Assembly (NCBI RefSeq): GCF_002113885.1
Contig: NW_018407733.1
Span: 709,018 to 773,017 of the forward strand
Reading direction: 5' to 3'
Origin: Mizuhopecten yessoensis
Taxonomy: Eukaryota
Length of the DNA stretch: 64,000 bases
The notes beneath the pieces were generated by a model that worked only from the letters and a program-made list of their open reading frames with translations, did no database searches and had not been told where the DNA came from. A program made the position numbers and the translations under genes. This document shows positions 1 to 64,000 of this stretch, one piece after another. The stretch's first letter is position 1. Each line of letters opens with the position of its first letter.

Positions 1-408
1 TATCAAAATCCAAGATGGCTGCCTGTCGGCCATGTTGTTTATCTGATCAGTCTCAAAAGTTGCCCTGCACAGCTAAGGACCAAGGGGAACCTACATATAA
101 AATTTGAGAAAGATCCCTCTAGTACTTCCCCAGAAATAGCGATAACAAACTTTCAATATCAAAATCCAAGATGGCTGCCTGTCGGCCATGTTGTTTATCC
201 GATCAGTCTCAAAAGTTGCCCTGCACAGTTAAGGACCAAGGGGAACCTGCATATAAAATTTGAGAAAGATCCCTTTTGTACTTCTTGAGAAATACCAATA
301 ACAAGAATTGTTTACGGGCGGATGACGGACGACGGACAATGGACGGACCACGGACCACGGACGCAGGGTGATTTGAATAGCCCACCATCAGATGATGGTT
401 GGCTAAAA
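1..408 (-). mobile_element. Helentron/DINE-1-like non-autonomous element (HINE), truncated by the window edge
   Basis: ~150-bp core repeats, a (GGAC/CACG)-type microsatellite at ~318-363 and a terminal palindrome TAGCCCACCATC-AGAT-GATGGTtGGCTA (378-405) followed by an A-run. Same family as 13039-14596. Confidence 0.65.
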
Positions 409-517
409 AACTTTAAATTAGTCAAAAATAATTATTAACAGATCCTGTCTATCAGGAGTTGTCCAAGGAATTCTTACTGTACCTTAATTTGTTCTAGCAT
501 CTAACCTATCTAACTTT

Positions 518-1951
518 ATCTTGTGTTTTAGTATTTACTTTTTCTAACGGTTACTAGTATTTACCAGGTAGCTTTTCAAACTGTTACCTTGTGTTCTAGT
601 ATTTACCAGGTATCTTTTCAAACTGTTACCTTGTGTTCTAGTATTGACCAGGTAGCTTTTCTAACTGTTACCTTGTGTTCTAGTATTTACTTTTTCTAAC
701 AGTTACCTTGTGTTCTAGTATTTACCAGGTTGCTTTTCCAACTGTTAACTTGTGTTCTAGTAGTTACTTTTTCTAACGGTTACCTTGTGTTCTAGTATTC
801 ACCAGGTAGCTTTTCTAACTGTTACCTTGTGTTCTAGTATTAACCAGGTTGCTTTTCAAACTGTTACATTGTGTTCTAGTATTAACCAGGTTGCTTTTCA
901 AACTGTTACCTTGTGTTCTAGTATTTACCTTGTCTAATTGTTACCTTGTGTTCTAGTATTTACCAGGTTGCTTTGCTAACAGTTACCTTGTGTTCTAGTA
1001 CTTGCCAGGTTGCTTTTCTAACTGTTACATTGTGTTCTAGTATTTACCAGGTCAAATTATTACCTTGTGTTCTAGTATTTACCTTGTCTAATTGTTACCT
1101 TGTGTTCTAGTATTTCCCAGGTTGCTTTTCTAATGGTTAACTTGTGTTCTAGTATTTACCAGGTAGCTTTTCAAACTGTTGCCTTGTGTTCTAGTATTTT
1201 CCAGGTCAAATTGTTACCTTGTGTTCTAGAATTTACCAGGTAGCTTTTATAACTGTTACCTTGTGTTCTTGGATTTACAAGGTAGCTTTTCTAACTGTTA
1301 CCTTGCGTTCTAGTATTTACCCGATAGCTTTTCAAACTGTTACCTTGTGTTCTAGTATTTACCAGGTAGCTTTTCAAACTGTTACCTTGTGTTCTAGTAT
1401 TTACCAGGTCAAATTGTTACCTTGTGTTCTAGTATTTACCAGGTAGCTTTTCTAACTGTTACCTTGAGTTCTAGTATTTACCAGATAGCTTTTCAAACTG
1501 TTACCTTGTGTTCTAGTATTTACCAGGTTGCTTTTCTAATGGTTAACTTGTGTTCTAGTATTTACTTTTTCTAACGGTTACCTTGTGTTCTAGTAGTTAC
1601 CAGGTTGCTTTTCTAATGGTTAACTTGTGTTCTAGTATTTACTTTTTCTAACGGTTACCTTGTGTTCTAGTAGTTACCAGGTTGCTTTTCTAATGGTTAC
1701 CGTGTGTTCTAGTATTTACCAGGTCAAATTATTACCTTGTGTTCTAGTATTTACCAGGTAGCTTTTCTAACTGTTACCTTGTGTTCTAGTATTTAGCTTT
1801 TTTAACTGTTACCTTGTGTTCTATTATTTAGCTTTTCTAACTGTTACCTTGTGTTCTAGTATTTACCAGGTAGATTTTCGAATTGTTACCTTGTGTTCTA
1901 GTATTCACCAGGTAGCCTTTCCAACAGTTACCTTGAGTCTCTGTATTTCCC
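518..1951. repeat. 42-bp minisatellite (CCTTGTGTTCTAGTATTTACCAGGTAGCTTTTCTAACTGTTA) with shorter variants, roughly 35 copies
   Basis: Directly visible tandem units. The array abuts and overlaps the TBC1D2 exon end at 1932. Confidence 0.95.
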
Positions 1952-4900
1952 TTGTGTCTGATACAGGTCCTGGTGTGGAGTTGGATATGAGTGAATCTAA
2001 TGGTGGTACTGTCGTTGCTTCAGAGACGTCTACAAAACCATTGGCCTTTCCGTCGGCCACCTTTTTCTCAGCTTCAGAAAGGTTGTTCGTAAGTTTGATG
2101 ATAGTCTCGTCTTTGGCAGCTAGCATATCTTCGAACATCTTTAATTGGTCCTGGATGCTGCATAAGTTTCCTGTTTTTGCCCTAGATGTCAAAAAGATCA
2201 GCTTTTCAAACAGGCCTCTCTAACTATTTAACAAATTATTCAATTTGATTTGTTTTGTGTATAATCACACACAAAAATCGTTATAATAAGAAGAATTTGG
2301 TAAAAAGCAAACTTCTTATACATGTATATTATTTCATCTCACAACTCATTGTATCCAAGCTTATATATTTAATTACCAAAGTAAGGGTCTATATGGTGAA
2401 ATGATGACCTGAGATTAGAAAATCCAGGTAACTTTGATTAATGACTCATTTACCAATAGAGGTACATATGTATTAGGAATTTAACAAAGATATATAAACC
2501 TGAGTTGTTGAGCTAATAACTCCTTCTCTTCCTTCATGGAGGACAGACCAAACTTGAGTTCTATAATGTGTTTGTCTCGTTCCTTCAGCATTCCCTGGAA
2601 CCCCTCTCTATCTTGTGTACTCATCTGGAATCTAAACAATCACATACATGTACAAGTGAAGATACACAGTATAAACACAAAATCGGTTTGTAATGAATGC
2701 ATGAAAAAAGTTCATAATTTGAATGAAGTTTTTTGTTTTCCTTCCCATTGATAGTGACTGGGAATTATAGGGATTGAATTTGGATTTTTCTAGTGTTCTA
2801 TGCGAGTATGAATTGGGAAAAATTTACTTACACACTTCAAATGAACAGCCATCACTTCGCTACGGCCGCTCATGTGGTGTGTAAGTAATGTTTTTCACAT
2901 TCATACTTACAATAACATTGGAATAATCAAAATAATGGAATAAAATAACTGAAAAAATGTCACCAAGGGAACTGATTAGGCTGTATTTGTTAACTTTTTA
3001 CCTTGTTTCCATTTCCTTGGTGATGGAATCCAACTCTTTCTGCAGCAGACGGACAATCTCCCTATTTGCCTGTAACTCCTCCTCCGTAGCCTGCTGGTCC
3101 TGCTGGGCGTTGCTCAGCTGTTTCTGGAGCTGTCATAACCAAACCTTTTTATGTGTATGTTACTTCTTTAAACCTTACACTAACAAGACAAGGTGACACA
3201 AGCCTTGGTATTACAGAAGTTTACGCCTCTAGGAACATTCTTAAATAAAAGGTTTTATGTTATCATCATTGATGAGGTGAGGTAGGTCTGTTTGTTTGTT
3301 AGGATGATTACATCAGGTGTCAGATACCAAAATATTGTACATTCATATCAAGCAAACTTACTCATGAATTTGTGTTGAAAAATGCTGAAAAAGGCATTTC
3401 AATCAACATGAGGTCAATTTATTCAGGTTACTTTTTATGCATTGCCATCGAAGCAACAGTATGCTTATTTCATTCAAAAACTTAAAAATGTTAATGCTTA
3501 CATTTATTCTTCAGATCTGCAATCCCCTTTTAACAACGTAAAGTACTGCAAAGCAATCTATTGTCCCCCACTGATAATAGACTTACCAGTTTACACCTGT
3601 TACAGATGCTGGGTGCTGTTTCCTCGTCACTTATCACAGACTTCCTACTCAACACTTTCCCAAATGCTGTCTTGAATTTGCCAACTTTACCCCCCGGTTT
3701 GACGGCGGATATGTGAGCATGTCTGAGGGCAGGAGTAGATCCATCGGGAGTCACTAGTTCTTCTTGGCTAGGGGACGGGGAGGAGCTCTCAGACTGTTTT
3801 CTGGGAATGGTGTTATCTGTAACACAAGTACGTTGAATTCTTATTTATCGACTGGTACAGCAACATGTTTGTATTATACCATATCTGATCTTATAAACAC
3901 CCTGTGCCGTTATGTTTGTATTACCATATCTGATCTTATAAACACCCTGTGTCGTTATGTTTGTATTACCATATCTGATCTTATAAACACCCTGTGTTGT
4001 TAAGTATCCTCCACGTTTTTATTTGTACATTGACATGGGTGGGCTTATCATCAGATATGCGCTTATTCATTGTACAAACAGAGTAAAACCTTGTTATATT
4101 GCCAATGCTTATACAGAGAAATTTTGGTGTTATAAGGGAGTTTGGCGATATATAAAGAGCCAAATGTTTAAAAAATAAAATGAAAATGAGACCTTGAAAT
4201 ATTTTGCAGTATGCAAGGTGATAAATAAAACAGGTGGCATCATATCAAGTCTTTACAATGCTGTGAATTTTCACCTTACCAACATCAAGGGAGACAGAAT
4301 AATTTGATGTGATATGACAGTGTGGTGAATGGCAAAGCAAAGGTATAGGACAGGAACAAGTCTATCATAACAAACATTACAGTGTCATAAAATCAGGTTT
4401 TATTGTAAAATACTAAGTAGAGTTAATTATATTGCCATCATTTGTCCAGAGAAGTTTCATCATTATAAAGGGATTTTGCAATCAATCAAGGGAGACTCAT
4501 AAAGGAACTCTTAAGAAAAAGAGAAAAAGCTCCCTTGAAAAATGTGGGCGGTTAGCAAAGTGGCAAAAGGAAAGAAGGGCATTATATTGAGGTTTAACTG
4601 TACAGAGTGCTTTACTTAACCATTACATGTACTAATGGAAACAAAAAGAAAACCAATGAGAGAGTAATGATGTATACAACTCTGTTTCTCTTTTTGAATA
4701 GGCATAGAAAAGTCAGGGGATAATTTGCAGATCATATGTAAGCCAATTTCTGTTGATCCATAAAACATTCCTCAAGATAGGTGTTTAGCCATAAACAAGA
4801 GGCCCATGGGCCTTAACGGTCACCTGATATATTTATACAGAGAGTTGATTTTGTTTTCAACATGAACAGAAATATTATTCAAAGTGATAAAAAAAACAAT

Positions 4901-7900
4901 AAAACCACCTTATTCAATATCTAGCATACAGATTTTAGACTGAAAAGTATTTGAAACTAGCACCACTGATTCTAAACAAGGAAAATGAAGAAATTTTAGC
5001 ACAATGACTCCTTTGAGCCCCACCCTACAGCCCTTGGGGGTAGGGCTGGCTCACAATTTTCAAAGTATCAAACTGTCAACTCAAGGTTATAATTCCAATC
5101 AAGTTATTAACATGTAATATTCAAAGTATCATTTGCCATTATAAACCATAATAAATTTTGCCCCCCACCCCCACCCCACCCCCTCCTTTCCCAGGGGGTA
5201 AACGTGAGACCCTAGGGTCATAAACCTTAAGACCCTTCCATCTATGAAGAGTATTTGATTCTACCATATCTGGGTCTTGAGAAGAAGATTTTTGAAATTT
5301 CAGTAAATTCGACCCTTTTTGGCCCCACCCATCAACCCCTGGGGGTCAGTCAGGGCGCAAATGTGCTTATTATCAAACTGCTACCTAATACTGATAATGC
5401 TTACCCAAATTGAATTACTTCCAATGGAAATTAAACAAATGTTGGTCCAAAATGTGATTTCCCTATATAAACTATAGTAAAGTTTACCCCCTCCCCAGGG
5501 GGAAACATGAGACCCCAGGGTCAAGAAATTCACAATTTTGGTAAAGCACCTTAAGACCCTTCCATCTATGAAGAGTATTTGATTCTACCATATCTGGGTC
5601 TTGAGAAGAAGATTTTTGAAATTTTAGTCAATTTGACCCTTTCTGGCCCTGCCCCTCAGGCCCCTGGGGGCTTGGGACTAAACCGGCCACTATTTTTGTT
5701 GACCTTTGTCCTTGGAAGGTCCCTGCTAAATTTCATTGAAATTAGTTGAGGGGTTTTGGAGAAGAAGATTTTTGAAATTTTAGTCAATTTGTCCCGTTTT
5801 GGCCCCACCCATCAGCCCCTGGGGGTCAGTCAGGGCGCATATGTGCTTATTATCAAACTGCTACCTAATACTGATAATGCTAACCCAAATTGAATTACTT
5901 CCAATGGCAATTAAACAAATGTTGGTCCAAAATGTGATTTCCCTATATAAACTATAGTAAAGTTTACCCCCTCTCCAGAGGGAAACATGAGACGCCAGGG
6001 TCAAGAAATTCACAATTTTGGTAAAGCACCTTAAGACCCTTCCATCTATGAAGAGTATTTGATTCTACCATATCTGGGTCTTGAGAAGAAGATTTTTGAA
6101 ATTTTAGCCAATTTGACCCTTTTTGGCCCCGCCCCTCATGCCCCTGGGGGCCTGGGACTAAACCGGCCACCATTATTGTTGACTTTTGTCCATGGAAGGT
6201 CCCTGCAAAATTTCATTGAAATTGGTTCAGGGGTTTTGGGACCACTTGAGACTTTGTCTCAGGTGACCTAAAAATGTTCAAAAGATGTAGAAGAGAAGAA
6301 AACATCATTTCGAAAATAGACCAGTGCAAAAGATCTGTCAAATACGGGACAATATGAATGATTAATAGAAAACTAAAATGTGGTCAGCCCCTCTTAACAT
6401 CCAACAGGAATTGTGTGCTGTGATATCTGGTGTAGTAGTGGTGTGCCGTTACAGCTGGTGTAACACGGGTACATACGTGAGCTGGACATTGTGCCATGTC
6501 AGACAGGACTGCAGCAGGTGTCGTCACACAGATAATATATAGTACACTACAAACCTAATGACACTGGCCCTTTTATGTTAGAAAAGGCATTCTGTAGTTC
6601 AGACTTGAGGTTAGTAAATGACCAGAGAGAATTAGTAGTAGTACCCTCCGGTGGTCCGAGCAGCAGACTCGCCGGTGCTTTGATGAAAGGGAAATCACTC
6701 TGTCCAATCTCTACCTCCATGTTGATATCATCCTTCCTGGAAACCAGCCCACTAATGTTGCCCTGCGTTCTCTGTCAATATATTTTCAAGCACAAATGTA
6801 AATATGAAGTCAAAAGAATTATTTTTTGATATCAGGTGAAAAAATATTTGATGCAGTGGCCGATGCTGTAAATGAAGAGAAGAAAAATTTAATTTTATAA
6901 CTTTGATACAGAAAAATTTGTGCTATTACCACCATATATCAGCAAACCTTTAGCATTATAAAACTATTTGGCAATATATTGAGGTAGACATGAGGAAATT
7001 GTGAAGTAAAAAAGGAAAAGGGGGCCTTAAATTATGCTAATGGTAGGCAAGGTGGCAAATAAAACAAAATATCAAGGTTTTACTGTACTGTGTTCTATTG
7101 ACAACTACAGCCTGGTAAAATAAGCTATACCCTGGGACATAGCATCAACCTTTAATTTAGGACAATAATATTTATTACCGTAGCATACTACTTTTATGTA
7201 GGGAGAAATGCACAGTAAAATATCACTAGGGCTGTGTATTATGACTCTGATATTTTTATTCATTCACCCCTAAAGACGCATTTGAACTCTTCCAATTCAA
7301 AGGTTGGAATAGTTCATTATGAAATTTCAGGGGTGAATGAGTTAAGAAAGTGTATAGCCATATATTACAAAGTATTGCTTTCTTAGAACATTTACTGTAA
7401 CATTGGCCCTAACAGGGTGCCTGTATCAGAGCCTGCAAAAGTCCAGTTATCTTCCATTTCAACTTGTTACTTGGTAACGTCTTTCAGGCAAGCAAGTAAC
7501 ATGGCACATTACATTCACTACTTGACATGACAAGAAGAGAATTAGTGAACTTGGAACTTAATATAAACAATGTGTATTTATCAAAATTCATTGTCAGTGT
7601 GCAATATGTTGAAAGAAATCTTGACTTAAATAATTGAGTGTAACAAAATTATTCATCTTGTTCTTTTAATCAATAATTATTAAATATATATATACGATAC
7701 AGGAGTCACTATATAATACATGTAACACCAACCAAACTATGTTTCCCATAAGGATTGATATATAGTTCCAGCCCTGGATCTTACATATAGGCACATGTCG
7801 TAACATAAGGAGGACGAGGATATTCACCAATCAAAAGCAGTCAAACTGAGGCTTAATTGTAGCAGCTCTTGTGTGTGACTCACATCACTTACAATCATTT

Positions 7901-10900
7901 ACAAGTTTTACCGCTTAGTGACCACAAATATACATCACTCCAACAGGTACAGCCTATAAGTACAGTCCATTCATATACTCTTAAATTATCAAATGAAACT
8001 TTCGCTGTGTACTATTTACTTTTGCTGCTTGTGCAGCTGCAGTGGAAAGACAAATACAGTAAAACCTTAATAAAATGCCCGTCTTTTTATTTACTAAATT
8101 GTACCTTGCTTTTAACCACCAAAATACATCAATGTCCCATTTTCTTTTTCTTATTAATTCCTTCGCATGTACAGCACATTTTTTTACATAAATGGGGATT
8201 GGCCCATTTGTTCTCAAATTGGGAATAAAACGACCCTTTGGGTAGGAATTTTAAGGAGTAAACTGAAAATTATGGGAATAAGGCAAAAATACAGAACAAT
8301 TTCAATTGGGAATTGGGCCCACTATCAGCCCCAAAAAGCCCTCAGAAAACATCCTGATGTATTCCTCAATATACAATGTATCACCAAACCCCTGGATAAT
8401 GCCAAAATTTTGCTGGAAAAGCTGGAGTGTACAACTAGTTGGACATCTGGATCTAGTACATTGTAGGGTTTTTTTTACGCCAGGATTAGTAAAAATGATC
8501 AGAATCTACTTAAAAAAACATAGGTCGGCTGATAAAATGTTGCATTCTGCATACAGGGGAGTACAAGGTAGTTAAATCTTGAGAAGTCAAAATGTGGTCA
8601 AGTAATGCAGGTGATCTCTTAATTATTAGGTTCATTTCATTATGAAAACAATTCATTTATTAACCATGAAAGTGATCTTTTAACACAGTGGTCTCTTAAA
8701 GGAGGTGGTTGCATAAGTAGGTTTTACAGTACTCTTAAAACATGAAACTGTACAAATGAATCAAACATATCAGTTGATGATAGTTAGATGTATAAATTGT
8801 CCGTAATTACTCACCCTGACGTTCCACTGGCCCAGTCTGTCGCGCGACAGGGAATTTCTTGCCATGTTATAAAGTCTGCGCCGTTTCTGCAGTTCCTGTA
8901 GCCAGTACATCATCGAGTGCCTGTCAGAGGCATCCAGGAGGTGCTCCTTCCCTCCAGACCTGATTTACATATAATGTTGTTTGTTAGGCGATTTCATAAT
9001 GTAAATAAAATCATATGTAGGACTTTTGGTGCAAATCTTCAATTCTGTGTATCTATGGAGATTAAATAGAGATTTTTCTTGATAAAGTTACACAAGTCAT
9101 AAGTCAACAATTTCTAATCCATGAAAATTTAGGTAAAAATGAACTTAAAAGTAATTTTGTCTCAACTTCGTAAAGTTTCAAGTAGTGAAGTGCAGGTAGA
9201 TTTGTGACCTTGACCTTTTACAACAAATGTGATGTTGATAAAATTTTAAATATAGAAAACTAAGAAAAGAACAAACAAGAGCCTCCCATAGTAAGCATTG
9301 TATGCCCACAAACGCCATGTTTTGGTGAAAGGGAAAGATATGTCACTGGCAACTGAAGGATACTGTGTTCATTTTATTGTAAATAATTCTGATGTTAAAA
9401 AACAAAGTTTTTTACAGGAATTTCTGGGGTTATGTGTTTTCCTTTTTTAGTTGTTAATGTCTGTTTTGTTTTAATAAAGTACAAAGTGTCACGTGTAAAA
9501 GCCTTCTAGTGCATTCTTTTAAGAAAGCATATATACAATGTACGATATGTAAAAAGAGGAAACTTAATATCATTTATTACTCTGGAAAGTTTGATTATAT
9601 TTTGGACATAAAACATACTAAACTTCACTTATCATCAAGGAATCAGGCAATTTCTTCTTAAATATTTGTTATATGGATTGCCTCCCTTTGCATTTTTTTT
9701 TTAAATGATCATAAGGTTCAAACTTGCAGGGAAAGGAATAAGAAATGCAAGGCCTATCATAAAATTTAACAAAGCAATTTATTTTTACAATATGCAAATC
9801 TGAATATGATTCTCATCATATGCATCTTCCTCAAAACATCTGGTTAGAAAGTTTGGGCTAGTTGACAGATGGGCAGCACAATATCATAACACCCTCTGGT
9901 TTTTTAGGTGTATATCAATTGAGTATTGTATACCATACCCTACTTTGGAGGACGAGAGGATCAGTGACATTTAGTTGTATTATAAATCGCAATCGGATCA
10001 GTATTTTTCTTCCTCGGGAGTCAATTTTAATATGAAGAAAATGTTTAATTAAACCATGTATGAACTTTTCTAGAATATTGTCTTCCTTCAGTCAGTAATA
10101 TTATGAATTGTTTTATTTAAAATTTCGTTTTTGTCATATTGTTAGTAACATCTTCCTGCAGTTAAAGATAGATGCTGTATATCTGGGGGATCAAAGCATT
10201 GTTATACACACCACCTGTTATAGGCACATTTTAATGTGAGATATTTAAACAAGAAAGCTAGCAATTACATCAATGTTTTGTACCCAGCGGATTTACAAAC
10301 AAACAAGGAAGTATACACACATCATCAGATCATTGCCGGGGGTTTTAGTCACACATAAACAGATTGATTTCATCAGGATTTACATTTTAATGTTTTCTTC
10401 CCTTTAGCCTTTTTGATTTGACTGGCTAACCAAGGTTTATGGGATCATGCTATTCATCCTTTCTATTCACAAACTTTTTGTATTGAATTGCACCACTTGG
10501 TTAATGCTGATGTTCAAATCACCATATGTCTTACAGTCCCATGTGGGCCGGGTTGACAAAACATTGTGTCTCCAGACATGAGGTGCTCCCATGACAATAT
10601 TTTTCAAATTTTGGGAGTGTGATTGTTTCAGTTATCACCAGGGCCAGCAGTCACATTCCCCTCAGCCTTCACCATTAGGGAGTGTGATTGCTTCAGTAAT
10701 CACCAGGACCAGTAGTCACATTCCCCTCAGCCTTCACCATTAGGGAGTGTGATTGCTTCAGTTATCACCAGGGCCAGCAGTCACATTCCCCTCAGCCTTC
10801 ACCATTAGGGAGTGTGATTGCTTCAGGTATCACCAGGGCCAGCAGTCACATTCCCCTCAGCCTTCACCATTAGGGAGTGTGATTGTTTCAGGTATCACCA

Positions 10901-13900
10901 GGGCCAGCAGTCACATTCCCCTCAGCCTTCACCATTAGGGAGTGTGATTGTTTCAGGTATCACCAGGGCCAGCAGTCACATTCCCCTCAGCCTTCACCAT
11001 TAGGGAGTGTGATTGCTTCAGGTATCACCAGGGCCAGCAGTCACATTCCCCTCAGCCTTCACCATTAGGGAGTGTGATTGTTTCAGGTATCACCAGGGCC
11101 AGCAGTCACATTCCCCTCAGCCTTCACCATTAGGGAGTGTGATTGTTTCAGGTATCACCAGGGCCAGCAGTCACATTCCCCTCAGCCTTCACCATTAGGG
11201 AGTGTGATTGCTTCAGGTATCACCAGGGCCAGCAGTCACATTCCCCTCAGCCTTCACCATTAGGGAGTGTGATTGTTTCAGGTATCACCAGGGCCAGCAG
11301 TCACATTCCCCTCAGCCTTCACCATTAGGGAGTGTGATTGCTTCAGGTATCACCAGGGCCAGCAGTCACATTCCCCTCAGCCTTCACCATTAGGGAGTGT
11401 GATTGTTTCAGGTATCACCAGGGCCAGCAGTCACATTCCCCTCAGCCTTCACCATTAGGGAGTGTGATTGCTTCAGGTATCACCAGGGCCAGCAGTCACA
11501 TTCCCCTCAGCCTTCACCATTAGGGAGTGTGATTGTTTCAGGTATCACCAGGGCCAGCAGTCACATTCCCCTCAGCCTTCACCATTAGGGAGTGTGATTG
11601 CTTCAGGTATCACCAGGGCCAGCAGTCACATTCCCCTCAGCCTTCACCATTAGGGAGTGTGATTGCTTCAGGTATCACCAGGGCCAGCAGTCACATTCCC
11701 CTCAGCCTTCACCATTAGGGAGTGTGATTGCTTCAGGTATCACCAGGGCCAGCAGTCACATTCCCCTCAGCCTTCACCATTAGGGAGTGTGATTGCTTCA
11801 GGTATCACCAGGGCCAGCAGTCACATTCCCCTCAGCCTTCACTATTAGGGAGTGTGATTGCTTCAGGTATCACCAGGGCCAGCAGTCACATTCCCCTCAG
11901 CCTTCACCATTAGGGAGTGTGATTGCTTCAGGTATGTTCAATGTTGTAATTAGGAGAGCAAAAACGTTTTTTCGGCCTGCGTAACTTTATTGTCCAAATC
12001 TTATAATAGGGAAACATAACTTTTGTTTTCTCATGATTGATCAATTAAGTTTGACAAGGGCTAAGCAAATTGAATATTTCATAATGACAAAACCAAACAA
12101 CGGTAATGCCAATCTGCTTAAATCATAGTCGATGCCATCTGCTTCCATCACTTTGAACTCTGGGGCGATAACTCTTACTCAATTTCCAAGCGAGGCCCCA
12201 AATGAGTGTACCTGGTAATGTGACTTGGAAAGCTCAAGTGTAACATTCAAACTTAACTTTTTTTTAAAGTTATGTGATCAATATAATCGAAGCTGGTAAG
12301 AATTCAGATAAGATAATATAATATGGGTAACAAATGTTCAGTTTTATATTTTTCCATGACTGATATTTTTAAATATTGAATAAGTTTTTAGAGATTTCTT
12401 TACAATGGCATCAAATCTATCTGTCTTGCAGTGTCTTATTTTGTCTTGCAACGTTTAAGACTGTGTCTTTGTACGAAGAAAGAAAGAAGGCAGTGATGGA
12501 TTTAAAAGCACTTCAGCATACAATATAAAGAATTTTATTAAATACTCAGTATTGCACTTCAGATCTTCAACTAACACCATTTATAATGTGGTATACAGGA
12601 TCACTGGACCTAGGAGACTCAAAGTTGTATAGATGTAAAAAGTGGTCAATTGGTGGGAAAGGTAGGCACCAATAAGGGATATAGGAGTACTCTATTAGTA
12701 ATGGTGGACAGACATTGAAAAGTTATTTTCCTGTTAAAATGATGTTATTTCACCTGTTTTTTTCATAAGAAATGTTTAGGTTGCTGGGAGTTTTATAGGA
12801 TTCATACTAATTTGAAATTGTTCCCAGTAATGTTGCAGTGAGCATTAACATTACGTATCAAATATCTGGACTGGTAGCAATTAAAGTATATATAGATTGC
12901 CTCTTTATATTCAAGATGTCTTCGGAGCAAATCCTTGTGGCTGAGATAATTGTGAAAAAGGAAATTATCCTATAATTGTTTCTTTTGCATATGGTTTTCG
13001 CTACAGTAAATGTGCAAGCAATTCCCAAGTCAGGAAATAAACAAGAGATCCCAGAGGGATCTTGTTGGCGCCCACCATTGTACCATCTTCATTAGTTCTT
13101 TGTCTGTTCGATCTTTTCTCTTCTTTCCTCTAATCTGTTTGATTGAGTCATGTTAACAGTAAATGCACCTTGAGGTAACTTTTGATCTAAACTTAATACT
13201 GATGTGTATGAAAGCCAACCTTCAAAGTGAGTTTGTCATTTCACATATTTACTAGTACAGTACTTAATGTGAAAGAAATAGAATCGATCATTGCAGAAAG
13301 ATCTGTTTAGTTCTTCTTTTAATCCATTTTGTTTTTATGATCAGTCTCAAAATATGACAATTATATGCACAACGAGAGACCAAAGGGAACCTACATATAA
13401 AATTTAAGAAAGATCCCTGTAGTTCTTCCAGAGAAATATAGTGGTAACAAACCTACACTATCAAAATCCAAGATGGTTGCCTGTTGGCCATGTTGTTTTT
13501 ATCCAATCAGTCTCAAAAGTTGCCCTGCACAGATTATAACCAAGGGGAACCTACATATAAAATTTTAAAAAGATCCCTCAACTACTTCCGGAGAAATAGC
13601 GATAACAAACTTTCACTATCAAAATCAAATATGGCTGCCTGTCGGCCATGTTGTTTATCCGATCAGTCTCAAAAGTTGCCCTGCACAGCTAAGGACCAAG
13701 GGGAAACTACATATAAAATTTAAGAAAGATCCCTCTGGTACTTCTTGAGAAATACCGATAACAAGAATTGTTTAAGGACGGACCACGGACCGACCACGGA
13801 CGCAGGGTGATTTGAATAGCCCACCATCAGATGATGGTGGGCTAAAAAGTTCCCTTTGGTACTTCCCAAGAAATAGCGATAACAAACTTTCACTATCAAA

Positions 13901-16833
13901 ATCAAATATGGCTGCCTGTCGGCCATGTTGTTTATCCGATCAGTCTCAAAAGTTGCCCTGTACAGCTAAGGACCAAGGGGAACCTACATATAAAATTTGC
14001 GAAAGATCCCTTTGGTACTTCTTGAGAAATACCGATAACAAGAATTATTTAAGGAGGGACGACAGACAGACCACGGACCACGGACGCAGGGTGATTTGAA
14101 TAGCCCACCATCAGATGATGGTGGGCTAAAATGTTCCTGTTGGTACTTCCCAAGAAATAGTGATAACAAACTTTCACTATCAAAATCAAATATGGCTGCC
14201 TGTCGGCCATGTTGTTTATCAGATCAGTCTCAAAAGTTGCCCTGAACAGCTAAGGACCAAGGGGAACCTACATAACAAATTTGAAAAAGATCCCCCAGGT
14301 ACTTCCCGAGAAATAGCGATAACAAACTTTCACAATCAAAATCAGAGACGGCCACCTAGCTGTCGGCCATGTTGTATATCCGATCCGTCTCAAAAGTTGC
14401 CCTGCACAGCTAAGGACCAAGGGGAACATAGATAAAATTTGCGAAAGATCCCTTTGGTACTTCTTGAGAAATACCGATAACAAGAATTGTTTAAGGACGG
14501 ACACGGACCACGGACAACGGACCACGGACCACGGACGGACCATGGACGCAGGGTGATTTGAATAGCCAACCATCAGATGATGGTGGGCTAAAAAAGAAGA
14601 AGAAAATAGGTACTCTCTCATTAAGGATACTATATATCATATACAGCATTGAGACTCTCTACCTTAAGTTAATTTGGATTACTGGGCTAAAGGGGCATGT
14701 TTTGTATTCACAAGATGATGATAAATGGGTGAAAATGATTAAAAACAAAGTCAATCTCTTATTAAAAAGGATAAAGGAACATTTACCTTTAATATTTGGA
14801 ATATCGATCCCTGTACCAAGTCAATATTGTAAAACAGAGGGACATGTGCCTCCTTTAGGGCAGTGGGGCTGGCCCAATAGTGGAAATAGGGACCAATCTT
14901 AAGACTTCCTTCAGTACGAGTAATGGGGTTTTTTAGTCCTTATATGTGATAGAAAAGGATCTCTGGACCAAGGAGATCCAACAGTGTACAGATGTAAGAT
15001 GGGTTAAGGGGCATGGCCCAACAGAAGAAACAGGTAGTACATCTCTAAAAGACTACTCCAACATACCAGTGAAGTAATGTTAACCAAATTTTGTAGTGTT
15101 GGGTAGGGCCACTTCTGAGAAGGACCCTAGAGGGGTACATGTAAGGACCCTAGAGGGGTACATGTTTAAGCACAGATTGAACGATTCCAACCTTTACAAT
15201 AGAACATCTTTTGATCACAGGGACTAAGTGGGCAGATTGCACAGGGTTGGGGACTTACAGTAGAAACCGAACAGTACTCTATTTTTTGTGCCTTTCCTAC
15301 CTTTTGGAAAATTACAATACATATTTGTTATAACCATTCTTTAAAAAAATGTTTGCGAAATCAAATATTATACCTACATAGTTCTCTCTACCAAGAGACG
15401 TATATACTACAGAGATAAGAAACTGCCTCTTTCTCATACCGAAGCGCACCCGTGTTGGGTAGTCTATTTGGATAACATTGATTTCATCAATGCTACAGCC
15501 TACGATATCGTTAGAGGATTTCCGAAACGCAAATTACAGCAGCCATTACTTGTCATTGTAAACAATTATAATGTTACTAAAATGAGAAAATCTGTATGTT
15601 AAATTCAGATTTTTCCTAGAAGGCCTTTTTCAACATAATTTGATAATTAATATTTTTTATATCGTTGTTCTTAATTTCAGCGCCATGCAATAATTACAAA
15701 ACTTGTTAATCAATATGAGAATATATCATGATTTAAGAATTATGAGAAGTTATCACTGGCATTCATTACATTATAACACTGAAAAAAATAGTCAAGATTG
15801 TCCTAAATACACTCCTTTTTTTCTATACAGTCAATTTTAAATCTGATCGGTAATTTATATTCTACTGTATATATCACGTCACGATGTGCGTTCTATACCT
15901 ATGGATTGCTTAAATTTATATACATCTATTTCAGTATTCAGATAGACTTTTATTATCATATAATTAATTGTTGCATTCCATAAATAAAAAAAATTGTCTC
16001 TGATACTTATAAAACTTGAAATGATAAAGTTTTAACAAAGTTTTGATCATACATTTTAACAAAACGACAGGTTTTGCAATTTCTACATATAAATCTTTCT
16101 TTTTGTTTTGTTCGTTTAACTGGTTCTCTAGATCTTTTAAGTGTAAATATTTTAACAAATTATGCTTACAATTTTTGCTGTATAATACTTAAGACAAATA
16201 GAAAAGGTTTGAATAATCAGTGAATAATCTTGAACACGAAGATGTCTTACAATGTTATAATTCAGGAATGTTGAGAAAAATATAATATTGTCCTGTGGTT
16301 TGTTTATCTGATAATAAGAAATAAACATTCATTAGAACGATCTGTACTCTTTGTTAAATACTATGCACGCGCATGTAACACCAGCTATGTTAGTAAGCTA
16401 TCATACATGTATGGGTACAGTACCTGATTTCAAAACTCCCGGGCTTTCCAGTATTTCCAGCGTTAAAATGAAAAGAAGCCCTGGATATATCAATTTCATC
16501 CAAAGGTAGAAAATCATGCTGATTACGGTAAATATATAGCTTGCACGTGCTATCTCCGAACACGCAGAAACGTTGTCTGTTTGTTTTGATTATACCACGT
16601 GTGAGGATTTGCAACCATCCGAAAAGTTTCGCTTCCGGGTTGACACAGCTACTTTCGCTCTGTCCCACCCTAGCCGCGGCTGATTGTGCGCCATTGTCAT
16701 TCGTATCATATTTGTCAGCGTCCGTCGAAGAATCCATGTCTGATATAATCTGTTCAGGAATATCAGAGGAATGTGGAGCAGACGACTGACCGTTTCTGTC
16801 GTCTACTCCGGGTCCTCCCACCGACGGATCCAT
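1932..16833 (-). CDS. TBC1D2B: TBC1 domain family member 2/2B-like Rab GAP (N-terminal PH domain + coiled coil); 5' part only, 3' exons with the TBC domain lie left of the window
   Basis: Seven GT-AG exons with consistent phases: 16833-16424, 8959-8815, 6771-6555, 3816-3587, 3129-3002, 2631-2500, 2181-1932. The translation has a PH domain (KLFGWLQ...RFCVF...KLYIYRN...PLDEIDISRASF...FEIR-SGGKEHLLDASDRHSMMYWLQELQKRR), then FTNLKSELQNAFSNIKG and a coiled coil (EEELQANREIVRLLQKEL...MLAAKDETIIKLT). This matches the TBC1D2/2B layout as I recall it. A versus B paralog cannot be decided. Confidence 0.85.
3866..3998. repeat. 45-bp tandem repeat, 3 copies
   Basis: ATGTTTGTATTACCATATCTGATCTTATAAACACCCTGTG.. 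occurs three times. Confidence 0.9.
4793..6274 (-). mobile_element. Helentron/HINE-like non-autonomous element with an internal ~480-bp duplication
   Basis: Terminal stem-loop AACAAGAGGCCCATGGGCCT. Subterminal inverted repeats GGTCACCTGA (~4818) and TCAGGTGACC (~6259) followed by TAAAAA. Tandem core repeats inside (5461 onward recurs at 5941). Confidence 0.65.
7260..7345. mobile_element. Tiny fold-back MITE-like hairpin
   Basis: TCATTCACCCCT (7260-7271) pairs with AGGGGTGAATGA (7329-7340). Inner arms TGAACTcTTCCAA / TTGGAAtAGTTCA. TTAA at the right end. Confidence 0.55.
10613..11935. repeat. 65-bp satellite, 20 full copies + partial, each unit containing a 14-bp inverted repeat
   Basis: Unit GGGAGTGTGATTG(C/T)TTCAGGTATCACCAGGGCCAGCAGTCACATTCCCCTCAGCCTTCACCATTA with an exact 65-bp period from 10613 to 11913. 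Confidence 0.97.
13039..14596 (-). mobile_element. Helentron/DINE-1-like non-autonomous element (HINE) with three tandem terminal modules
   Basis: Stem-loop AACAAGAGATCCCAGAGGGATCTTGTT + GCGCCCACC at the left end, ~150-bp core repeats, (GGAC/CCACG)n microsatellites. Palindrome TAGCCCACCATCAGATGATGGTGGGCTA at 13817-13844, 14101-14128 and 14563-14590. Confidence 0.7.
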
Positions 16834-19800
16834 GTTGTCCCGGAAGTTATATATCTTATGACAGATGAAGAAGGTCAAGAGGGGTCATTTCAAAATGACA
16901 AATGGGCAGCCAGATGTGTACATTTCTGTCCGATAATGCTGTTTTCTCGTAAAAAGCTTAAATACATCGTGTAAGGATTACAATTAAAAGGAAAATTCAA
17001 TGTTAATTATGAGCTAATTTATTCAGGAAGAAATGGTTACACAGAAACCTAAAATTACGTAATATATATATATGTAGATAAGAATCACGGACATAGATAA
17101 TTTGATAATCTAATTCCGTTGTAGAATCTACTAATTATGGGCTTTTATTTTGTGTCCCTGTTAGAACATACCGCTTTGCACCATAAGTAGATGTTTAACA
17201 CTTTTAAACCGAATTTCAACAGGTTTAAACTATTAATACAGAATTCAGTTACCGCTAATTCGTGTATTATTTTCGTTAAATATATTCCGATAAAAAAAAA
17301 GAGGCTCACCAACTCAGTCTGCATACTTTATCCACACCCAATACACATGTAAATAATGCTCGTCCCTATAAGCTGCCGAAACTCTTGAAATTCCACAAAA
17401 CTCTATATTAGGATACTAGTAAAATATGCAAATTTCTAAAGGCCCTCCCTGATATAATTTATAGAAGTATTGACAGATGAGGCTAGTGCATGGTATGTAC
17501 CATAATTTCCGTTAGGTTTACTTACAGCAGAAGGAAGTAACTATCTGCTGTTTATAATAAGAATTTACATATTTAGGTAAGGTTGTGATACGGACATTAT
17601 GATACAAACACAGTAGGAGGCCGACAGGTCGTAAATAACATATAAAATGCACCGCTGTCCAGTAGAACACCGGTGTTTGGTGTCGTTCCTCCAGTCATGT
17701 AATCAATTTATATTAAAATCACTCGGACGGCAGAACATACCGAGATTCCACACGTGCTTTACACCTGTGAAAAAATCCGGTATTCTGTCATACGAGTCGG
17801 CCTAACATATATACTTACTCAATGCAAACTATTTTTCGAAAAAATGTTTCCTTTTATTGATGATTAGCAGTATCTGGTTCCCACAAACAGATCGGCGAAA
17901 CTGAAGTGTCATTATACTGATTTAAGAAACCGTTTCATTAAAAAAATATTATCATAAAAAACCTAGTATGGCATTTTTTTTTAGATTTGATGACAACAAG
18001 AAATAATAAAGAACTTTCTAATTTAGCCAAATATCTAAACCAATGTCAAAAAAGGAGATGCAATACTGTTGCAGGTTAAAGGATTCACTCTCTACACTTT
18101 CTCTGGGATTTTATCGTATATGCATGGTCGGGAGATTGTATTCTATGTACTCTTATTTATATATATATATGTACTGTATAATTTGCACTGTATATATGCA
18201 CTGTACTGATAAACCGCAAGGTTTAAGGTAATAAAGAATGAATGAATAAAGATCAGTTCCGTGTGAACGGTATTTACTTTTTGAGGAAATCATATTTCAG
18301 GGAAAATATTTAATTACGAGGTATTTCCAAGAAATCCGGAATTGGGTCCGTTTGATTTTGATTCATCAATATTATAACGACTGGTTGATCAAACCCCATT
18401 GAGGAAACGATTAAAGTGTCGCGGATTTTACTATTTTTTAAAGCTATTGTAACTCACAGTAAGCCTAAAGTTATGTGTGTGGTTAAAGATGAACAAGACT
18501 TCAGAAAGTGCATGTCTGTCTTGCAGTACGGGATGATAATTTTTACCTGGCCTATTTAGTCTTTAACATTGAAGAAAATACTTTAAACTTTGCGCTGAAT
18601 ACATACAACTGGAATTGAAATTGATTTTAGAGGTACACAAAATTGCAAACAGTGGGATATAAATGGCCTAGCTCGCTACGATCGGCAACGGCGATTCGTG
18701 TTTTTTTTCTTTCTTTTACATCTTAAGACTTATTGGATTACATTTGACTGATATTTCCAATGGTCATTTTAGGATGATAAACATAAGAAAGTCAAAGAGA
18801 CCCATTTCTATAAATTTTACTGAAAGCTAAATTGCACTCTAAAAGGTATCGTCTAGACACCAGTTTCCGCGCGTTATGTATTTCCGCGCAGACATTTTAT
18901 CAAGCTATATCTCGTAACTACGTGACCTGCTGGACAAAACACAAGGATATTTTAGACGTTTGGCCATCGTCTGTAAACTGTACCGGAAGTTCGTCCGGAA
19001 AACATAAGATTTAATCACTGATTAAAAAACACGCATATACATGCAGTTTTGCTTAATGCTCTTTTCATTTTGCTCAAAATGAACCCATACCTTAAAAACG
19101 GCGATATATTTCATTCATGAACCTGTCTTTTTTGTAGTCTGACAAACGTACGAAAATGTCGTATGCAAATGAGGCCACATCTCCTCGCCGATTTTTTTCC
19201 ACTTCCGAAGAGCCAAGGAGACATTCTTATATCGATAAACAGTGTTTTCAATGAAACGTAAACCTTGTAATGCAATGAACTTCCAATTTTCACCAATTTG
19301 AAACAGAACAAAATGAGAAATTACTTACCATTAACCAAAACCGATATAAAACTGCAGAAAACAAAAAATAACAGATTCTATATTATAACTAAATAGATAT
19401 AATAAATAATTTTAAAAAAACCATGAATTCGTTCAATTTGACATCTTGAAATATAAATTAAAAAGGTGAAATTGAAAAAAAGTTGTTTTGATAATTAATT
19501 TGACGATCAAAGATATATTTTTTATTCCAAACGAAGCTTTTGTTCTTGCAGGTCATTGTAGAGAATTTCTTTTTATTGTATTCGAGTTATCTTTCTTTGA
19601 ACACTAAATCAAAGTAGACACACGGAAACATATGACGGCTACTTCCGACGGGAGAAATTTGCTAAACAATGTTTGTTCTGATTTTTTTTAAATACAGTTT
19701 TATGTTGCTATTTTTTTGTTTCCTTTAGTAGATTGTGTACATGTTTATGGCAGCCTTCCGTAATTTCAACAGTTTTCTGCCAATATGAGTACGAAATCGC

Positions 19801-20138
19801 GGATGCTTCTTAAGTGCGCGGAAACCGGTAACCCGAGGATACCCCAGTAGGCACAACTTGAGAACTTACATACAGAGCATACATTGCCGTGTCAGCGTCT
19901 TATTTATAAGTAAACTAACTACTGAACTAGTTAACTTATTGTTACCATGTGCAATGTATTACACATTAACTAATATAGGCACCGATGCCTGCTTCCACTA
20001 ATTTCCTATTAAATCATATTAAGAACGCTTCTAGATTTCATCTCTCCCAACATTAGAAGAGCAGAAACCTGTAGCTCGGAAACGATCTGCTGTTCTTATC
20101 TCCTCTTACTGCAGAACTCTTCCCTGCGAAACAGTAAA

Positions 20139-20239
20139 TCACATGACCGGATATTACGCTATCGCCTAGCAACACTGGTAGTTCAGCGACAGCTCTTGAC
20201 AGCATTTGGCGAACTTTTCCAAGCGGGAGATTATAAATA
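20139..20239 (+). promoter_or_regulatory. Putative promoter of the modular orphan gene: TCACATGA, RFX X-box-like ATCGCCTAGCAAC (20161-20173), TATAAATA (20232-20239)
   Basis: Motifs lie just upstream of a GTGAGT donor at ~20313. Motif match only. Confidence 0.35.
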
Positions 20240-21169
20240 CAAAGAGTGGTTTCACAAGTGAAAAAAGATTTTTAGATAGTAAAAGGTGTTCCAGAACAAT
20301 TATACGAGATTTGTGAGTATTCGAATATGTCGTTTTGATTGTTGAATTAGTAATTATAGGAGAAATAGTCTGACATTATGTGTAACGTTCTGAAAACGTT
20401 TTTTTTTGTTCCTGTGTTTTTTTCATGGATTTTATTGAGATAAAGTCTCAAATTACGTCAATATATCTTCGAAATATTTTAATTTAAATAGATCGACCAA
20501 GACACATTCCATTGCAATTTCCACGTTACATAGATGCAAAAGACATCAAGAGAGAAATAGAAGAGATACGGCAACGCATTGAAAGCAATACTGTGAGTAT
20601 AAAGCTACTAGAAATTTGTAATAATTTGAGATATTTGTGATGTTAACAAGTTAATAATGTAAGTTTTAAGCTGAATAGCCTTGCTAACATGCTTGTGTAA
20701 TACAGTTGAAACTCAATATAACTTTCACACTTATCGCCACTATATGTTAATTCAAAGTCAAAACCTTTTAGATAAAAGACACAGTATATCTTATCGTTAA
20801 TTCATAGTTTAGTTTAAACATATTTTATTGTACAAATATACAAATGGATTGGACAACAAGTTAATACAACTTAATAGAGTCCTCTCCTCAATACATATTG
20901 TAAAAATAGTGTATATGTTTTTGGGGAAAGGGAAAAAGATAGGGTGGAGAAGGAAAGGTGGGGTGGGAGGGGGCGGAGGTGATGGAGGGGAGGGGTGTCA
21001 CCTAGAAAAGTAAACGTGTACACTATAAAATCGATCCGCATTTGAATAAATTATAAATTATACATCCTGGTAGAGTAATTTCAAAATGAACAGAATCAAT
21101 GTAACAAAGAAATCAGGCAAAATAATGAAATGCAATTTCATAAACACATAACAATTTACACATAAATAG

Positions 21170-21720
21170 AAATAGTAAAGTAATTATATCTATCAAAAAC
21201 CTATTGCTGGATTGGATGTAATGATGCACATGTCTAAAGATACTTTTGGTTTTTTTCTACCGAAAGTTGAGTTTTACCAAACAAAAGTAGTTCTAAATTA
21301 AAATCAACATGCATGGCGTTCAAATTTTGGAGCAGGGTGTGTCTTTCGTTGTTAAAAAGTAAGAACTCACAAAAAAAGTGAAAGGCATTTTCACAGGGAT
21401 GGCCACAATAACAAACTGGACTATCAACCAGATTTACTCTAAACAGATCATATTTAAGTGTACTACACTGAGGTCTAAGTTTAGTGTGCAAAATGTTCAA
21501 TTTACGGTCACCGAAGTAGATTGGTGGAGGATAGTGTACATTTGAAGTTAACGAATTTTTAAAAGAGTGTAACGAAGTCAATGATCGTACTGAAAGGTTC
21601 AATGAATTCCAACCGCGAAGAGTTGAAGGTATAAAAGATGAATTTGTCACATGTTAGGTAAATTTTAAGGGTAAGTTATGCACTCTTACTGTTAGTCTGT
21701 CTCATTAACTCTTCAAGAGT
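21170..21720 (-). mobile_element. LINE (CR1/L2-like) ORF2 3' remnant
   Basis: ORF 21234-21650 reads SFIPSTLRGWNSL...KLNILHTKLR...CYCGHPCENAFHFFC, the typical C-terminus of a non-LTR reverse transcriptase ORF with a CxC..H..C motif. Confidence 0.7.
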
Positions 21721-22260
21721 GGCTTCCATATTTTGTAAAAATAAAATGCGCTAATTTAGGATGGATTTCTCTAAATAACACATATTGTCACACCATCTTC
21801 TTGGTTGGTCAATATCAACAAACAACTCAAATAACCCAACAAATTGGAGGGGCCCGACCATGCCGCCGAGAGCCGGTTTAATTATCAAAAATAAATTCCC
21901 ATAACTTTTACAAAGTCAGAACATCAGCAGTTCATCAAAGGCCCTTTCTTACATATATAGATACCATTCACTTCACTTCAATATCGATACGTTCAAAAAC
22001 GACATCGCATAATCCATTTCAACAAATGAAAAAAGGGGAAAAAATCCAGTCAAAGCAGCACATACACATATACAATTGTATACATGTACATATAGGTTAC
22101 TAGTATATCAGTCAACGACTGAACGACTCCGATATCTGCAAGCCACCTGGCGGCACTGGATAAAATAATCGTAATTCCAATATAAGTATTCTATTCAAAT
22201 GAATTAAATTATAAATGACATGCGCGTATATTATTTGCAAAACTTATTTCCCATTTACAG

Positions 22261-25200
22261 ATGATGAATATGGACATACAGACAAATGTCATAGCAGAAA
22301 TTGATCGATTGAGACAAGACAACATGGATATGGCTGCAATATTAGACCGGGAGGAAATATTTTATGGACACACAAACATTTATGAAGAAGTAACCAGACT
22401 CCGATGTATGAATTTGAGACTTAAGGCTACCATGGACCTACAACAAATAGACGATATCGGCAAACGGCACAACAGGCCATGTATTCGTGCCAGAACTACA
22501 CAAGCAGATTCTACATACAATGGATCTAACAAGCAAGAGATCAGCCGATTGAGCACTGGAATTTCAAATCACGGAGAACGAGATCGTTCGACACTCTGCG
22601 CAACAGACGACGACGCTTCCTCCGAGGATAGAGACTCCAACATGAATTCCGTAAGAGAATCTCCCTCGGAGACAGAGGAAATGTTGTTCATCGTGCACCC
22701 TACAAGGAGTCCATCCGGAACCGTGGTCACTTACGATCTACCTGAGGATGTGACCGGAATGGACTTGTATGGCTGTCTAGACAAGAGGAACATACGTGTC
22801 CACGTGGAGCCCATACGGCAATTATATGAAGAGGACATTCCTCATTATCGCAATATTTTAATTGAGGATGTCGAAATACGAGGTCAGTATATATAGGGGC
22901 CTCCCCTGTTTTATGCTTTAATTTCGGACTTGATTAAGGCTACTTCTACCGAAGCGTAGAGGGAAAGGGCGATTCATAGCGAAATGAAAAGCAGAGAAAA
23001 TATATGGTAACATTGCAAATAGTGGATTGTGACTCCCTTATTACACGATATGTATGTCTCATTTGTACATATAATGATGTGTAGTATGTAACATTTTCAG
23101 AAATCTATTCGTCAAAAAGCTCGGATATGACAACTGGGAATCCTATAAAAGAGCACGAGTCATCGTTAGCAGTGACAGACATCCCAACAGACGGGGACAA
23201 CCATCTGGACATCCCCTTCATGGGAGTCTCTGACCAGGAGGGACAGGGTGATGTATCCAAGCTGGATCCGAGAGGCTTGGTATCTGACTCAGATGTCACA
23301 CGGATTAACCAGAACCAAGAACAAGATCTGGTGGCCATTGTCGAACAACAGAGATATGCTGATTACATAGAGTCTTGCAAAACAACCATACACCTGTGTA
23401 GTGTCGTCATAGAGATGTGCGCCAACAAAATAGGCATTCCGGGGCAAGGTAAAGTTTAATAGATTAGTTGATGCACGTTTTTATATTGTAAATAGTGATG
23501 CATAGCCACATTGTATCTGTTAATACACGCGCGAGAAGATCCATGCGAACAACAGCACTTTCTTCCTATTGCAGATTTCCTGACCAAAAACGTTTCCAAC
23601 ATGGATGGCCCTGAGCATTCAAAGCCAGTACCAGAAAAGGGAAGCAATGTCAATTTCAGCGAAAACGAAACTTTAGGTTCGCATAAACAGATATCGTATA
23701 CAGGTAAGTCGATGAATTGTGCTTTTATTTAGAGAGTTTACCAATACCAAAATTGTGTGTCATTCAAAAAATATGAAACAAAAAATGTTTTAAAGTTAAT
23801 CGAATATTGAACTGTATAATATATCACAATAAAATTGTTTTAACAGCTTTAATAATTATTGGATAATGTAATTATTCCCTACCACAGATGTCCAGATCCC
23901 TAAAAACATCGTGTCTCATGAGAATGAGCCAGTGGAGTCGAGTTCCCTGGAGGTGACGGACATAATAGAGGATGCCATAGGGAACAGACACTTACCCATC
24001 CCCTTTAAAGTCATACCATACGGCCACCGGAGGCCAAAGTGTGTCCCTAAACTGGACCTGACAGGATTGGCGTCCGAGTCTGATATTGACGTCGCCAAGA
24101 TATCTGGCTATGACATATCATGGCTATTTCCTGGTCCTAACACTGGCAACGACGCAAGTGTGATGTCACATAAACGGTCATCTCACCATCATGGTAAATT
24201 AGTTTTAACTGTAGTAGGAATTAACAGTGAAATATTATTTAAAAACATGAAAAATTCACATTTGTTAAAATGATAATATTGGTTTTCATGGTTTTTTTAA
24301 ATTCTTTATTGAGAGGGAAAGGATAAAATTTTAAAGCGAAAAGAAAATGAAGAAAATATCAAGCACTAGTGCCTTGTAACTTATTGCATGATCTTTTACT
24401 TTTCATTTTAACCAAATAATAATGTGGTATTAATTTTTTTTACAGAGATTTATTCTTCAAAAATTTCGGGTATGAAAACTGTGAGTCCTACAAAGGAACA
24501 TGAGTCATCATTAGCTATGACAGACATACCAAAAGACGATGAAAGCCATCTGGACCTCCCCTTCAAGCTGGCTTCCTCTTCTGACCAGGAAAGACCGAAT
24601 GGTGTATCGAAGTTAGACCTGAGAGGCCTGGTATCCGACTCCGACATTAACATCGCACGGGTTGACGAGAATACGGAACCAGAATTAGTGGCCAACGTCG
24701 AAGAGCAGAGATATGCTGATTACATAGAGTCTTGCAAAACAACCATACACCTGTGTAGTGTTGTCATAGAGATGTGCGCCAACAAAATAGGCATTCCGGG
24801 GCAAGGTAAATGTAAAGAGTACTTGAAGTATGATTTTAACATGTTATAAAATGTCAACACTCCGATTCACACAAATGTACAGTTTTTAATTACAGGTAAA
24901 AAGATACTCACAAAACAATAACCATTGCTTCCCTTTGCAGATTCCTGGACCCAAAATGTTTCCAATATTGACCATCCAGAGCGTTCCTCGCATGTAGAAG
25001 AAGAAAGAAAGGATTTCGGTATGAGCGATAACTATACCTTAGGTTATCGAGGACTGGTATTATACACAGGAAAATCAAGAACATTTTAAGAATGATTTTT
25101 TAGCGAAATTCTCCTGTTATTTTTAATATCAAAATTGAGTGGCTTTAAAATATTAAAAAGGACTGTTTTAAATATTTGCGAAAATTGTCTGTATCGTATA

Positions 25201-28200
25201 CCCTACCAAAATTATTTTTCAGGAAATGCCTGAAAAGTTATTGAACTACAGAATATTCCTTTATACAGATGCTATGAGCCCTAAAAAAGTCGTGTCTCAT
25301 GGTAATGAGCCAGTGGAGTCGAGTTCCCTGGAGGTGACGGACATCATAGAGGATGTCATAGGGAACAGGCACTTACCCATCCCCTTTAAAGTCATACCAT
25401 ACGACCACCGGAGGCCAAAGTGTGTCCCTAAACTGGACCTGACAGGATTGGCGTCCGAGTCTGATATTGACGTCGCCAAGATATCTGGCTATGACATATC
25501 ATGGCTATTTCCTGGTCCTAACACTGGCAACGACGCAAGTGTGATGTCACATAAACGGTCATCTCAGCATCATGGTAAATTAGTTTTAATTAAAAGTAGA
25601 ATTCAATATTAAGAATTTACTTAAACATGTATCATTTAGATAATCATGTATAAATGTCGAGGTTTAATTAATAACACATTTGCTTAAGTGGTTATGTTGG
25701 TTTTCAGGTCCACTCATACCTATAGAGAGGGGCCGCATTTAAGTCCTATAAAAGAACACATCTTAAGAATAGGTTGTTTGTACATGTAACAATTGCATTA
25801 TTATACGAAATATGTTTTTCAATTTCCACACGATCAATTATGTGTTCTGTATCACATATTCAGAGATCTTTCAGTCAAGAGGATCGGATATGTCAGCTGA
25901 GAATCCTATAGGAGAACGTGATTCATCATTAGCTAACACAAACTTCCCAAAAGACAAGGGCAGCAATCTGAACATCCCCTTCAAGAGAGTTTCCTCTTCT
26001 GACCAGGATAGACCGAACGGCGTTTCAAAGTTACAGCAGGACAGGCCGGATCCTGTATTCAATCTAGATCCGAGAGGCATGGTATCCGACTTCGACATTA
26101 ACATTGGCCGGTTTGACAAGAACACTGAACCAGAATTAGTGGCCGACGTCGAAGCACAGAGATATGCCGATTATATAGAATATTGTAAAGCTACCATACA
26201 CCTGTGTAGTGTCATCATAGAGAAATGCGCCGACAAAATTGGCAATTCTTGGCAAGGTAAATTTAGATTAGTTGAGATATGTTTTTAATTTTTAAAACGT
26301 CAAACTTTCGATTCACTTAAAATACAACGTTCTTATATACATGAAAGAGTATCCGTATGAATAACAATCAATGTCAAAAAGGTTATTTGTAGAAATGTAT
26401 AATCTTCACCATCAATTTACAGTGGCTCAGGTCCCTAAAGAAGTCGTGTCTCATGGTAATGAGCTAGTGGAGTCACATTCCCTGGAGGTGACGGACATCA
26501 TAGAGGACGTCATAGGGAACAGACACTTACCCATCCCATTTAAAGTCGTACCATACGGCCACCGGAGGCCAAAGTGTGTCCCCAAACTGGACCTGACAGG
26601 ATTGGCGTCCGAGTCTGATATTGACGTCGCCAAAATATCTGGCTATGACATATCATGGCTATTTCCTGATCCTAACACTGGCAACGACGCCACTGGGAAG
26701 CAGCATAAACGTAAACCATGTAAGCTTACTCCCTTCTGAAACTTATTTGAGTCGACCTAACAACTGGTTAGGATTTTATAATGATATAATTGGCTAACAA
26801 CAAGTTTCATGTCTTTTTGAATGTTATTCACTCTTTAAATGTTTAAACTAAAATAGCGCATGTAGGAATATGAGGCATAGTATCAGGTATGGAATCCGGG
26901 TATAACAATGTAAAAATGTTCAACAAGTGTTCGTCAATAGCGTTGCTATCGAACTTGTCATGAACAACCTGCGACAGTTTTGTTTTAAATATCGGGTACT
27001 GACTCATAGAGATCCTGATATTGTTTGTGATCATCCTTGCCATCCTTTCCGAAATAAAAACATAGTTTGGATGTAGATGAGCATTATGCAACACAAACAT
27101 ACACATTAAACCCAGTATCACATAAAACGTTTTGAAATTGTCTATTAACATCTGAAAAACGCATAATTACACATAGAATATCAAATATCCTTAAGCAATG
27201 TAGAATAAAAATCTGATGTATGATGTATTGATAATACATGTATGATGATATACAAAATTCATTGCGTTTTCAGCAGATTTGAAGAATTCCTCTATCAAAA
27301 TAAATAGTGCTAACAAGGAAAGGAACAGGTATATGACATCACCAAACAAAGGAAATATAAAGCGTGCCCGTGTCCACTTTAGGGACGTAGACAGCGTGAT
27401 ATCCGACCATTACCTTGATGACCGGGACGATGTCCCCTGTATAGATCTGAGTCAGGAAGTCTCTAGTATCCGACCGGTCAAGGAAGGACATATTGTAAAA
27501 GGTAGCATTATCTTCATTTACAAAAGAATAATTATGTGCATAAATCCTTATATTATTTTTCTGCTCGTTTATCACCAATTCCATATCAAGCCTACCCTGA
27601 TATATGTATCAAGACTTTGTTATGACATAAAGTTACTGACAAATAGTGTATTATTACCAGATTTTACTGCATGAACAAAAAACGTATTGAAGTAATTGAT
27701 TATCTTTTACATTTTCAGTAATCATAATTATGATAACGTGGTTATGCTATTATTTGATTAAACCATATTTCATTTTTGACTTTTAAACTAATAAAATGAC
27801 AATAAATATAGCTCTTTTTTTACTTGAACAATATTAAACTTAAATACTTGCAACACACACATTTGATTTCAGAATTTCTAAGCTCTGACGACGAATCCCC
27901 ACGGGACACAACTCTGGATTGCGCCCCAGAATTGCCTTACGCAGGACTCGAAAAAGAAGATTTGATGAACGACTTACCTCGGGGATCAAAGTTGGAAGAA
28001 TCTGAATTTGTTGACGATGATGTAGGACATTTGAACCTTAACATGTCGGCAATTACCATACCTGGCCACGGTCACCAAACCAGAAAAAATCCTTACAAAA
28101 AGGAGATTTGTTTTCAAGGTAATGGTTTTATCTTTACATAACTAACGAACTATCTAGCTAAACTCGACTACTTGCATCTCAGGATAGGTTTTCTTTCCTT

Positions 28201-28649
28201 TCCTCAACTTTTGTGAAACTGTTGAAGGTATTGTTATTTCTTTATAATACGGGTATACTCGTAACATATTTTACGTGTCAACGCATGAATATGGTTTCAA
28301 TTAATATTACTTGTATCATTACTTGAAATTCATTGCATTACTATGTCAAAACAACATCTCAATACATTTAAGTTACTTTATTATATGTCGGTTTACATCA
28401 CCGTGATGAATTACTAGAAAGTTTACCGCCCTCATATGATCCTGGCTGTTGCGAGGACGCTAAACCCCAAACAAACAAAAAATAGTATATTAAATTACAC
28501 AATGTCTTCTATTAAAAAAATTATGAATACAATTATTATTTGAACATTTTATATTAACAATATCAAATGAATTCTCTCTTCTTTCAGACAGGACATGGTA
28601 CCAAATTTACAGGGATCCTGGTGATGTTAACGTCAAATCGAGATATTAG
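22261..28649 (+). CDS. Uncharacterised ~1,120-1,140 aa protein built from triplicated exon modules (acidic, probably disordered)
   Basis: Exons: 22261-22882, A1 23101-23448, B1 23575-23703, C1 23888-24193, A2 24446-24805, B2 24941-25018 (or 25069), C2 25269-25574, A3 25864-26256, C3 26423-26719, D 27274/27277-27501, E 27873-28118, F 28588-28649 (TAG). All internal exons are phase 1-1 and open. AATAAA at 28785-28790. Upstream exons at ~20260-20312 and ~20492-20592 are 5'UTR or an N-terminal extension. No family recognised. Confidence 0.75.
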
Positions 28650-29984
28650 CCTCACCATGCCATCCTGGAAAGGACACGTCGTTGATGCATCCGTGACTTC
28701 TGTCATAATTCTATCGCTGTTCGATTCAAATATAGATTCCTTAATATATGGATATGAAAATATGACCGGAATGACTTTGTTTGCAATAAATGTACGCTTA
28801 TCAATAGTGTTTTTGCATTTTCATTTTTATCATCACACTTCAGGTTACTGATACTGAGGAGATTTTGAGAGATAGGCTTGACACAATTAATGATTACAAA
28901 TGCTGCTGTTATTGAGCGTTTTCATACGTTATTAGAACTAACATTTACATCCTCCCACTAAAATAGGGAAGTTGTAGATGGAATTTACGAAAGTCTGCAT
29001 TCGATAAACGGATTGAAAGCTATTGCAATGAACCTAATCGGAAAATACAACACGATAGTAACCGGTACCAAAGTGTTAACACAACCATTCTTCGAACTCA
29101 AAATTTACCATAAAACTAGGGGAGAATGTGGAGAAAGAAAATATTTATACGGAAACCTTTAAAAAGGTACAAGGAGAATAAGACCATGGGTTACGGAAGG
29201 GTAAGCGTCTTCTGTTTCATCGGCGACACCCGCCTTGTCCATCTTAAAAAGTCCTATAATCACAAACATTTGAGCCTGTTTGAGTAAACAGTGAGACCAA
29301 CCTGAATGCCTTTTTTATAATCGTGAAATTTGCAATAATGAACTGATTCATTGCCAGGATCGTAGAGTCTGACAATACCGCTATATCTAAATAGATACAC
29401 AACCCGAATAGCAATGATTGTTTTCATTATTGTCATTAACTTTTGCATCAGGTATATGTGGAAAAGCTGAATTAATACGAACTTGGAAGACTACAAATAA
29501 AGATAAGAGACGCTCTGCGTGAATCAAAGGATGACACAATTGGTTCGCGTGGTTAATTTTTAGAACAATAAACAGTTCAACAGCGGTTCAACGATTAATT
29601 TCATATATATCGAACCACATGTATCAATAACGTATAACTCGACTAGGTTAAAGCATACAAATCTCTCGACCGAAAACCAATATTATCAAAATGAAATGCT
29701 CAAGAAAACAAAGAACAACGGGGTTTATTTGTGAAGCAAAGTCAGTTTCTGTTATGCTGTAGGAATACCAATCTCTAGACAATTACGATATTTGAAAGTA
29801 TCATCAATATACCAAAGGAATTGAATAGGCATTATGTATTATAAATGCATTGTACGCATAAAATGAGTTTTAATTTATAAGAAATCAGAAAAGAAATGTG
29901 TGTTTTCAAATATAAACTTGATTTATTTCATAACAATTATGAACAATTTAATACAACTTACATAAATCACTCTTGCCGGCCATA

Positions 29985-30065
29985 TGTAAGCATGCAGAGG
30001 ATCTTACTGTGGGAGGAAAGCGGAGTACACGGAGAGAACGCACGTGGTTGGACAGGTGACACAAT
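29985..30065 (-). mobile_element. V-domain SINE remnant
   Basis: GTGGGAGGAAAGCGGAGTACACGGAGAGAACGCAC resembles the reverse complement of the V-SINE core (GTGGGTTTTCTCCGGGTACTCCGGTTTCCTCCCAC). Confidence 0.5.
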
Positions 30066-31364
30066 ACGAGTGCGTCCACTTGGCCGTATGACAACTCATA
30101 AAATTCCTAATTAAAAAGACAGACAAAACATGTGCAAAAAGGACATTGGAGCCTGAATTTGATGGATTGGATTCTCACAAAAACAAATTAATAAATCTTC
30201 AATACTTTAAGAAACAGTACACTTGGGTGCCATATCCAGTACACTTGGGTGCCATCTATAGAATCATTAAATACAGATGATGTTCGTTGTTAATTTGTAC
30301 ATTGAATGTTATCTTAGATATTAATAGATATATTCAATGTTCTCTCTCATTCACTAAACTGCATTACTCATCGAGAGAGAGCATCCATCAACTTTCGTTT
30401 CATGCTTCGTTAAATAAAACAACTACTGAATACAAAGCCTATAGAGTATGTAGGTTGATAGGAGCACACCAGTAATTAACAGGAGCACACCAGCACTTAG
30501 CTAAATTGTAATTAAAATATTATCATAGTTACATACATTAAACACAAAGATTACTCCGTCAATGTTTTGAAATTCAGTCTGTAAATGCGATCCATTTTAA
30601 TTCCCATTAGGTTATCTCGTAGGAAGATCTCCGTCTATACATCGATACCGTTAAAGTCCATGAACTAATTTTCCGAATGGACTTGTGCCTGGCGACAGCT
30701 AGTTCATTATACCTGTGTGTACTGGCCAGTGTTAGCAGTACACCGACACACGACAAACGACACGGTGGCGATCAGTTCATGAAAAAAGTAACAACACCTT
30801 CAAAATGAACACACAGGTAAGACCCTTCGGATAGTACGAATTACTCTCTTTACACTCTTCGTTGGAATTTGTAAATATTGAAATATACGAATTGCTATTA
30901 TAAGGTATATATTTATTATTTCTTTGCTTAAAATGAGTTCCCGATACCAGTCATTGAAGTAACGTGCCAAGATAAGGGCTTATCGACCGAGGAACAATAA
31001 GTATTGTATTAAATCAGTGATCGTTTACCCCTTGCTTGGTATTTCTGTGTGCAGTAGAACCCTTCCATTAGGTGTGACGAATCGACCTTTGTTTGGATAG
31101 AATGTTATCTTACTTCGTAACAGATAAACAAATTAATTTGTGCGATAAATCAATCACAGCTTTTACCTGGGAAATTCAATCGAAAATTGCAAACGTACTC
31201 TGAAACACTAGTAGAGCGTTTGTGTTGCCGAAAACTCCTCCGTAGCACTTTCTGACGTAAATCCACTACCGCATTGCTAACAAGCAGCTTTTCACCTAAG
31301 GTGGCACTCCTGTACCACATGTTTGTATCAATAAGTAGTAATAGGTATGAAGTTGACACTTAGG

Positions 31365-33060
31365 TAATAGTTTTCCTGTATGTTAGGGTCATAAGGTGAT
31401 ATTTTTCAGGTTTCCAGGAGGCAGTAAGGTGACAGTTCCTGTATATTAGGGTCATAAGGTGATATTTTTCCTGTATATCAGGGTCATAATGTGATATTTT
31501 TTTCAGGTTTCAAGGAGGCAGTAAGGTGACAGTTCCTGTATACTTCAGGCAGTAATTTTCCCTGTATACTGGTGGCAGTTTCACTGTATACTGTTGACAG
31601 TAGGGTGACCAATTTATTGTATACTGGCGACAGTAAGGTGACAGTTCTACTGTATACTGGCGACAGTAAGGTGACAGTTCTACTGTATACTGGCAACAGT
31701 AAGGTTACAGGTTTACTGTATACTGGCGACAGTAAGGTGACAGTTCTTCTGTATACTGGCAACAGTAAGGTTACAGGTTTACTGTATACTGGCAACAGTA
31801 AGGTTACAGTTCTACTGTATACTGGCAACCGTAAGGTTACAGGTTTACTGTATACTGACGACAGTAAGGTGACTGGTTTACTGTATACTGGCGACAGTAA
31901 GGTGACAGTTCTACTGTATACTGGCAACAGTAAGGTTACATGTTTACTGTATACATGCGATAGTAAGGTTACAGGTTTACTGTATACATGCGATAGTAAG
32001 GTGACAGTTTTACTGTACATTGTATAATGGCGACTTTAAGATGATGGTTTTGCCGTATAATGACGACAGGAAGGTTGCAGTTTTACTACAAATACCGACG
32101 ACAGTAAAGTGATAGTTTTTATGTAAGGTGACAGACAGTTTCAGTAATGTTACATGTTAACTGTATAATGACAACAGTAAGGTTGCAGTTTAACTGTATA
32201 GTAGCGACAGTAAGGTGACAGTTTTACTGTTTCTCCTACTTCTAAATGGTACTGACCAACTTCAACAATTTGAAGATAAAATTTCAGACGAGGAGTGAAA
32301 CATGGAAAGAGATTGTTTTTAAAAGATACGAGATGGTCTAATTTGTGTTTGAAAAGTGACGGTAGAGGGCTGATTTGAAAAATTCCGTTGTGGGGCTCGA
32401 ATTAATGTCAGGTGGGAGTTTATTCCACTCGGGTATAGTTCGAGGGGAAAATTATGCCTTTCTGGTCTGGGTTTTTGAGTGGGGAATTTGATACGAAAAC
32501 TGGTGGTTTGTTCGGGATTTTCTAACTGTAGGGATCAATCTGTCTGATTTAACGATAGCGACTTTCTGGTTTACAATGTTATGAAGCAAGGTCAGACGAG
32601 CATCTCTACGTCTATCCGCTAGAGGGCGCAGCTTTAGGTGGTGCAACATTTCTGAAACACTGGAGGTACGATGGTTGTACCTGTGCCCACTGAGCACATA
32701 GCTCGCTGCCCCTCGCTGGACCATCTCCAACTTGTCAACACCTGTTACTATACAGGCGCCAGTAACGTTGCAGTTGTACTGTATACAGGCGACAGTAAGG
32801 TTACAGGTTTACTGTATACATGCGCCAGTAAGATTAAAGTTTTCCTGTATATTCTGGCCTAAATAAGGTGACAGCTTTCCTGTATATTCTGGCGACAGAA
32901 AGGTGACAATTTTACTGTAAACTGACGACAGTAAGGTGACAGTTTTACAGTATACAGGCGACAGTAAGGTTAAAGGTTTACTGTAAACAGGCGCCAGTAA
33001 GGTGACAGTTTTTCTATATTTTTGTGACAATAATATGATAGTTTTCCTGCATACTTAACA
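31365..33060. repeat. 33-bp minisatellite (CTGTATACTGGCGACAGTAAGGTGACAGTTCTA) interrupted by a ~500-bp insert
   Basis: Tandem units at 31575-32230 and 32745-33050, with degenerate flanks. Confidence 0.9.
32440..32735 (-). mobile_element. LINE reverse-transcriptase ORF C-terminal remnant inside the 33-bp minisatellite
   Basis: ORF 32452-32730 EMVQRGAASYV...TSSVSEMLHHLKLRPLADRRRDARLTLLHNI matches the common VQRRAARFV..SSVT.ML..L....L..RR...RL motif of non-LTR elements. Confidence 0.75.
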
Positions 33061-33226
33061 TGGTAATTTTCTTGTCTTCAACGGACAGTAAGATTTCATT
33101 ATATTGGACACTGTCCTACCTACAATTAATCTGACCTTGTCCCACAATTACCCGCCTACACTTATAAATTATAATTTTCCAGTATACTGCGCTGCAGTTG
33201 ACCGTTTTATAGGGACAGTAAGATAA

Positions 33227-33451
33227 TACTGTAAGCCTACTTATTTTAGCGCAATTAAATCTTAATATCAAAGTTTAACTCGTTATCAAGTTTAACAGAT
33301 TATCGCATTTTAAAAAATTGGCGCACCCACACAATATACAGTAGAAAACAATAAACATTAACTTCAATTGGCAGATCATAATTTAGCGCAATACTTAAAG
33401 CGACAAAGGCGCTGAAATAAGACTACCGCTTAACTATGTATGTTTGCAGTA
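33227..33451. mobile_element. TA-flanked MITE
   Basis: Imperfect terminal inverted repeats TACTGTAAGCCTAC / GTATGTTTGCAGTA (11/14). Confidence 0.45.
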
Positions 33452-36400
33452 TGTTTTCCTTTATATTCTGGACAGTCAGTACGACCAAAAGGATTCTCTT
33501 TAATAAATGCATAGATCTGCGCAGTAAATGTTTTCCTTTATGTTTTGATTCGTGTAGTTTGAGTATCAAATATCACGGGAGACGTATTGTGTTTAAGAAT
33601 AGGAACACGTATGTTTATAAATCATCTTCAGAAACATAAATATTTAATACAATGGAAACGTATTTCTATTGTCGATCTGGCGTCATAAAATAGCAATTTG
33701 TATGAAACTTTACATTCGTAACTTTCGCGTCCTTTACAGTAGCCGACACTGCAACATAAACTATATGTAAACCACCCGGTACTATAAACATCTATCTGGC
33801 ACACATACCGGACAGCGTACATTAATCATTTGGTTGAACTCTTTTAAAAAAGCAGCACACCGATAGTCTGCAAAGTAAGCAACGCCTATTTAGCAATGGA
33901 AACACTAAATAACTGATGATTATTGATGGGGATTAGAAGACACGTAGAGTAGATTTATAGTCTATTTTAAAATAAGTACAATAACATCGACAGGAGTACG
34001 GCTTAAATTATTTATATTATCAGATTTATGAAATGATGGCGACCGAATGTTATATACAATAAAATTTCGATACAATGACCTTTGTTTCATTTGTCAAATC
34101 AATATTTCCTTGACCAATTGTGTCTAAATGATTACCTTGAACGTACATCAATATTTCCTTGACCAATTGTGTCTAAATGATTCCCTTAAGTATCCCTCGA
34201 GCTATCACCAACCCCTTTATAACGCAAACGTTTCGCTGGAAAAAATATTTAGATATTCATAAATTATTTTTACCAAGTAGAAGCAAACCTTATTCACTAA
34301 TGGTTTCAGACACACAAGCACATGTGCCGCTGGACACCCATGTTTTAAGGTATATCCGTGAATATGACGGTCGTTTCAACTAATACAAGAACAGCTTATA
34401 TCAGAAACTAAACACACAAACACAGGTGCCTTACGATTATAATCCTATGACGTCAATGTTTAAGGTGGAGCGGCTTATTAGGAGAACGAAGGTTAATCGT
34501 GTACTTGAGTGTACTTACTTTGATTTGTATAGAAATATACAGGCAGTGGCTAGCGGATTACCTGTCCTATTCCTGACGGTGGTATGTCTTACATCTGATC
34601 GGTAAGATACAAATGCAATTGTAATCGCTTTTTTCTTATTTATTGTTCCACCTTTGATGGTTGGAAGGGTAGTACAAGCAGTCCTGTGACAAGTAGGTCA
34701 TATTGTTTTAAGGATTTCTGATGTATTTCCTCTTATTTTGATCTTTCCTCGATTCCTTTGACTGTCTTTGCTTAAGAGGGCATGCTTTTTTTTATTTTAC
34801 ACCTATTCTATATTCGATCAAGAAGGCGCTTGCCCACCCGGAACATCTGGTCTTGTTCTCCTTGTACATTTTCAATGGTTTCCATTTAGTATTATTTTTG
34901 CCCTAGTTTTATCATTTTTTGTTTTTGAATTACGGTGTTGTTGACGCCAAGGTATTCTATTGTTGTTTTATTGTATCATATCTGAGGTTTTTACTTGTGT
35001 TTACTCTCAGATATATTTGTTCCCCACTTTACATGTATATAGAAAAAATATTTGTATACGATTGGTATCGCTTATACATACTGAACGATAGATTTGGAAT
35101 CAGTTTCTAAAGCTTTATCAAGTACGATATTGACCATGAAATATATCTCCCTTCTGAAACACATAGGATGTAACAAATTATCTAAATTAATGTATACCCA
35201 TTGAGCATTTGCATTGGTTTTATGTCTTTTTAAATTGTAATTAACGGATGTTCTATATCAATTCGTGAACGCTCATACAATTTTGCTGGTGATTCTTAAA
35301 GGCGTTCTCTTGATTAGTAACCATATCAAGCATATTTCATCGACCGATAGATTTTAAAAGTCTCCATTACCAAATTGAAATATTACTGAAAGTCACCGTG
35401 AAAGTAACAGTCACTATACTTGTGTTTATTACATTTACAAAGGTCAGCCAACGTTGACCTAGATTATTAGATCAATGCACTACATTCAGACCACGTCTTG
35501 ATGATAGATGTCACAATAAATGCTTTGTTTTAAATGTTTTAAGTGATTGAGGTTATGTTATTGTTCAAACGAGTGAAGATGAGAAAAACAAGTTTATTTT
35601 CTTCATTTTAAGTCCACAACAAACGTATTAAAGACAAATAGTTCTTATGTGACCTGTTCATTACTTATTTTATCATAAAGCATTTAACTTATTTAAGATT
35701 TTAACAATTAATGATTAATGATGTCGTCGTAATATTTTTTTTAAGAACGACATCCTGATATTTGCATCAATAACTTACAGTTTCAATTCATCGTTAAGAA
35801 ATCATTGTAAAACAAACTACCAAGTGATACACATGAATGACTTCAAATTCGTTACACGACAATGTTTCCGAAACAAACGCCTGTTACAACATTTGGTAAA
35901 ACAGTTGTCTTAACATGCACCGTGAGCCAAAATAGCCAAATAGATAAACTATTTGTGTTGTTTTGAAAGCTGACACTGGGATTGAAATGCATCATTTTCA
36001 ACATGATGATATAAAATTCATTTCCGTTCAAACATATTCCCATAATCCGAAGGTATCATACGAACCGTCATTATATACATTGGTAGATGTTCAAAAGATG
36101 CATTTTCAACTTAACATAGATTTTCCCGAAAGTGTATTAATAATATTAAGCACATCAGATGTGTCCACAATACCATGTGTTATTGTCAAAATGTATGTTC
36201 ATCGACATTTATAACCAATGTTTAATTAATACAAACACACAACGCGCTGCTTATCAAAGTATAATATTTCACCAATGCAGACTCCCCATGGTCAATACAT
36301 CGAATGAATCATATTTTGTAAAATATTATTAAGTGATTTTGTAATCATATATCATATATCGTTAGTTAACAATACGGTCTGCCCTAAGACCTGTACAAAG

Positions 36401-38114
36401 CATTTTATAAAAAGGCAGAACTAAATTTACAATGATGGTGGTAAAATGAGAAGCTAAATCTTCAAAGGTAGATCTAAATTCTTTCACGTGTTTCAAAAGG
36501 CCATACTATAGCATTACAGCGGTTTCCTACGGATTAAACACACAGTTATTGTGATTTAATATAAAGCAATAAGTTTGGATTAAAGTAAGCTATGTAGTTA
36601 TGTCTTTCTGTCCAGGCAGGTGGATATGTATATAACGAATTAGTAAGTCTAACAAAGCTGTATTGTCTCCGTCTTTTATTGTCACGGTCGGATTTATACC
36701 AGCCCGGTTTCCTCAAGGTCTAATCAGCGTAACGTGTTGTTAATATAAATTTTGAAAATCCGATTTTTATACTTGTATCTGAAAACTTAAAAATAATTTT
36801 GTCTTTCTTCTTTTTATAAATCATTATGAAATCTTAAACACACTACTTTAGACTTGCATTTCAGCATATTTCTTAAAATATACCAGATTAAAATTTAAGA
36901 AAATTGTAGTCTAAGCTAACCAGGCCTTAAACAAATTGGCCCATGATTTGCGTGTATTAAGCTTTATAAGCTTAATTATATCTTGTAAAATATAAAAAAA
37001 ATCCAAATTTAAAAAAATTAAAATATAGAAGGAGGAGTAGAATTATGTGTAGTAGATCTGTGGGTGATTATTTTGATCTCTTGACGTGTACATTTTAATA
37101 TCGGGTGTGATAATTATGAAAATATGACTAATTTAAATTCTATTTTTTGGGCATTAAGCTATAATGAAGGTAGGTATGACCGATTACAGAGCATTGATTT
37201 TAGTCCAACTAAGCTAGCACGAACATTTTGACGTTGTGGTGATAATAGAAATAGAAATACTTCCAAACAGTATTGATATAATTTTGAACCTGATACTTAG
37301 ACTGGATAGTATTCCGTATGCTTTCTCATCTAATTCAGCTCTATGGGGAGTATAAAACGGAACTGATTTTGTAGTTTCTTCATGTCATCAATTTTTAAAC
37401 GTAAGAATAGAAAAGAACTTGGTTCAATGAGAACAAAAGGACGAAATGTTGTGTAGGGGCCATAGGAATAATATGAACCTCCATGACAAATGTTGTGATA
37501 TATGGTGGAGGGAACTGTTTACTTTGTTTCACTTTCTGCATTAATGAAACACTTTATATCAGCTAGTTGTTTCCTTACTCAGTATTTCTAGTAGATATTT
37601 TACGTAACCTTGATTGATTAACAGTGTTGGTGGAAAAACAGTGTTGATTGACTCTGTTGGTGGGATAACAGTGTTGGTGGAATAACAGTGTTGATTGACT
37701 CTGTTGGTGGGATAACAGTGTTCGAATTCACTCTGGCATGGTTTACAAAGAGTTTGAATATGTCTGTTGTAGCAAAACGTTGTAAAAGCTTATCTAAAGG
37801 TGGATTTGTACCTTTTAGGCACTTTTACTTTACCATGTATTCTACGTGTGTTTTGGAAAAACTGAAATAATTAATAAGTCATAACTGGGCGAAAAGGCCA
37901 CAAGTTGCAGTAAAGTGTTAACGTTGTTTGACTTTATTTTTGTAGGAATTGTTTTATGTCTGATCTATCTGATCTATCTCCATAGTGAAAACTGCCACCT
38001 TAGCTGTTGTTAGGACGTTAAACAAATAAAACCAAACCAAACCTAAGAAATAGTTTTTCTCTTTTCAGATATCCTATAAATGATATGCATTGATTCGGAA
38101 GGAAAAAGTGAAAC

Positions 38115-39785
38115 ATGGAAGTACAAAGACCAACGCCAGATTTTAAGAACTACAAAGACAAACGAGTAACCAACATCATCAACAAAGCTTCCCAGCAGCT
38201 GAGGATATCTGGTCTGGTCAGGAAGAATGCCGCACGTCGCTACATCACAATCACCAACAGCCATGCCTCCTTGAATGCGAATGCCCATGCAAAAGCCGTT
38301 GCTAAGGGTCTTTTGACTAAAGAACCAAGTAATCTGGACCGTCAAATGACCAAGGGGGCCACTAATCTAGAACGCCACATGGTAGTGAAAAAGACTGGTG
38401 AACTTGAATCTCCGCTTTCACAGAGACAAAGATTATACTTAAATGGAAATCACCAGACAGATGCGACGCGGGTATCAAGTTACCCGGAAATGACGTATAG
38501 GCGTATAGTTCATGCACGATCAATGGCGCGAATGGCCACCAGGACCGATTTTCTAAAAGCCAGAGAGCTGACAGAAGAATTGGATCAGAATAGGACCTTA
38601 ACATTTTCATTGACTAAATCTGATGAACCTGCAATCAGAGTTCGACCAGTTATATCTAGGGAGTCCAGTAAACTAGACAGCAATATGAAAGTTGCCATCA
38701 ATAGATATGTTACCAGTATGTCACCGAAACGATCCGATACAATACCGAGTAGGTCAGACACTTCGCTCAGCAGGTCAGACGTAATGCGAAGTACTGACCA
38801 GCCCATGACTCCGGCCACTACCTCCAGGAGAAACAAAACGCACCCAGAGACTCACCGAGAATCTACTATATTATATAACAGCAGACGACCGACAAAACAT
38901 GCTAAGTCTTACTTGAAGCCTGTACTTCCGAGAATGTTCTCTGGAAATGTTCCATTTTTGTTCAAACTGAATGGACCAATTCTTCTGACTGCACCTCATG
39001 GTATTAAGTTATGGCGCGGTGGCACGGATGGAAGGAAGAAGAGAATACACTACAGAGAGATTTGGTCCACGGAAATAGTCCTAAAATTGGCCGCCCACAT
39101 CAACAAGTACATGGGTATTCCAGCTAGCTTTATGATCTGGGATAGAAGAATTGCTGCTCCGCTCGACCACAAAAACCTCGACCCAAATTACCTCACAGAA
39201 GAACAACTTGCTTTGTCGCCATGGCATGAAGCTCTTCTTCAGTTCAAGCGCTTCGGTAAACTAAACAAATGTCCTCTTCTTCACATCGATGTCCATGGGA
39301 AGAAAAATCGAAAGACAAATCTAGATGTCGACTTTGGCTTCAAAGCACTGGAAACTCGCTGGGAGGACCAAGGTTTTGTAGGCTGGGTGAAGTCTGAAAC
39401 AGAATCTTCATTCAGTAGGTTGTTTGACCTGCCTTGCTGTGAAACTAATGACGATACAAAATACACTACAAATGTCAACCCTAGTCTTTGTGGTGACTGG
39501 GGAGGTGACCTCTACACCATGACGTGCCAGTCGGTGTGTATGGGGGTCCCAGCCTTCCAACTGGAGATTCCAAGGAGTATACGAACGCATCTGATAGATG
39601 ACGAAGTTTTCATGAACAAGTTTGCAAAATGTATTGTAGATATTTATCGGACTTGCATCTCTCTGAATTCTGACGAGGAGTGCGACAGTAGAGTCAGGGA
39701 GAACAGAATACTTACTGATCATATCGAAAAACTGTATAACGAACACCTTAAAGTTCAAAAAGTGGCACGGGAAAAACAGATATGA
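38115..39785 (+). CDS. 556-aa protein: basic disordered N-terminus + Zn-dependent hydrolase domain (N-formylglutamate amidohydrolase / poly-gamma-glutamate hydrolase-like fold)
   Basis: Uninterrupted ORF, strong start AACATGG with in-frame stops upstream, 5'UTR acceptor TTTTCAG ending at 38068, AATAAA at 39849-39854. Motifs LLTAPHG, REIWSTE, DPN, LHIDVHG, DVDFG, FQLEIP. The CDS is well supported; the fold assignment is from motif memory. Confidence 0.8.
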   Translation: MEVQRPTPDFKNYKDKRVTNIINKASQQLRISGLVRKNAARRYITITNSHASLNANAHAKAVAKGLLTKEPSNLDRQMTKGATNLERHMVVKKTGELESPLSQRQRLYLNGNHQTDATRVSSYPEMTYRRIVHARSMARMATRTDFLKARELTEELDQNRTLTFSLTKSDEPAIRVRPVISRESSKLDSNMKVAINRYVTSMSPKRSDTIPSRSDTSLSRSDVMRSTDQPMTPATTSRRNKTHPETHRESTILYNSRRPTKHAKSYLKPVLPRMFSGNVPFLFKLNGPILLTAPHGIKLWRGGTDGRKKRIHYREIWSTEIVLKLAAHINKYMGIPASFMIWDRRIAAPLDHKNLDPNYLTEEQLALSPWHEALLQFKRFGKLNKCPLLHIDVHGKKNRKTNLDVDFGFKALETRWEDQGFVGWVKSETESSFSRLFDLPCCETNDDTKYTTNVNPSLCGDWGGDLYTMTCQSVCMGVPAFQLEIPRSIRTHLIDDEVFMNKFAKCIVDIYRTCISLNSDEECDSRVRENRILTDHIEKLYNEHLKVQKVAREKQI

Positions 39786-41276
39786 AAAGGCTACAATGTA
39801 CACATAATGTTACCGACGGAAGCGTGGCAATAGTAAAATAGAGAAACAAATAAAGTGAATTTGTAGCAAATGCCAATCAGATTTTATACGGATAAAACAA
39901 AACGCACAAAGTCATCATTAGGCAGAAGAAAAAATACACTACCATGTTTTACTTTTTTTATAGTATGAGCAATTATGGCAAATTAAATTATTATGTTGAA
40001 GTTCAAAATCAACTACAGTGACCAATGAGAACATGTCTTCAATGAAAGTTATTAGATCATCTGTTACTATTAAATAGGAGTCTTTCTTTATTTTCTTATA
40101 CAATTGAAAAGGACACTAGAATGTATCACAACATCACAACAAATGAGTCGGTTCTCAGTTTTATCTCAACAAAAGCCTAGATTTTCAATTTTCGGAAAAT
40201 AAGATCTGTTTTAATATCTCAACAGAATACTCATATAATCTTTCACTGCTTTTGGGGCGAGGTAGAAGAGAATGGGGGTCTCAACCCAAAACAGGGAGAG
40301 ATGATCAAATTTGTAATCATGGTATGTAGGATATTCTATAGGAGGGTGTAGAATTTGAGTCAGACCCAAGGTGAGAATTTCCATATCCCACATACCTATG
40401 CAATGATTGACAAGCTTGTGCAATAATGGTCCTGAGGTGTTGTCACTTGCCGGCATTAAGTTTTTCAGTCAGTCAAATGATGTTTCGATGGGCTTGATTG
40501 TGACGTCATAATACAACGCCATCATCTGATTTTTGGGACAAGTTTATTTTACATACACAGAGGTAGGAGAAACAACTGTCCAAGGCAAGACATTCCATTA
40601 TCTCTTACACCTCAACAAGAAGATTCTCTGTTACGTTTTAACAGGAAACTAGATCCTCTTATACAACTCAACAGGATACTACAATTCTGTTATACCTCAA
40701 AGAGATATCCTCTAAATCCAAGTGTTCTGGTCTCCATACACCTATCTTCTCGTTAGAATTTGTGATGACAACATCGAAAACTTTATTTATGCGACACCTT
40801 GCAGATGATGCAAGTGAACTAGTCTGATGTCGTAGGTGGAGATTGAAGAAGTTTGAAATTTGGAGTTGCTCCTATGTAATCTTTAAAGGGCAGGTATAAG
40901 TCTAGTGACAAGTAAGGTTTTATACCTGAAGCCAATCAAATATCATACAGCGAGCCTTCAATTTTGTAATGACATATTCCAGGAGGGGCTGAGAAGATAG
41001 GAGTATTGAGAGCAGAATTCTAAAATTTTGAGGACACTCGAGGAGAAGCTAGATTATCTTTTACACCATTTGTGGAACAACAATCTGTTACATTTCTATG
41101 TTTGACGATAACTCATCTCACCTTAGTGAAAGGTTTTTTACCCGATTTCAACTGTCAAAACAAACATGATTCGATTTTACCTGGTAATAATAAACAAAAT
41201 ACTTAATACCTTTACTAAAGACTTTATTTGAAATTATCATTGGCCCTAAAATTAAAATATAAAAAAAAAGTTTATA

Positions 41277-44200
41277 TCAGTGTTCAGAAAAGTATTTAAT
41301 TATTTGTTTTGCTGTTTGAGAACTCCATCCATGAACGGAGAGTACACCATCTACTGCCTCTATATAAGGCAGCAGGAAGTCCTTGCCAATCTTTTTGGCA
41401 TCAAAGTCTTTATCACACTCTGTGTCCTTTGTTTTATTTACTTGCTCCTGGTAGTACCAGTAACACAGCTCACCACCATACATCATCCCCAATAGTATTG
41501 TGTCATTCAGGATGCCTGCAACAACACAAAAAAGATTCAATCCATACTTCCAATCGATTTTTTATTGAATAAAGCATGATTTATGTAATACAAATTTATA
41601 TTTTAAGGTTCAGCTTGAGGTTTTGCCCAGTGCTGAACATCAAAAGTCTTATCCAAAGGACTGAAATTTCACTTGTCTGATACACACATTGATTGTCTTT
41701 CAATGCAAACAGAGAAATGTCAACCTTCATGATAAGATGTTTAAGTTCAGCAATCCACAAAGCCTAGCTAATACCAAGCCACACAATTCCTGCCATAAGG
41801 TTAAGTTTATTACAAACGGCACTACAACAGTGTAAGCTGTGTAACCTGAGAGCCTCTGGTACAACACATATTGGTAAGAGTAGACACCATGTCAGAATAC
41901 ACTGGTCATATCACATATATTTGATCAAATATGGGATTACAACATATTACTGAATTAGACAACAGCATGATGGTAAATACTCGGGTCTCAGATTTCACTC
42001 CATGTGCTGCAGTGACCCCATCAGTGAATACTTACCCATGTCGATAAGCTGTAGTGTGTCATCTTTGTCTGGTGATTCTTCCTTGTCCTTACCTGGCGGT
42101 GGTGAAGGAAGTATGCTCTTTAACTGAATAATTCCTTCATGTAACAACTGAAAATATAAAGTTCAAGCCATTTATCCACAAATTCAAAGAAAAACAACTG
42201 CAGTTTACATTCCCTTGGATTAACTGGAGACTTCTCTGTATAGTATCCTGTCATATTGATTAGCATCACGTTACTTGATACTGAATTGACAAGAGGACTT
42301 TCCCTTTTACTTTATCGTAGTGATATGTTTTCATCAGGAAACTTTTTTAACATCCTTCCCTGATGACCTTGACTTTTAACCTTTGACATAGAAAAGCAAT
42401 AGGCACTTTCCTATGGTCAGAAAATTGATGCAAGTACAATACTTCTTTTAACTGTGCACCCACAAGCATGGAAAGAGTGACATTGGTCGCACAGATAATG
42501 AAGTTGTTCTGTTATATTTTGTTCTGTATGTTTTACACTTATTGAAATTCAATAGCTTTTCCTTTTTTTCTTAAAAAAATTAATTCAGTTTACAATTTAA
42601 GGCTGAAAATATGCTTAAAGGGGAAAAAATGTTTATAAAAAAAACAATCAGCAGACTATACATGGCACTCTATTGTAAAACCTTGGATTCGTGTTACTAG
42701 ATCATAAAAGTCATCAGAGGTAAAATTAAAAAAAATACAACACTAAATAATTGTCAAATGTGTCAAAGTTGTCATATGCTAAATATATACACAGACATTT
42801 GTTTCATAATAACTTCTGACCTCTGAACCTGCAGGTGTTAATTCTAATCTGTCAATAGATCACACAATACAGCCTTCACAATGACTTGCAGTTCCTAAAG
42901 AATTTACATATGAACTAATTTTAATACTGAATAGTGTAACAAAACTTAACCTAAGAAAGATAACTCTCTCCTAAAGAATTACTGAACAATGTTACAAAAT
43001 ACTTCAAACCCAAGATAATTCTCTTCAAGAAATTTGGTAAACCTTAAATCAACATACGTCCAAATGTAACTTATTTTTTCATCAACACTTCTTAACTTTG
43101 GATGAAACAATAACATCTCCATTGTAACACCAGTCAATCTGACATTACCTGGTGTCAATGTGACATTACCTGGTGTCAATGTGACATTACCTGGTGTCAA
43201 TGTGACATTACTTGGTGTCAATGTGCTTCGCCACATATTTGAAATTGTAAAGGAATACATGTACATGTATATCTTAAGTTTGTTTTTCCATCTGAGAAGC
43301 TAAAAGTTTTGGGATATACGTGACAAGAGGTCCAATGGGCATGTATTGCTGAACTGTATATATATCTCATTCGTTATCTTGAAAATAGGTGAAAGGTCAC
43401 ATATACCTACTTCCTCAAAAGTGGATCAAGTTCATTCATTTGAGTAACAACTTTTATCCCAGTATGCTTATTGTAAATTTTCATGAACCTAGGCATATTG
43501 GCTGTTCAGAAAAAGTCTTTAAACACATTTTACCATGATAGTTGGTCAAGGTGATTCATTTGAACAAACTTGACAAGTTGATTGGTGTATGCAGAACATC
43601 TGTCTTTCTCACCTGTATAAAACTGGTGTCTATTTTGTCGGCCCTTTTTGGATCGTCTTTAACTGTTTTACAATACATGTAAAGCAGTGCTCCCCTCCTC
43701 CAAACAAGGCACTCATTAATCTCGGAACCAAGAACATCTGCAACCTATCAAAAGGCAAGAATTCAGCATGCCTACCTTGCAATAGTTACATATCACCTGG
43801 TAATTAATACTTGCCTTTAGAATTATGGCAATAAACACCCATCTACAGAGACTTTGTATACCTGGTATAGCATAAGTGTCATTTAAGTCTTCCTAATATA
43901 GATAAATTTCCAAGTTAACTTTACAGCTTAAGTACACAGTTTTATCTAAAAAGTACAACAAAGTTATCCTTATTCAGCACAAGTAATCAAGTTTATCAAT
44001 TATATTACTTACCTCTTTCTCTGGTATACACTTTTTGGAGAGTTCTGTTATTTGATCAAAACTACCTGGAATAGGAAAAATGAAAAGACTGATCCAAGGA
44101 TGTGCACATCAATGATGAGTCCAACTTCTAAAACAGACACTGGGCGGCAGTATTTAGACAACTGTCATTCCCTCTATATCTATATATCATCGAAATGATG

Positions 44201-47200
44201 GAACCTTGCACTTTCCAATCCAAGAGCATTTACACAATCTAAAATAAAATTGTTGGTTTTCCGTTCTCTTACTATCCTAGGAGAGTGAAATACAACATTT
44301 ATATTTTGGCTTCAAAAATGCTTTATAGAATTATACAAATGATACTTACAATACTGCATGTTAAAAATTCTCTTTAGGTTTTGTAGTGCATACTGTTTAT
44401 ATTTCCAAAATTACTTACCAGGTAGTTGACATATTTTATATTTAATAAATGCACCTTTGTGGTTATAAACAATTTTGCAGTAAAAAATATTTGTCATTGA
44501 GTTGTGTATATTTATATTTTTGGCCTAGATGAATTTCTCATACTGTTTTTTTAACGCAACAGTTTTTTCTGACTTTTAATGACTGACTTATACAAAATAT
44601 TTCTTCACACTTACAGAAGATTTTATGAATTCTCTCCCTTGCATTACTCTCGGGGAACTCTCCATTGACAAGCTGACATTCTTCGTGGTAAGTGTAATCC
44701 AGCATTGCCTAAATAAAATGTAAACTAAAGAAACTTATTCAATGTCTTGATTAATGGCAACTGTATTTAATAACTTTTATTGAACCATATCAATCTCATT
44801 TTCAAAAGTGAATTTGTAGCAGCTAGTGTATCATAAGGCACAATATTTACACAGCATTTGACAAATAACCCAAAACAACCATATTTCTAGCAAGCATTCA
44901 ATGTTAAGAGTTTTTTTGCCCCAGGGCAAAAAAAGACAGTGTCCACAGATGATGGGGCCCCTTTATAGCATCATCTCACTGTTATGTCATAACCTGGACA
45001 CAGTCACATGACACTCCACCTGGTTACTGAAATGTCATAACCTGGACACAGTCACATGACACTCCACCTGTTCAATGAAATGTCATAACCTGAACACAGT
45101 CACATGACACTCCACCTGGTCATTGAAATGTCATAACCTGGACACAGTCACATGACAGTCCACCTGGTTACTGAAATGTCATTATCTGAACACAATCACA
45201 TGACACTCCACCTGTTCACTGACATGTCATAACCTGGACACAGTCACATGACACTCCACCTGTTCACTGAAATGTCATAATCTGAACACAGTCACATGAC
45301 AGTCCACCTGGTTACTGAAATGTAATTATCTGAACACAATCACATGACACTCCAACTGTTCACTGAAATCTCATAACCTGAACATGGTCACATGACACTC
45401 CACCTGGTCACGGAAATCTCATAACCTGAACATGGTCACATGACACTCCACCAGGTCACTGAAATGTCATAACCTGAACACAGTCACATGACACTCCACC
45501 TGTTCACTGAAATGTCTTTACCTGAACACAGTCACATGACACTCCACCTGTTCACTGAAATGTCATAACCTGAACATGGTCACATGACACTCCACCTGGT
45601 CACATTATTCTGACAACAGGATAACCAGAGGTGACCTGGGAGACACCGTCCAAAAGGAAGAGAAAGTAAGGAGGAATAGTAAAAGTGTAGCTGCGGGAAC
45701 CGTAGCTTCTATGTCCATTTTTTTTTTTATTAATATTGTTATCAGACTATGAGTGTTGCACTTAGAGTAGCAGATCAATTTTGGTAAATATGGAAGGACC
45801 ATGGTGAGCTTATGCCATACCGCAGCGTCCGTCGTCCGTCCGTCAACTTTTCCTTTAAAACACTACTAGTCATGAAGGAGTGAGAATATTTTGACCAAAT
45901 TTGGTCAGAAGCATCCTTGGGGGAAGGGGAACAAATTTTGTATAAATGGTGAGTCTGGCCCCCCTGGGGGCTGAGGGGCGGGGTCCAATAGGGGAAATAT
46001 AGCAAATTCTTTAAAATCCTTCTTCTTCTGTAGGAATGAAAAGGATTTAGTCCATATTTGGTGTGGAGCATCCTAGGGTAAAAGGGAACAAATTTTGTAT
46101 AAACGGTGGGTCTCACCCCCCTGGGGGCTGAGGGGCGGGGCCCAATAGGGGAAACATAACAAATTCTTCAAAATCCTTCTTCTTCTGAAGGAATAAAAGG
46201 ATTTGGTCCATATTTGGTGTGGAGCATCCTTGGGTAAAGGGGAATCAATTTTGTATAAACAGTGGGTGTAGCCCCCCTGGGACCTGAGGGGTGGGGCCCA
46301 ATAGGGGAAATAGAGGTAAAACCTTTATAATCCTTCTTCTACCATAGGGAATAAGGGATTTTATCCTAATTTAGTCTGGAGCATCCTTGGGCAAAAGGGA
46401 CTCAATTTCATATAAACAGCGAGTGTGGCCCCCCTGGGGGCAGAAGGGAGGATGGGCCCAATAGGGGAAACATAGCAAATTCTTCAAAATCCTTCATCTT
46501 CTGTAGGAATGACAGGACTTGTCCAAATTTGGTATGAAGCATCCTTAGGTAAAAGGGAACAACTTTTGTATAAACGGTGTGTCTGACCCCCTGGAGGCAG
46601 AGAGGCGGGGCCCAATGGGGGAAATAGAGGTAAAACCTTTAAAATCGTTCTTCTACCATAGGGGTTAAGGGATTTTATCCTAATTTAGTCTGGAGCATCC
46701 TTGGGCCAAGGGGACTCAATTTTGTATAAGCAGTGGGTGTGGTCTCCAAGGGCGGGGCCCAAAAAGGGAAATAGAGGTAAACCTTTAAAATCCTTCTTCT
46801 ACCATAGGGATGAAGGGATTTTTCTTCCCAATTTGGTCTGGAGGATCTTGGGCAAAATTAAGGGACTCAATTTTGTATAAACAGTGAGTGTGGCCCCCGC
46901 CCCCTGGGGGCAGAAGGGTGGGTCCGATAGGGGAAACATAGCAAATTCTTCAAATACCTTCTTCTGTACGAATGACTGGATTTTATCCTTATTTAGTCTG
47001 GAGCATCCTTGGGCCAAGGGGACTCAATTTTGTATAAACGGTGGGTATGACCCCCTAGGGGCATAGGGGTGGGGCTCTGTTTGAAGTTTGTTCTCGCTAT
47101 ATCTCAAGTACTGGATGGATCTTTCTGAAATTTCATATGTACTTACAGCACCTACCATGGAGTGCTATATCTTTACTTCATACCAATTATTTACAACATA

Positions 47201-48998
47201 TTCAGGTGAGCGATACAGGCCCTCTGGGCCTCTTGTTAACAATTATTTGACAACAGAGCCCTCATCCTCCATTTTACTCCAGATTTTCTTACCTGTGCAT
47301 ATTCCTGGATTAGTTTGGTAAAAATCTGTGAAGTATACACAGTCGGGTCTGGGTAGCCAGCCAAACACACCTCACAACGTCGTCTACTCTTGGTCAGCAG
47401 CATAGGGTCAAGGTCCCCTGTGGTTTAAAATGGCAACTGTAATTTTAATATACAGATATGAATTATCTGACAATGTATGCTAATTACAATTACAATATTT
47501 TTACAAAGGTTTCATAGTAACAGCATTTCAGACTCCAACAGCGGTAGTTACCGGTAATAGGGTTTAAAACATAAAACTATTGTAGGTAAGTAAAGCACAT
47601 GCAAGAACACACAAACTGAAACCCCTTACCTATAAACATTCTGGCAATGTTTTGACACATAGTAGTCAGCTGACAGATTTTGTGGTAAGATCTGAGAAAC
47701 TTCAGACTAAATTTTCATTTGACAATGGGATGTACCCTTTATTTCTTATATTTGGATTTTCTGAAAAAATAACCAAGGTGGAACACTTTCCCAAAGCAAA
47801 ACAGAACCCTTACAATCATATGAGCCTCCACACCTGACAAAAGCACATACCTGTACATGTGGAGGTATCTAGTAAGGAGGCACAGAAGGCAGCTCCTGCC
47901 TGTTAATCTTCGGTCCATCAAGTACCTCTAAATGGTCTTATATTTATTTGATTCTTTCATGTCAAGAAAACGCCTTGAGATCCATACTGTATGGCTCAAT
48001 TCTCTGGTGCCTGTTTTACCTCTATATAGCAATTGAGTTCTGCTTGACAATCTTTTTGTTTAGTTTGGTATCGTACAATGTCTTTAAATCAATCCATTAT
48101 ACCAAGTAAAAGCTGAACTTGATACAGCAGACACTATTTAAGCATTTTATTTTTAATTTGGCACCACATGAACCATTTTGTATTATTAGTGCTTTTTTCA
48201 TTCTTTTTGAGGAAAATACTATCATTAATTAAACGATCAATCTACACTTGAAATACAAAACTGTATATCAAAAATAGTTTGTTTATAAGAGGATTAAACA
48301 CTGTACAGAAAACACCTCATGCATGCTTTTGAAACGGATCTGGGCATGAGCAATCGCAGGTGACATGGTAGCCCAATTGGCTGGAGTATCCTTCTAGAGT
48401 TTTGAGGTCCTGGTTTCAAATCCTAGCTGGTCTGGCCTTTGCATTTTCCTTTAAAGTATTTTGATTTTATCATATTTAAATTCAAATAAAATTTACCAGA
48501 TTAAAACTTAGCTTTAAACAATCTATAGACCCTTTTCTTATTTTTTTGAAGATTATTTGTATTATTTCGCAAACTGTGTTGCTATTAATACTGCTAGAGC
48601 ACAGGAAAGTTATCTCCCTTTACACAGTGTATTATTTTTTTCTGATAAATATATTTTGTCTTACTTTTTTCCAATTAATTCAGTGCTAGGAAAAATTCAG
48701 AAAATGCTGTTACCGTTGAGTGCTATGAAAACAACATGATTTTGAAAAAATGGTCCATGTAATGCTTTCTAATCGAACACATTAGCTTTATCTGAAATAG
48801 ACTATCAGCTGATTAGAACGGTGCCCGAACTTACAGTAATTAGGCTAGTACTGAAGTGAAACTCCAATATTTTGACACGTTCTCTTTAGCAATTAACGTA
48901 ATGTACCCACTTAAGCATGGCTTACCAATAGATTTCAGCTCATTGACGCAGGCATCCTGTAATGTCTGTAGGTGTTCTCGGATTATCATTCCTGCCAT
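41277..48998 (-). CDS. RIMOC1: RAB7A-interacting MON1-CCZ1 complex subunit 1 (C5orf51 orthologue), complete, 275 aa
   Basis: Exons 48998-48926, 47417-47293, 44708-44615, 44065-44013, 43744-43613, 42147-42036, 41515-41277; all GT-AG and phase-consistent (828 nt). Motifs YAQAMLDYTYHEECQLVNGEFPE, ECLVWRRGALLYMYC and GILNDTILLGMMYGGELCYW match human C5orf51 as recalled (YTQAILDMTYFEENKLVDEDFPE, ECLSWRRGALLYMYC, GIFSDIHLLAMMYSGEMCYW). AATAAA on the minus strand at 41228-41223. Confidence 0.92.
43131..43224. repeat. 21-bp tandem repeat (GTCAATGTGACATTACCTGGT), ~4 copies
   Basis: Directly visible. Confidence 0.9.
44985..45604. repeat. 48-bp minisatellite, ~13 copies, each with (G)TCACATGAC and usually CACCTG
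   Basis: Unit TGTCATAACCTG(G/A)ACACAGTCACATGACACTCCACCTG(G/T)TCACTGAAA in RIMOC1 intron 2. Confidence 0.95.
45780..47237 (+). mobile_element. Helentron/DINE-1-like non-autonomous element (HINE)
   Basis: 5' GGTGAGCT + (GTCC)n microsatellite at ~45826-45844, about 7 tandem ~160-bp core repeats, 3' CAGGTGAGCG + stem-loop AGGCCCTCTGGGCCT CTTGTT. Confidence 0.7.
48355..48435 (+). mobile_element. Degenerate tRNA-derived SINE head
   Basis: A-box-like TGGTAGCCCAATTGG and B-box-like GGTTTCAAATCC; no intact cloverleaf. Confidence 0.35.
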
Positions 48999-49105
48999 GT
49001 CAGGGGGTGGATTTGTCTGTTTGATGTTTGTTTTCAGTATTACCTCCCTTTGCACGGAAGTAACCTGACAAGGGGAAACAACCTCGCATGATATATATCA
49101 AAGTT

Positions 49106-49187
49106 TATCAAACGTGTCGCAACGTACGTTTCAAGATCGACTGGTCCTTTTTTCGAACTATGATTGTACGTTGTGACACGTTTAATA
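49106..49187. repeat. 22-bp-arm inverted repeat just upstream of RIMOC1
   Basis: TATCAAACGTGTCGCAACGTAC versus GTACGTTGTGACACGTTTAATA (20/22 complementary). Confidence 0.75.
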
Positions 49188-50221
49188 CGTATATTGATTT
49201 TTAAGAAGTCAGTACCTGTACATACACCATGGTATAAAATATTTCCTTATAGTTTGATCTGAATTGTTTAATTCAGTCGGTACCAAAAACTTTTTTCTTC
49301 TTAAAAAAACATAACAGCACATTATTTCTATGATATTTCAATATATAAAGTGCACGGGAACTTATTCTTAGTTTACATGGAAATGTCTATCATATTTCCA
49401 TATATCGAAATTAGATATATTCAGTATATCATTAAAAAACATGGCGTGGATGACTTTGTACTGCAAACACCCACTCCTAGTCCATCCACATTTGTTCTAT
49501 TGACTTTTGAACATTCATTAGCTACTGTTGAAACATTAAGGTAACAATTTTACACCTGTGTTTTGTGTTACGACCTTTGTTGTGTTTCCTTCTCTCTTTC
49601 TGTATTGTAAAATGTATCCGATGGCAATTGTTAAGAATGTTGTCGCAATTCATGAGCATAACAGGAGGTGACAATTATCTACGAAAGCCAATGTACAATT
49701 CCAAAAAAGTTTTAAACCTGTCTGTTAGTTAGATGGTGGCTGTCAGATGGACCTACTGATGCTGTGGTATTGAAGGATGTTATGTAACATCTGACGATTG
49801 TAAGAGATCCCACGTCCTGACTGCAGATTAAAAGACCCCGCGAGTGTTGGTATAGTTTGTGGTTGACAAGCTGCTGGCAATGCCCACTGATCCATGCTGG
49901 TGGTATTGCTGACTGGAAGTGCACCCACCAAGAAGAGACACTGCGTATTTCCAATGTATACTGGGCTACCTTCTGATGAACCTGCTCTAGATTATGAATG
50001 TTGTTTTGGGTATTCAGTGTCCATGCAATAGATTCGCATTGTAATAGCGAAGCGCATTAAAGTGATATTGCAGCTAACCATTACATCTCCCGAACATCTA
50101 TTTTAAGGGTCATCTGTTAAAAGTCGCTGGTGGAATTTACACTCTTGAGATGGCGCGTATGTGCTTGTTTTAGGAAAGTTGTTTTGCATGTGAACTTCAA
50201 GATATAGATTGCTGGTTGGAA

Positions 50222-50600
50222 TGGTTTTGGTTTTTATAGGGTTTAACGTCCTATCAACAGCTAATGTCATTTAATAACATGCCTCCATATGCGTTGTGTA
50301 TGTAAAACATGGTATTTTGGTGTACATGCCTCCCTGTGATAGCGCGGATCCGATGCCAACTTTATAGTGCAAAACAAATACCATGTCGAAGGCACCCAGC
50401 ACAGTATTCCACCGGTCACATTATACTGACAACGGGTTGAACCAGTTGTCGCCATGCCCCTTACTGCTGAACGTTAAGCAGGGAATGGAAGAAAATAACA
50501 ACTACCATTTTAAGGACTTTGGTATGCCCCGGACATAACCGGTTACCCATTGCCTCATCCTGGCGAACGTTCTACATTTAAGCCAAAAGAGAGGTGCTGC
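50222..50600 (-). mobile_element. SINE-like interspersed repeat (related tails at ~28435-28480 and ~37990-38043)
   Basis: The end GGTTTAACGTCCTATCAACAGC is the reverse complement of GCTGTTG(T)TAGGACGTTAAAC + (AAACC)n at 38003-38043 and GCTGTTGCGAGGACGCTAAAC at 28445. Central CACATTATACTGAC core. Confidence 0.5.
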
Positions 50601-50939
50601 CAAGGAAGGTATTACATAAAATATAAAGATCCCAAATATTGCAAGGGGTGCAGCACATTTATCTAAGTCGCTTTCGTGTCCCAAGTAGAGGACACAAAAT
50701 AAAATGCCCAAATCTTCAGGGGTTCCCGCATTAGTCGCCTCTCACGATACATGATGTGAGTAACAGCAGGTGTATTCTTTTCTCGACCCCCAAACTACAG
50801 GGGTGGGCTGGTTGGACTGCCCCTGGGTAGAGTATACCTTGATCTTGCTACGTCACATTTATCTGGATAAAAGCACACTTTCAATTTTGTCCCACATGAT
50901 TTCAGTTTTCCCAGACCCTATTCATTTTACAGTCCTTAC

Positions 50940-51890
50940 GGGTAGTAAAGATCGTTCAGTTTCTGTGAGGTTTTGTGACGGTGAAATTGAGCAAAGAGAT
51001 TACTGTGAAGATTGGCATCAATATCACCAGTCAGTAACGTGCCTTGGCATTGCATCTCTTCTTAAATATATATATATGTGTAAATATATATGTGTATATA
51101 GCGGTGGTCTGAGCATGCTTCCAAATACTTGGGGCAGTTCCACTGTCGACGGATGTTTGAAAGACCTTGATTAGCTTGTGTAAGATGACATACTTTCGTA
51201 GTCTGGCTGGAAGTTCATTTGGACCCATCGCTTTACTCCTTACGATATTTAGAAGTAACATTGATCATGCCTGCAGGATGATGGTGACGGTTGAAGCGTC
51301 CTTGATACTGCTAGGGCCGACCTTTGGTGTATTACAGTCAGCCTTTACTCTGGATACACTTTTCAGCAGACCATAATCTGCCTTTTTTTTTTAACATAAC
51401 GCGGCAGCCTCTTTAACAAGCCATATCAAAAGTTGTTGGCATAACTCTAATGGGATGTGTGGCACACTTTAAGGACGATAACTTTTAAATTCTTGTATTT
51501 TGGGAAGAATCCTTGTCCTTTTTTCCCGTGATGACTCACTTTGTTGATGGCGCGATGTATATGCGGCGTGATCTCTTGGTGTTACGAAGAATCGGCATTG
51601 TTGGCTGAACTTTACTGGCGACATTAAGTCGAGGACAAAGTAATTTCAGAATTTACAAGAATTGACTACAACACTGTTTGAAAGCAACCCATGTCCTGTC
51701 TAGACTGTTATTTAGTGAATAACCCTCAATGAAATCCATGGTCAGTCGATCAGCTGTGTCTTGGATAAATGTTTCATCGTTGGTCCATATGAGCCTTCTG
51801 TTGACAGACGTAAGCGGCCTTGATGTTTGTGTAATAATAAAGTCATCTTCGGCGGGGTTTATACAAGATTATTAATGAATACTGTTGGCT
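50940..51890 (-). mobile_element. Degenerate LINE remnant (region preceding the RT domain)
   Basis: ORF 51031-51261 KAMGPNELPARLRK...VFQTSVDSGTAPSIWKHAQTTAIY...KK matches the GPD.IP..LK...F..SL..G..P..WK.A.V.PI.KK motif; interrupted by a (TA)n tract. Confidence 0.7.
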
Positions 51891-53222
51891 AGGAATAATG
51901 AAAAATTATCCACCTGCTCAACGCCGCACTCAGGTGCGGTGGGGATGAACATTTTATTTAACTGATTTTGGGTAGTAATGGTCTCCTAGCTGTGCTCCAG
52001 GTTGTTTAATTGGGGTTGGAACGGAGGGTAATTTTGGCGGCTATCATTACACCCCATGTCCAGAATGGCCGTCTCGCGGTAATTATTTAAGTAACGCGCG
52101 TTATTTAATTTGTCTGCAATCCTGTGAGAATTATAGGAGAATAACTTTCCAAATAAGGCAGTTTTTCTTATATTTCTAATCTGTTATCGCATTTCAAAGT
52201 CAAATTTCGCGCTGTCTGTCAATGGGACCTGTTCTTGTGACGTCATGGGTACATGCAACCGTTGCCGGCAAAAAATGTAGTTCGTGGAAATAAACACAAA
52301 ATCATCAATTTAATTTCAACAATTTCAACAATATATTCCATCGTGAGGATATTCACATTTTATACAACAAACTTGCATTCAGTTGAAAGTATATTTAGAG
52401 TGGGAAAATTGAAAACAGTTCACTTTATGTCATAAGTCTTTTAAAATTAAACGAAACGAAAGCAGCGTCTGATGAAACACTGCGCAACAATGTACTGGAC
52501 AACTGATTGACAGAACAGTGAAAGATGCAGATTGTAGACAGAAATTGAAGTAATACAATAGGAGAAATAATGGATGCAGGCAAACACTCTGCCTCTATAT
52601 CCATATATTATATATTTTTAACGTATTTAGAAAATATTTTTAACGTATTTAGAAAATATTTTTCATTAATTGTCATTTCCTGAGATTTCTTTATGGACGG
52701 TCAAATTATTGTATTTCAGTTCAAGATTTTTCCAATGAGTATCAAGATTACTTTCAAAGTCCTTAATCGTTGGCGATGTAATAACATATTCGGGGAGACT
52801 GTTCCAAATTTCGACAACCCTAAAGGTAAATGAATATTTCCAAATATCGTGCTTGCAATGTTTTTCCTGATTTTCTGTGCATGACCGGGGACGTATACTG
52901 TCCCTGGCATGACCTCTTGTTCTAGATGATGTATCTAATTCGAAGATTCCTTTTGTTACCTATGTTGAAATTATGAGTTAGCTCCCTTTATGTGAGTTAT
53001 TTCCCAAAATGCACACATTTCCTCAGGTATTTATTTTAAAATGTTTAAATATTTTAGATGATTTTATTTTTTATGTGAAAAATATTGCCGAGACACATAA
53101 CATTTTGTTATGCGTACCAGAACAGTTTTGATTAACTATTTGGTGGTGAATACTATAGGCTAATTTTAAAACTGTTAAAAATATTCGTACATTTTCCTGT
53201 CCTGCAACATTCAGCAATAACG

Positions 53223-53536
53223 AAGAAACCCCCGCGTTCATAAAACTGTTCTTTATACGGCGTTGTTTCCCGATGAAAACGACTGTCTTACATTTATGAG
53301 TGGATATAGTTGTTTTTTTATGAAGAATCAAACTTTATTCGTGAACCAACATCCCCCGAACCAGCAAAATATGAAACAGACTATAAGTTACAAAATTCCA
53401 AATAATTTATGCATAGACAATAAATTCATACGCATTGACGCAACATGGCATCAGTCGAAAAAGATATCAGTTTCGTGATAAATTTGCACTTTGTATTGAT
53501 CAGTGATTATAAAATTATAAGCTTCGGGGGTTTCTT
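53223..53536. mobile_element. Possible MITE immediately upstream of the KDM4 non-coding first exon
   Basis: Perfect 12-bp inverted repeats AAGAAACCCCCG / CGGGGGTTTCTT. Confidence 0.35.
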
Positions 53537-53589
53537 TTCTCCAAAAGCATCATAAACTTATGAATTTCCAGCTGTACATTAGGATTACG

Positions 53590-53713
53590 TTACACCGCGG
53601 ATGGCTTTCAGGGAACATCTTTAGGTCAACCATGACTTCCACAAAACTTGATGATTGTCATCAATGTTTTTGTTTATTATCAGTATTTTGCATTATCTGA
53701 TGAAATTAAGAAG
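53590..53713 (+). other. Putative non-coding first exon of KDM4
   Basis: Strong donor AAG|GTAAGT at 53713/53714. The ATG-bearing exon has an acceptor ending at 55452. The start coordinate is approximate. Confidence 0.45.
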
Positions 53714-55492
53714 GTAAGTTAAACATTTTCGAGGTCTCCTTTTGCTTTCTTATTTGTCTTTTGTATGTAATATGATTGGAAGTTTGTTGAAAATAAAACC
53801 GCAGTATTCGTGTGTCGTATTCGAAGCCGAAGGTCGATTTCTGACACTGTTCGATTGGGAATCTTTCCTGCAAAACATCAACTAACTGGTATTGGTGTCA
53901 AACAATGCAATGTCTTTGATTGTGTATATTATTATTCACTCTGGCGCGTACTGTTTTGTGTTGGTACTTGTCATGAACATTAAGGAAACAATTAAAACGT
54001 TACAAAAATGCGGCATGTCGGCATGCAATCCTCGATTTGTCGGCCATATTGTGTATTCTCTCGGCTCGCTTCCTGTTTTGACCAAAACCCTACAACAAGC
54101 CGATAAAAGCCTTAAGTGACATTGGTATTATATTTATCTGAACAGTGTTGACAATATTGGTGCTTGTTTGTTAATACATTTGTAACTGGTTTTGAAACCT
54201 TGAATTTAATGCCTGATGAAAATAGTGTCAATAGTCAAAATACAGCTATGGCACTACTTTTCTGAAGGTCGATCATGCGTGACGATTGATGGGCCGTGGA
54301 CGGTATTGACGAATTACGCTGTATTTCTAGTTAATTTTACGAAATTGTGCATAACCTCGAATTTAGCTTTATCATTGTTACACACTTGTCGAATGTATTG
54401 TGATGTTATAATAGCCAATGCAAAGAAAATTGAGGGAGTAGTGAAACTAGACAATTTATTTCGTTGGGATGAAGAAACGATACAAGTCACGTAGCCACCC
54501 CACGGATATTCTTATTGAAAATATACGCTGATGCTTCATCAAAGATTATATCAATGTTCTTCATATATATTTGAAAGGTTGGGTATAATCCTTCATGAGC
54601 AAATAATATTTCATCTGTGTAATGTACTGTTTATAATAACAATTCTACTGAAATGGGAAAGTGAAATAAAATTTTGAAGGAATCAAAACAAAAGCGCTTT
54701 AATAAGACGATTTTATCATTAGGTTAATAACAAAAGACAATAAATATATGTATTCTTTTAAAAAAAATATACATCTAAATGCATGCTTTTTGTAGTCAAT
54801 ATTACCATTAACCTTATTGTTTTATGCGACTTTGCTTTAATTTTATGAAAATTAAAATCTGAGAAACTATTGCTCAATACAGCTATGAGTTATAGGTGAA
54901 TATAGCTACATAGGTTTTTATAGCTATATAGCTCAATCAGCAGAGTGTACTGGACCTGTTTAAGCTTTGGGATAAAAAAAAAGGGCGTCATTCTTCCAAC
55001 ACAATCGAATGAATAATAAATTTAGTTACAATTGTTCACTAATAAAAGGATCGATACCTTTTTGTAAAAACAACAAACTGTACCACGTCAATTGCTGATA
55101 GAGTGGGTGAAAATTACATGCTTGTCTGTCACATTTGCACTGGATGCTGCAAGGCCTTTACATTGTGGTCAATGGAAAACAAAGTCATTGTGATGGATTG
55201 CCATTTTATTTAAAGAAAATCAACAAGATACATGTTAAAATATGCACAATTATCACTACCTCAGGTGTATAGAAAAAATATTGAACTGACATGGACCAAA
55301 TATCAGGTGTGATGGCAGTCTTAAACTAAAGCTTGTAAGAAGACACCAAAAGCTTGTTGTCAATATTCAATAAAAACATTCATCAGTTAACAGTTCCTCA
55401 AGCAGAGATTTTTTTTTTATAAATAATGAAGATTACATGGTATTTTTTTCAGGTTTCCTTTTGGAGTGAAATAAAAGAAACCACTTGACAAC

Positions 55493-58400
55493 ATGGAGTC
55501 GTCAAGTGGGGGGAGCAATACCCCAAAGATAATGGTTTTCAGGCCAACCATGGAGGAGTTCAAGGACATGGCCAAGTATGTGTCCTACATGGAGTCCTGT
55601 GGGGCACATAAAGCTGGCGTAGCAAAGGTTGGTCATTATAAGTAGTAATGTCTTTTTGACTTGTTAAGTGAGTCATCACTACAAATTACTAAACAGCATA
55701 TTGGTATTCATTTGTACTTCTATGTAGATTTGAACAGTTAATGAAGATATTGAAAAGTATGTTTCGTCCAGCAAAATTTTGACATAATCAATGTATTTGG
55801 GGATGCATCTTCCACCTAACTTACCGACAATGTACAGTACTGAAGTTCTCCTGTTCCTTTCATGTTTCCATTGATTAAAGCTGAATGAATGCAGATTCAG
55901 AACCCATTACATAAAAATCGTGTTTTTTTGAAACTTTTGAGTATGTGGATGCTTTTAAGAACTATTGACAATTGCTAACTGAATTTATAAACTTGTCATT
56001 TATGCATTGCAAATGTGAACTATTGTGATGTATCAATATTTCGATGTGTTGATTGAATCTTAAATTCAAAAAATCTTAATTTCAGTGTTAGTCATGTTAA
56101 CCCTTTTTTTCTATCAGGTTATACCTCCAGCAGAATGGGTTCCTAGAAGAGGGGGTTATGATGACTTGGAAATGACAATACCAGCACCAATCACACAGGT
56201 GGTGACGGGGTGTCAGGGTCTCTATCAGCAGTACAACATACAGAAGAAACCATTAACTATCAAAGAATTTGAAAAATTGGCAAACAGTGATAGGTAATGT
56301 CTCATGTCTAAACGTTCACATTTAGAATGGAAAAATAAAATGGAAAGTCATGTTTTTGTCCTTGCGAAATTGGAATGTATTTTTAAGCATATGTATACTG
56401 TTTTTTTTATCTATAATTTACCTATTGAAAAAAGTGTTTCTTTTCTTGAAGTTATGGACTCAATAGCTTAATTTGCAATTCAGGTTTTGTATATTCGGAT
56501 AAGCTTAATTTCCAATTCAGGTTTTGTATATTCGGGTATTAGAAAATAAACTTTGTCTATGAACTAGTGATGGAATTTGTTTAAAAAATGGAACATAAAT
56601 ATTTAAAATATATTAAGTAAAATCCGAGATAATGTGGCATATTTGTAATTTATGCAAAATATTGTTTTCCTGATCCTTACTTTGCTATTGAATTAGCAGT
56701 AATATGGATATTTCTTTCAACTTTTATATTAGTGTTTATCATTGGTTTAAGGTATCGAACACCAAAGCACTTTGACTTTGATGAGCTGGAAAGAAAGTAC
56801 TGGAAGAACATCACATTTGTAAATCCAATTTATGGCGCAGACATTTCGGGCAGTATCTATGATACTGATCAGAACTACTGGAACATTAACAAGCTAGGTA
56901 CAATCCTGGATTATGTGGCTGGTGACTATGGAATCAAAATAGAAGGAGTCAATACAGCGTATTTGTACTTCGGTATGTGGAAGACAACTTTCCCCTGGCA
57001 TACTGAGGATATGGATTTGTACAGTATCAACTACCTGCACTTTGGCGCCCCCAAGTCCTGGTATTCTGTACCGCCAGAGCATGGCAGGCGACTGGAGAGA
57101 TTAGCAACAGGTTTGTAATGACGACTTCCTCCTGTCCAACATCCACATCAGTTTTTAATAGGTGAATGCATCCCATAAAGTTCTGGGTTGCAGTCTTAGA
57201 ATTTATACACCATGGACAATAGTTCTATACTATATTGGTATACTTTAGACCTGTAGACATTTTTTATAGACCAGATTTTGGCCAAAAAAACTTCAACTAG
57301 TTTTATTTAGTTCTTGATTACATGAAAAATTGTGTAATAATAAGGAATAGAAGTAATTAAACAGAACGCAATTTCCCTCACTACTATGGCTATCATAGAA
57401 CAATATCTATACATAGGAAGTAACATCATGGACAACTTGGTCTATGAAGGAAATTTTCCCATAGACCTGCTGTGTTTTTTATGGTGATTGTCATTTGGTC
57501 TACTGTTCAGTTCAGACACTGGGGTTGAGTGCATAGATCTGTAAAGTACCCCATTATAAACAGGAGGTTGACAGGCCTACATCATTTATAATTGACTACT
57601 TGGACTTTGAGAGAATGATTTTAAGGAACTTTTATTTTTTGAACCTCAGTAAGTTAATGTTTTATCATCAAGTTGAAGACATATGCAAGATTTTTTTTTG
57701 TTGTTGTTCGTTCAGGGTGTAGCTCATTTTGATAAATTCTGGCATGTACACAATATGTAAATATGCAACCTGTTTTTTCTAGGATTTTTCCCCAGTAGTT
57801 CTCAGTCTTGCCCTGCTTTCCTGCGACACAAAATGACACTGATATCACCGGCAATACTGAAACAGTATTCCATTCCATTTAACAAGGTATGTATTCTCTT
57901 CTGCAGGTATAAAGGTTGTTTTTACCATCAAGTAAAGTAAATCTATGAAATTTTGAACAAATTCTTAAAATAGAGTTTAAATTTGAAATATCTGTGGTGT
58001 AGTAGTGTTTTGTTTAATTAACTTTTGTTTACAATTGTAAAGTTAGGCCAATAAACTGTTTAATTGACTGGAGAATTTATGACTGATTTTAGTCGGAGTT
58101 ATTATGGAATTTTTATTAAATCATTAATCAATCATCTGTAAGTTAAGGGTAAACGGATAATCCATCATAAAATTTCAACCAATTCCCAACGCTACTGCTG
58201 TGTGAAGATGACTTGACAGCATTCAGATCATGGCATCATTATGGATATTGTAATTTGGACACGGCTATGTTTAGACTCATTATGAAGAAGCTTCAAGTTG
58301 AAGCCCTATATCAGGGGTTAGCAATATTGAGTATACAGTATTCATTATGTTGATTGGGTTACACTCTGATCTGATACTGTAGTTGATGAGTGTACATTGT

Positions 58401-61400
58401 GTCTTTTTAAGATCACGCAGGAAGCTGGTGAATTCATGATTACCTTCCCGTATGGATATCATCAGGGTTACAACCATGGTTTTAATTGTGCGGAGTCCAC
58501 AAACTTTGCTACAGAGAGGTGGATTGAGTATGGAAAGAGGTGTTTGCAGGTGAGATTAATAGAGCGTGGATGGAGTGCCAAGAAATCCCCCCTCTCTTCC
58601 CAAATATTTAAAAATATTTAGCATTTTGGTAATTGAAATAATTCATCAGAAAAACAATTGAAGTTCATGAAATAATAGAAAAACAATTTTCAATTCTCTA
58701 TCAAACGTGACTTATTTGCTATTTTTTTGTTAGTGTAAGTGTCGGAAAGATGGTGTCAAGATCAGTATGGACACGTTTGTGATGAGATTCCAACCAGAAC
58801 GCTATGCTCTATGGAAAGAAGGGAAAGACATAGCTCCTCACCCAGAGGATGACCAGAGCAAGCTCTATAAACACAGGTGGGTGACGGCAAAATCGGAATT
58901 ATCGGATAAGTTTTTGAAGGAATTACCAGATTTAAATGAAACCTGTTTAGTATACTCTCTACCCAAATCCATACCATGTTGCTATCTGATCGGCTGATAG
59001 TTTCCATGTGATATCCTTTTGAAGCAATGAATGGATTTAAATTAAATTTGTATGGTATACTCGCTACCTAGATCTTATACATTACTGTGTGGAATAGTAT
59101 ACAGTTATAGAATGGATATGAGAGAAATAGCACATTTATGGTCCCCCGAGGTGAAAAACTATTTCCAAAGGGTGACCATAAATTTGCTCTTTCGGGGAAT
59201 TACCCGTTCTATAACTAAAGCTTATTTGAATTATATAAATCTACATTGTGCATATTGATGTTTAAAACAAGATAATATTTTGAGTTTTTGTGCTTTCAGG
59301 GACAAAAGCATAGCCAATAACTCTGGTACAGTGTCAAAGAGACATCCAATTTCTAAGTCCACATCACCAAAGAAAAAGGATAGCGTGAAGGAGGAAAAGG
59401 AGGAATCAGAAACATCTAAGGTTAAACAAGAAGAGGAAAACGCTGATGAAAGTTGTATTGAAGGAGAAAAGGATGATGAACAAAGCACTGGTAGTACATC
59501 TGACGAAAAAGGTAGTAATTCAGACAGTTCGAAAAAGAAAATTGCTATGTACTTGAAGGATGTGAAGAAGGCTTCTGCCCCTACCAAAAAAGCTGCCCCT
59601 AGCTCATTTCAGGCAGCGTTTGAATCACTCGTTACCAATAACAAAACGTTTCCAAAACCACCAGTTCATATTGTTGATGGTGTTCCTGTTAAAGTGAAAC
59701 AGCGTAAGCGGAAATCTGAGGAAAGTAAGATTAAGATAAAAAATGAACCTATTCCTACTGAAAGCGGTGATGCTTCCTCGCTGAATGCAGAGCTGACTGT
59801 ATCTGAAAATAAGACAATGCAAAATGGTGAAACAAAACAACAGATAGTAGTAGTCCCTAAGAAGAAATCCAGGAAAGATGGAAATTCTCCACCGAAGCGG
59901 AAAAAGCAAGTTCAAAATCTACACCCTTCTTATCCTTTCCTACCTCTCAACCATCCATCATCTACCACGTCTGTGACAAAAGGAATGATAACAAAGGAAG
60001 AATCAGATTTTAACAGACTTAACTTTCTCATGCCAACTATTCGATGGATCAAACAGCAACAAATGTTACAAAACTGTAGCAACAAGACCATAGGATACAC
60101 CAGTGGGAAAAGTGAAGAGATACCATTTGCCCATTCCTCTGGTGTTTCATTTGAGGATTTATTGGCTGCACAAAACAGAGACATCAAGTGCGAGCCTCAC
60201 GTTGTGTCAAATTCTAAAGGAAACCCAGTCAAAGCACATGGATCAATGCTTCATAACTATTCTCGGCCGGGTACTATAATGCCCCCAAGCACAACAATGA
60301 CTGTCAATACAGCAACTAAATCAACGGAACCCAAGGAGGAAACAGAGAGTGAATCAGCTCTGGACCTGTCTGTTGCTACAACTACGAGTGCTACAACATT
60401 ATCTCCAGAATCTCTTAAGATAAGTCAGACTACTGCTTCTCCTGTCAGAAAGCAAATAGCAGCACACTTTTCTGGTACCAAGAACTCACCTTCTGTAAGT
60501 TCTGAGAGGGAACCAATGGCAGGCCCCTCGAGTGCAAGTTCCAATGTGGATTCTCAGGCTATTTGGCCAACACCAGAACAGCTAAAACAGAGCATTAAAC
60601 TCACCGGACCTCAACACAATTTGTTCAACAGCTTTAATCAGGCTTTTGAATTAGCACAAAGCATGTTGAACAAGAAGCGTGATGGACAAGAACAGACCAA
60701 AGCCAGTGAATCCCCACCTTCACCCAAGACCTCAACTTCAACTGATACAACAGAGTGTTCACCCTCTTTTGAAAGTGCTCCACTTTTGCAGCAGTCACCT
60801 CAACAGAAAACGGGTACTGATAAAACTCCTCCTAGAAAACCTTCCACGGGTGATGTTAGTTATCCAGGCCTTTCTCAATCCCCAACAGGTGGAGTGCATT
60901 CATTGACATTTTCAAAATTAGTTAGCCAAAGTCAAAAAGAGCAGAAGAAAATATCAGAGTCTCCCAAGCCACATACAACAAGTCTGTTACAGCATAAACC
61001 CTTATTACCCTCACCAACCCATGGATCAGTATTTGACAATTCTAGAAACCCATCAACAACATGTTTATCACGTCCTCTCGGAGCTGGTGCTGAGTCACTA
61101 GTTCGCCATTCATCTCCCTCACATGCCATTGGCAGTCCAAACATGTATACTCCTTTATCAAGTATAGCTCAACATTCTCAGCAACAGAATCTTCTTCTTC
61201 AGTCTGCCAATCAACAACAGCAGACTTTTTTAGTCAATATACCTGTGATGCAAACGCCGCAGCCTACTGGTGGTATTACTGGCACTCCGTGTACAACTGC
61301 CACTACTAGGGCTTCACAGGTACTCCCTCTCGCATGCGGCCAAACTGTAGAAACAGTTGATCGTGGGGGAGTTGCTAAGACTAACAGTAAACTGACTGTC

Positions 61401-63916
61401 AGCCAAATTCTCAAGGGTGGTAAAAAAGCAGCGAAGCCTATTCTTCCCAATACAATTATTGTGAGTAGTGCATTCGGTGGCACCCAGCTTATCCAGGTTG
61501 GACAGCAAACGGTCAGTATTCCAAAAGTCCAAACACAGCCAACGAAAACAGTCAATGTTGTCAATATGATGCCAACATCCAATCAAGGGGGAGTTTCTCT
61601 GCTTTTGTCGCCTAAATCAGGAACAGGTGGAAAGATCCAGACAGCCTTACCCACAATGGTTTCCCGACAGGTCATCACTACAACACTGCCCACCTCCATG
61701 CCAGGTCAGGTTTTTACAAGGACCGTGCCCACAGCTGCCTCACATCAGGTAATCACTTCGACTCTTCACACACCTATCAAGAAACAAGTCATCACCTCTT
61801 CAATACCAACAGCCCAACGTCACATTCTCACCACAGCCACCCCATGTCCTGTGATAACAAATGTTGTGGGGCAGTCACAGATAGCAATGCCCATAATACA
61901 GTCACCCACTGCTTCATCCATTATGGCAAGAGCTACACCGGCTGTTTGTCAGGTGACCTCGACCAGCAACATGGGCAGTGTTCTTAAGACTGTAGTCGGA
62001 GCTGTTAACGATCAGACCAATATTCGACCAACATTACTTGCACAGAAAACTAAGATACTGCCACAGTTTGGAGGACAGCCAAGATTTGGAACAACCCAAT
62101 TTCTTCTACAAGGTGTCACACAGATACATCCAGCGCAGAAAGTGTTTCAAGTCGATCCAAAATCTCCTCACAACTTTAAAACAGTAGTGTCATCCCCGTC
62201 TTCATCCGCTACATCCACTACAATGTCGACGCAGAGCAGCTTGTTGTCCCCTGTTGTATCCACATCTTGTCTGTCCACATTAGATTCGTCCCTTACTGTG
62301 CTTACCAACACTGATGCTCTGTCTGTCCACAATTACAGTGGCAGTGGTCTGAAGTCAGCCCAGCAGGATTCTGACCAGTCCTTTGGCACCATTGTTAGTC
62401 CGAACAAGGTGCTACAGCTTGTACCTCAACCTATTGTGCCAATATCTCAGGCCTCGACTGTGGCGACAAGTACTGTACTCACCCAGAAAGGCAAGCACAA
62501 ACCAGACACAGAGTCCAAGGATATCTCTGAATCTCCAACTAAAGTGCGGGTAATTGATACGGAGAGTTCTAGTGGTTCTGATGAAAACTTTTCACCCAAA
62601 GAGAAGAAAAATATGTCCAAGAAAATTTCAGGAAATAAAGTAAGTGCGCAGTCCCCTTCAAAGCATGCTAACTTTTACAAAATGGTTGGATCAAGTCCAG
62701 ATGTCAATCAAACAGTGATACAAACTACAAGTTATAGTGCATTCTCTGGAAATTCTGAAAAATGTAAAAAGGCGAAGAAGACAGATTCTGCAAACAAAAA
62801 TCAGCAGGCAAGTATTTTTAGAAAATTTCGCTTTCAGTTTTCACTGAATCAAAAGGTAATTAAATAAGGATGTCTGGCCCAAGGTTCAAAAATGTTCCCT
62901 GACTTTTGAGACACCTCTAGTCTATATTTGAAAGTAGTTAAGTCCTTTAGAACACAATGGAACAGCTGTAAATATACAATTTTGAAGCATATAAAAATCA
63001 ACAAGTTTGCTTCATATACCAGTTATTTTACTGTTTGTATGGTTGCTTCAGATATCTTCATTCATTATGTTAAGTGATTCTCAATGCACTATAACAAGGA
63101 AAATGTTATATATATCTGTTTTGTAAATCACTGGGAACTGATTTTAAAGTTTGCATGTTTTACTCTTGTATTCTTTGTAGGCTAACAAAAAGAGGAAGTC
63201 TCCTTTAAAACCAACTTTGGAAGGTTGTCAGGAAGAAAAGGTGAAAAAGCTGTCTGCCACAAAGAAGAAAAAGGAAAACATGCTTACTGTCGACAGCAAT
63301 GGAAACTTTTCATCTCCCGAAGAAAAGAAACCAAAAGTGAACAAATCCATTAAATCAAAAAATTCCAGCAAAGGCGAGATGGTCAAAGCCAAGTCCAAGA
63401 AGGATATAGAAAACAAGAAGGAGATCAAAGGTATCACTTGTCACTTTCTGGGTTCAAGGTCAACTTTCATCCAATTAGGATAAAACAAACTGTCATCTTC
63501 TGAAGATTGTCAGATATGTGATCTATGAGGACTTCAGGAATATTCAGTTTAAAATCTTGGTCAATATGAGAATCTTTAGATTTGTTCAAATGGGGCAAAC
63601 ATTGAATAAAGGCTATACTGGATATAATGTTCTTCTCACACAGAATCATGACAGGGGGTGTAGAATAAATGTGATGTTGGGAGCAGAACCCTTGGATTTT
63701 GAAGCAAATTTATTTATTTTTCCCCACAATTTTGCAGAGGAACCAAGTGAAAGTATTGAGATTCCAGATGCCATTATGACAGGGCCATGGGCCCAACCTA
63801 TTAAGGAACTGTGGCAGCACCTGCCATTTGACTTTGAGGCAGAGAAAAAGTTCAATCAGAATTTGGCAAACAGGGAGCCCAACTGTGTTGTCTGTGCATT
63901 GTTCAAACCTTTCACA
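55493..63916 (+). CDS. KDM4: Lysine-specific demethylase 4 (JMJD2/KDM4A-C-like): JmjN, JmjC, long disordered linker, start of the PHD region; continues beyond the window
   Basis: Exons 55493-55627, 56118-56293, 56752-57110, 57783-57886, 58412-58549, 58734-58876, 59300-62807 (or 62855), 63181-63430, 63738-63916. JmjN: [11 protein letters not shown]...[13 protein letters not shown]. JmjC: [29 protein letters not shown] and [23 protein letters not shown] (Fe ligands HxE...H). Also [18 protein letters not shown] and the C-terminal [10 protein letters not shown]. Confidence 0.95.
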
Positions 63917-64000
63917 GTAAGTACAGTTGTTGTTTATACTTTAAATGTGTTAAGTATAATAAAGAAAACCGTATTAAAATACTGAATACTGCTTTCACCT

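What the first reader, a model, noticed from the sequence alone, without database searches (positions are those of the whole stretch)
22261..28649. Orphan gene assembled from triplicated symmetric exon modules (A-B-C)x3, where A and C are themselves ancient paralogues
Seen: exon order A1 B1 C1 A2 B2 C2 A3 (B lost) C3. Every exon is phase 1-1 and a multiple of 3, so any subset can be skipped in frame. A and C share a core, ESS-L-VTDI--D---HL-IPF---V-KLD--GL-S-SD, so the protein has six copies of one module. Weaker echoes occur in exons D (VPCIDLS) and E (VGHLNLN). Inference: two nested rounds of tandem exon duplication created an undescribed repeat family that could vary by combinatorial splicing.
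Basis: partly seen in the sequence, partly recalled or inferred. Interest (0 to 1): 0.7.

Follow-up and report, generated by a model that had tools for sequence, protein, structure and literature searches.

The report
Scallop gene with triplicated exon block
This is a real, transcribed Yesso scallop gene (RefSeq LOC110456632, "uncharacterized") whose middle grew by repeated tandem duplication of a block of in-frame exons; it belongs to a small protein family seen only in scallops, is predicted to be mostly disordered, and is a tidy but ordinary case of gene growth by exon duplication.

Summary
On the + strand, 22261-28649 carries 12 coding exons in the order E0, A1 B1 C1, A2 B2 C2, A3 C3, D, E, F. 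All ten internal exons are phase 1-1 and multiples of three. A and C share a 55-aa core (BLASTP E 4e-12).

The exon chain equals RefSeq XP_021363144.1 (Mizuhopecten yessoensis LOC110456632, 1124 aa). Spliced transcript contigs from two studies show every junction except C1-A2.

The gene is not a strict orphan. The genome has at least three paralogues, and a module profile searched against 1.84 billion proteins found only scallop proteins, from four genera. The Argopecten orthologue (523 aa) has a single A-C unit, so the expansion is probably lineage-specific.

A-type and C-type modules both occur, adjacent and without B, in an old paralogue. The A/C split is therefore ancient, and B was more likely gained than lost.

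C exons and the A tail are 95-97% identical between units while the introns are about 60%. That points to exon-limited gene conversion.

The shared core is predicted disordered; only a Cys-heptad helix in each A exon and an N-terminal helical hairpin are predicted structured. No module-skipping transcript was seen. The D/E "echoes" are not significant. Function is unknown; a multivalent scaffold is my inference.

The parts
20493..20593 (+). Probable upstream (5') exon, AG..GT bounded and in frame with E0. It encodes HIPLQFPRYIDAKDIKREIEEIRQRIESNT but has no in-frame ATG.
   Evidence: tblastn of the Argopecten orthologue P0018 gives 77% identity over 31 aa. Sequence read. The X1/X2 transcript contigs extend 224 nt upstream of the ATG at 22261 (table 8). 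Whether those 224 nt include this exon was not tested.
22261..22882 (+). Exon E0. It holds the start codon, a conserved N-terminal helical hairpin (aa 2-69) and a conserved ML.IV.P.RS.SG.VV.YD beta-hairpin motif.
   Evidence: Junction 22882>23101 seen in X1 and X2. Paralogous first exons found. Secondary structure from the AF2 model.
23101..23448 (+). Exon A1 (348 nt, phase 1-1): shared core plus a C-x6-C-x6-C helix tail.
23575..23703 (+). Exon B1 (129 nt, phase 1-1), weakly constrained.
   Evidence: Junctions A>B1 and B1>C1.
23888..24193 (+). Exon C1 (306 nt, phase 1-1).
   Evidence: Junction 23703>23888. The C1>A2 junction is not listed but is in the RefSeq model.
24446..24805 (+). Exon A2 (360 nt). 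Its last 106 nt differ from A1 at 3 positions.
   Evidence: Junction 24805>24941.
24941..25018 (+). Exon B2 (78 nt). It uses a GTATGA donor upstream of the position homologous to the B1 donor.
   Evidence: Junction 25018>25269 in X1 and X2..
25269..25574 (+). Exon C2 (306 nt), 95% identical to C1.
   Evidence: Junction 25574>25864.
25864..26256 (+). Exon A3 (393 nt), with an 11-aa insert (LQQDRPDPVFN) that may be an old microduplication.
   Evidence: Junction 26256>26423.
26423..26719 (+). Exon C3 (297 nt).
   Evidence: Junction 26719>27274.
27274..27501 (+). Exon D (228 nt; NAGNAG alternative acceptor at 27277). It has a basic patch and the motif DDRDDVPCIDLSQE, which fits the loose SUMO-interacting-motif pattern and recurs in the paralogues.
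   Evidence: Motif definition from PMC12751080.
27873..28118 (+). Exon E (246 nt).
28588..28649 (+). Last coding exon F, with the stop codon at 28647-28649.

Best explanation
This is LOC110456632 of the Yesso scallop. It is a transcribed gene whose exons appear to be spliced constitutively, and it encodes a 1124-aa acidic protein predicted to be mostly disordered. It belongs to a gene family seen only in scallops (Pectinidae).

Shown:
- The central 3.6 kb consists of three tandem units, A-B-C, A-B-C and A-C, made of phase 1-1 exons.
- A and C are old paralogues of one roughly 60-aa segment. It carries two short conserved motifs: HL.IPFK, and RP..VPKLDL.GL.S.SDIDVA.I.
- A additionally carries a 30-aa helix with Cys at three successive heptad positions.

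Inferred history:
- An ancestral A-C pair was already present before the scallop paralogues split.
- The pair was duplicated inside this gene.
- An exon B arose in one copy, and that A-B-C unit was duplicated again.
- The C exons and the A tail were then kept near-identical by gene conversion confined to the exons, while the introns drifted apart.

Inferred function (weak): a multivalent scaffold. The N-terminal helical hairpin would mediate self-association. The repeated disordered motifs and Cys-helices would raise the number of binding sites for a still unknown partner. All units are included in the mRNAs seen, so the duplication changes valency rather than providing a splicing choice.

The confidence given applies to the anatomy and history. 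For the scaffold function alone I would give about 0.3.
For: Gene model, phases and identity with RefSeq.

Transcription and GT..AG junctions in two studies.

A/C homology.

Family restricted to four scallop genera among 1.84 billion proteins. Paralogues in the same genome.

Orthologue in Argopecten: the first 60 aa are 92% identical, it is 523 aa long and it has one A-like and one C-like exon.

Module tree. The paralogue is built almost wholly of phase-1 introns, with an A-type exon directly followed by a C-type exon.

U1 and U2 align through their introns; U3 aligns only in the exons.

Identity between U1 and U2: C exon 95%, A 3' part 97%, introns 58-67%, B 64%. The contrast is significant (Fisher p = 3e-29 and 1e-7). 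dS between C copies is 0.06-0.15.

AF2: the core has no secondary structure (pLDDT 47-62); the tail helix has pLDDT 80-96. The full-length model has mean pLDDT 36.5, with only the N-terminal hairpin, one beta-hairpin and the three tail helices.

C-x6-C-x6-C occurs three times.
Against: - The function is not tested in any way.
- Low pLDDT from a 7- to 10-sequence alignment is weak evidence of disorder.
- The C1>A2 junction was not displayed by the transcript contigs.
Unannotated extra units there, or secondary loss, cannot be excluded.
- No Pecten or Ylistrum orthologue of this particular clade was found, so the expansion is dated by one outgroup only.
- dN/dS between C copies is 0.5-0.8 on very few changes, which is compatible with relaxed constraint.
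- Two raw RNA runs of the species had no reads on the gene, so expression is restricted or conditional.
Confidence: 0.75

Rival explanations
1. A generator of combinatorial isoforms. Because every unit exon is phase 1-1, the cell skips different subsets of A, B and C exons and so makes proteins with different module numbers.
For: All internal exons are symmetric 1-1. RefSeq isoforms of two family members skip whole symmetric exons: LOC110447630 X3 lacks aa 572-633, and Argopecten XP_069113098 lacks a D-like exon. One contig joint runs 23448>24941.
Against: That joint has a 25-nt anchor inside the stretch where A1 and A2 differ at only 3 of 106 positions, so it fits the normal A2>B2 junction equally well. 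All other joints in two studies are the consecutive ones. RefSeq gives only a NAGNAG variant for this gene. Contigs drop rare variants, so low-level skipping is not excluded.
Confidence: 0.1
2. The high exon identity is due to purifying selection alone, on protein and splicing signals, after one old triplication. No gene conversion is involved.
For: The conserved stretches end close to the exon borders: identity falls within about 15-17 nt of each C exon edge.
Against: Synonymous divergence between C copies is only 0.06-0.15, while the flanking introns of the same units have 33-41% mismatches. A1 and A2 differ at 24% of the positions in their 5' part but at 3 of 106 in the tail. Protein-level selection does not hold synonymous sites.
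Confidence: 0.12
3. A neutral, recent expansion in a fast-evolving disordered protein. The extra units add nothing functional and are tolerated.
For: dN/dS between C copies is 0.5-0.8. B exons are no more conserved than introns, and B2 has shifted its donor. The Argopecten orthologue works with one unit and lacks the tail helix. One transcript contig in X1 carries a frameshifting +C in the A2 tail.
Against: All nine unit exons keep open frames, phases and splice sites although the introns are near saturation. The two core motifs and the Cys heptad are kept in every copy and in the paralogues.
Confidence: 0.2
4. An assembly artefact: a single A-B-C unit wrongly expanded in the draft assembly.
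For: The assembly is fragmented (82,659 contigs) and the units contain near-identical stretches.
Against: The units differ clearly: A 5' parts are 76% identical, B 64%, introns about 60%, and A3 has an insert and no B. Unit-specific junctions B2>C2, C2>A3 and A3>C3 are present in transcript contigs at 99% identity or more in two studies. DNA runs of other samples hold 80-94% of the words.
Confidence: 0.02

Closest known systems
Tandem exon duplication of symmetric (phase 1-1) exons, the classic route of gene growth in animals (general knowledge of exon duplication and shuffling; not checked against a paper here)
   Same: Adjacent homologous exons share the same phase at both ends, so reading frames are preserved. 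Whole blocks are duplicated with their introns.
   Different: The duplicated exons here encode disordered motif-bearing segments rather than folded extracellular domains. They are all included in the mRNA rather than used in a mutually exclusive way. Exon sequences are homogenised while the introns are not.
Concerted evolution of intragenic repeats by gene conversion
   Same: Repeat copies within one gene are far more alike at synonymous sites than their flanks. Identity drops sharply at tract borders.
   Different: The tracts coincide with single exons (C, and the 3' third of A). They affect only part of each unit. A 5' parts and B escape.
M. yessoensis LOC110447630 and its Pecten, Ylistrum and Argopecten orthologues; KP79_PYT14178 and its orthologues (all 'uncharacterized' in RefSeq)
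   Same: They share the N-terminal helical motif (52-56% identity over 64 aa), the ML.IV.P.RS.SG motif, core modules, the A-type tail, the C-type module, D-like CIDLS exons and phase-1 introns throughout.
   Different: They carry one A-type and one C-type module, not three. The middle Cys of the tail heptad is Thr or Ala. They are longer, with other repeated exons.
Pfam PF06227 Poxvirus Bcl-2-like
   Same: Three weak matches (about 13 bits each) of the A-tail helix to positions 94-136 of the 156-position model. Their sum, 28.8 bits, exceeds the sequence cut-off of 23.6.
   Different: No single stretch passes. Only one helix of a multi-helix fold is matched. The paralogues give no hit. I regard it as a summed chance match.
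SUMO-interacting motifs (as defined in PMC12751080)
   Same: Exon D has a Cys/Ile/Leu core (CIDL) flanked by acidic and Ser residues, in a disordered context. It is conserved in the orthologue (VHCIDLSQE) and repeated in the paralogues.
   Different: The A/C modules, which are the subject of the finding, do not fit the pattern: 3 sites in the whole protein against 10 expected in shuffles. The motif is loose and no binding was tested.

Membership tests
Tandemly duplicated symmetric exons | Neighbouring exons are homologous to each other | tested here: met
   Direct repeats in three copies. HMM E-values 1e-41 to 1e-61 for the six modules. A against C, E 4e-12.
Tandemly duplicated symmetric exons | Same intron phase on both sides, and length a multiple of three | tested here: met
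   All ten internal exons are phase 1-1. Confirmed by RefSeq identity and by junctions.
Tandemly duplicated symmetric exons | Alternative (mutually exclusive or cassette) use of the duplicates | tested here: not met
   Only consecutive junctions in the contigs of two studies; the single skip-like joint is ambiguous. Contigs can miss rare forms.
Orphan / taxonomically restricted gene | No detectable homologue outside a narrow lineage | tested here: met
   The profile search of 1.84 billion proteins gave 10 hits. Nine are from Pectinidae and one is an unrelated low-complexity repeat protein. No Pfam or PDB match.
Orphan / taxonomically restricted gene | Single gene without paralogues (strict orphan) | tested here: not met
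   At least three further loci in the same genome share the first exon and/or the modules.
Concerted evolution by gene conversion | Copies more alike at silent sites than in the flanking non-coding DNA of the same duplication | tested here: met
   dS 0.06-0.15 in C exons. Exons 95-97% identical against introns 58-67%. Fisher p = 3e-29.
Concerted evolution by gene conversion | Copies group by species rather than by position across species | not testable with these tools
Pfam PF06227 Poxv_Bcl-2-like | A domain-level match covering the fold | tested here: not met
   Zero stretches pass on their own. Only profile positions 94-136 of 156 are matched. AF2 gives a single helix.
SUMO-interacting motif arrays | Four-residue core with at least three V/I/L(/C) residues next to an acidic or phosphorylatable stretch | tested here: not met
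   For the A/C modules the regex finds none. Only exon D (VPCIDLSQE) and one site in E0 fit: 3 sites in the protein against 10.0 +/- 3.3 in shuffles. Definition from PMC12751080.
SUMO-interacting motif arrays | Binding to SUMO | not testable with these tools
   Needs a binding assay.

The most novel reading that the evidence does not exclude
The three A-exon tails each form a roughly 30-residue amphipathic helix with Cys at three successive heptad 'a' positions (C-x6-C-x6-C, nine Cys in register). Together they might pack into an intramolecular three-helix bundle with three stacked tri-cysteine layers, a redox- or metal-binding site of the kind known so far mainly from designed coiled coils. 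Unit number three would then be under selection, in an animal noted for accumulating cadmium. Nothing here tests the packing or any metal binding. The paralogues have Thr or Ala at the middle position and a single helix.
Probability: 0.05. Interest if true: 0.6.

Novelty: new member of a known kind. Interest (0 to 1): 0.3.

Why it matters
The locus shows several stages of gene growth in one place:
- an old two-module pair;
- a probable birth of a new exon (B);
- block duplication;
- exon-limited homogenisation.

This happens in a gene family confined to scallops, for which no function, domain or paper exists. It could serve as a teaching or test case for how disordered, motif-bearing proteins gain valency. 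It also adds an unnamed family, with a conserved N-terminal helical hairpin and the motifs HL.IPFK and VPKLDL.GL.S.SDIDVA, to the list of lineage-restricted mollusc genes. It does not change any general view of exon duplication.

Tried and rejected
- Pfam on each exon and on seven family proteins: only the summed weak PF06227 match. Rejected as a chance sum.
- Word-index protein search with exon A3, with RefSeq P0011 and with the Argopecten orthologue P0018: nothing beyond the queries' own clusters. The length window limits these searches.
- PDB sequence search with the protein and with the module profile: nothing.
- ESM Atlas on the N-terminus and on paralogue P0013: best scores 0.82-0.87, which is chance level. 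The named hits are generic coiled-coil plus disordered proteins.
- Paper searches for the locus and accession names: none.
- SIM hypothesis for the A/C modules: rejected by a pattern count against shuffles.
- D/E 'echoes' of the module: not significant.
- B remnant in the A3-C3 intron: inconclusive.
- P0010 (Logan, 287 aa), a hit of the profile search: a repeat protein with GKVDKVSGKELVSTSDITQI units, judged unrelated.
- Raw RNA runs X16 and X21: no reads on the gene, so they gave no splice counts.
- I did not send a self-joined spliced model to any search tool. Exons were searched by reference. The full-length searches used the public RefSeq protein that the profile search returned, after I checked exon by exon that it equals the window's exons.


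Full report
**What is there**

The window is part of contig C4406 of a 988-Mb, 82,659-contig assembly. RefSeq names returned later identify it as the Yesso scallop, Mizuhopecten yessoensis.

Reading the + strand between 22261 and 28649 gives twelve coding exons, each bounded by AG and GT:
- E0 22261-22882
- A1 23101-23448, B1 23575-23703, C1 23888-24193
- A2 24446-24805, B2 24941-25018, C2 25269-25574
- A3 25864-26256, C3 26423-26719
- D 27274-27501, E 27873-28118, F 28588-28649

All ten internal exons are multiples of three and start and end in phase 1. The direct-repeat search finds the A and C exons as three-copy families. The exon translations occur in this order, each separated by one split-codon residue, in RefSeq XP_021363144.1, 'uncharacterized protein LOC110456632 isoform X1', 1124 aa.

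**Is it expressed and spliced that way?**

Eight small contig sets of the species hold 40-50% of the sampled words of the 6.4-kb stretch, which is about the exon share. I laid two of them, from different studies, on 22720-28719.

They give GT..AG joints at E0>A1, A>B1, B1>C1, A2>B2, B2>C2, C2>A3, A3>C3, C3>D, D>E and E>F, at 99% identity or more. The B2>C2 joint uses the 25018 donor, which makes B2 78 nt.

The C1>A2 joint is not listed, although a contig starting at A2 has 25 further letters upstream.

One joint, 23448>24941, looks like a skip of B1-C1-A2. Its anchor is 25 nt, inside the last 106 nt of the A exon, where A1 and A2 differ at three positions. It is therefore equally the normal A2>B2 junction.

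Two raw RNA-seq runs of the species gave no reads. That suggests restricted expression, but the tool itself warns it is no test without a positive control. No transcript evidence for module skipping was obtained.

**The module**

A2 and C1 align over 55 residues at 47% identity, E 4e-12. A exons carry an extra tail, RYADYIESCKTTIHLCSVVIEMCANKIG.

An HMM of the modules gives no significant match to exon E (E 2.6) and none to exon D, so the 'echoes' are not supported.

AlphaFold2 on exon A2, with a ten-sequence module alignment, predicts no secondary structure for the shared core (pLDDT 47-62) and one confident helix for the tail (residues 84-114, pLDDT 80-96).

The full-length protein, with a seven-sequence family alignment, has mean pLDDT 36.5. 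Its only predicted elements are:
- an N-terminal helical hairpin (2-31, 40-69);
- a small beta-hairpin (146-159);
- the three tail helices.

The 'module' is thus best described as a disordered segment with two short conserved motifs (HL.IPFK and RP..VPKLDL.GL.S.SDIDVA.I), not as a folded repeat. The alignments are shallow, so this is a moderate inference. Each tail has Cys at three positions seven apart.

**Relatives**

Pfam gives nothing for any exon. The whole protein sums three 13-bit matches of the tail helix to one helix of PF06227 (28.8 bits, no single stretch passing), which I reject. PDB sequences give nothing.

Searching the scallop's own genome finds:
- the module at two other loci, C76750 and C1767;
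- the first exon at those loci and at a fourth place.

Word-index searches had left the protein open and the claim was 'orphan', so I spent the one exhaustive search on a profile of ten modules. Among 1.84 billion representatives only ten proteins score E <= 0.001. Nine are uncharacterized proteins of M. yessoensis, Pecten maximus, Argopecten irradians and Ylistrum balloti. The tenth is an unrelated repeat protein.

The family is therefore scallop-restricted as far as this library shows, but the gene is not a lone orphan.

The nearest relative outside the species is Argopecten XP_069126520 (523 aa). Its residues 36-95 are 92% identical to the first 60 residues here. It continues with one A-like exon without a tail, one C-like exon, and D- and E-like parts. 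No orthologue of this clade turned up for Pecten or Ylistrum.

**History**

In a tree of 18 modules, the three A copies group with the A-type module of paralogue LOC110447630 and its Pecten orthologue (support 88/90). The three C copies group with the paralogue's C-type module and the Argopecten C (80/83). In that paralogue the A-type exon is directly followed by the C-type exon, and nearly every intron is phase 1. So the A/C split predates the paralogues, which themselves predate the four genera.

Within this gene, units 1 and 2 align through their introns (1151 nt at 77%). Unit 3 aligns with them only in the A and C exons and a few dozen flanking bases.

Neither outgroup has an exon between A and C, B1 and B2 are no more alike than the introns (64%), and B2 has moved its donor. 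The more parsimonious order is therefore:
1. A-C is duplicated.
2. B is gained in one copy.
3. That A-B-C unit is duplicated again.

This replaces the idea of a triplication followed by loss of B3.

**Concerted evolution**

Between units 1 and 2, identity by segment is as follows:

| Segment | Identity |
|---|---|
| C exon | 95% |
| Last 106 nt of A | 97% |
| First 242 nt of A | 76% |
| B | 64% |
| The three introns | 58-67% |

The contrasts are highly significant (p = 3e-29 and 1e-7). Synonymous divergence between C copies is 0.06-0.15, far below the intron divergence of the same duplication. Identity decays within about 15 nt of the C exon borders.

Protein-level selection cannot explain the silent-site identity. 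Exon-limited gene conversion is the best explanation.

**How it probably works**

Shown:
- a mostly low-complexity, acidic protein (191 D+E against 127 K+R);
- no recognisable domain;
- a strongly conserved N-terminal helical hairpin;
- three helix tails and six copies of a motif-bearing segment, all of which are included in the mRNAs seen.

Inferred: a scaffold whose number of binding motifs was raised by duplication. The partner is unknown.

I tested one concrete idea, that the hydrophobic/acidic motifs are SUMO-interacting motifs as defined in PMC12751080. The A/C modules do not fit, with 3 sites in the protein against 10 expected. Only exon D's DDRDDVPCIDLSQE does. It is conserved in Argopecten and repeated in the paralogues.

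The Cys heptads in three helices invite the idea of a three-helix, thiol-lined bundle. That idea is untested.

**Verdict**

The nested-duplication reading is supported and refined. 'Orphan' holds only at family level. Combinatorial splicing is unsupported.

This is a new, tidy member of a well-known kind (tandem duplication of symmetric exons with concerted evolution) in an undescribed scallop-specific family. Interest is modest.

Full-length searches used the public RefSeq protein returned.

Noticed in passing
window 20493-20593 (+), and 20190-20312 as a possible first exon: An AG..GT-bounded exon upstream of the annotated start encodes 31 aa that are 77% identical to the N-terminal extension of the Argopecten orthologue and is in frame with E0. 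It has no in-frame ATG: Argopecten MHIPL reads RHIPL here, and with the exon 1 that I guessed a stop lies upstream. The scallop may have lost an older start codon, or another first exon exists. Transcript contigs extend 224 nt upstream of the ATG.
   Followed up: partly
window 24742 (exon A2 tail): The X1 transcript contig carries an extra C after 24742 at full depth (92.7 of 92.7), which would shift the frame. X2 does not (0 of 111.5). The site lies in the stretch shared by A1 and A2, so it may be an allele, a contig artefact or a real frameshift variant.
   Followed up: no
window 27274/27277: NAGNAG acceptor of exon D. RefSeq isoforms X1 and X2 differ by it (SD against Y). The transcript contigs show the 27274 form.
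   Followed up: yes
window 24989-25297 and 28132-28472: Low-depth (4-7) colinear contigs cross the B2-C2 and E-F introns in both RNA sets. They are probably unspliced precursor or retained introns.
   Followed up: no
L016 (G000:C1767:815500-825499), L017 (G000:C76750:1775000-1784999): The paralogues LOC110447630 and KP79_PYT14178 are built almost wholly of phase-1 introns. They contain their own repeated exon pairs (SARSDVSCIDLS... followed by EFL...), and in KP79_PYT14178 there are many SDSESDDISCLDLDEES repeats. RefSeq isoforms of LOC110447630 skip a whole symmetric exon (aa 572-633).
   Followed up: partly
L018 (G000:C76750:1847500-1857499), minus strand, about 9143-9394: A fourth E0-like first exon (439-aa open frame, same N-terminal motif and ML.IV.P.RS.SG motif), with no A/C module within the 9 kb downstream that were fetched.
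   Followed up: no
window 31484-32027: A minisatellite of about 33-nt units, open in both strands (VYSKPVTLLSP-like repeats), in the intergenic region downstream of the gene.
   Followed up: no
window 25998-26069 (exon A3): The 11-aa insert LQQDRPDPVFN follows the similar DQDRPNGVSKL. At DNA level the two 33-nt halves match at 19 of 33 positions, so it is possibly an old in-exon microduplication.
   Followed up: partly

What the first reader, a model, noticed from the sequence alone, without database searches (positions are those of the whole stretch)
38115..39785. Intronless animal gene with a formylglutamate-amidohydrolase / poly-gamma-glutamate-hydrolase-like Zn domain: candidate horizontally acquired glutamyl hydrolase
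Seen: one 1.67-kb coding exon among intron-rich neighbours, but with a spliced 5'UTR (acceptor 38068) and AATAAA, so it looks like a genuine host gene. Residues ~285-510 carry APHG...E...DPN...HIDVHG...DFG...QLEIP. Established: a PH..(E/D)..DxH..QxE spacing is typical of the Zn-exopeptidase-fold FGase/PghP families, mostly microbial or phage enzymes that cleave acyl-glutamate bonds. I know no standard animal gene of this form. Inference: an old horizontal acquisition or retroposed gene fused to a ~270-aa Arg/Lys/Ser/Thr-rich disordered arm. A basic arm on a glutamyl-hydrolase fold suggests an acidic polymer substrate such as polyglutamylated tubulin or bacterial poly-gamma-glutamate.
Basis: partly seen in the sequence, partly recalled or inferred. 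Interest (0 to 1): 0.75.

Follow-up and report, generated by a model that had tools for sequence, protein, structure and literature searches.

The report
Unnamed glutamate-type zinc hydrolase in molluscs
This scallop gene encodes a likely zinc-dependent hydrolase from a previously unnamed enzyme family, found otherwise in marine protists and at least one giant virus and, among animals searched, only in some molluscs; where the molluscs got it and what it cuts remain open.

Summary
An in-frame stop 6 nt upstream of the ATG confines the coding sequence to one exon.

The fold prediction is right. Residues 272-556 model well (pLDDT 87). They match FGase-family Atu2144, phage PghP, YndL and an FGase best (Z 12.3-13.8). 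Profile alignments put invariant H295, E315, H394, E484 and R490 on the known metal ligands, catalytic Glu and carboxylate-binding Arg. No Pfam, NCBIfam or PDB sequence model detects the protein, so this is an unnamed third branch of that superfamily.

The origin story needs correcting. Its relatives are not bacterial or phage proteins. The profile finds 732 cluster representatives; named or context-checked ones are protists, one giant-virus contig, and molluscs. Many protist members fuse the domain to BPL_N and GGACT (gamma-glutamyl cyclotransferase) domains, which points to glutamyl-amide chemistry.

In molluscs the gene is single-copy in the scallop, single-exon, syntenic with RIMOC1 in scallop and oyster, under strong purifying selection, and monophyletic. 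An ancient transfer is plausible, but no donor can be resolved. The basic arm is real and disordered. The substrate is untested.

The parts
38054..38068 (+). Acceptor-like polypyrimidine tract plus AG (proposed 3' splice site of a 5'UTR intron)
   Evidence: The only strong acceptor-like site in 37600-38114. Use as a splice site was not verified.
38069..38114 (+). Proposed 5' leader within the coding exon. Holds two upstream ATGs (38080, 38085) and an in-frame TGA at 38109.
   Evidence: The TGA rules out an upstream coding exon in frame. Start context is AAACATGG.
38115..39785 (+). Complete coding sequence, 556 aa plus TGA, on one exon
   Evidence: single copy in the genome; dN/dS 0.044 against another scallop
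38115..38927 (+). N-terminal basic, S/T-rich disordered arm (residues 1-271). Short conserved motifs RVSSYPEM (38469-38492) and KVAINRY (about 38685-38705).
   Evidence: pI 10.7, net +26; pLDDT <50 for residues 1-264; dN/dS 0.10; the arm is basic in all nine other bivalve orthologues tallied; R119 nearly invariant
38928..39782 (+). Catalytic domain (residues 272-556), FGase/PghP-like Zn-amidohydrolase fold
   Evidence: AF2 pLDDT 87.2, pTM 0.89; VIA Z 13.8 to 2odf, 12.8 to 3a9l, 12.5 to 5onj, 12.3 to 2q7s; Foldseek 3a9l E 3e-6; dN/dS 0.011
38997..38999 (+). H295, predicted metal ligand 1 (APHG motif, at the end of the first core strand)
   Evidence: Invariant in 64 sequences. Aligns to PghP H40 and the invariant FGase His.
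39057..39059 (+). E315, predicted metal ligand 2, following a hairpin insertion of about 15 residues
   Evidence: Invariant. Aligns to the invariant Asp of the FGase D..T motif. The E315-E320 spacing equals the PghP E45-E50 spacing; that second mapping is an inference.
39174..39191 (+). NLDPNY loop; family-specific invariant D356 and N358, probably substrate-binding
   Evidence: Invariant. Occupies the region of PghP H78/T80/S81, which are not conserved here.
39279..39302 (+). LHIDVHGK strand: D392 and H394 (predicted metal ligand 3), G395, K396
   Evidence: D392, H394 and G395 are invariant. H394 aligns to PghP H103, and D392-x-H394 aligns to FGase D.HS.
39558..39584 (+). QLEIPRSIR: E484 (predicted general base) and R490 (predicted carboxylate anchor)
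   Evidence: Q482, E484 and R490 are invariant. hhalign places E484 on PghP E165 and R490 on R171 (E 1.5e-4). Roles in PghP/PghL come from PMC6506827.
39771..39782 (+). Conserved extreme C-terminus EKQI
   Evidence: Invariant in 15 bivalve sequences. [EDG][KR][QM]I recurs in protist members. Function unknown.
39849..39854 (+). AATAAA poly(A) signal candidate
   Evidence: 64 nt downstream of the stop codon

Best explanation
The ORF is a live, single-copy, single-coding-exon nuclear gene of a scallop; the protein clusters with Pecten maximus LOC117325526. It has two parts. The first is a disordered, strongly basic arm of about 270 residues that occurs only in bivalves. The second is a 285-residue catalytic domain from a previously unnamed family in the FGase / PghP (MEROPS M86) zinc-amidohydrolase superfamily. 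Shown: the fold; the conservation of the H295 / E315 / H394 / E484 / R490 set, in register with known metal ligands and catalytic residues; purifying selection; synteny; and the family's distribution. Inferred: a metal ion bound by H295, E315 and H394 activates water; E484 acts as general base, as Glu165 does in PghP and Glu270 in carboxypeptidase A; R490 holds a substrate carboxylate. The enzyme would then hydrolyse an amide bond next to a glutamate, either an N-acyl-glutamate or a gamma-glutamyl linkage. The glutamyl assignment rests on three things: the two nearest enzyme families both act on such bonds; the PghL Arg171 equivalent is retained; and protist members repeatedly fuse the domain to GGACT (gamma-glutamyl cyclotransferase) and a class-I-amidotransferase-like BPL_N domain. 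The N-terminus does not look like a signal peptide (by eye only), which suggests an intracellular enzyme. The basic arm probably tethers it to an acidic partner.
For: ORF and motifs. No Pfam, NCBIfam or PDB sequence hit. Domain model pLDDT 87, pTM 0.89. Best structural matches are 2odf (Z 13.8), 3a9l PghP (12.8), 5onj YndL (12.5) and 2q7s FGase (12.3), above M14 carboxypeptidases and Amidase_3 at about 10-11. hhalign of the family against PghP: global probability 90%, E 2e-7; against FGase: 25%, E 8e-4; the FGase-PghP calibration pair gives only 7%. Sub-threshold PF05013 or PF05908 hits in divergent members. Thirteen invariant positions across 64 members include the whole proposed catalytic set. 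GGACT fusions in 8 of 64 and BPL_N fusions in 8 of 64 members. The Atlas holds bacterial BPL_N+FGase fusions of similar shape. dN/dS is 0.011 for the domain and 0.10 for the arm. Single copy in the genome. Synteny with RIMOC1 in oyster and scallop. Active-site roles in PghP/PghL: PMC6506827.
Against: No biochemical data exist for any member. The E315 to PghP E45 mapping needs a gap shift relative to the hhalign output. The specificity residues of PghP (H78, T80, S81) and most of the FGase SRxxxDxxR motif are not conserved, so the substrate may not be a glutamyl compound at all. Domain fusions indicate a pathway, not a substrate. Expression and UTR splicing in the scallop were not shown. Absence of a signal peptide was judged by eye, not by a predictor.
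Confidence: 0.7

Rival explanations
1. Origin, option A. The gene entered the mollusc stem lineage by horizontal transfer from a eukaryotic microbe or a giant virus, as an intron-free, domain-only copy. Bivalves later added the basic arm.
For: The only animals found are pteriomorph bivalves and Haliotis, across three word-index searches and one exhaustive profile search. Named members otherwise come from Discoba, Cryptista, Stramenopila, CRuMs, Picozoa and an Apiculatamorpha entry, and the Atlas shape search adds a mostly chlorophyte cluster. No opisthokont other than molluscs appears. Giant viruses encode domain-only members, which offers a vector. The coding sequence is intron-free in scallop, oyster and abalone. 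Molluscs form one clade (SH-aLRT 91-99).
Against: No donor is resolved. The AU test rejects neither mollusc+virus (p 0.70) nor mollusc+diplonemid (p 0.64). Absence from other animals rests on searches with limited sensitivity, and most hits are unnamed. The ORF's GC content (44%) was measured, but codon usage was not compared with other host exons.
Confidence: 0.5
2. Origin, option B. This is an ancient eukaryotic gene inherited vertically into animals and lost almost everywhere except some molluscs. Its lack of introns reflects an old retroposition or intron loss.
For: The family occurs in most eukaryotic supergroups, consistent with an early eukaryotic origin. Within molluscs the tree follows taxonomy, and microsynteny with RIMOC1 is kept between oyster and scallop. 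In one tree the molluscs sit apart from all protists rather than nested in a protist lineage.
Against: It requires many independent losses: fungi, choanoflagellates, non-bilaterians, deuterostomes, ecdysozoans, other spiralians and many molluscs. None of these appeared.
Confidence: 0.35
3. Function rival. The enzyme is a protein deglutamylase, for example for tubulin. The basic arm binds acidic polyglutamate tails or microtubules, and the domain trims glutamates, independently of the M14 CCP deglutamylases.
For: The arm is strongly basic in all nine other bivalve orthologues tallied, despite poor sequence conservation, and it is under purifying selection. The fold is also shared distantly with CCP5 (Z 10.5). 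The N-terminus does not look like a signal peptide (by eye).
Against: The arm is absent from Haliotis, protist and viral members, so it cannot define the family's core function. Nothing links the gene to cilia or tubulin. Giant-virus copies are hard to fit with tubulin trimming.
Confidence: 0.1
4. Function rival. The enzyme has one of the two known activities: either a poly-gamma-glutamate depolymerase aimed at bacterial capsules (defence or digestion), or a true N-formylglutamate amidohydrolase of histidine catabolism.
For: PghP and FGase-family proteins are the closest structures. R490 matches the PghL carboxylate anchor Arg171.
Against: The PghP substrate-groove residues H78, T80 and S81 are not conserved. 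Only the Ser of the FGase SRxxxDxxR motif is kept. The N-terminus does not look like a signal peptide, which a capsule-degrading enzyme would be expected to need (by eye). From general knowledge, animals catabolise histidine through formiminoglutamate and FTCD and do not need HutG. Both family HMMs fail on the scallop protein.
Confidence: 0.1
5. The domain is a non-catalytic pseudoenzyme or binding module.
For: No activity has been demonstrated for any member.
Against: All predicted metal and catalytic residues are invariant over 64 sequences from molluscs, protists and virus-like members. The domain's dN/dS is 0.011.
Confidence: 0.05

Closest known systems
PghP / PghL (YndL) poly-gamma-glutamate hydrolases (Pfam PF05908, MEROPS M86; PDB 3a9l, 5onj)
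   Same: Same fold (Z 12.5-12.8). Profile alignment puts H295, H394, E484 and R490 on H40, H103, E165 and R171. A shared QLE..x.R block and [ST]E[IL] helix start.
   Different: No PF05908 hit for the scallop protein. About 80 residues longer, with a hairpin insertion between the first His and the Glu ligand and a long C-terminal helix. PghP substrate residues H78, T80 and S81 are replaced by a D-P-N loop. Eukaryotic and giant-virus hosts rather than Bacillus or Staphylococcus phages and bacteria. The scallop protein carries a basic arm.
N-formylglutamate amidohydrolase family (HutG; Pfam PF05013; PDB 2q7s, 2odf Atu2144)
   Same: Best structural match overall (2odf Z 13.8, 2q7s Z 12.3). hhalign aligns PH(G/A), E315 with the Asp of D..T, PWH..L, D.H(G/S), two invariant glycines and the catalytic Glu. 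Divergent members give sub-threshold PF05013 hits. Bacterial BPL_N+FGase fusions mirror the protist BPL_N fusions.
   Different: The scallop protein gives no PF05013 hit even at E<=10. Only the Ser of the FGase SRxxxDxxR motif is kept. hhalign probability is only 25%. Invariant H312, W342, D356, N358, Q482 and R490 are specific to the new family.
M14 metallocarboxypeptidases, including the cytosolic carboxypeptidase CCP5 (tubulin deglutamylase)
   Same: Same broad Zn-peptidase fold class (Z 10.5-11.3). The catalytic Glu is at the equivalent strand end (PMC6506827).
   Different: No HxxE motif. Lower structural scores than FGase and PghP. No sequence or profile similarity was detected.
Amidase_3 N-acetylmuramoyl-L-alanine amidases (CwlV, AmiC, CD27L)
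   Same: Fold-level similarity, Z 9-10.4.
   Different: Weaker match covering only the core. No motif correspondence was examined beyond the fold. They act on peptidoglycan, which the host lacks.

Membership tests
FGase / PghP Zn-amidohydrolase superfamily (fold level) | Alpha/beta Zn-peptidase-like fold, with best structural matches to FGase and PghP proteins | tested here: met
   pLDDT 87 model; Z 13.8, 12.8, 12.5 and 12.3 to 2odf, 3a9l, 5onj and 2q7s, above M14 and Amidase_3
FGase / PghP Zn-amidohydrolase superfamily (fold level) | His / acidic / His metal triad plus a catalytic Glu at a strand end, all conserved | tested here: met
   H295, E315, H394 and E484 are invariant in 64 members and align to the PghP and FGase counterparts. 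Model secondary structure places H295, H394 and E484 at the C-terminal ends of strands.
FGase / PghP Zn-amidohydrolase superfamily (fold level) | The ligands converge on one metal site in three dimensions, and metal is bound | not testable with these tools
   Model coordinates are not exposed and no metal-aware modelling was available. This needs coordinates or an experiment.
Pfam PF05013 (FGase) | Scores above the family's gathering threshold (28.9 bits) | tested here: not met
   No hit for the scallop protein at E<=10. The best relatives score 18-23 bits.
Pfam PF05013 (FGase) | The SRxxxDxxR motif that is invariant in the PF05013 members sampled here | tested here: not met
   In the hhalign alignment only the Ser (S338) is kept; R becomes F339, and D becomes N or D.
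Pfam PF05908 / MEROPS M86 (PghP) | Scores above the gathering threshold (22 bits) | tested here: not met
   No hit for the scallop protein. Divergent relatives score 16.5-17 bits.
Pfam PF05908 / MEROPS M86 (PghP) | Mutationally defined residues H40, E45, H78, H103, E165 (PMC6506827), plus T80 and R171 | tested here: inconclusive
   H40, H103, E165 and R171 have invariant aligned counterparts. E45 maps only after a gap shift. H78 and T80 have no counterpart.
M14 carboxypeptidases | HxxE...H zinc motif | tested here: not met
   The sequence after H295 is GIKLWRGG, with no Glu at +3. Structural Z is lower than for FGase and PghP.
   No other animals were found. Molluscs are monophyletic, but their sister group is unresolved.

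The most novel reading that the evidence does not exclude
A gene for an FGase/PghP-like amidohydrolase, carried by giant viruses, was captured by the mollusc stem lineage. Bivalves then fused it to a basic disordered arm, producing a CCP-independent class of enzyme that removes glutamate modifications from acidic intracellular polymers such as polyglutamylated tubulin. The conserved C-terminal EKQI tail acts as an auto-inhibitory or targeting element.
Probability: 0.07. Interest if true: 0.8.

Novelty: new variant of a known kind. Interest (0 to 1): 0.52.

Why it matters
It defines a sizeable enzyme family that current family models do not detect: 732 cluster representatives at E<=1e-3. Members link marine protists, a giant virus and two mollusc groups. 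Recurrent fusions to GGACT and a glutamine-amidotransferase-like domain suggest an undescribed eukaryotic route for breaking gamma-glutamyl or acyl-glutamate bonds. For animal genomics it is a clean candidate for an ancient gene acquisition into molluscs: resident, syntenic, intron-free in its coding sequence and strongly constrained. Giant viruses are a concrete possible vehicle. The bivalve-specific basic arm makes a directly testable prediction that the enzyme is tethered to an acidic partner.

Tried and rejected
1. Direct sequence annotation gave nothing. Pfam, NCBIfam and PDB phmmer returned nothing at E<=10. PDB hmmsearch with profiles A2 and A6 also returned nothing. PHROGs gave only scattered single hits.

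2. No bacterial or phage member of the family was found. The pattern scan of GTDB genomes found no relative and tblastn against 50,697 phage records found no match. Both have limited sensitivity. Two IMG/VR pattern scans were also negative, even though a giant-virus member exists, so those scans under-detect.

3. The 5'UTR splice and expression could not be tested. No contig encodes exactly the window protein. L015 is from another scallop and looks genomic. Oyster contig L106 is colinear with the oyster genome. No paper mentions the LOC identifiers.

4. No donor could be identified. Three trees disagree on where the molluscs attach. AU tests cannot reject mollusc+virus or the control grouping mollusc+diplonemid, so the data have no power on this point.

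5. The bacterial promoter/terminator scan is irrelevant to a eukaryotic gene, and its counts were at the shuffle level.

6. I first recalled from memory that the family's DPNY loop corresponds to the FGase DxNR motif. hhalign did not support this, so I dropped it.

7. Contamination was rejected. The gene lies between animal genes and is syntenic with RIMOC1 in two species.

Full report
**Observation.** The window holds an uninterrupted ORF at 38115-39785 (+) of 556 codons. An in-frame TGA lies 6 nt before the ATG, so no upstream exon can contribute coding sequence. The start context is AAACATGG. One strong acceptor-like site (TTTTTCTCTTTTCAG) ends at 38068, and AATAAA lies 64 nt after the stop. 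Whether 38068 is used as a splice site could not be tested. The protein falls in the same 90% cluster as Pecten maximus LOC117325526, which is also 556 aa.

**It is a resident, constrained host gene.** It is single-copy in the 988-Mb assembly. The Crassostrea virginica and Haliotis rufescens orthologues are also single coding exons: 1638 nt for 545 aa and 990 nt for 329 aa. In the oyster the gene lies next to RIMOC1 on the opposite strand, with a TBC1D2-like gene beyond. Translated oyster exons of RIMOC1 hit window 41289-41522, 43610-43744 and 44571-44708 on the minus strand, and the TBC1D2-like first exon hits 16411-16881. Against another scallop (L015, 81% nucleotide identity), dN/dS is 0.011 for the domain and 0.10 for the arm. 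dS is near saturation, so these ratios are approximate.

**Fold.**
- Pfam, NCBIfam and PDB sequence searches find nothing, even with family profiles.
- An AlphaFold2 model of residues 272-556, built on 19 homologues, is confident (pLDDT 87.2, pTM 0.89).
- An exhaustive structural comparison ranks FGase-family Atu2144 (2odf, Z 13.8), phage PghP (3a9l, 12.8), YndL/PghL (5onj, 12.5) and Ralstonia FGase (2q7s, 12.3) first. M14 carboxypeptidases (up to 11.3) and Amidase_3 enzymes (about 10) follow.
- Foldseek agrees, with 3a9l at E 3e-6.
- The ESM Atlas feature and shape searches also point to PF05013 proteins.

**Active site.** The PghL paper (PMC6506827) gives the PghP/PghL zinc ligands as His40/41, Glu45/46 and His103/102. 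The catalytic Glu165 is equivalent to carboxypeptidase A Glu270, and Arg171 anchors a substrate carboxylate.

I built a PghP profile from phiNIT1 pghP and eight phage homologues. I built an FGase profile from ten genuine PF05013 hits in bacterial genomes.
- hhalign of the 64-member family alignment against PghP gives probability 55% locally (E 1.2e-4) and 90% globally (E 2e-7).
- Against FGase it gives 25% (E 8e-4 over 128-195 columns).
- The accepted relatives FGase and PghP score only 7% against each other.

The alignments make the following placements:

| Scallop residue | PghP counterpart | FGase counterpart |
|---|---|---|
| H295 | H40 | invariant His |
| E315 | E45 (see below) | invariant Asp of D..T |
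| D392-x-H394 | H103 (for H394) | D.HS |
| E484 | E165 | invariant Glu |
| R490 | R171 | none identified |

The E315 to PghP E45 mapping is my inference. It rests on the matching five-residue spacing to the next conserved Glu (E315-E320 here, E45-E50 in PghP) and implies a hairpin insertion of about 15 residues after the first His.

All of these residues are invariant in 64 members. Model secondary structure puts H295, H394 and E484 at the C-terminal ends of strands. PghP's groove residues H78, T80 and S81, and most of the FGase SRxxxDxxR motif, are not kept. Divergent members give sub-threshold hits to PF05013 and/or PF05908 and to no other family consistently. The domain is therefore a third, unnamed branch of this superfamily. 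Spatial convergence of the ligands could not be measured, because coordinates are not exposed.

**Family and context.**
- A profile search of 1.84 billion cluster representatives finds 732 members at E<=1e-3 and 110 at E<=1e-30.
- Named members are diplonemids (Flectonema, Rhynchopus, Lacrimia, Namystynia, Diplonema), Picozoa, Diphylleia, Willaertia, Guillardia, Triparma and Apiculatamorpha. The Atlas shape search adds a mostly chlorophyte cluster.
- Unnamed multi-domain members lie on contigs with adaptin, cullin, TCP-1 and RING genes, so those contigs are eukaryotic.
- Of 64 long members, 8 carry BPL_N and 8 carry GGACT. Typical architectures are BPL_N-domain-GGACT or BPL_N-GGACT-domain.
- The BFVD search gives an in-family giant-virus protein: a Megaviridae environmental sample, E 1.7e-20, TM 0.68/0.84, 28% identity.
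- Member P0167 lies on a 311-kb contig with an NCLDV capsid, VLTF3 and ribonucleotide reductase. The AT-rich, virus-like members keep every catalytic residue.
- No bacterial or phage member was detected with the limited scans available.

**Animals.** Only pteriomorph bivalves (scallops, oysters, pearl oysters, mussels) and three Haliotis species appear. Molluscs form one clade (SH-aLRT 91-99), with Haliotis sister to the bivalves and a taxonomy-like order within the bivalves. Their attachment to the rest of the tree is unstable. AU tests reject neither mollusc+virus (p 0.70) nor mollusc+diplonemid (p 0.64). Ancient transfer and vertical descent with massive loss therefore both remain open. I favour transfer modestly, because no other opisthokont has the gene and a viral vehicle exists.

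**Arm and tail.** Residues 1-271 are basic (pI 10.7, net +26), as in all nine other bivalve orthologues tallied (pI 9.7-10.8), despite low sequence conservation. In the full-length model residues 1-264 have pLDDT below 50, with two weak helices. Haliotis, protist and viral members lack the arm. The extreme C-terminus EKQI is invariant in bivalves, and [EDG][KR][QM]I recurs in protists. It is unexplained.

**Mechanism and verdict.** The best reading is an intracellular, metal-dependent amidohydrolase acting on a glutamate-bearing amide, either an acyl-glutamate or a gamma-glutamyl bond. In bivalves, a basic disordered arm would tether it to an acidic partner. Shown: the fold, the conserved residues, selection, synteny and the family's distribution. 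Inferred: metal binding, the substrate class and the role of the arm. Its account of a microbial or phage origin is replaced by a protist and giant-virus family.

Noticed in passing
window 41289-41522, 43610-43744, 44571-44708 (minus strand): Exons of RIMOC1 (PF17716 in the oyster orthologue) lie immediately downstream and convergent to the gene. The same arrangement occurs in Crassostrea virginica (L001).
   Followed up: partly
window 16411-16881 (minus strand): Matches the first exon of the oyster PH + RabGAP-TBC (TBC1D2-like) gene. In the oyster that gene lies beyond RIMOC1, so the neighbourhood is rearranged but retained.
   Followed up: partly
window 38080 and 38085: Two upstream ATGs lie in the putative 5' leader. 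One opens a 2-codon uORF. The other is an out-of-frame ORF running past the main ATG. This may mean translational control, if the leader is as proposed.
   Followed up: no
window 39771-39782 and family alignments A1, A6, A7: The C-terminal tetrapeptide EKQI is invariant in bivalves, and [EDG][KR][QM]I recurs in diplonemids, Picozoa and metagenomic protists. Haliotis has lost it. It is neither a canonical PTS1 nor a PDZ class I motif.
   Followed up: partly
L110 (ENA ERZ10646538 contig_32115), about 14356-15438: The giant-virus contig that carries the family member also encodes a DAHP-synthase-family protein (PF00793), near the capsid and VLTF3 genes.
   Followed up: no
L109 8073-10722: BPL_N, the core domain and GGACT are called as separate adjacent ORFs on a eukaryotic contig. 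This probably reflects one intron-split three-domain gene.
   Followed up: no
P0018, P0039, P0198 (Haliotis): Abalone orthologues are only 73-75% identical between congeneric species and lack both the arm and the C-terminal motif. They appear to evolve much faster than the bivalve copies.
   Followed up: no
window 10001-12000 and 60001-62000: Local GC peaks (0.46 and 0.45, against a background of about 0.35). The second has a strong negative GC skew (-0.18). Neither was examined.
   Followed up: no
L015 2382-2623 and window 41271-41513: A block 85% identical between two scallop genera overlaps the last RIMOC1 exon. The spacer between the two genes is about 620 nt in L015 and about 1500 nt here.
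   Followed up: no
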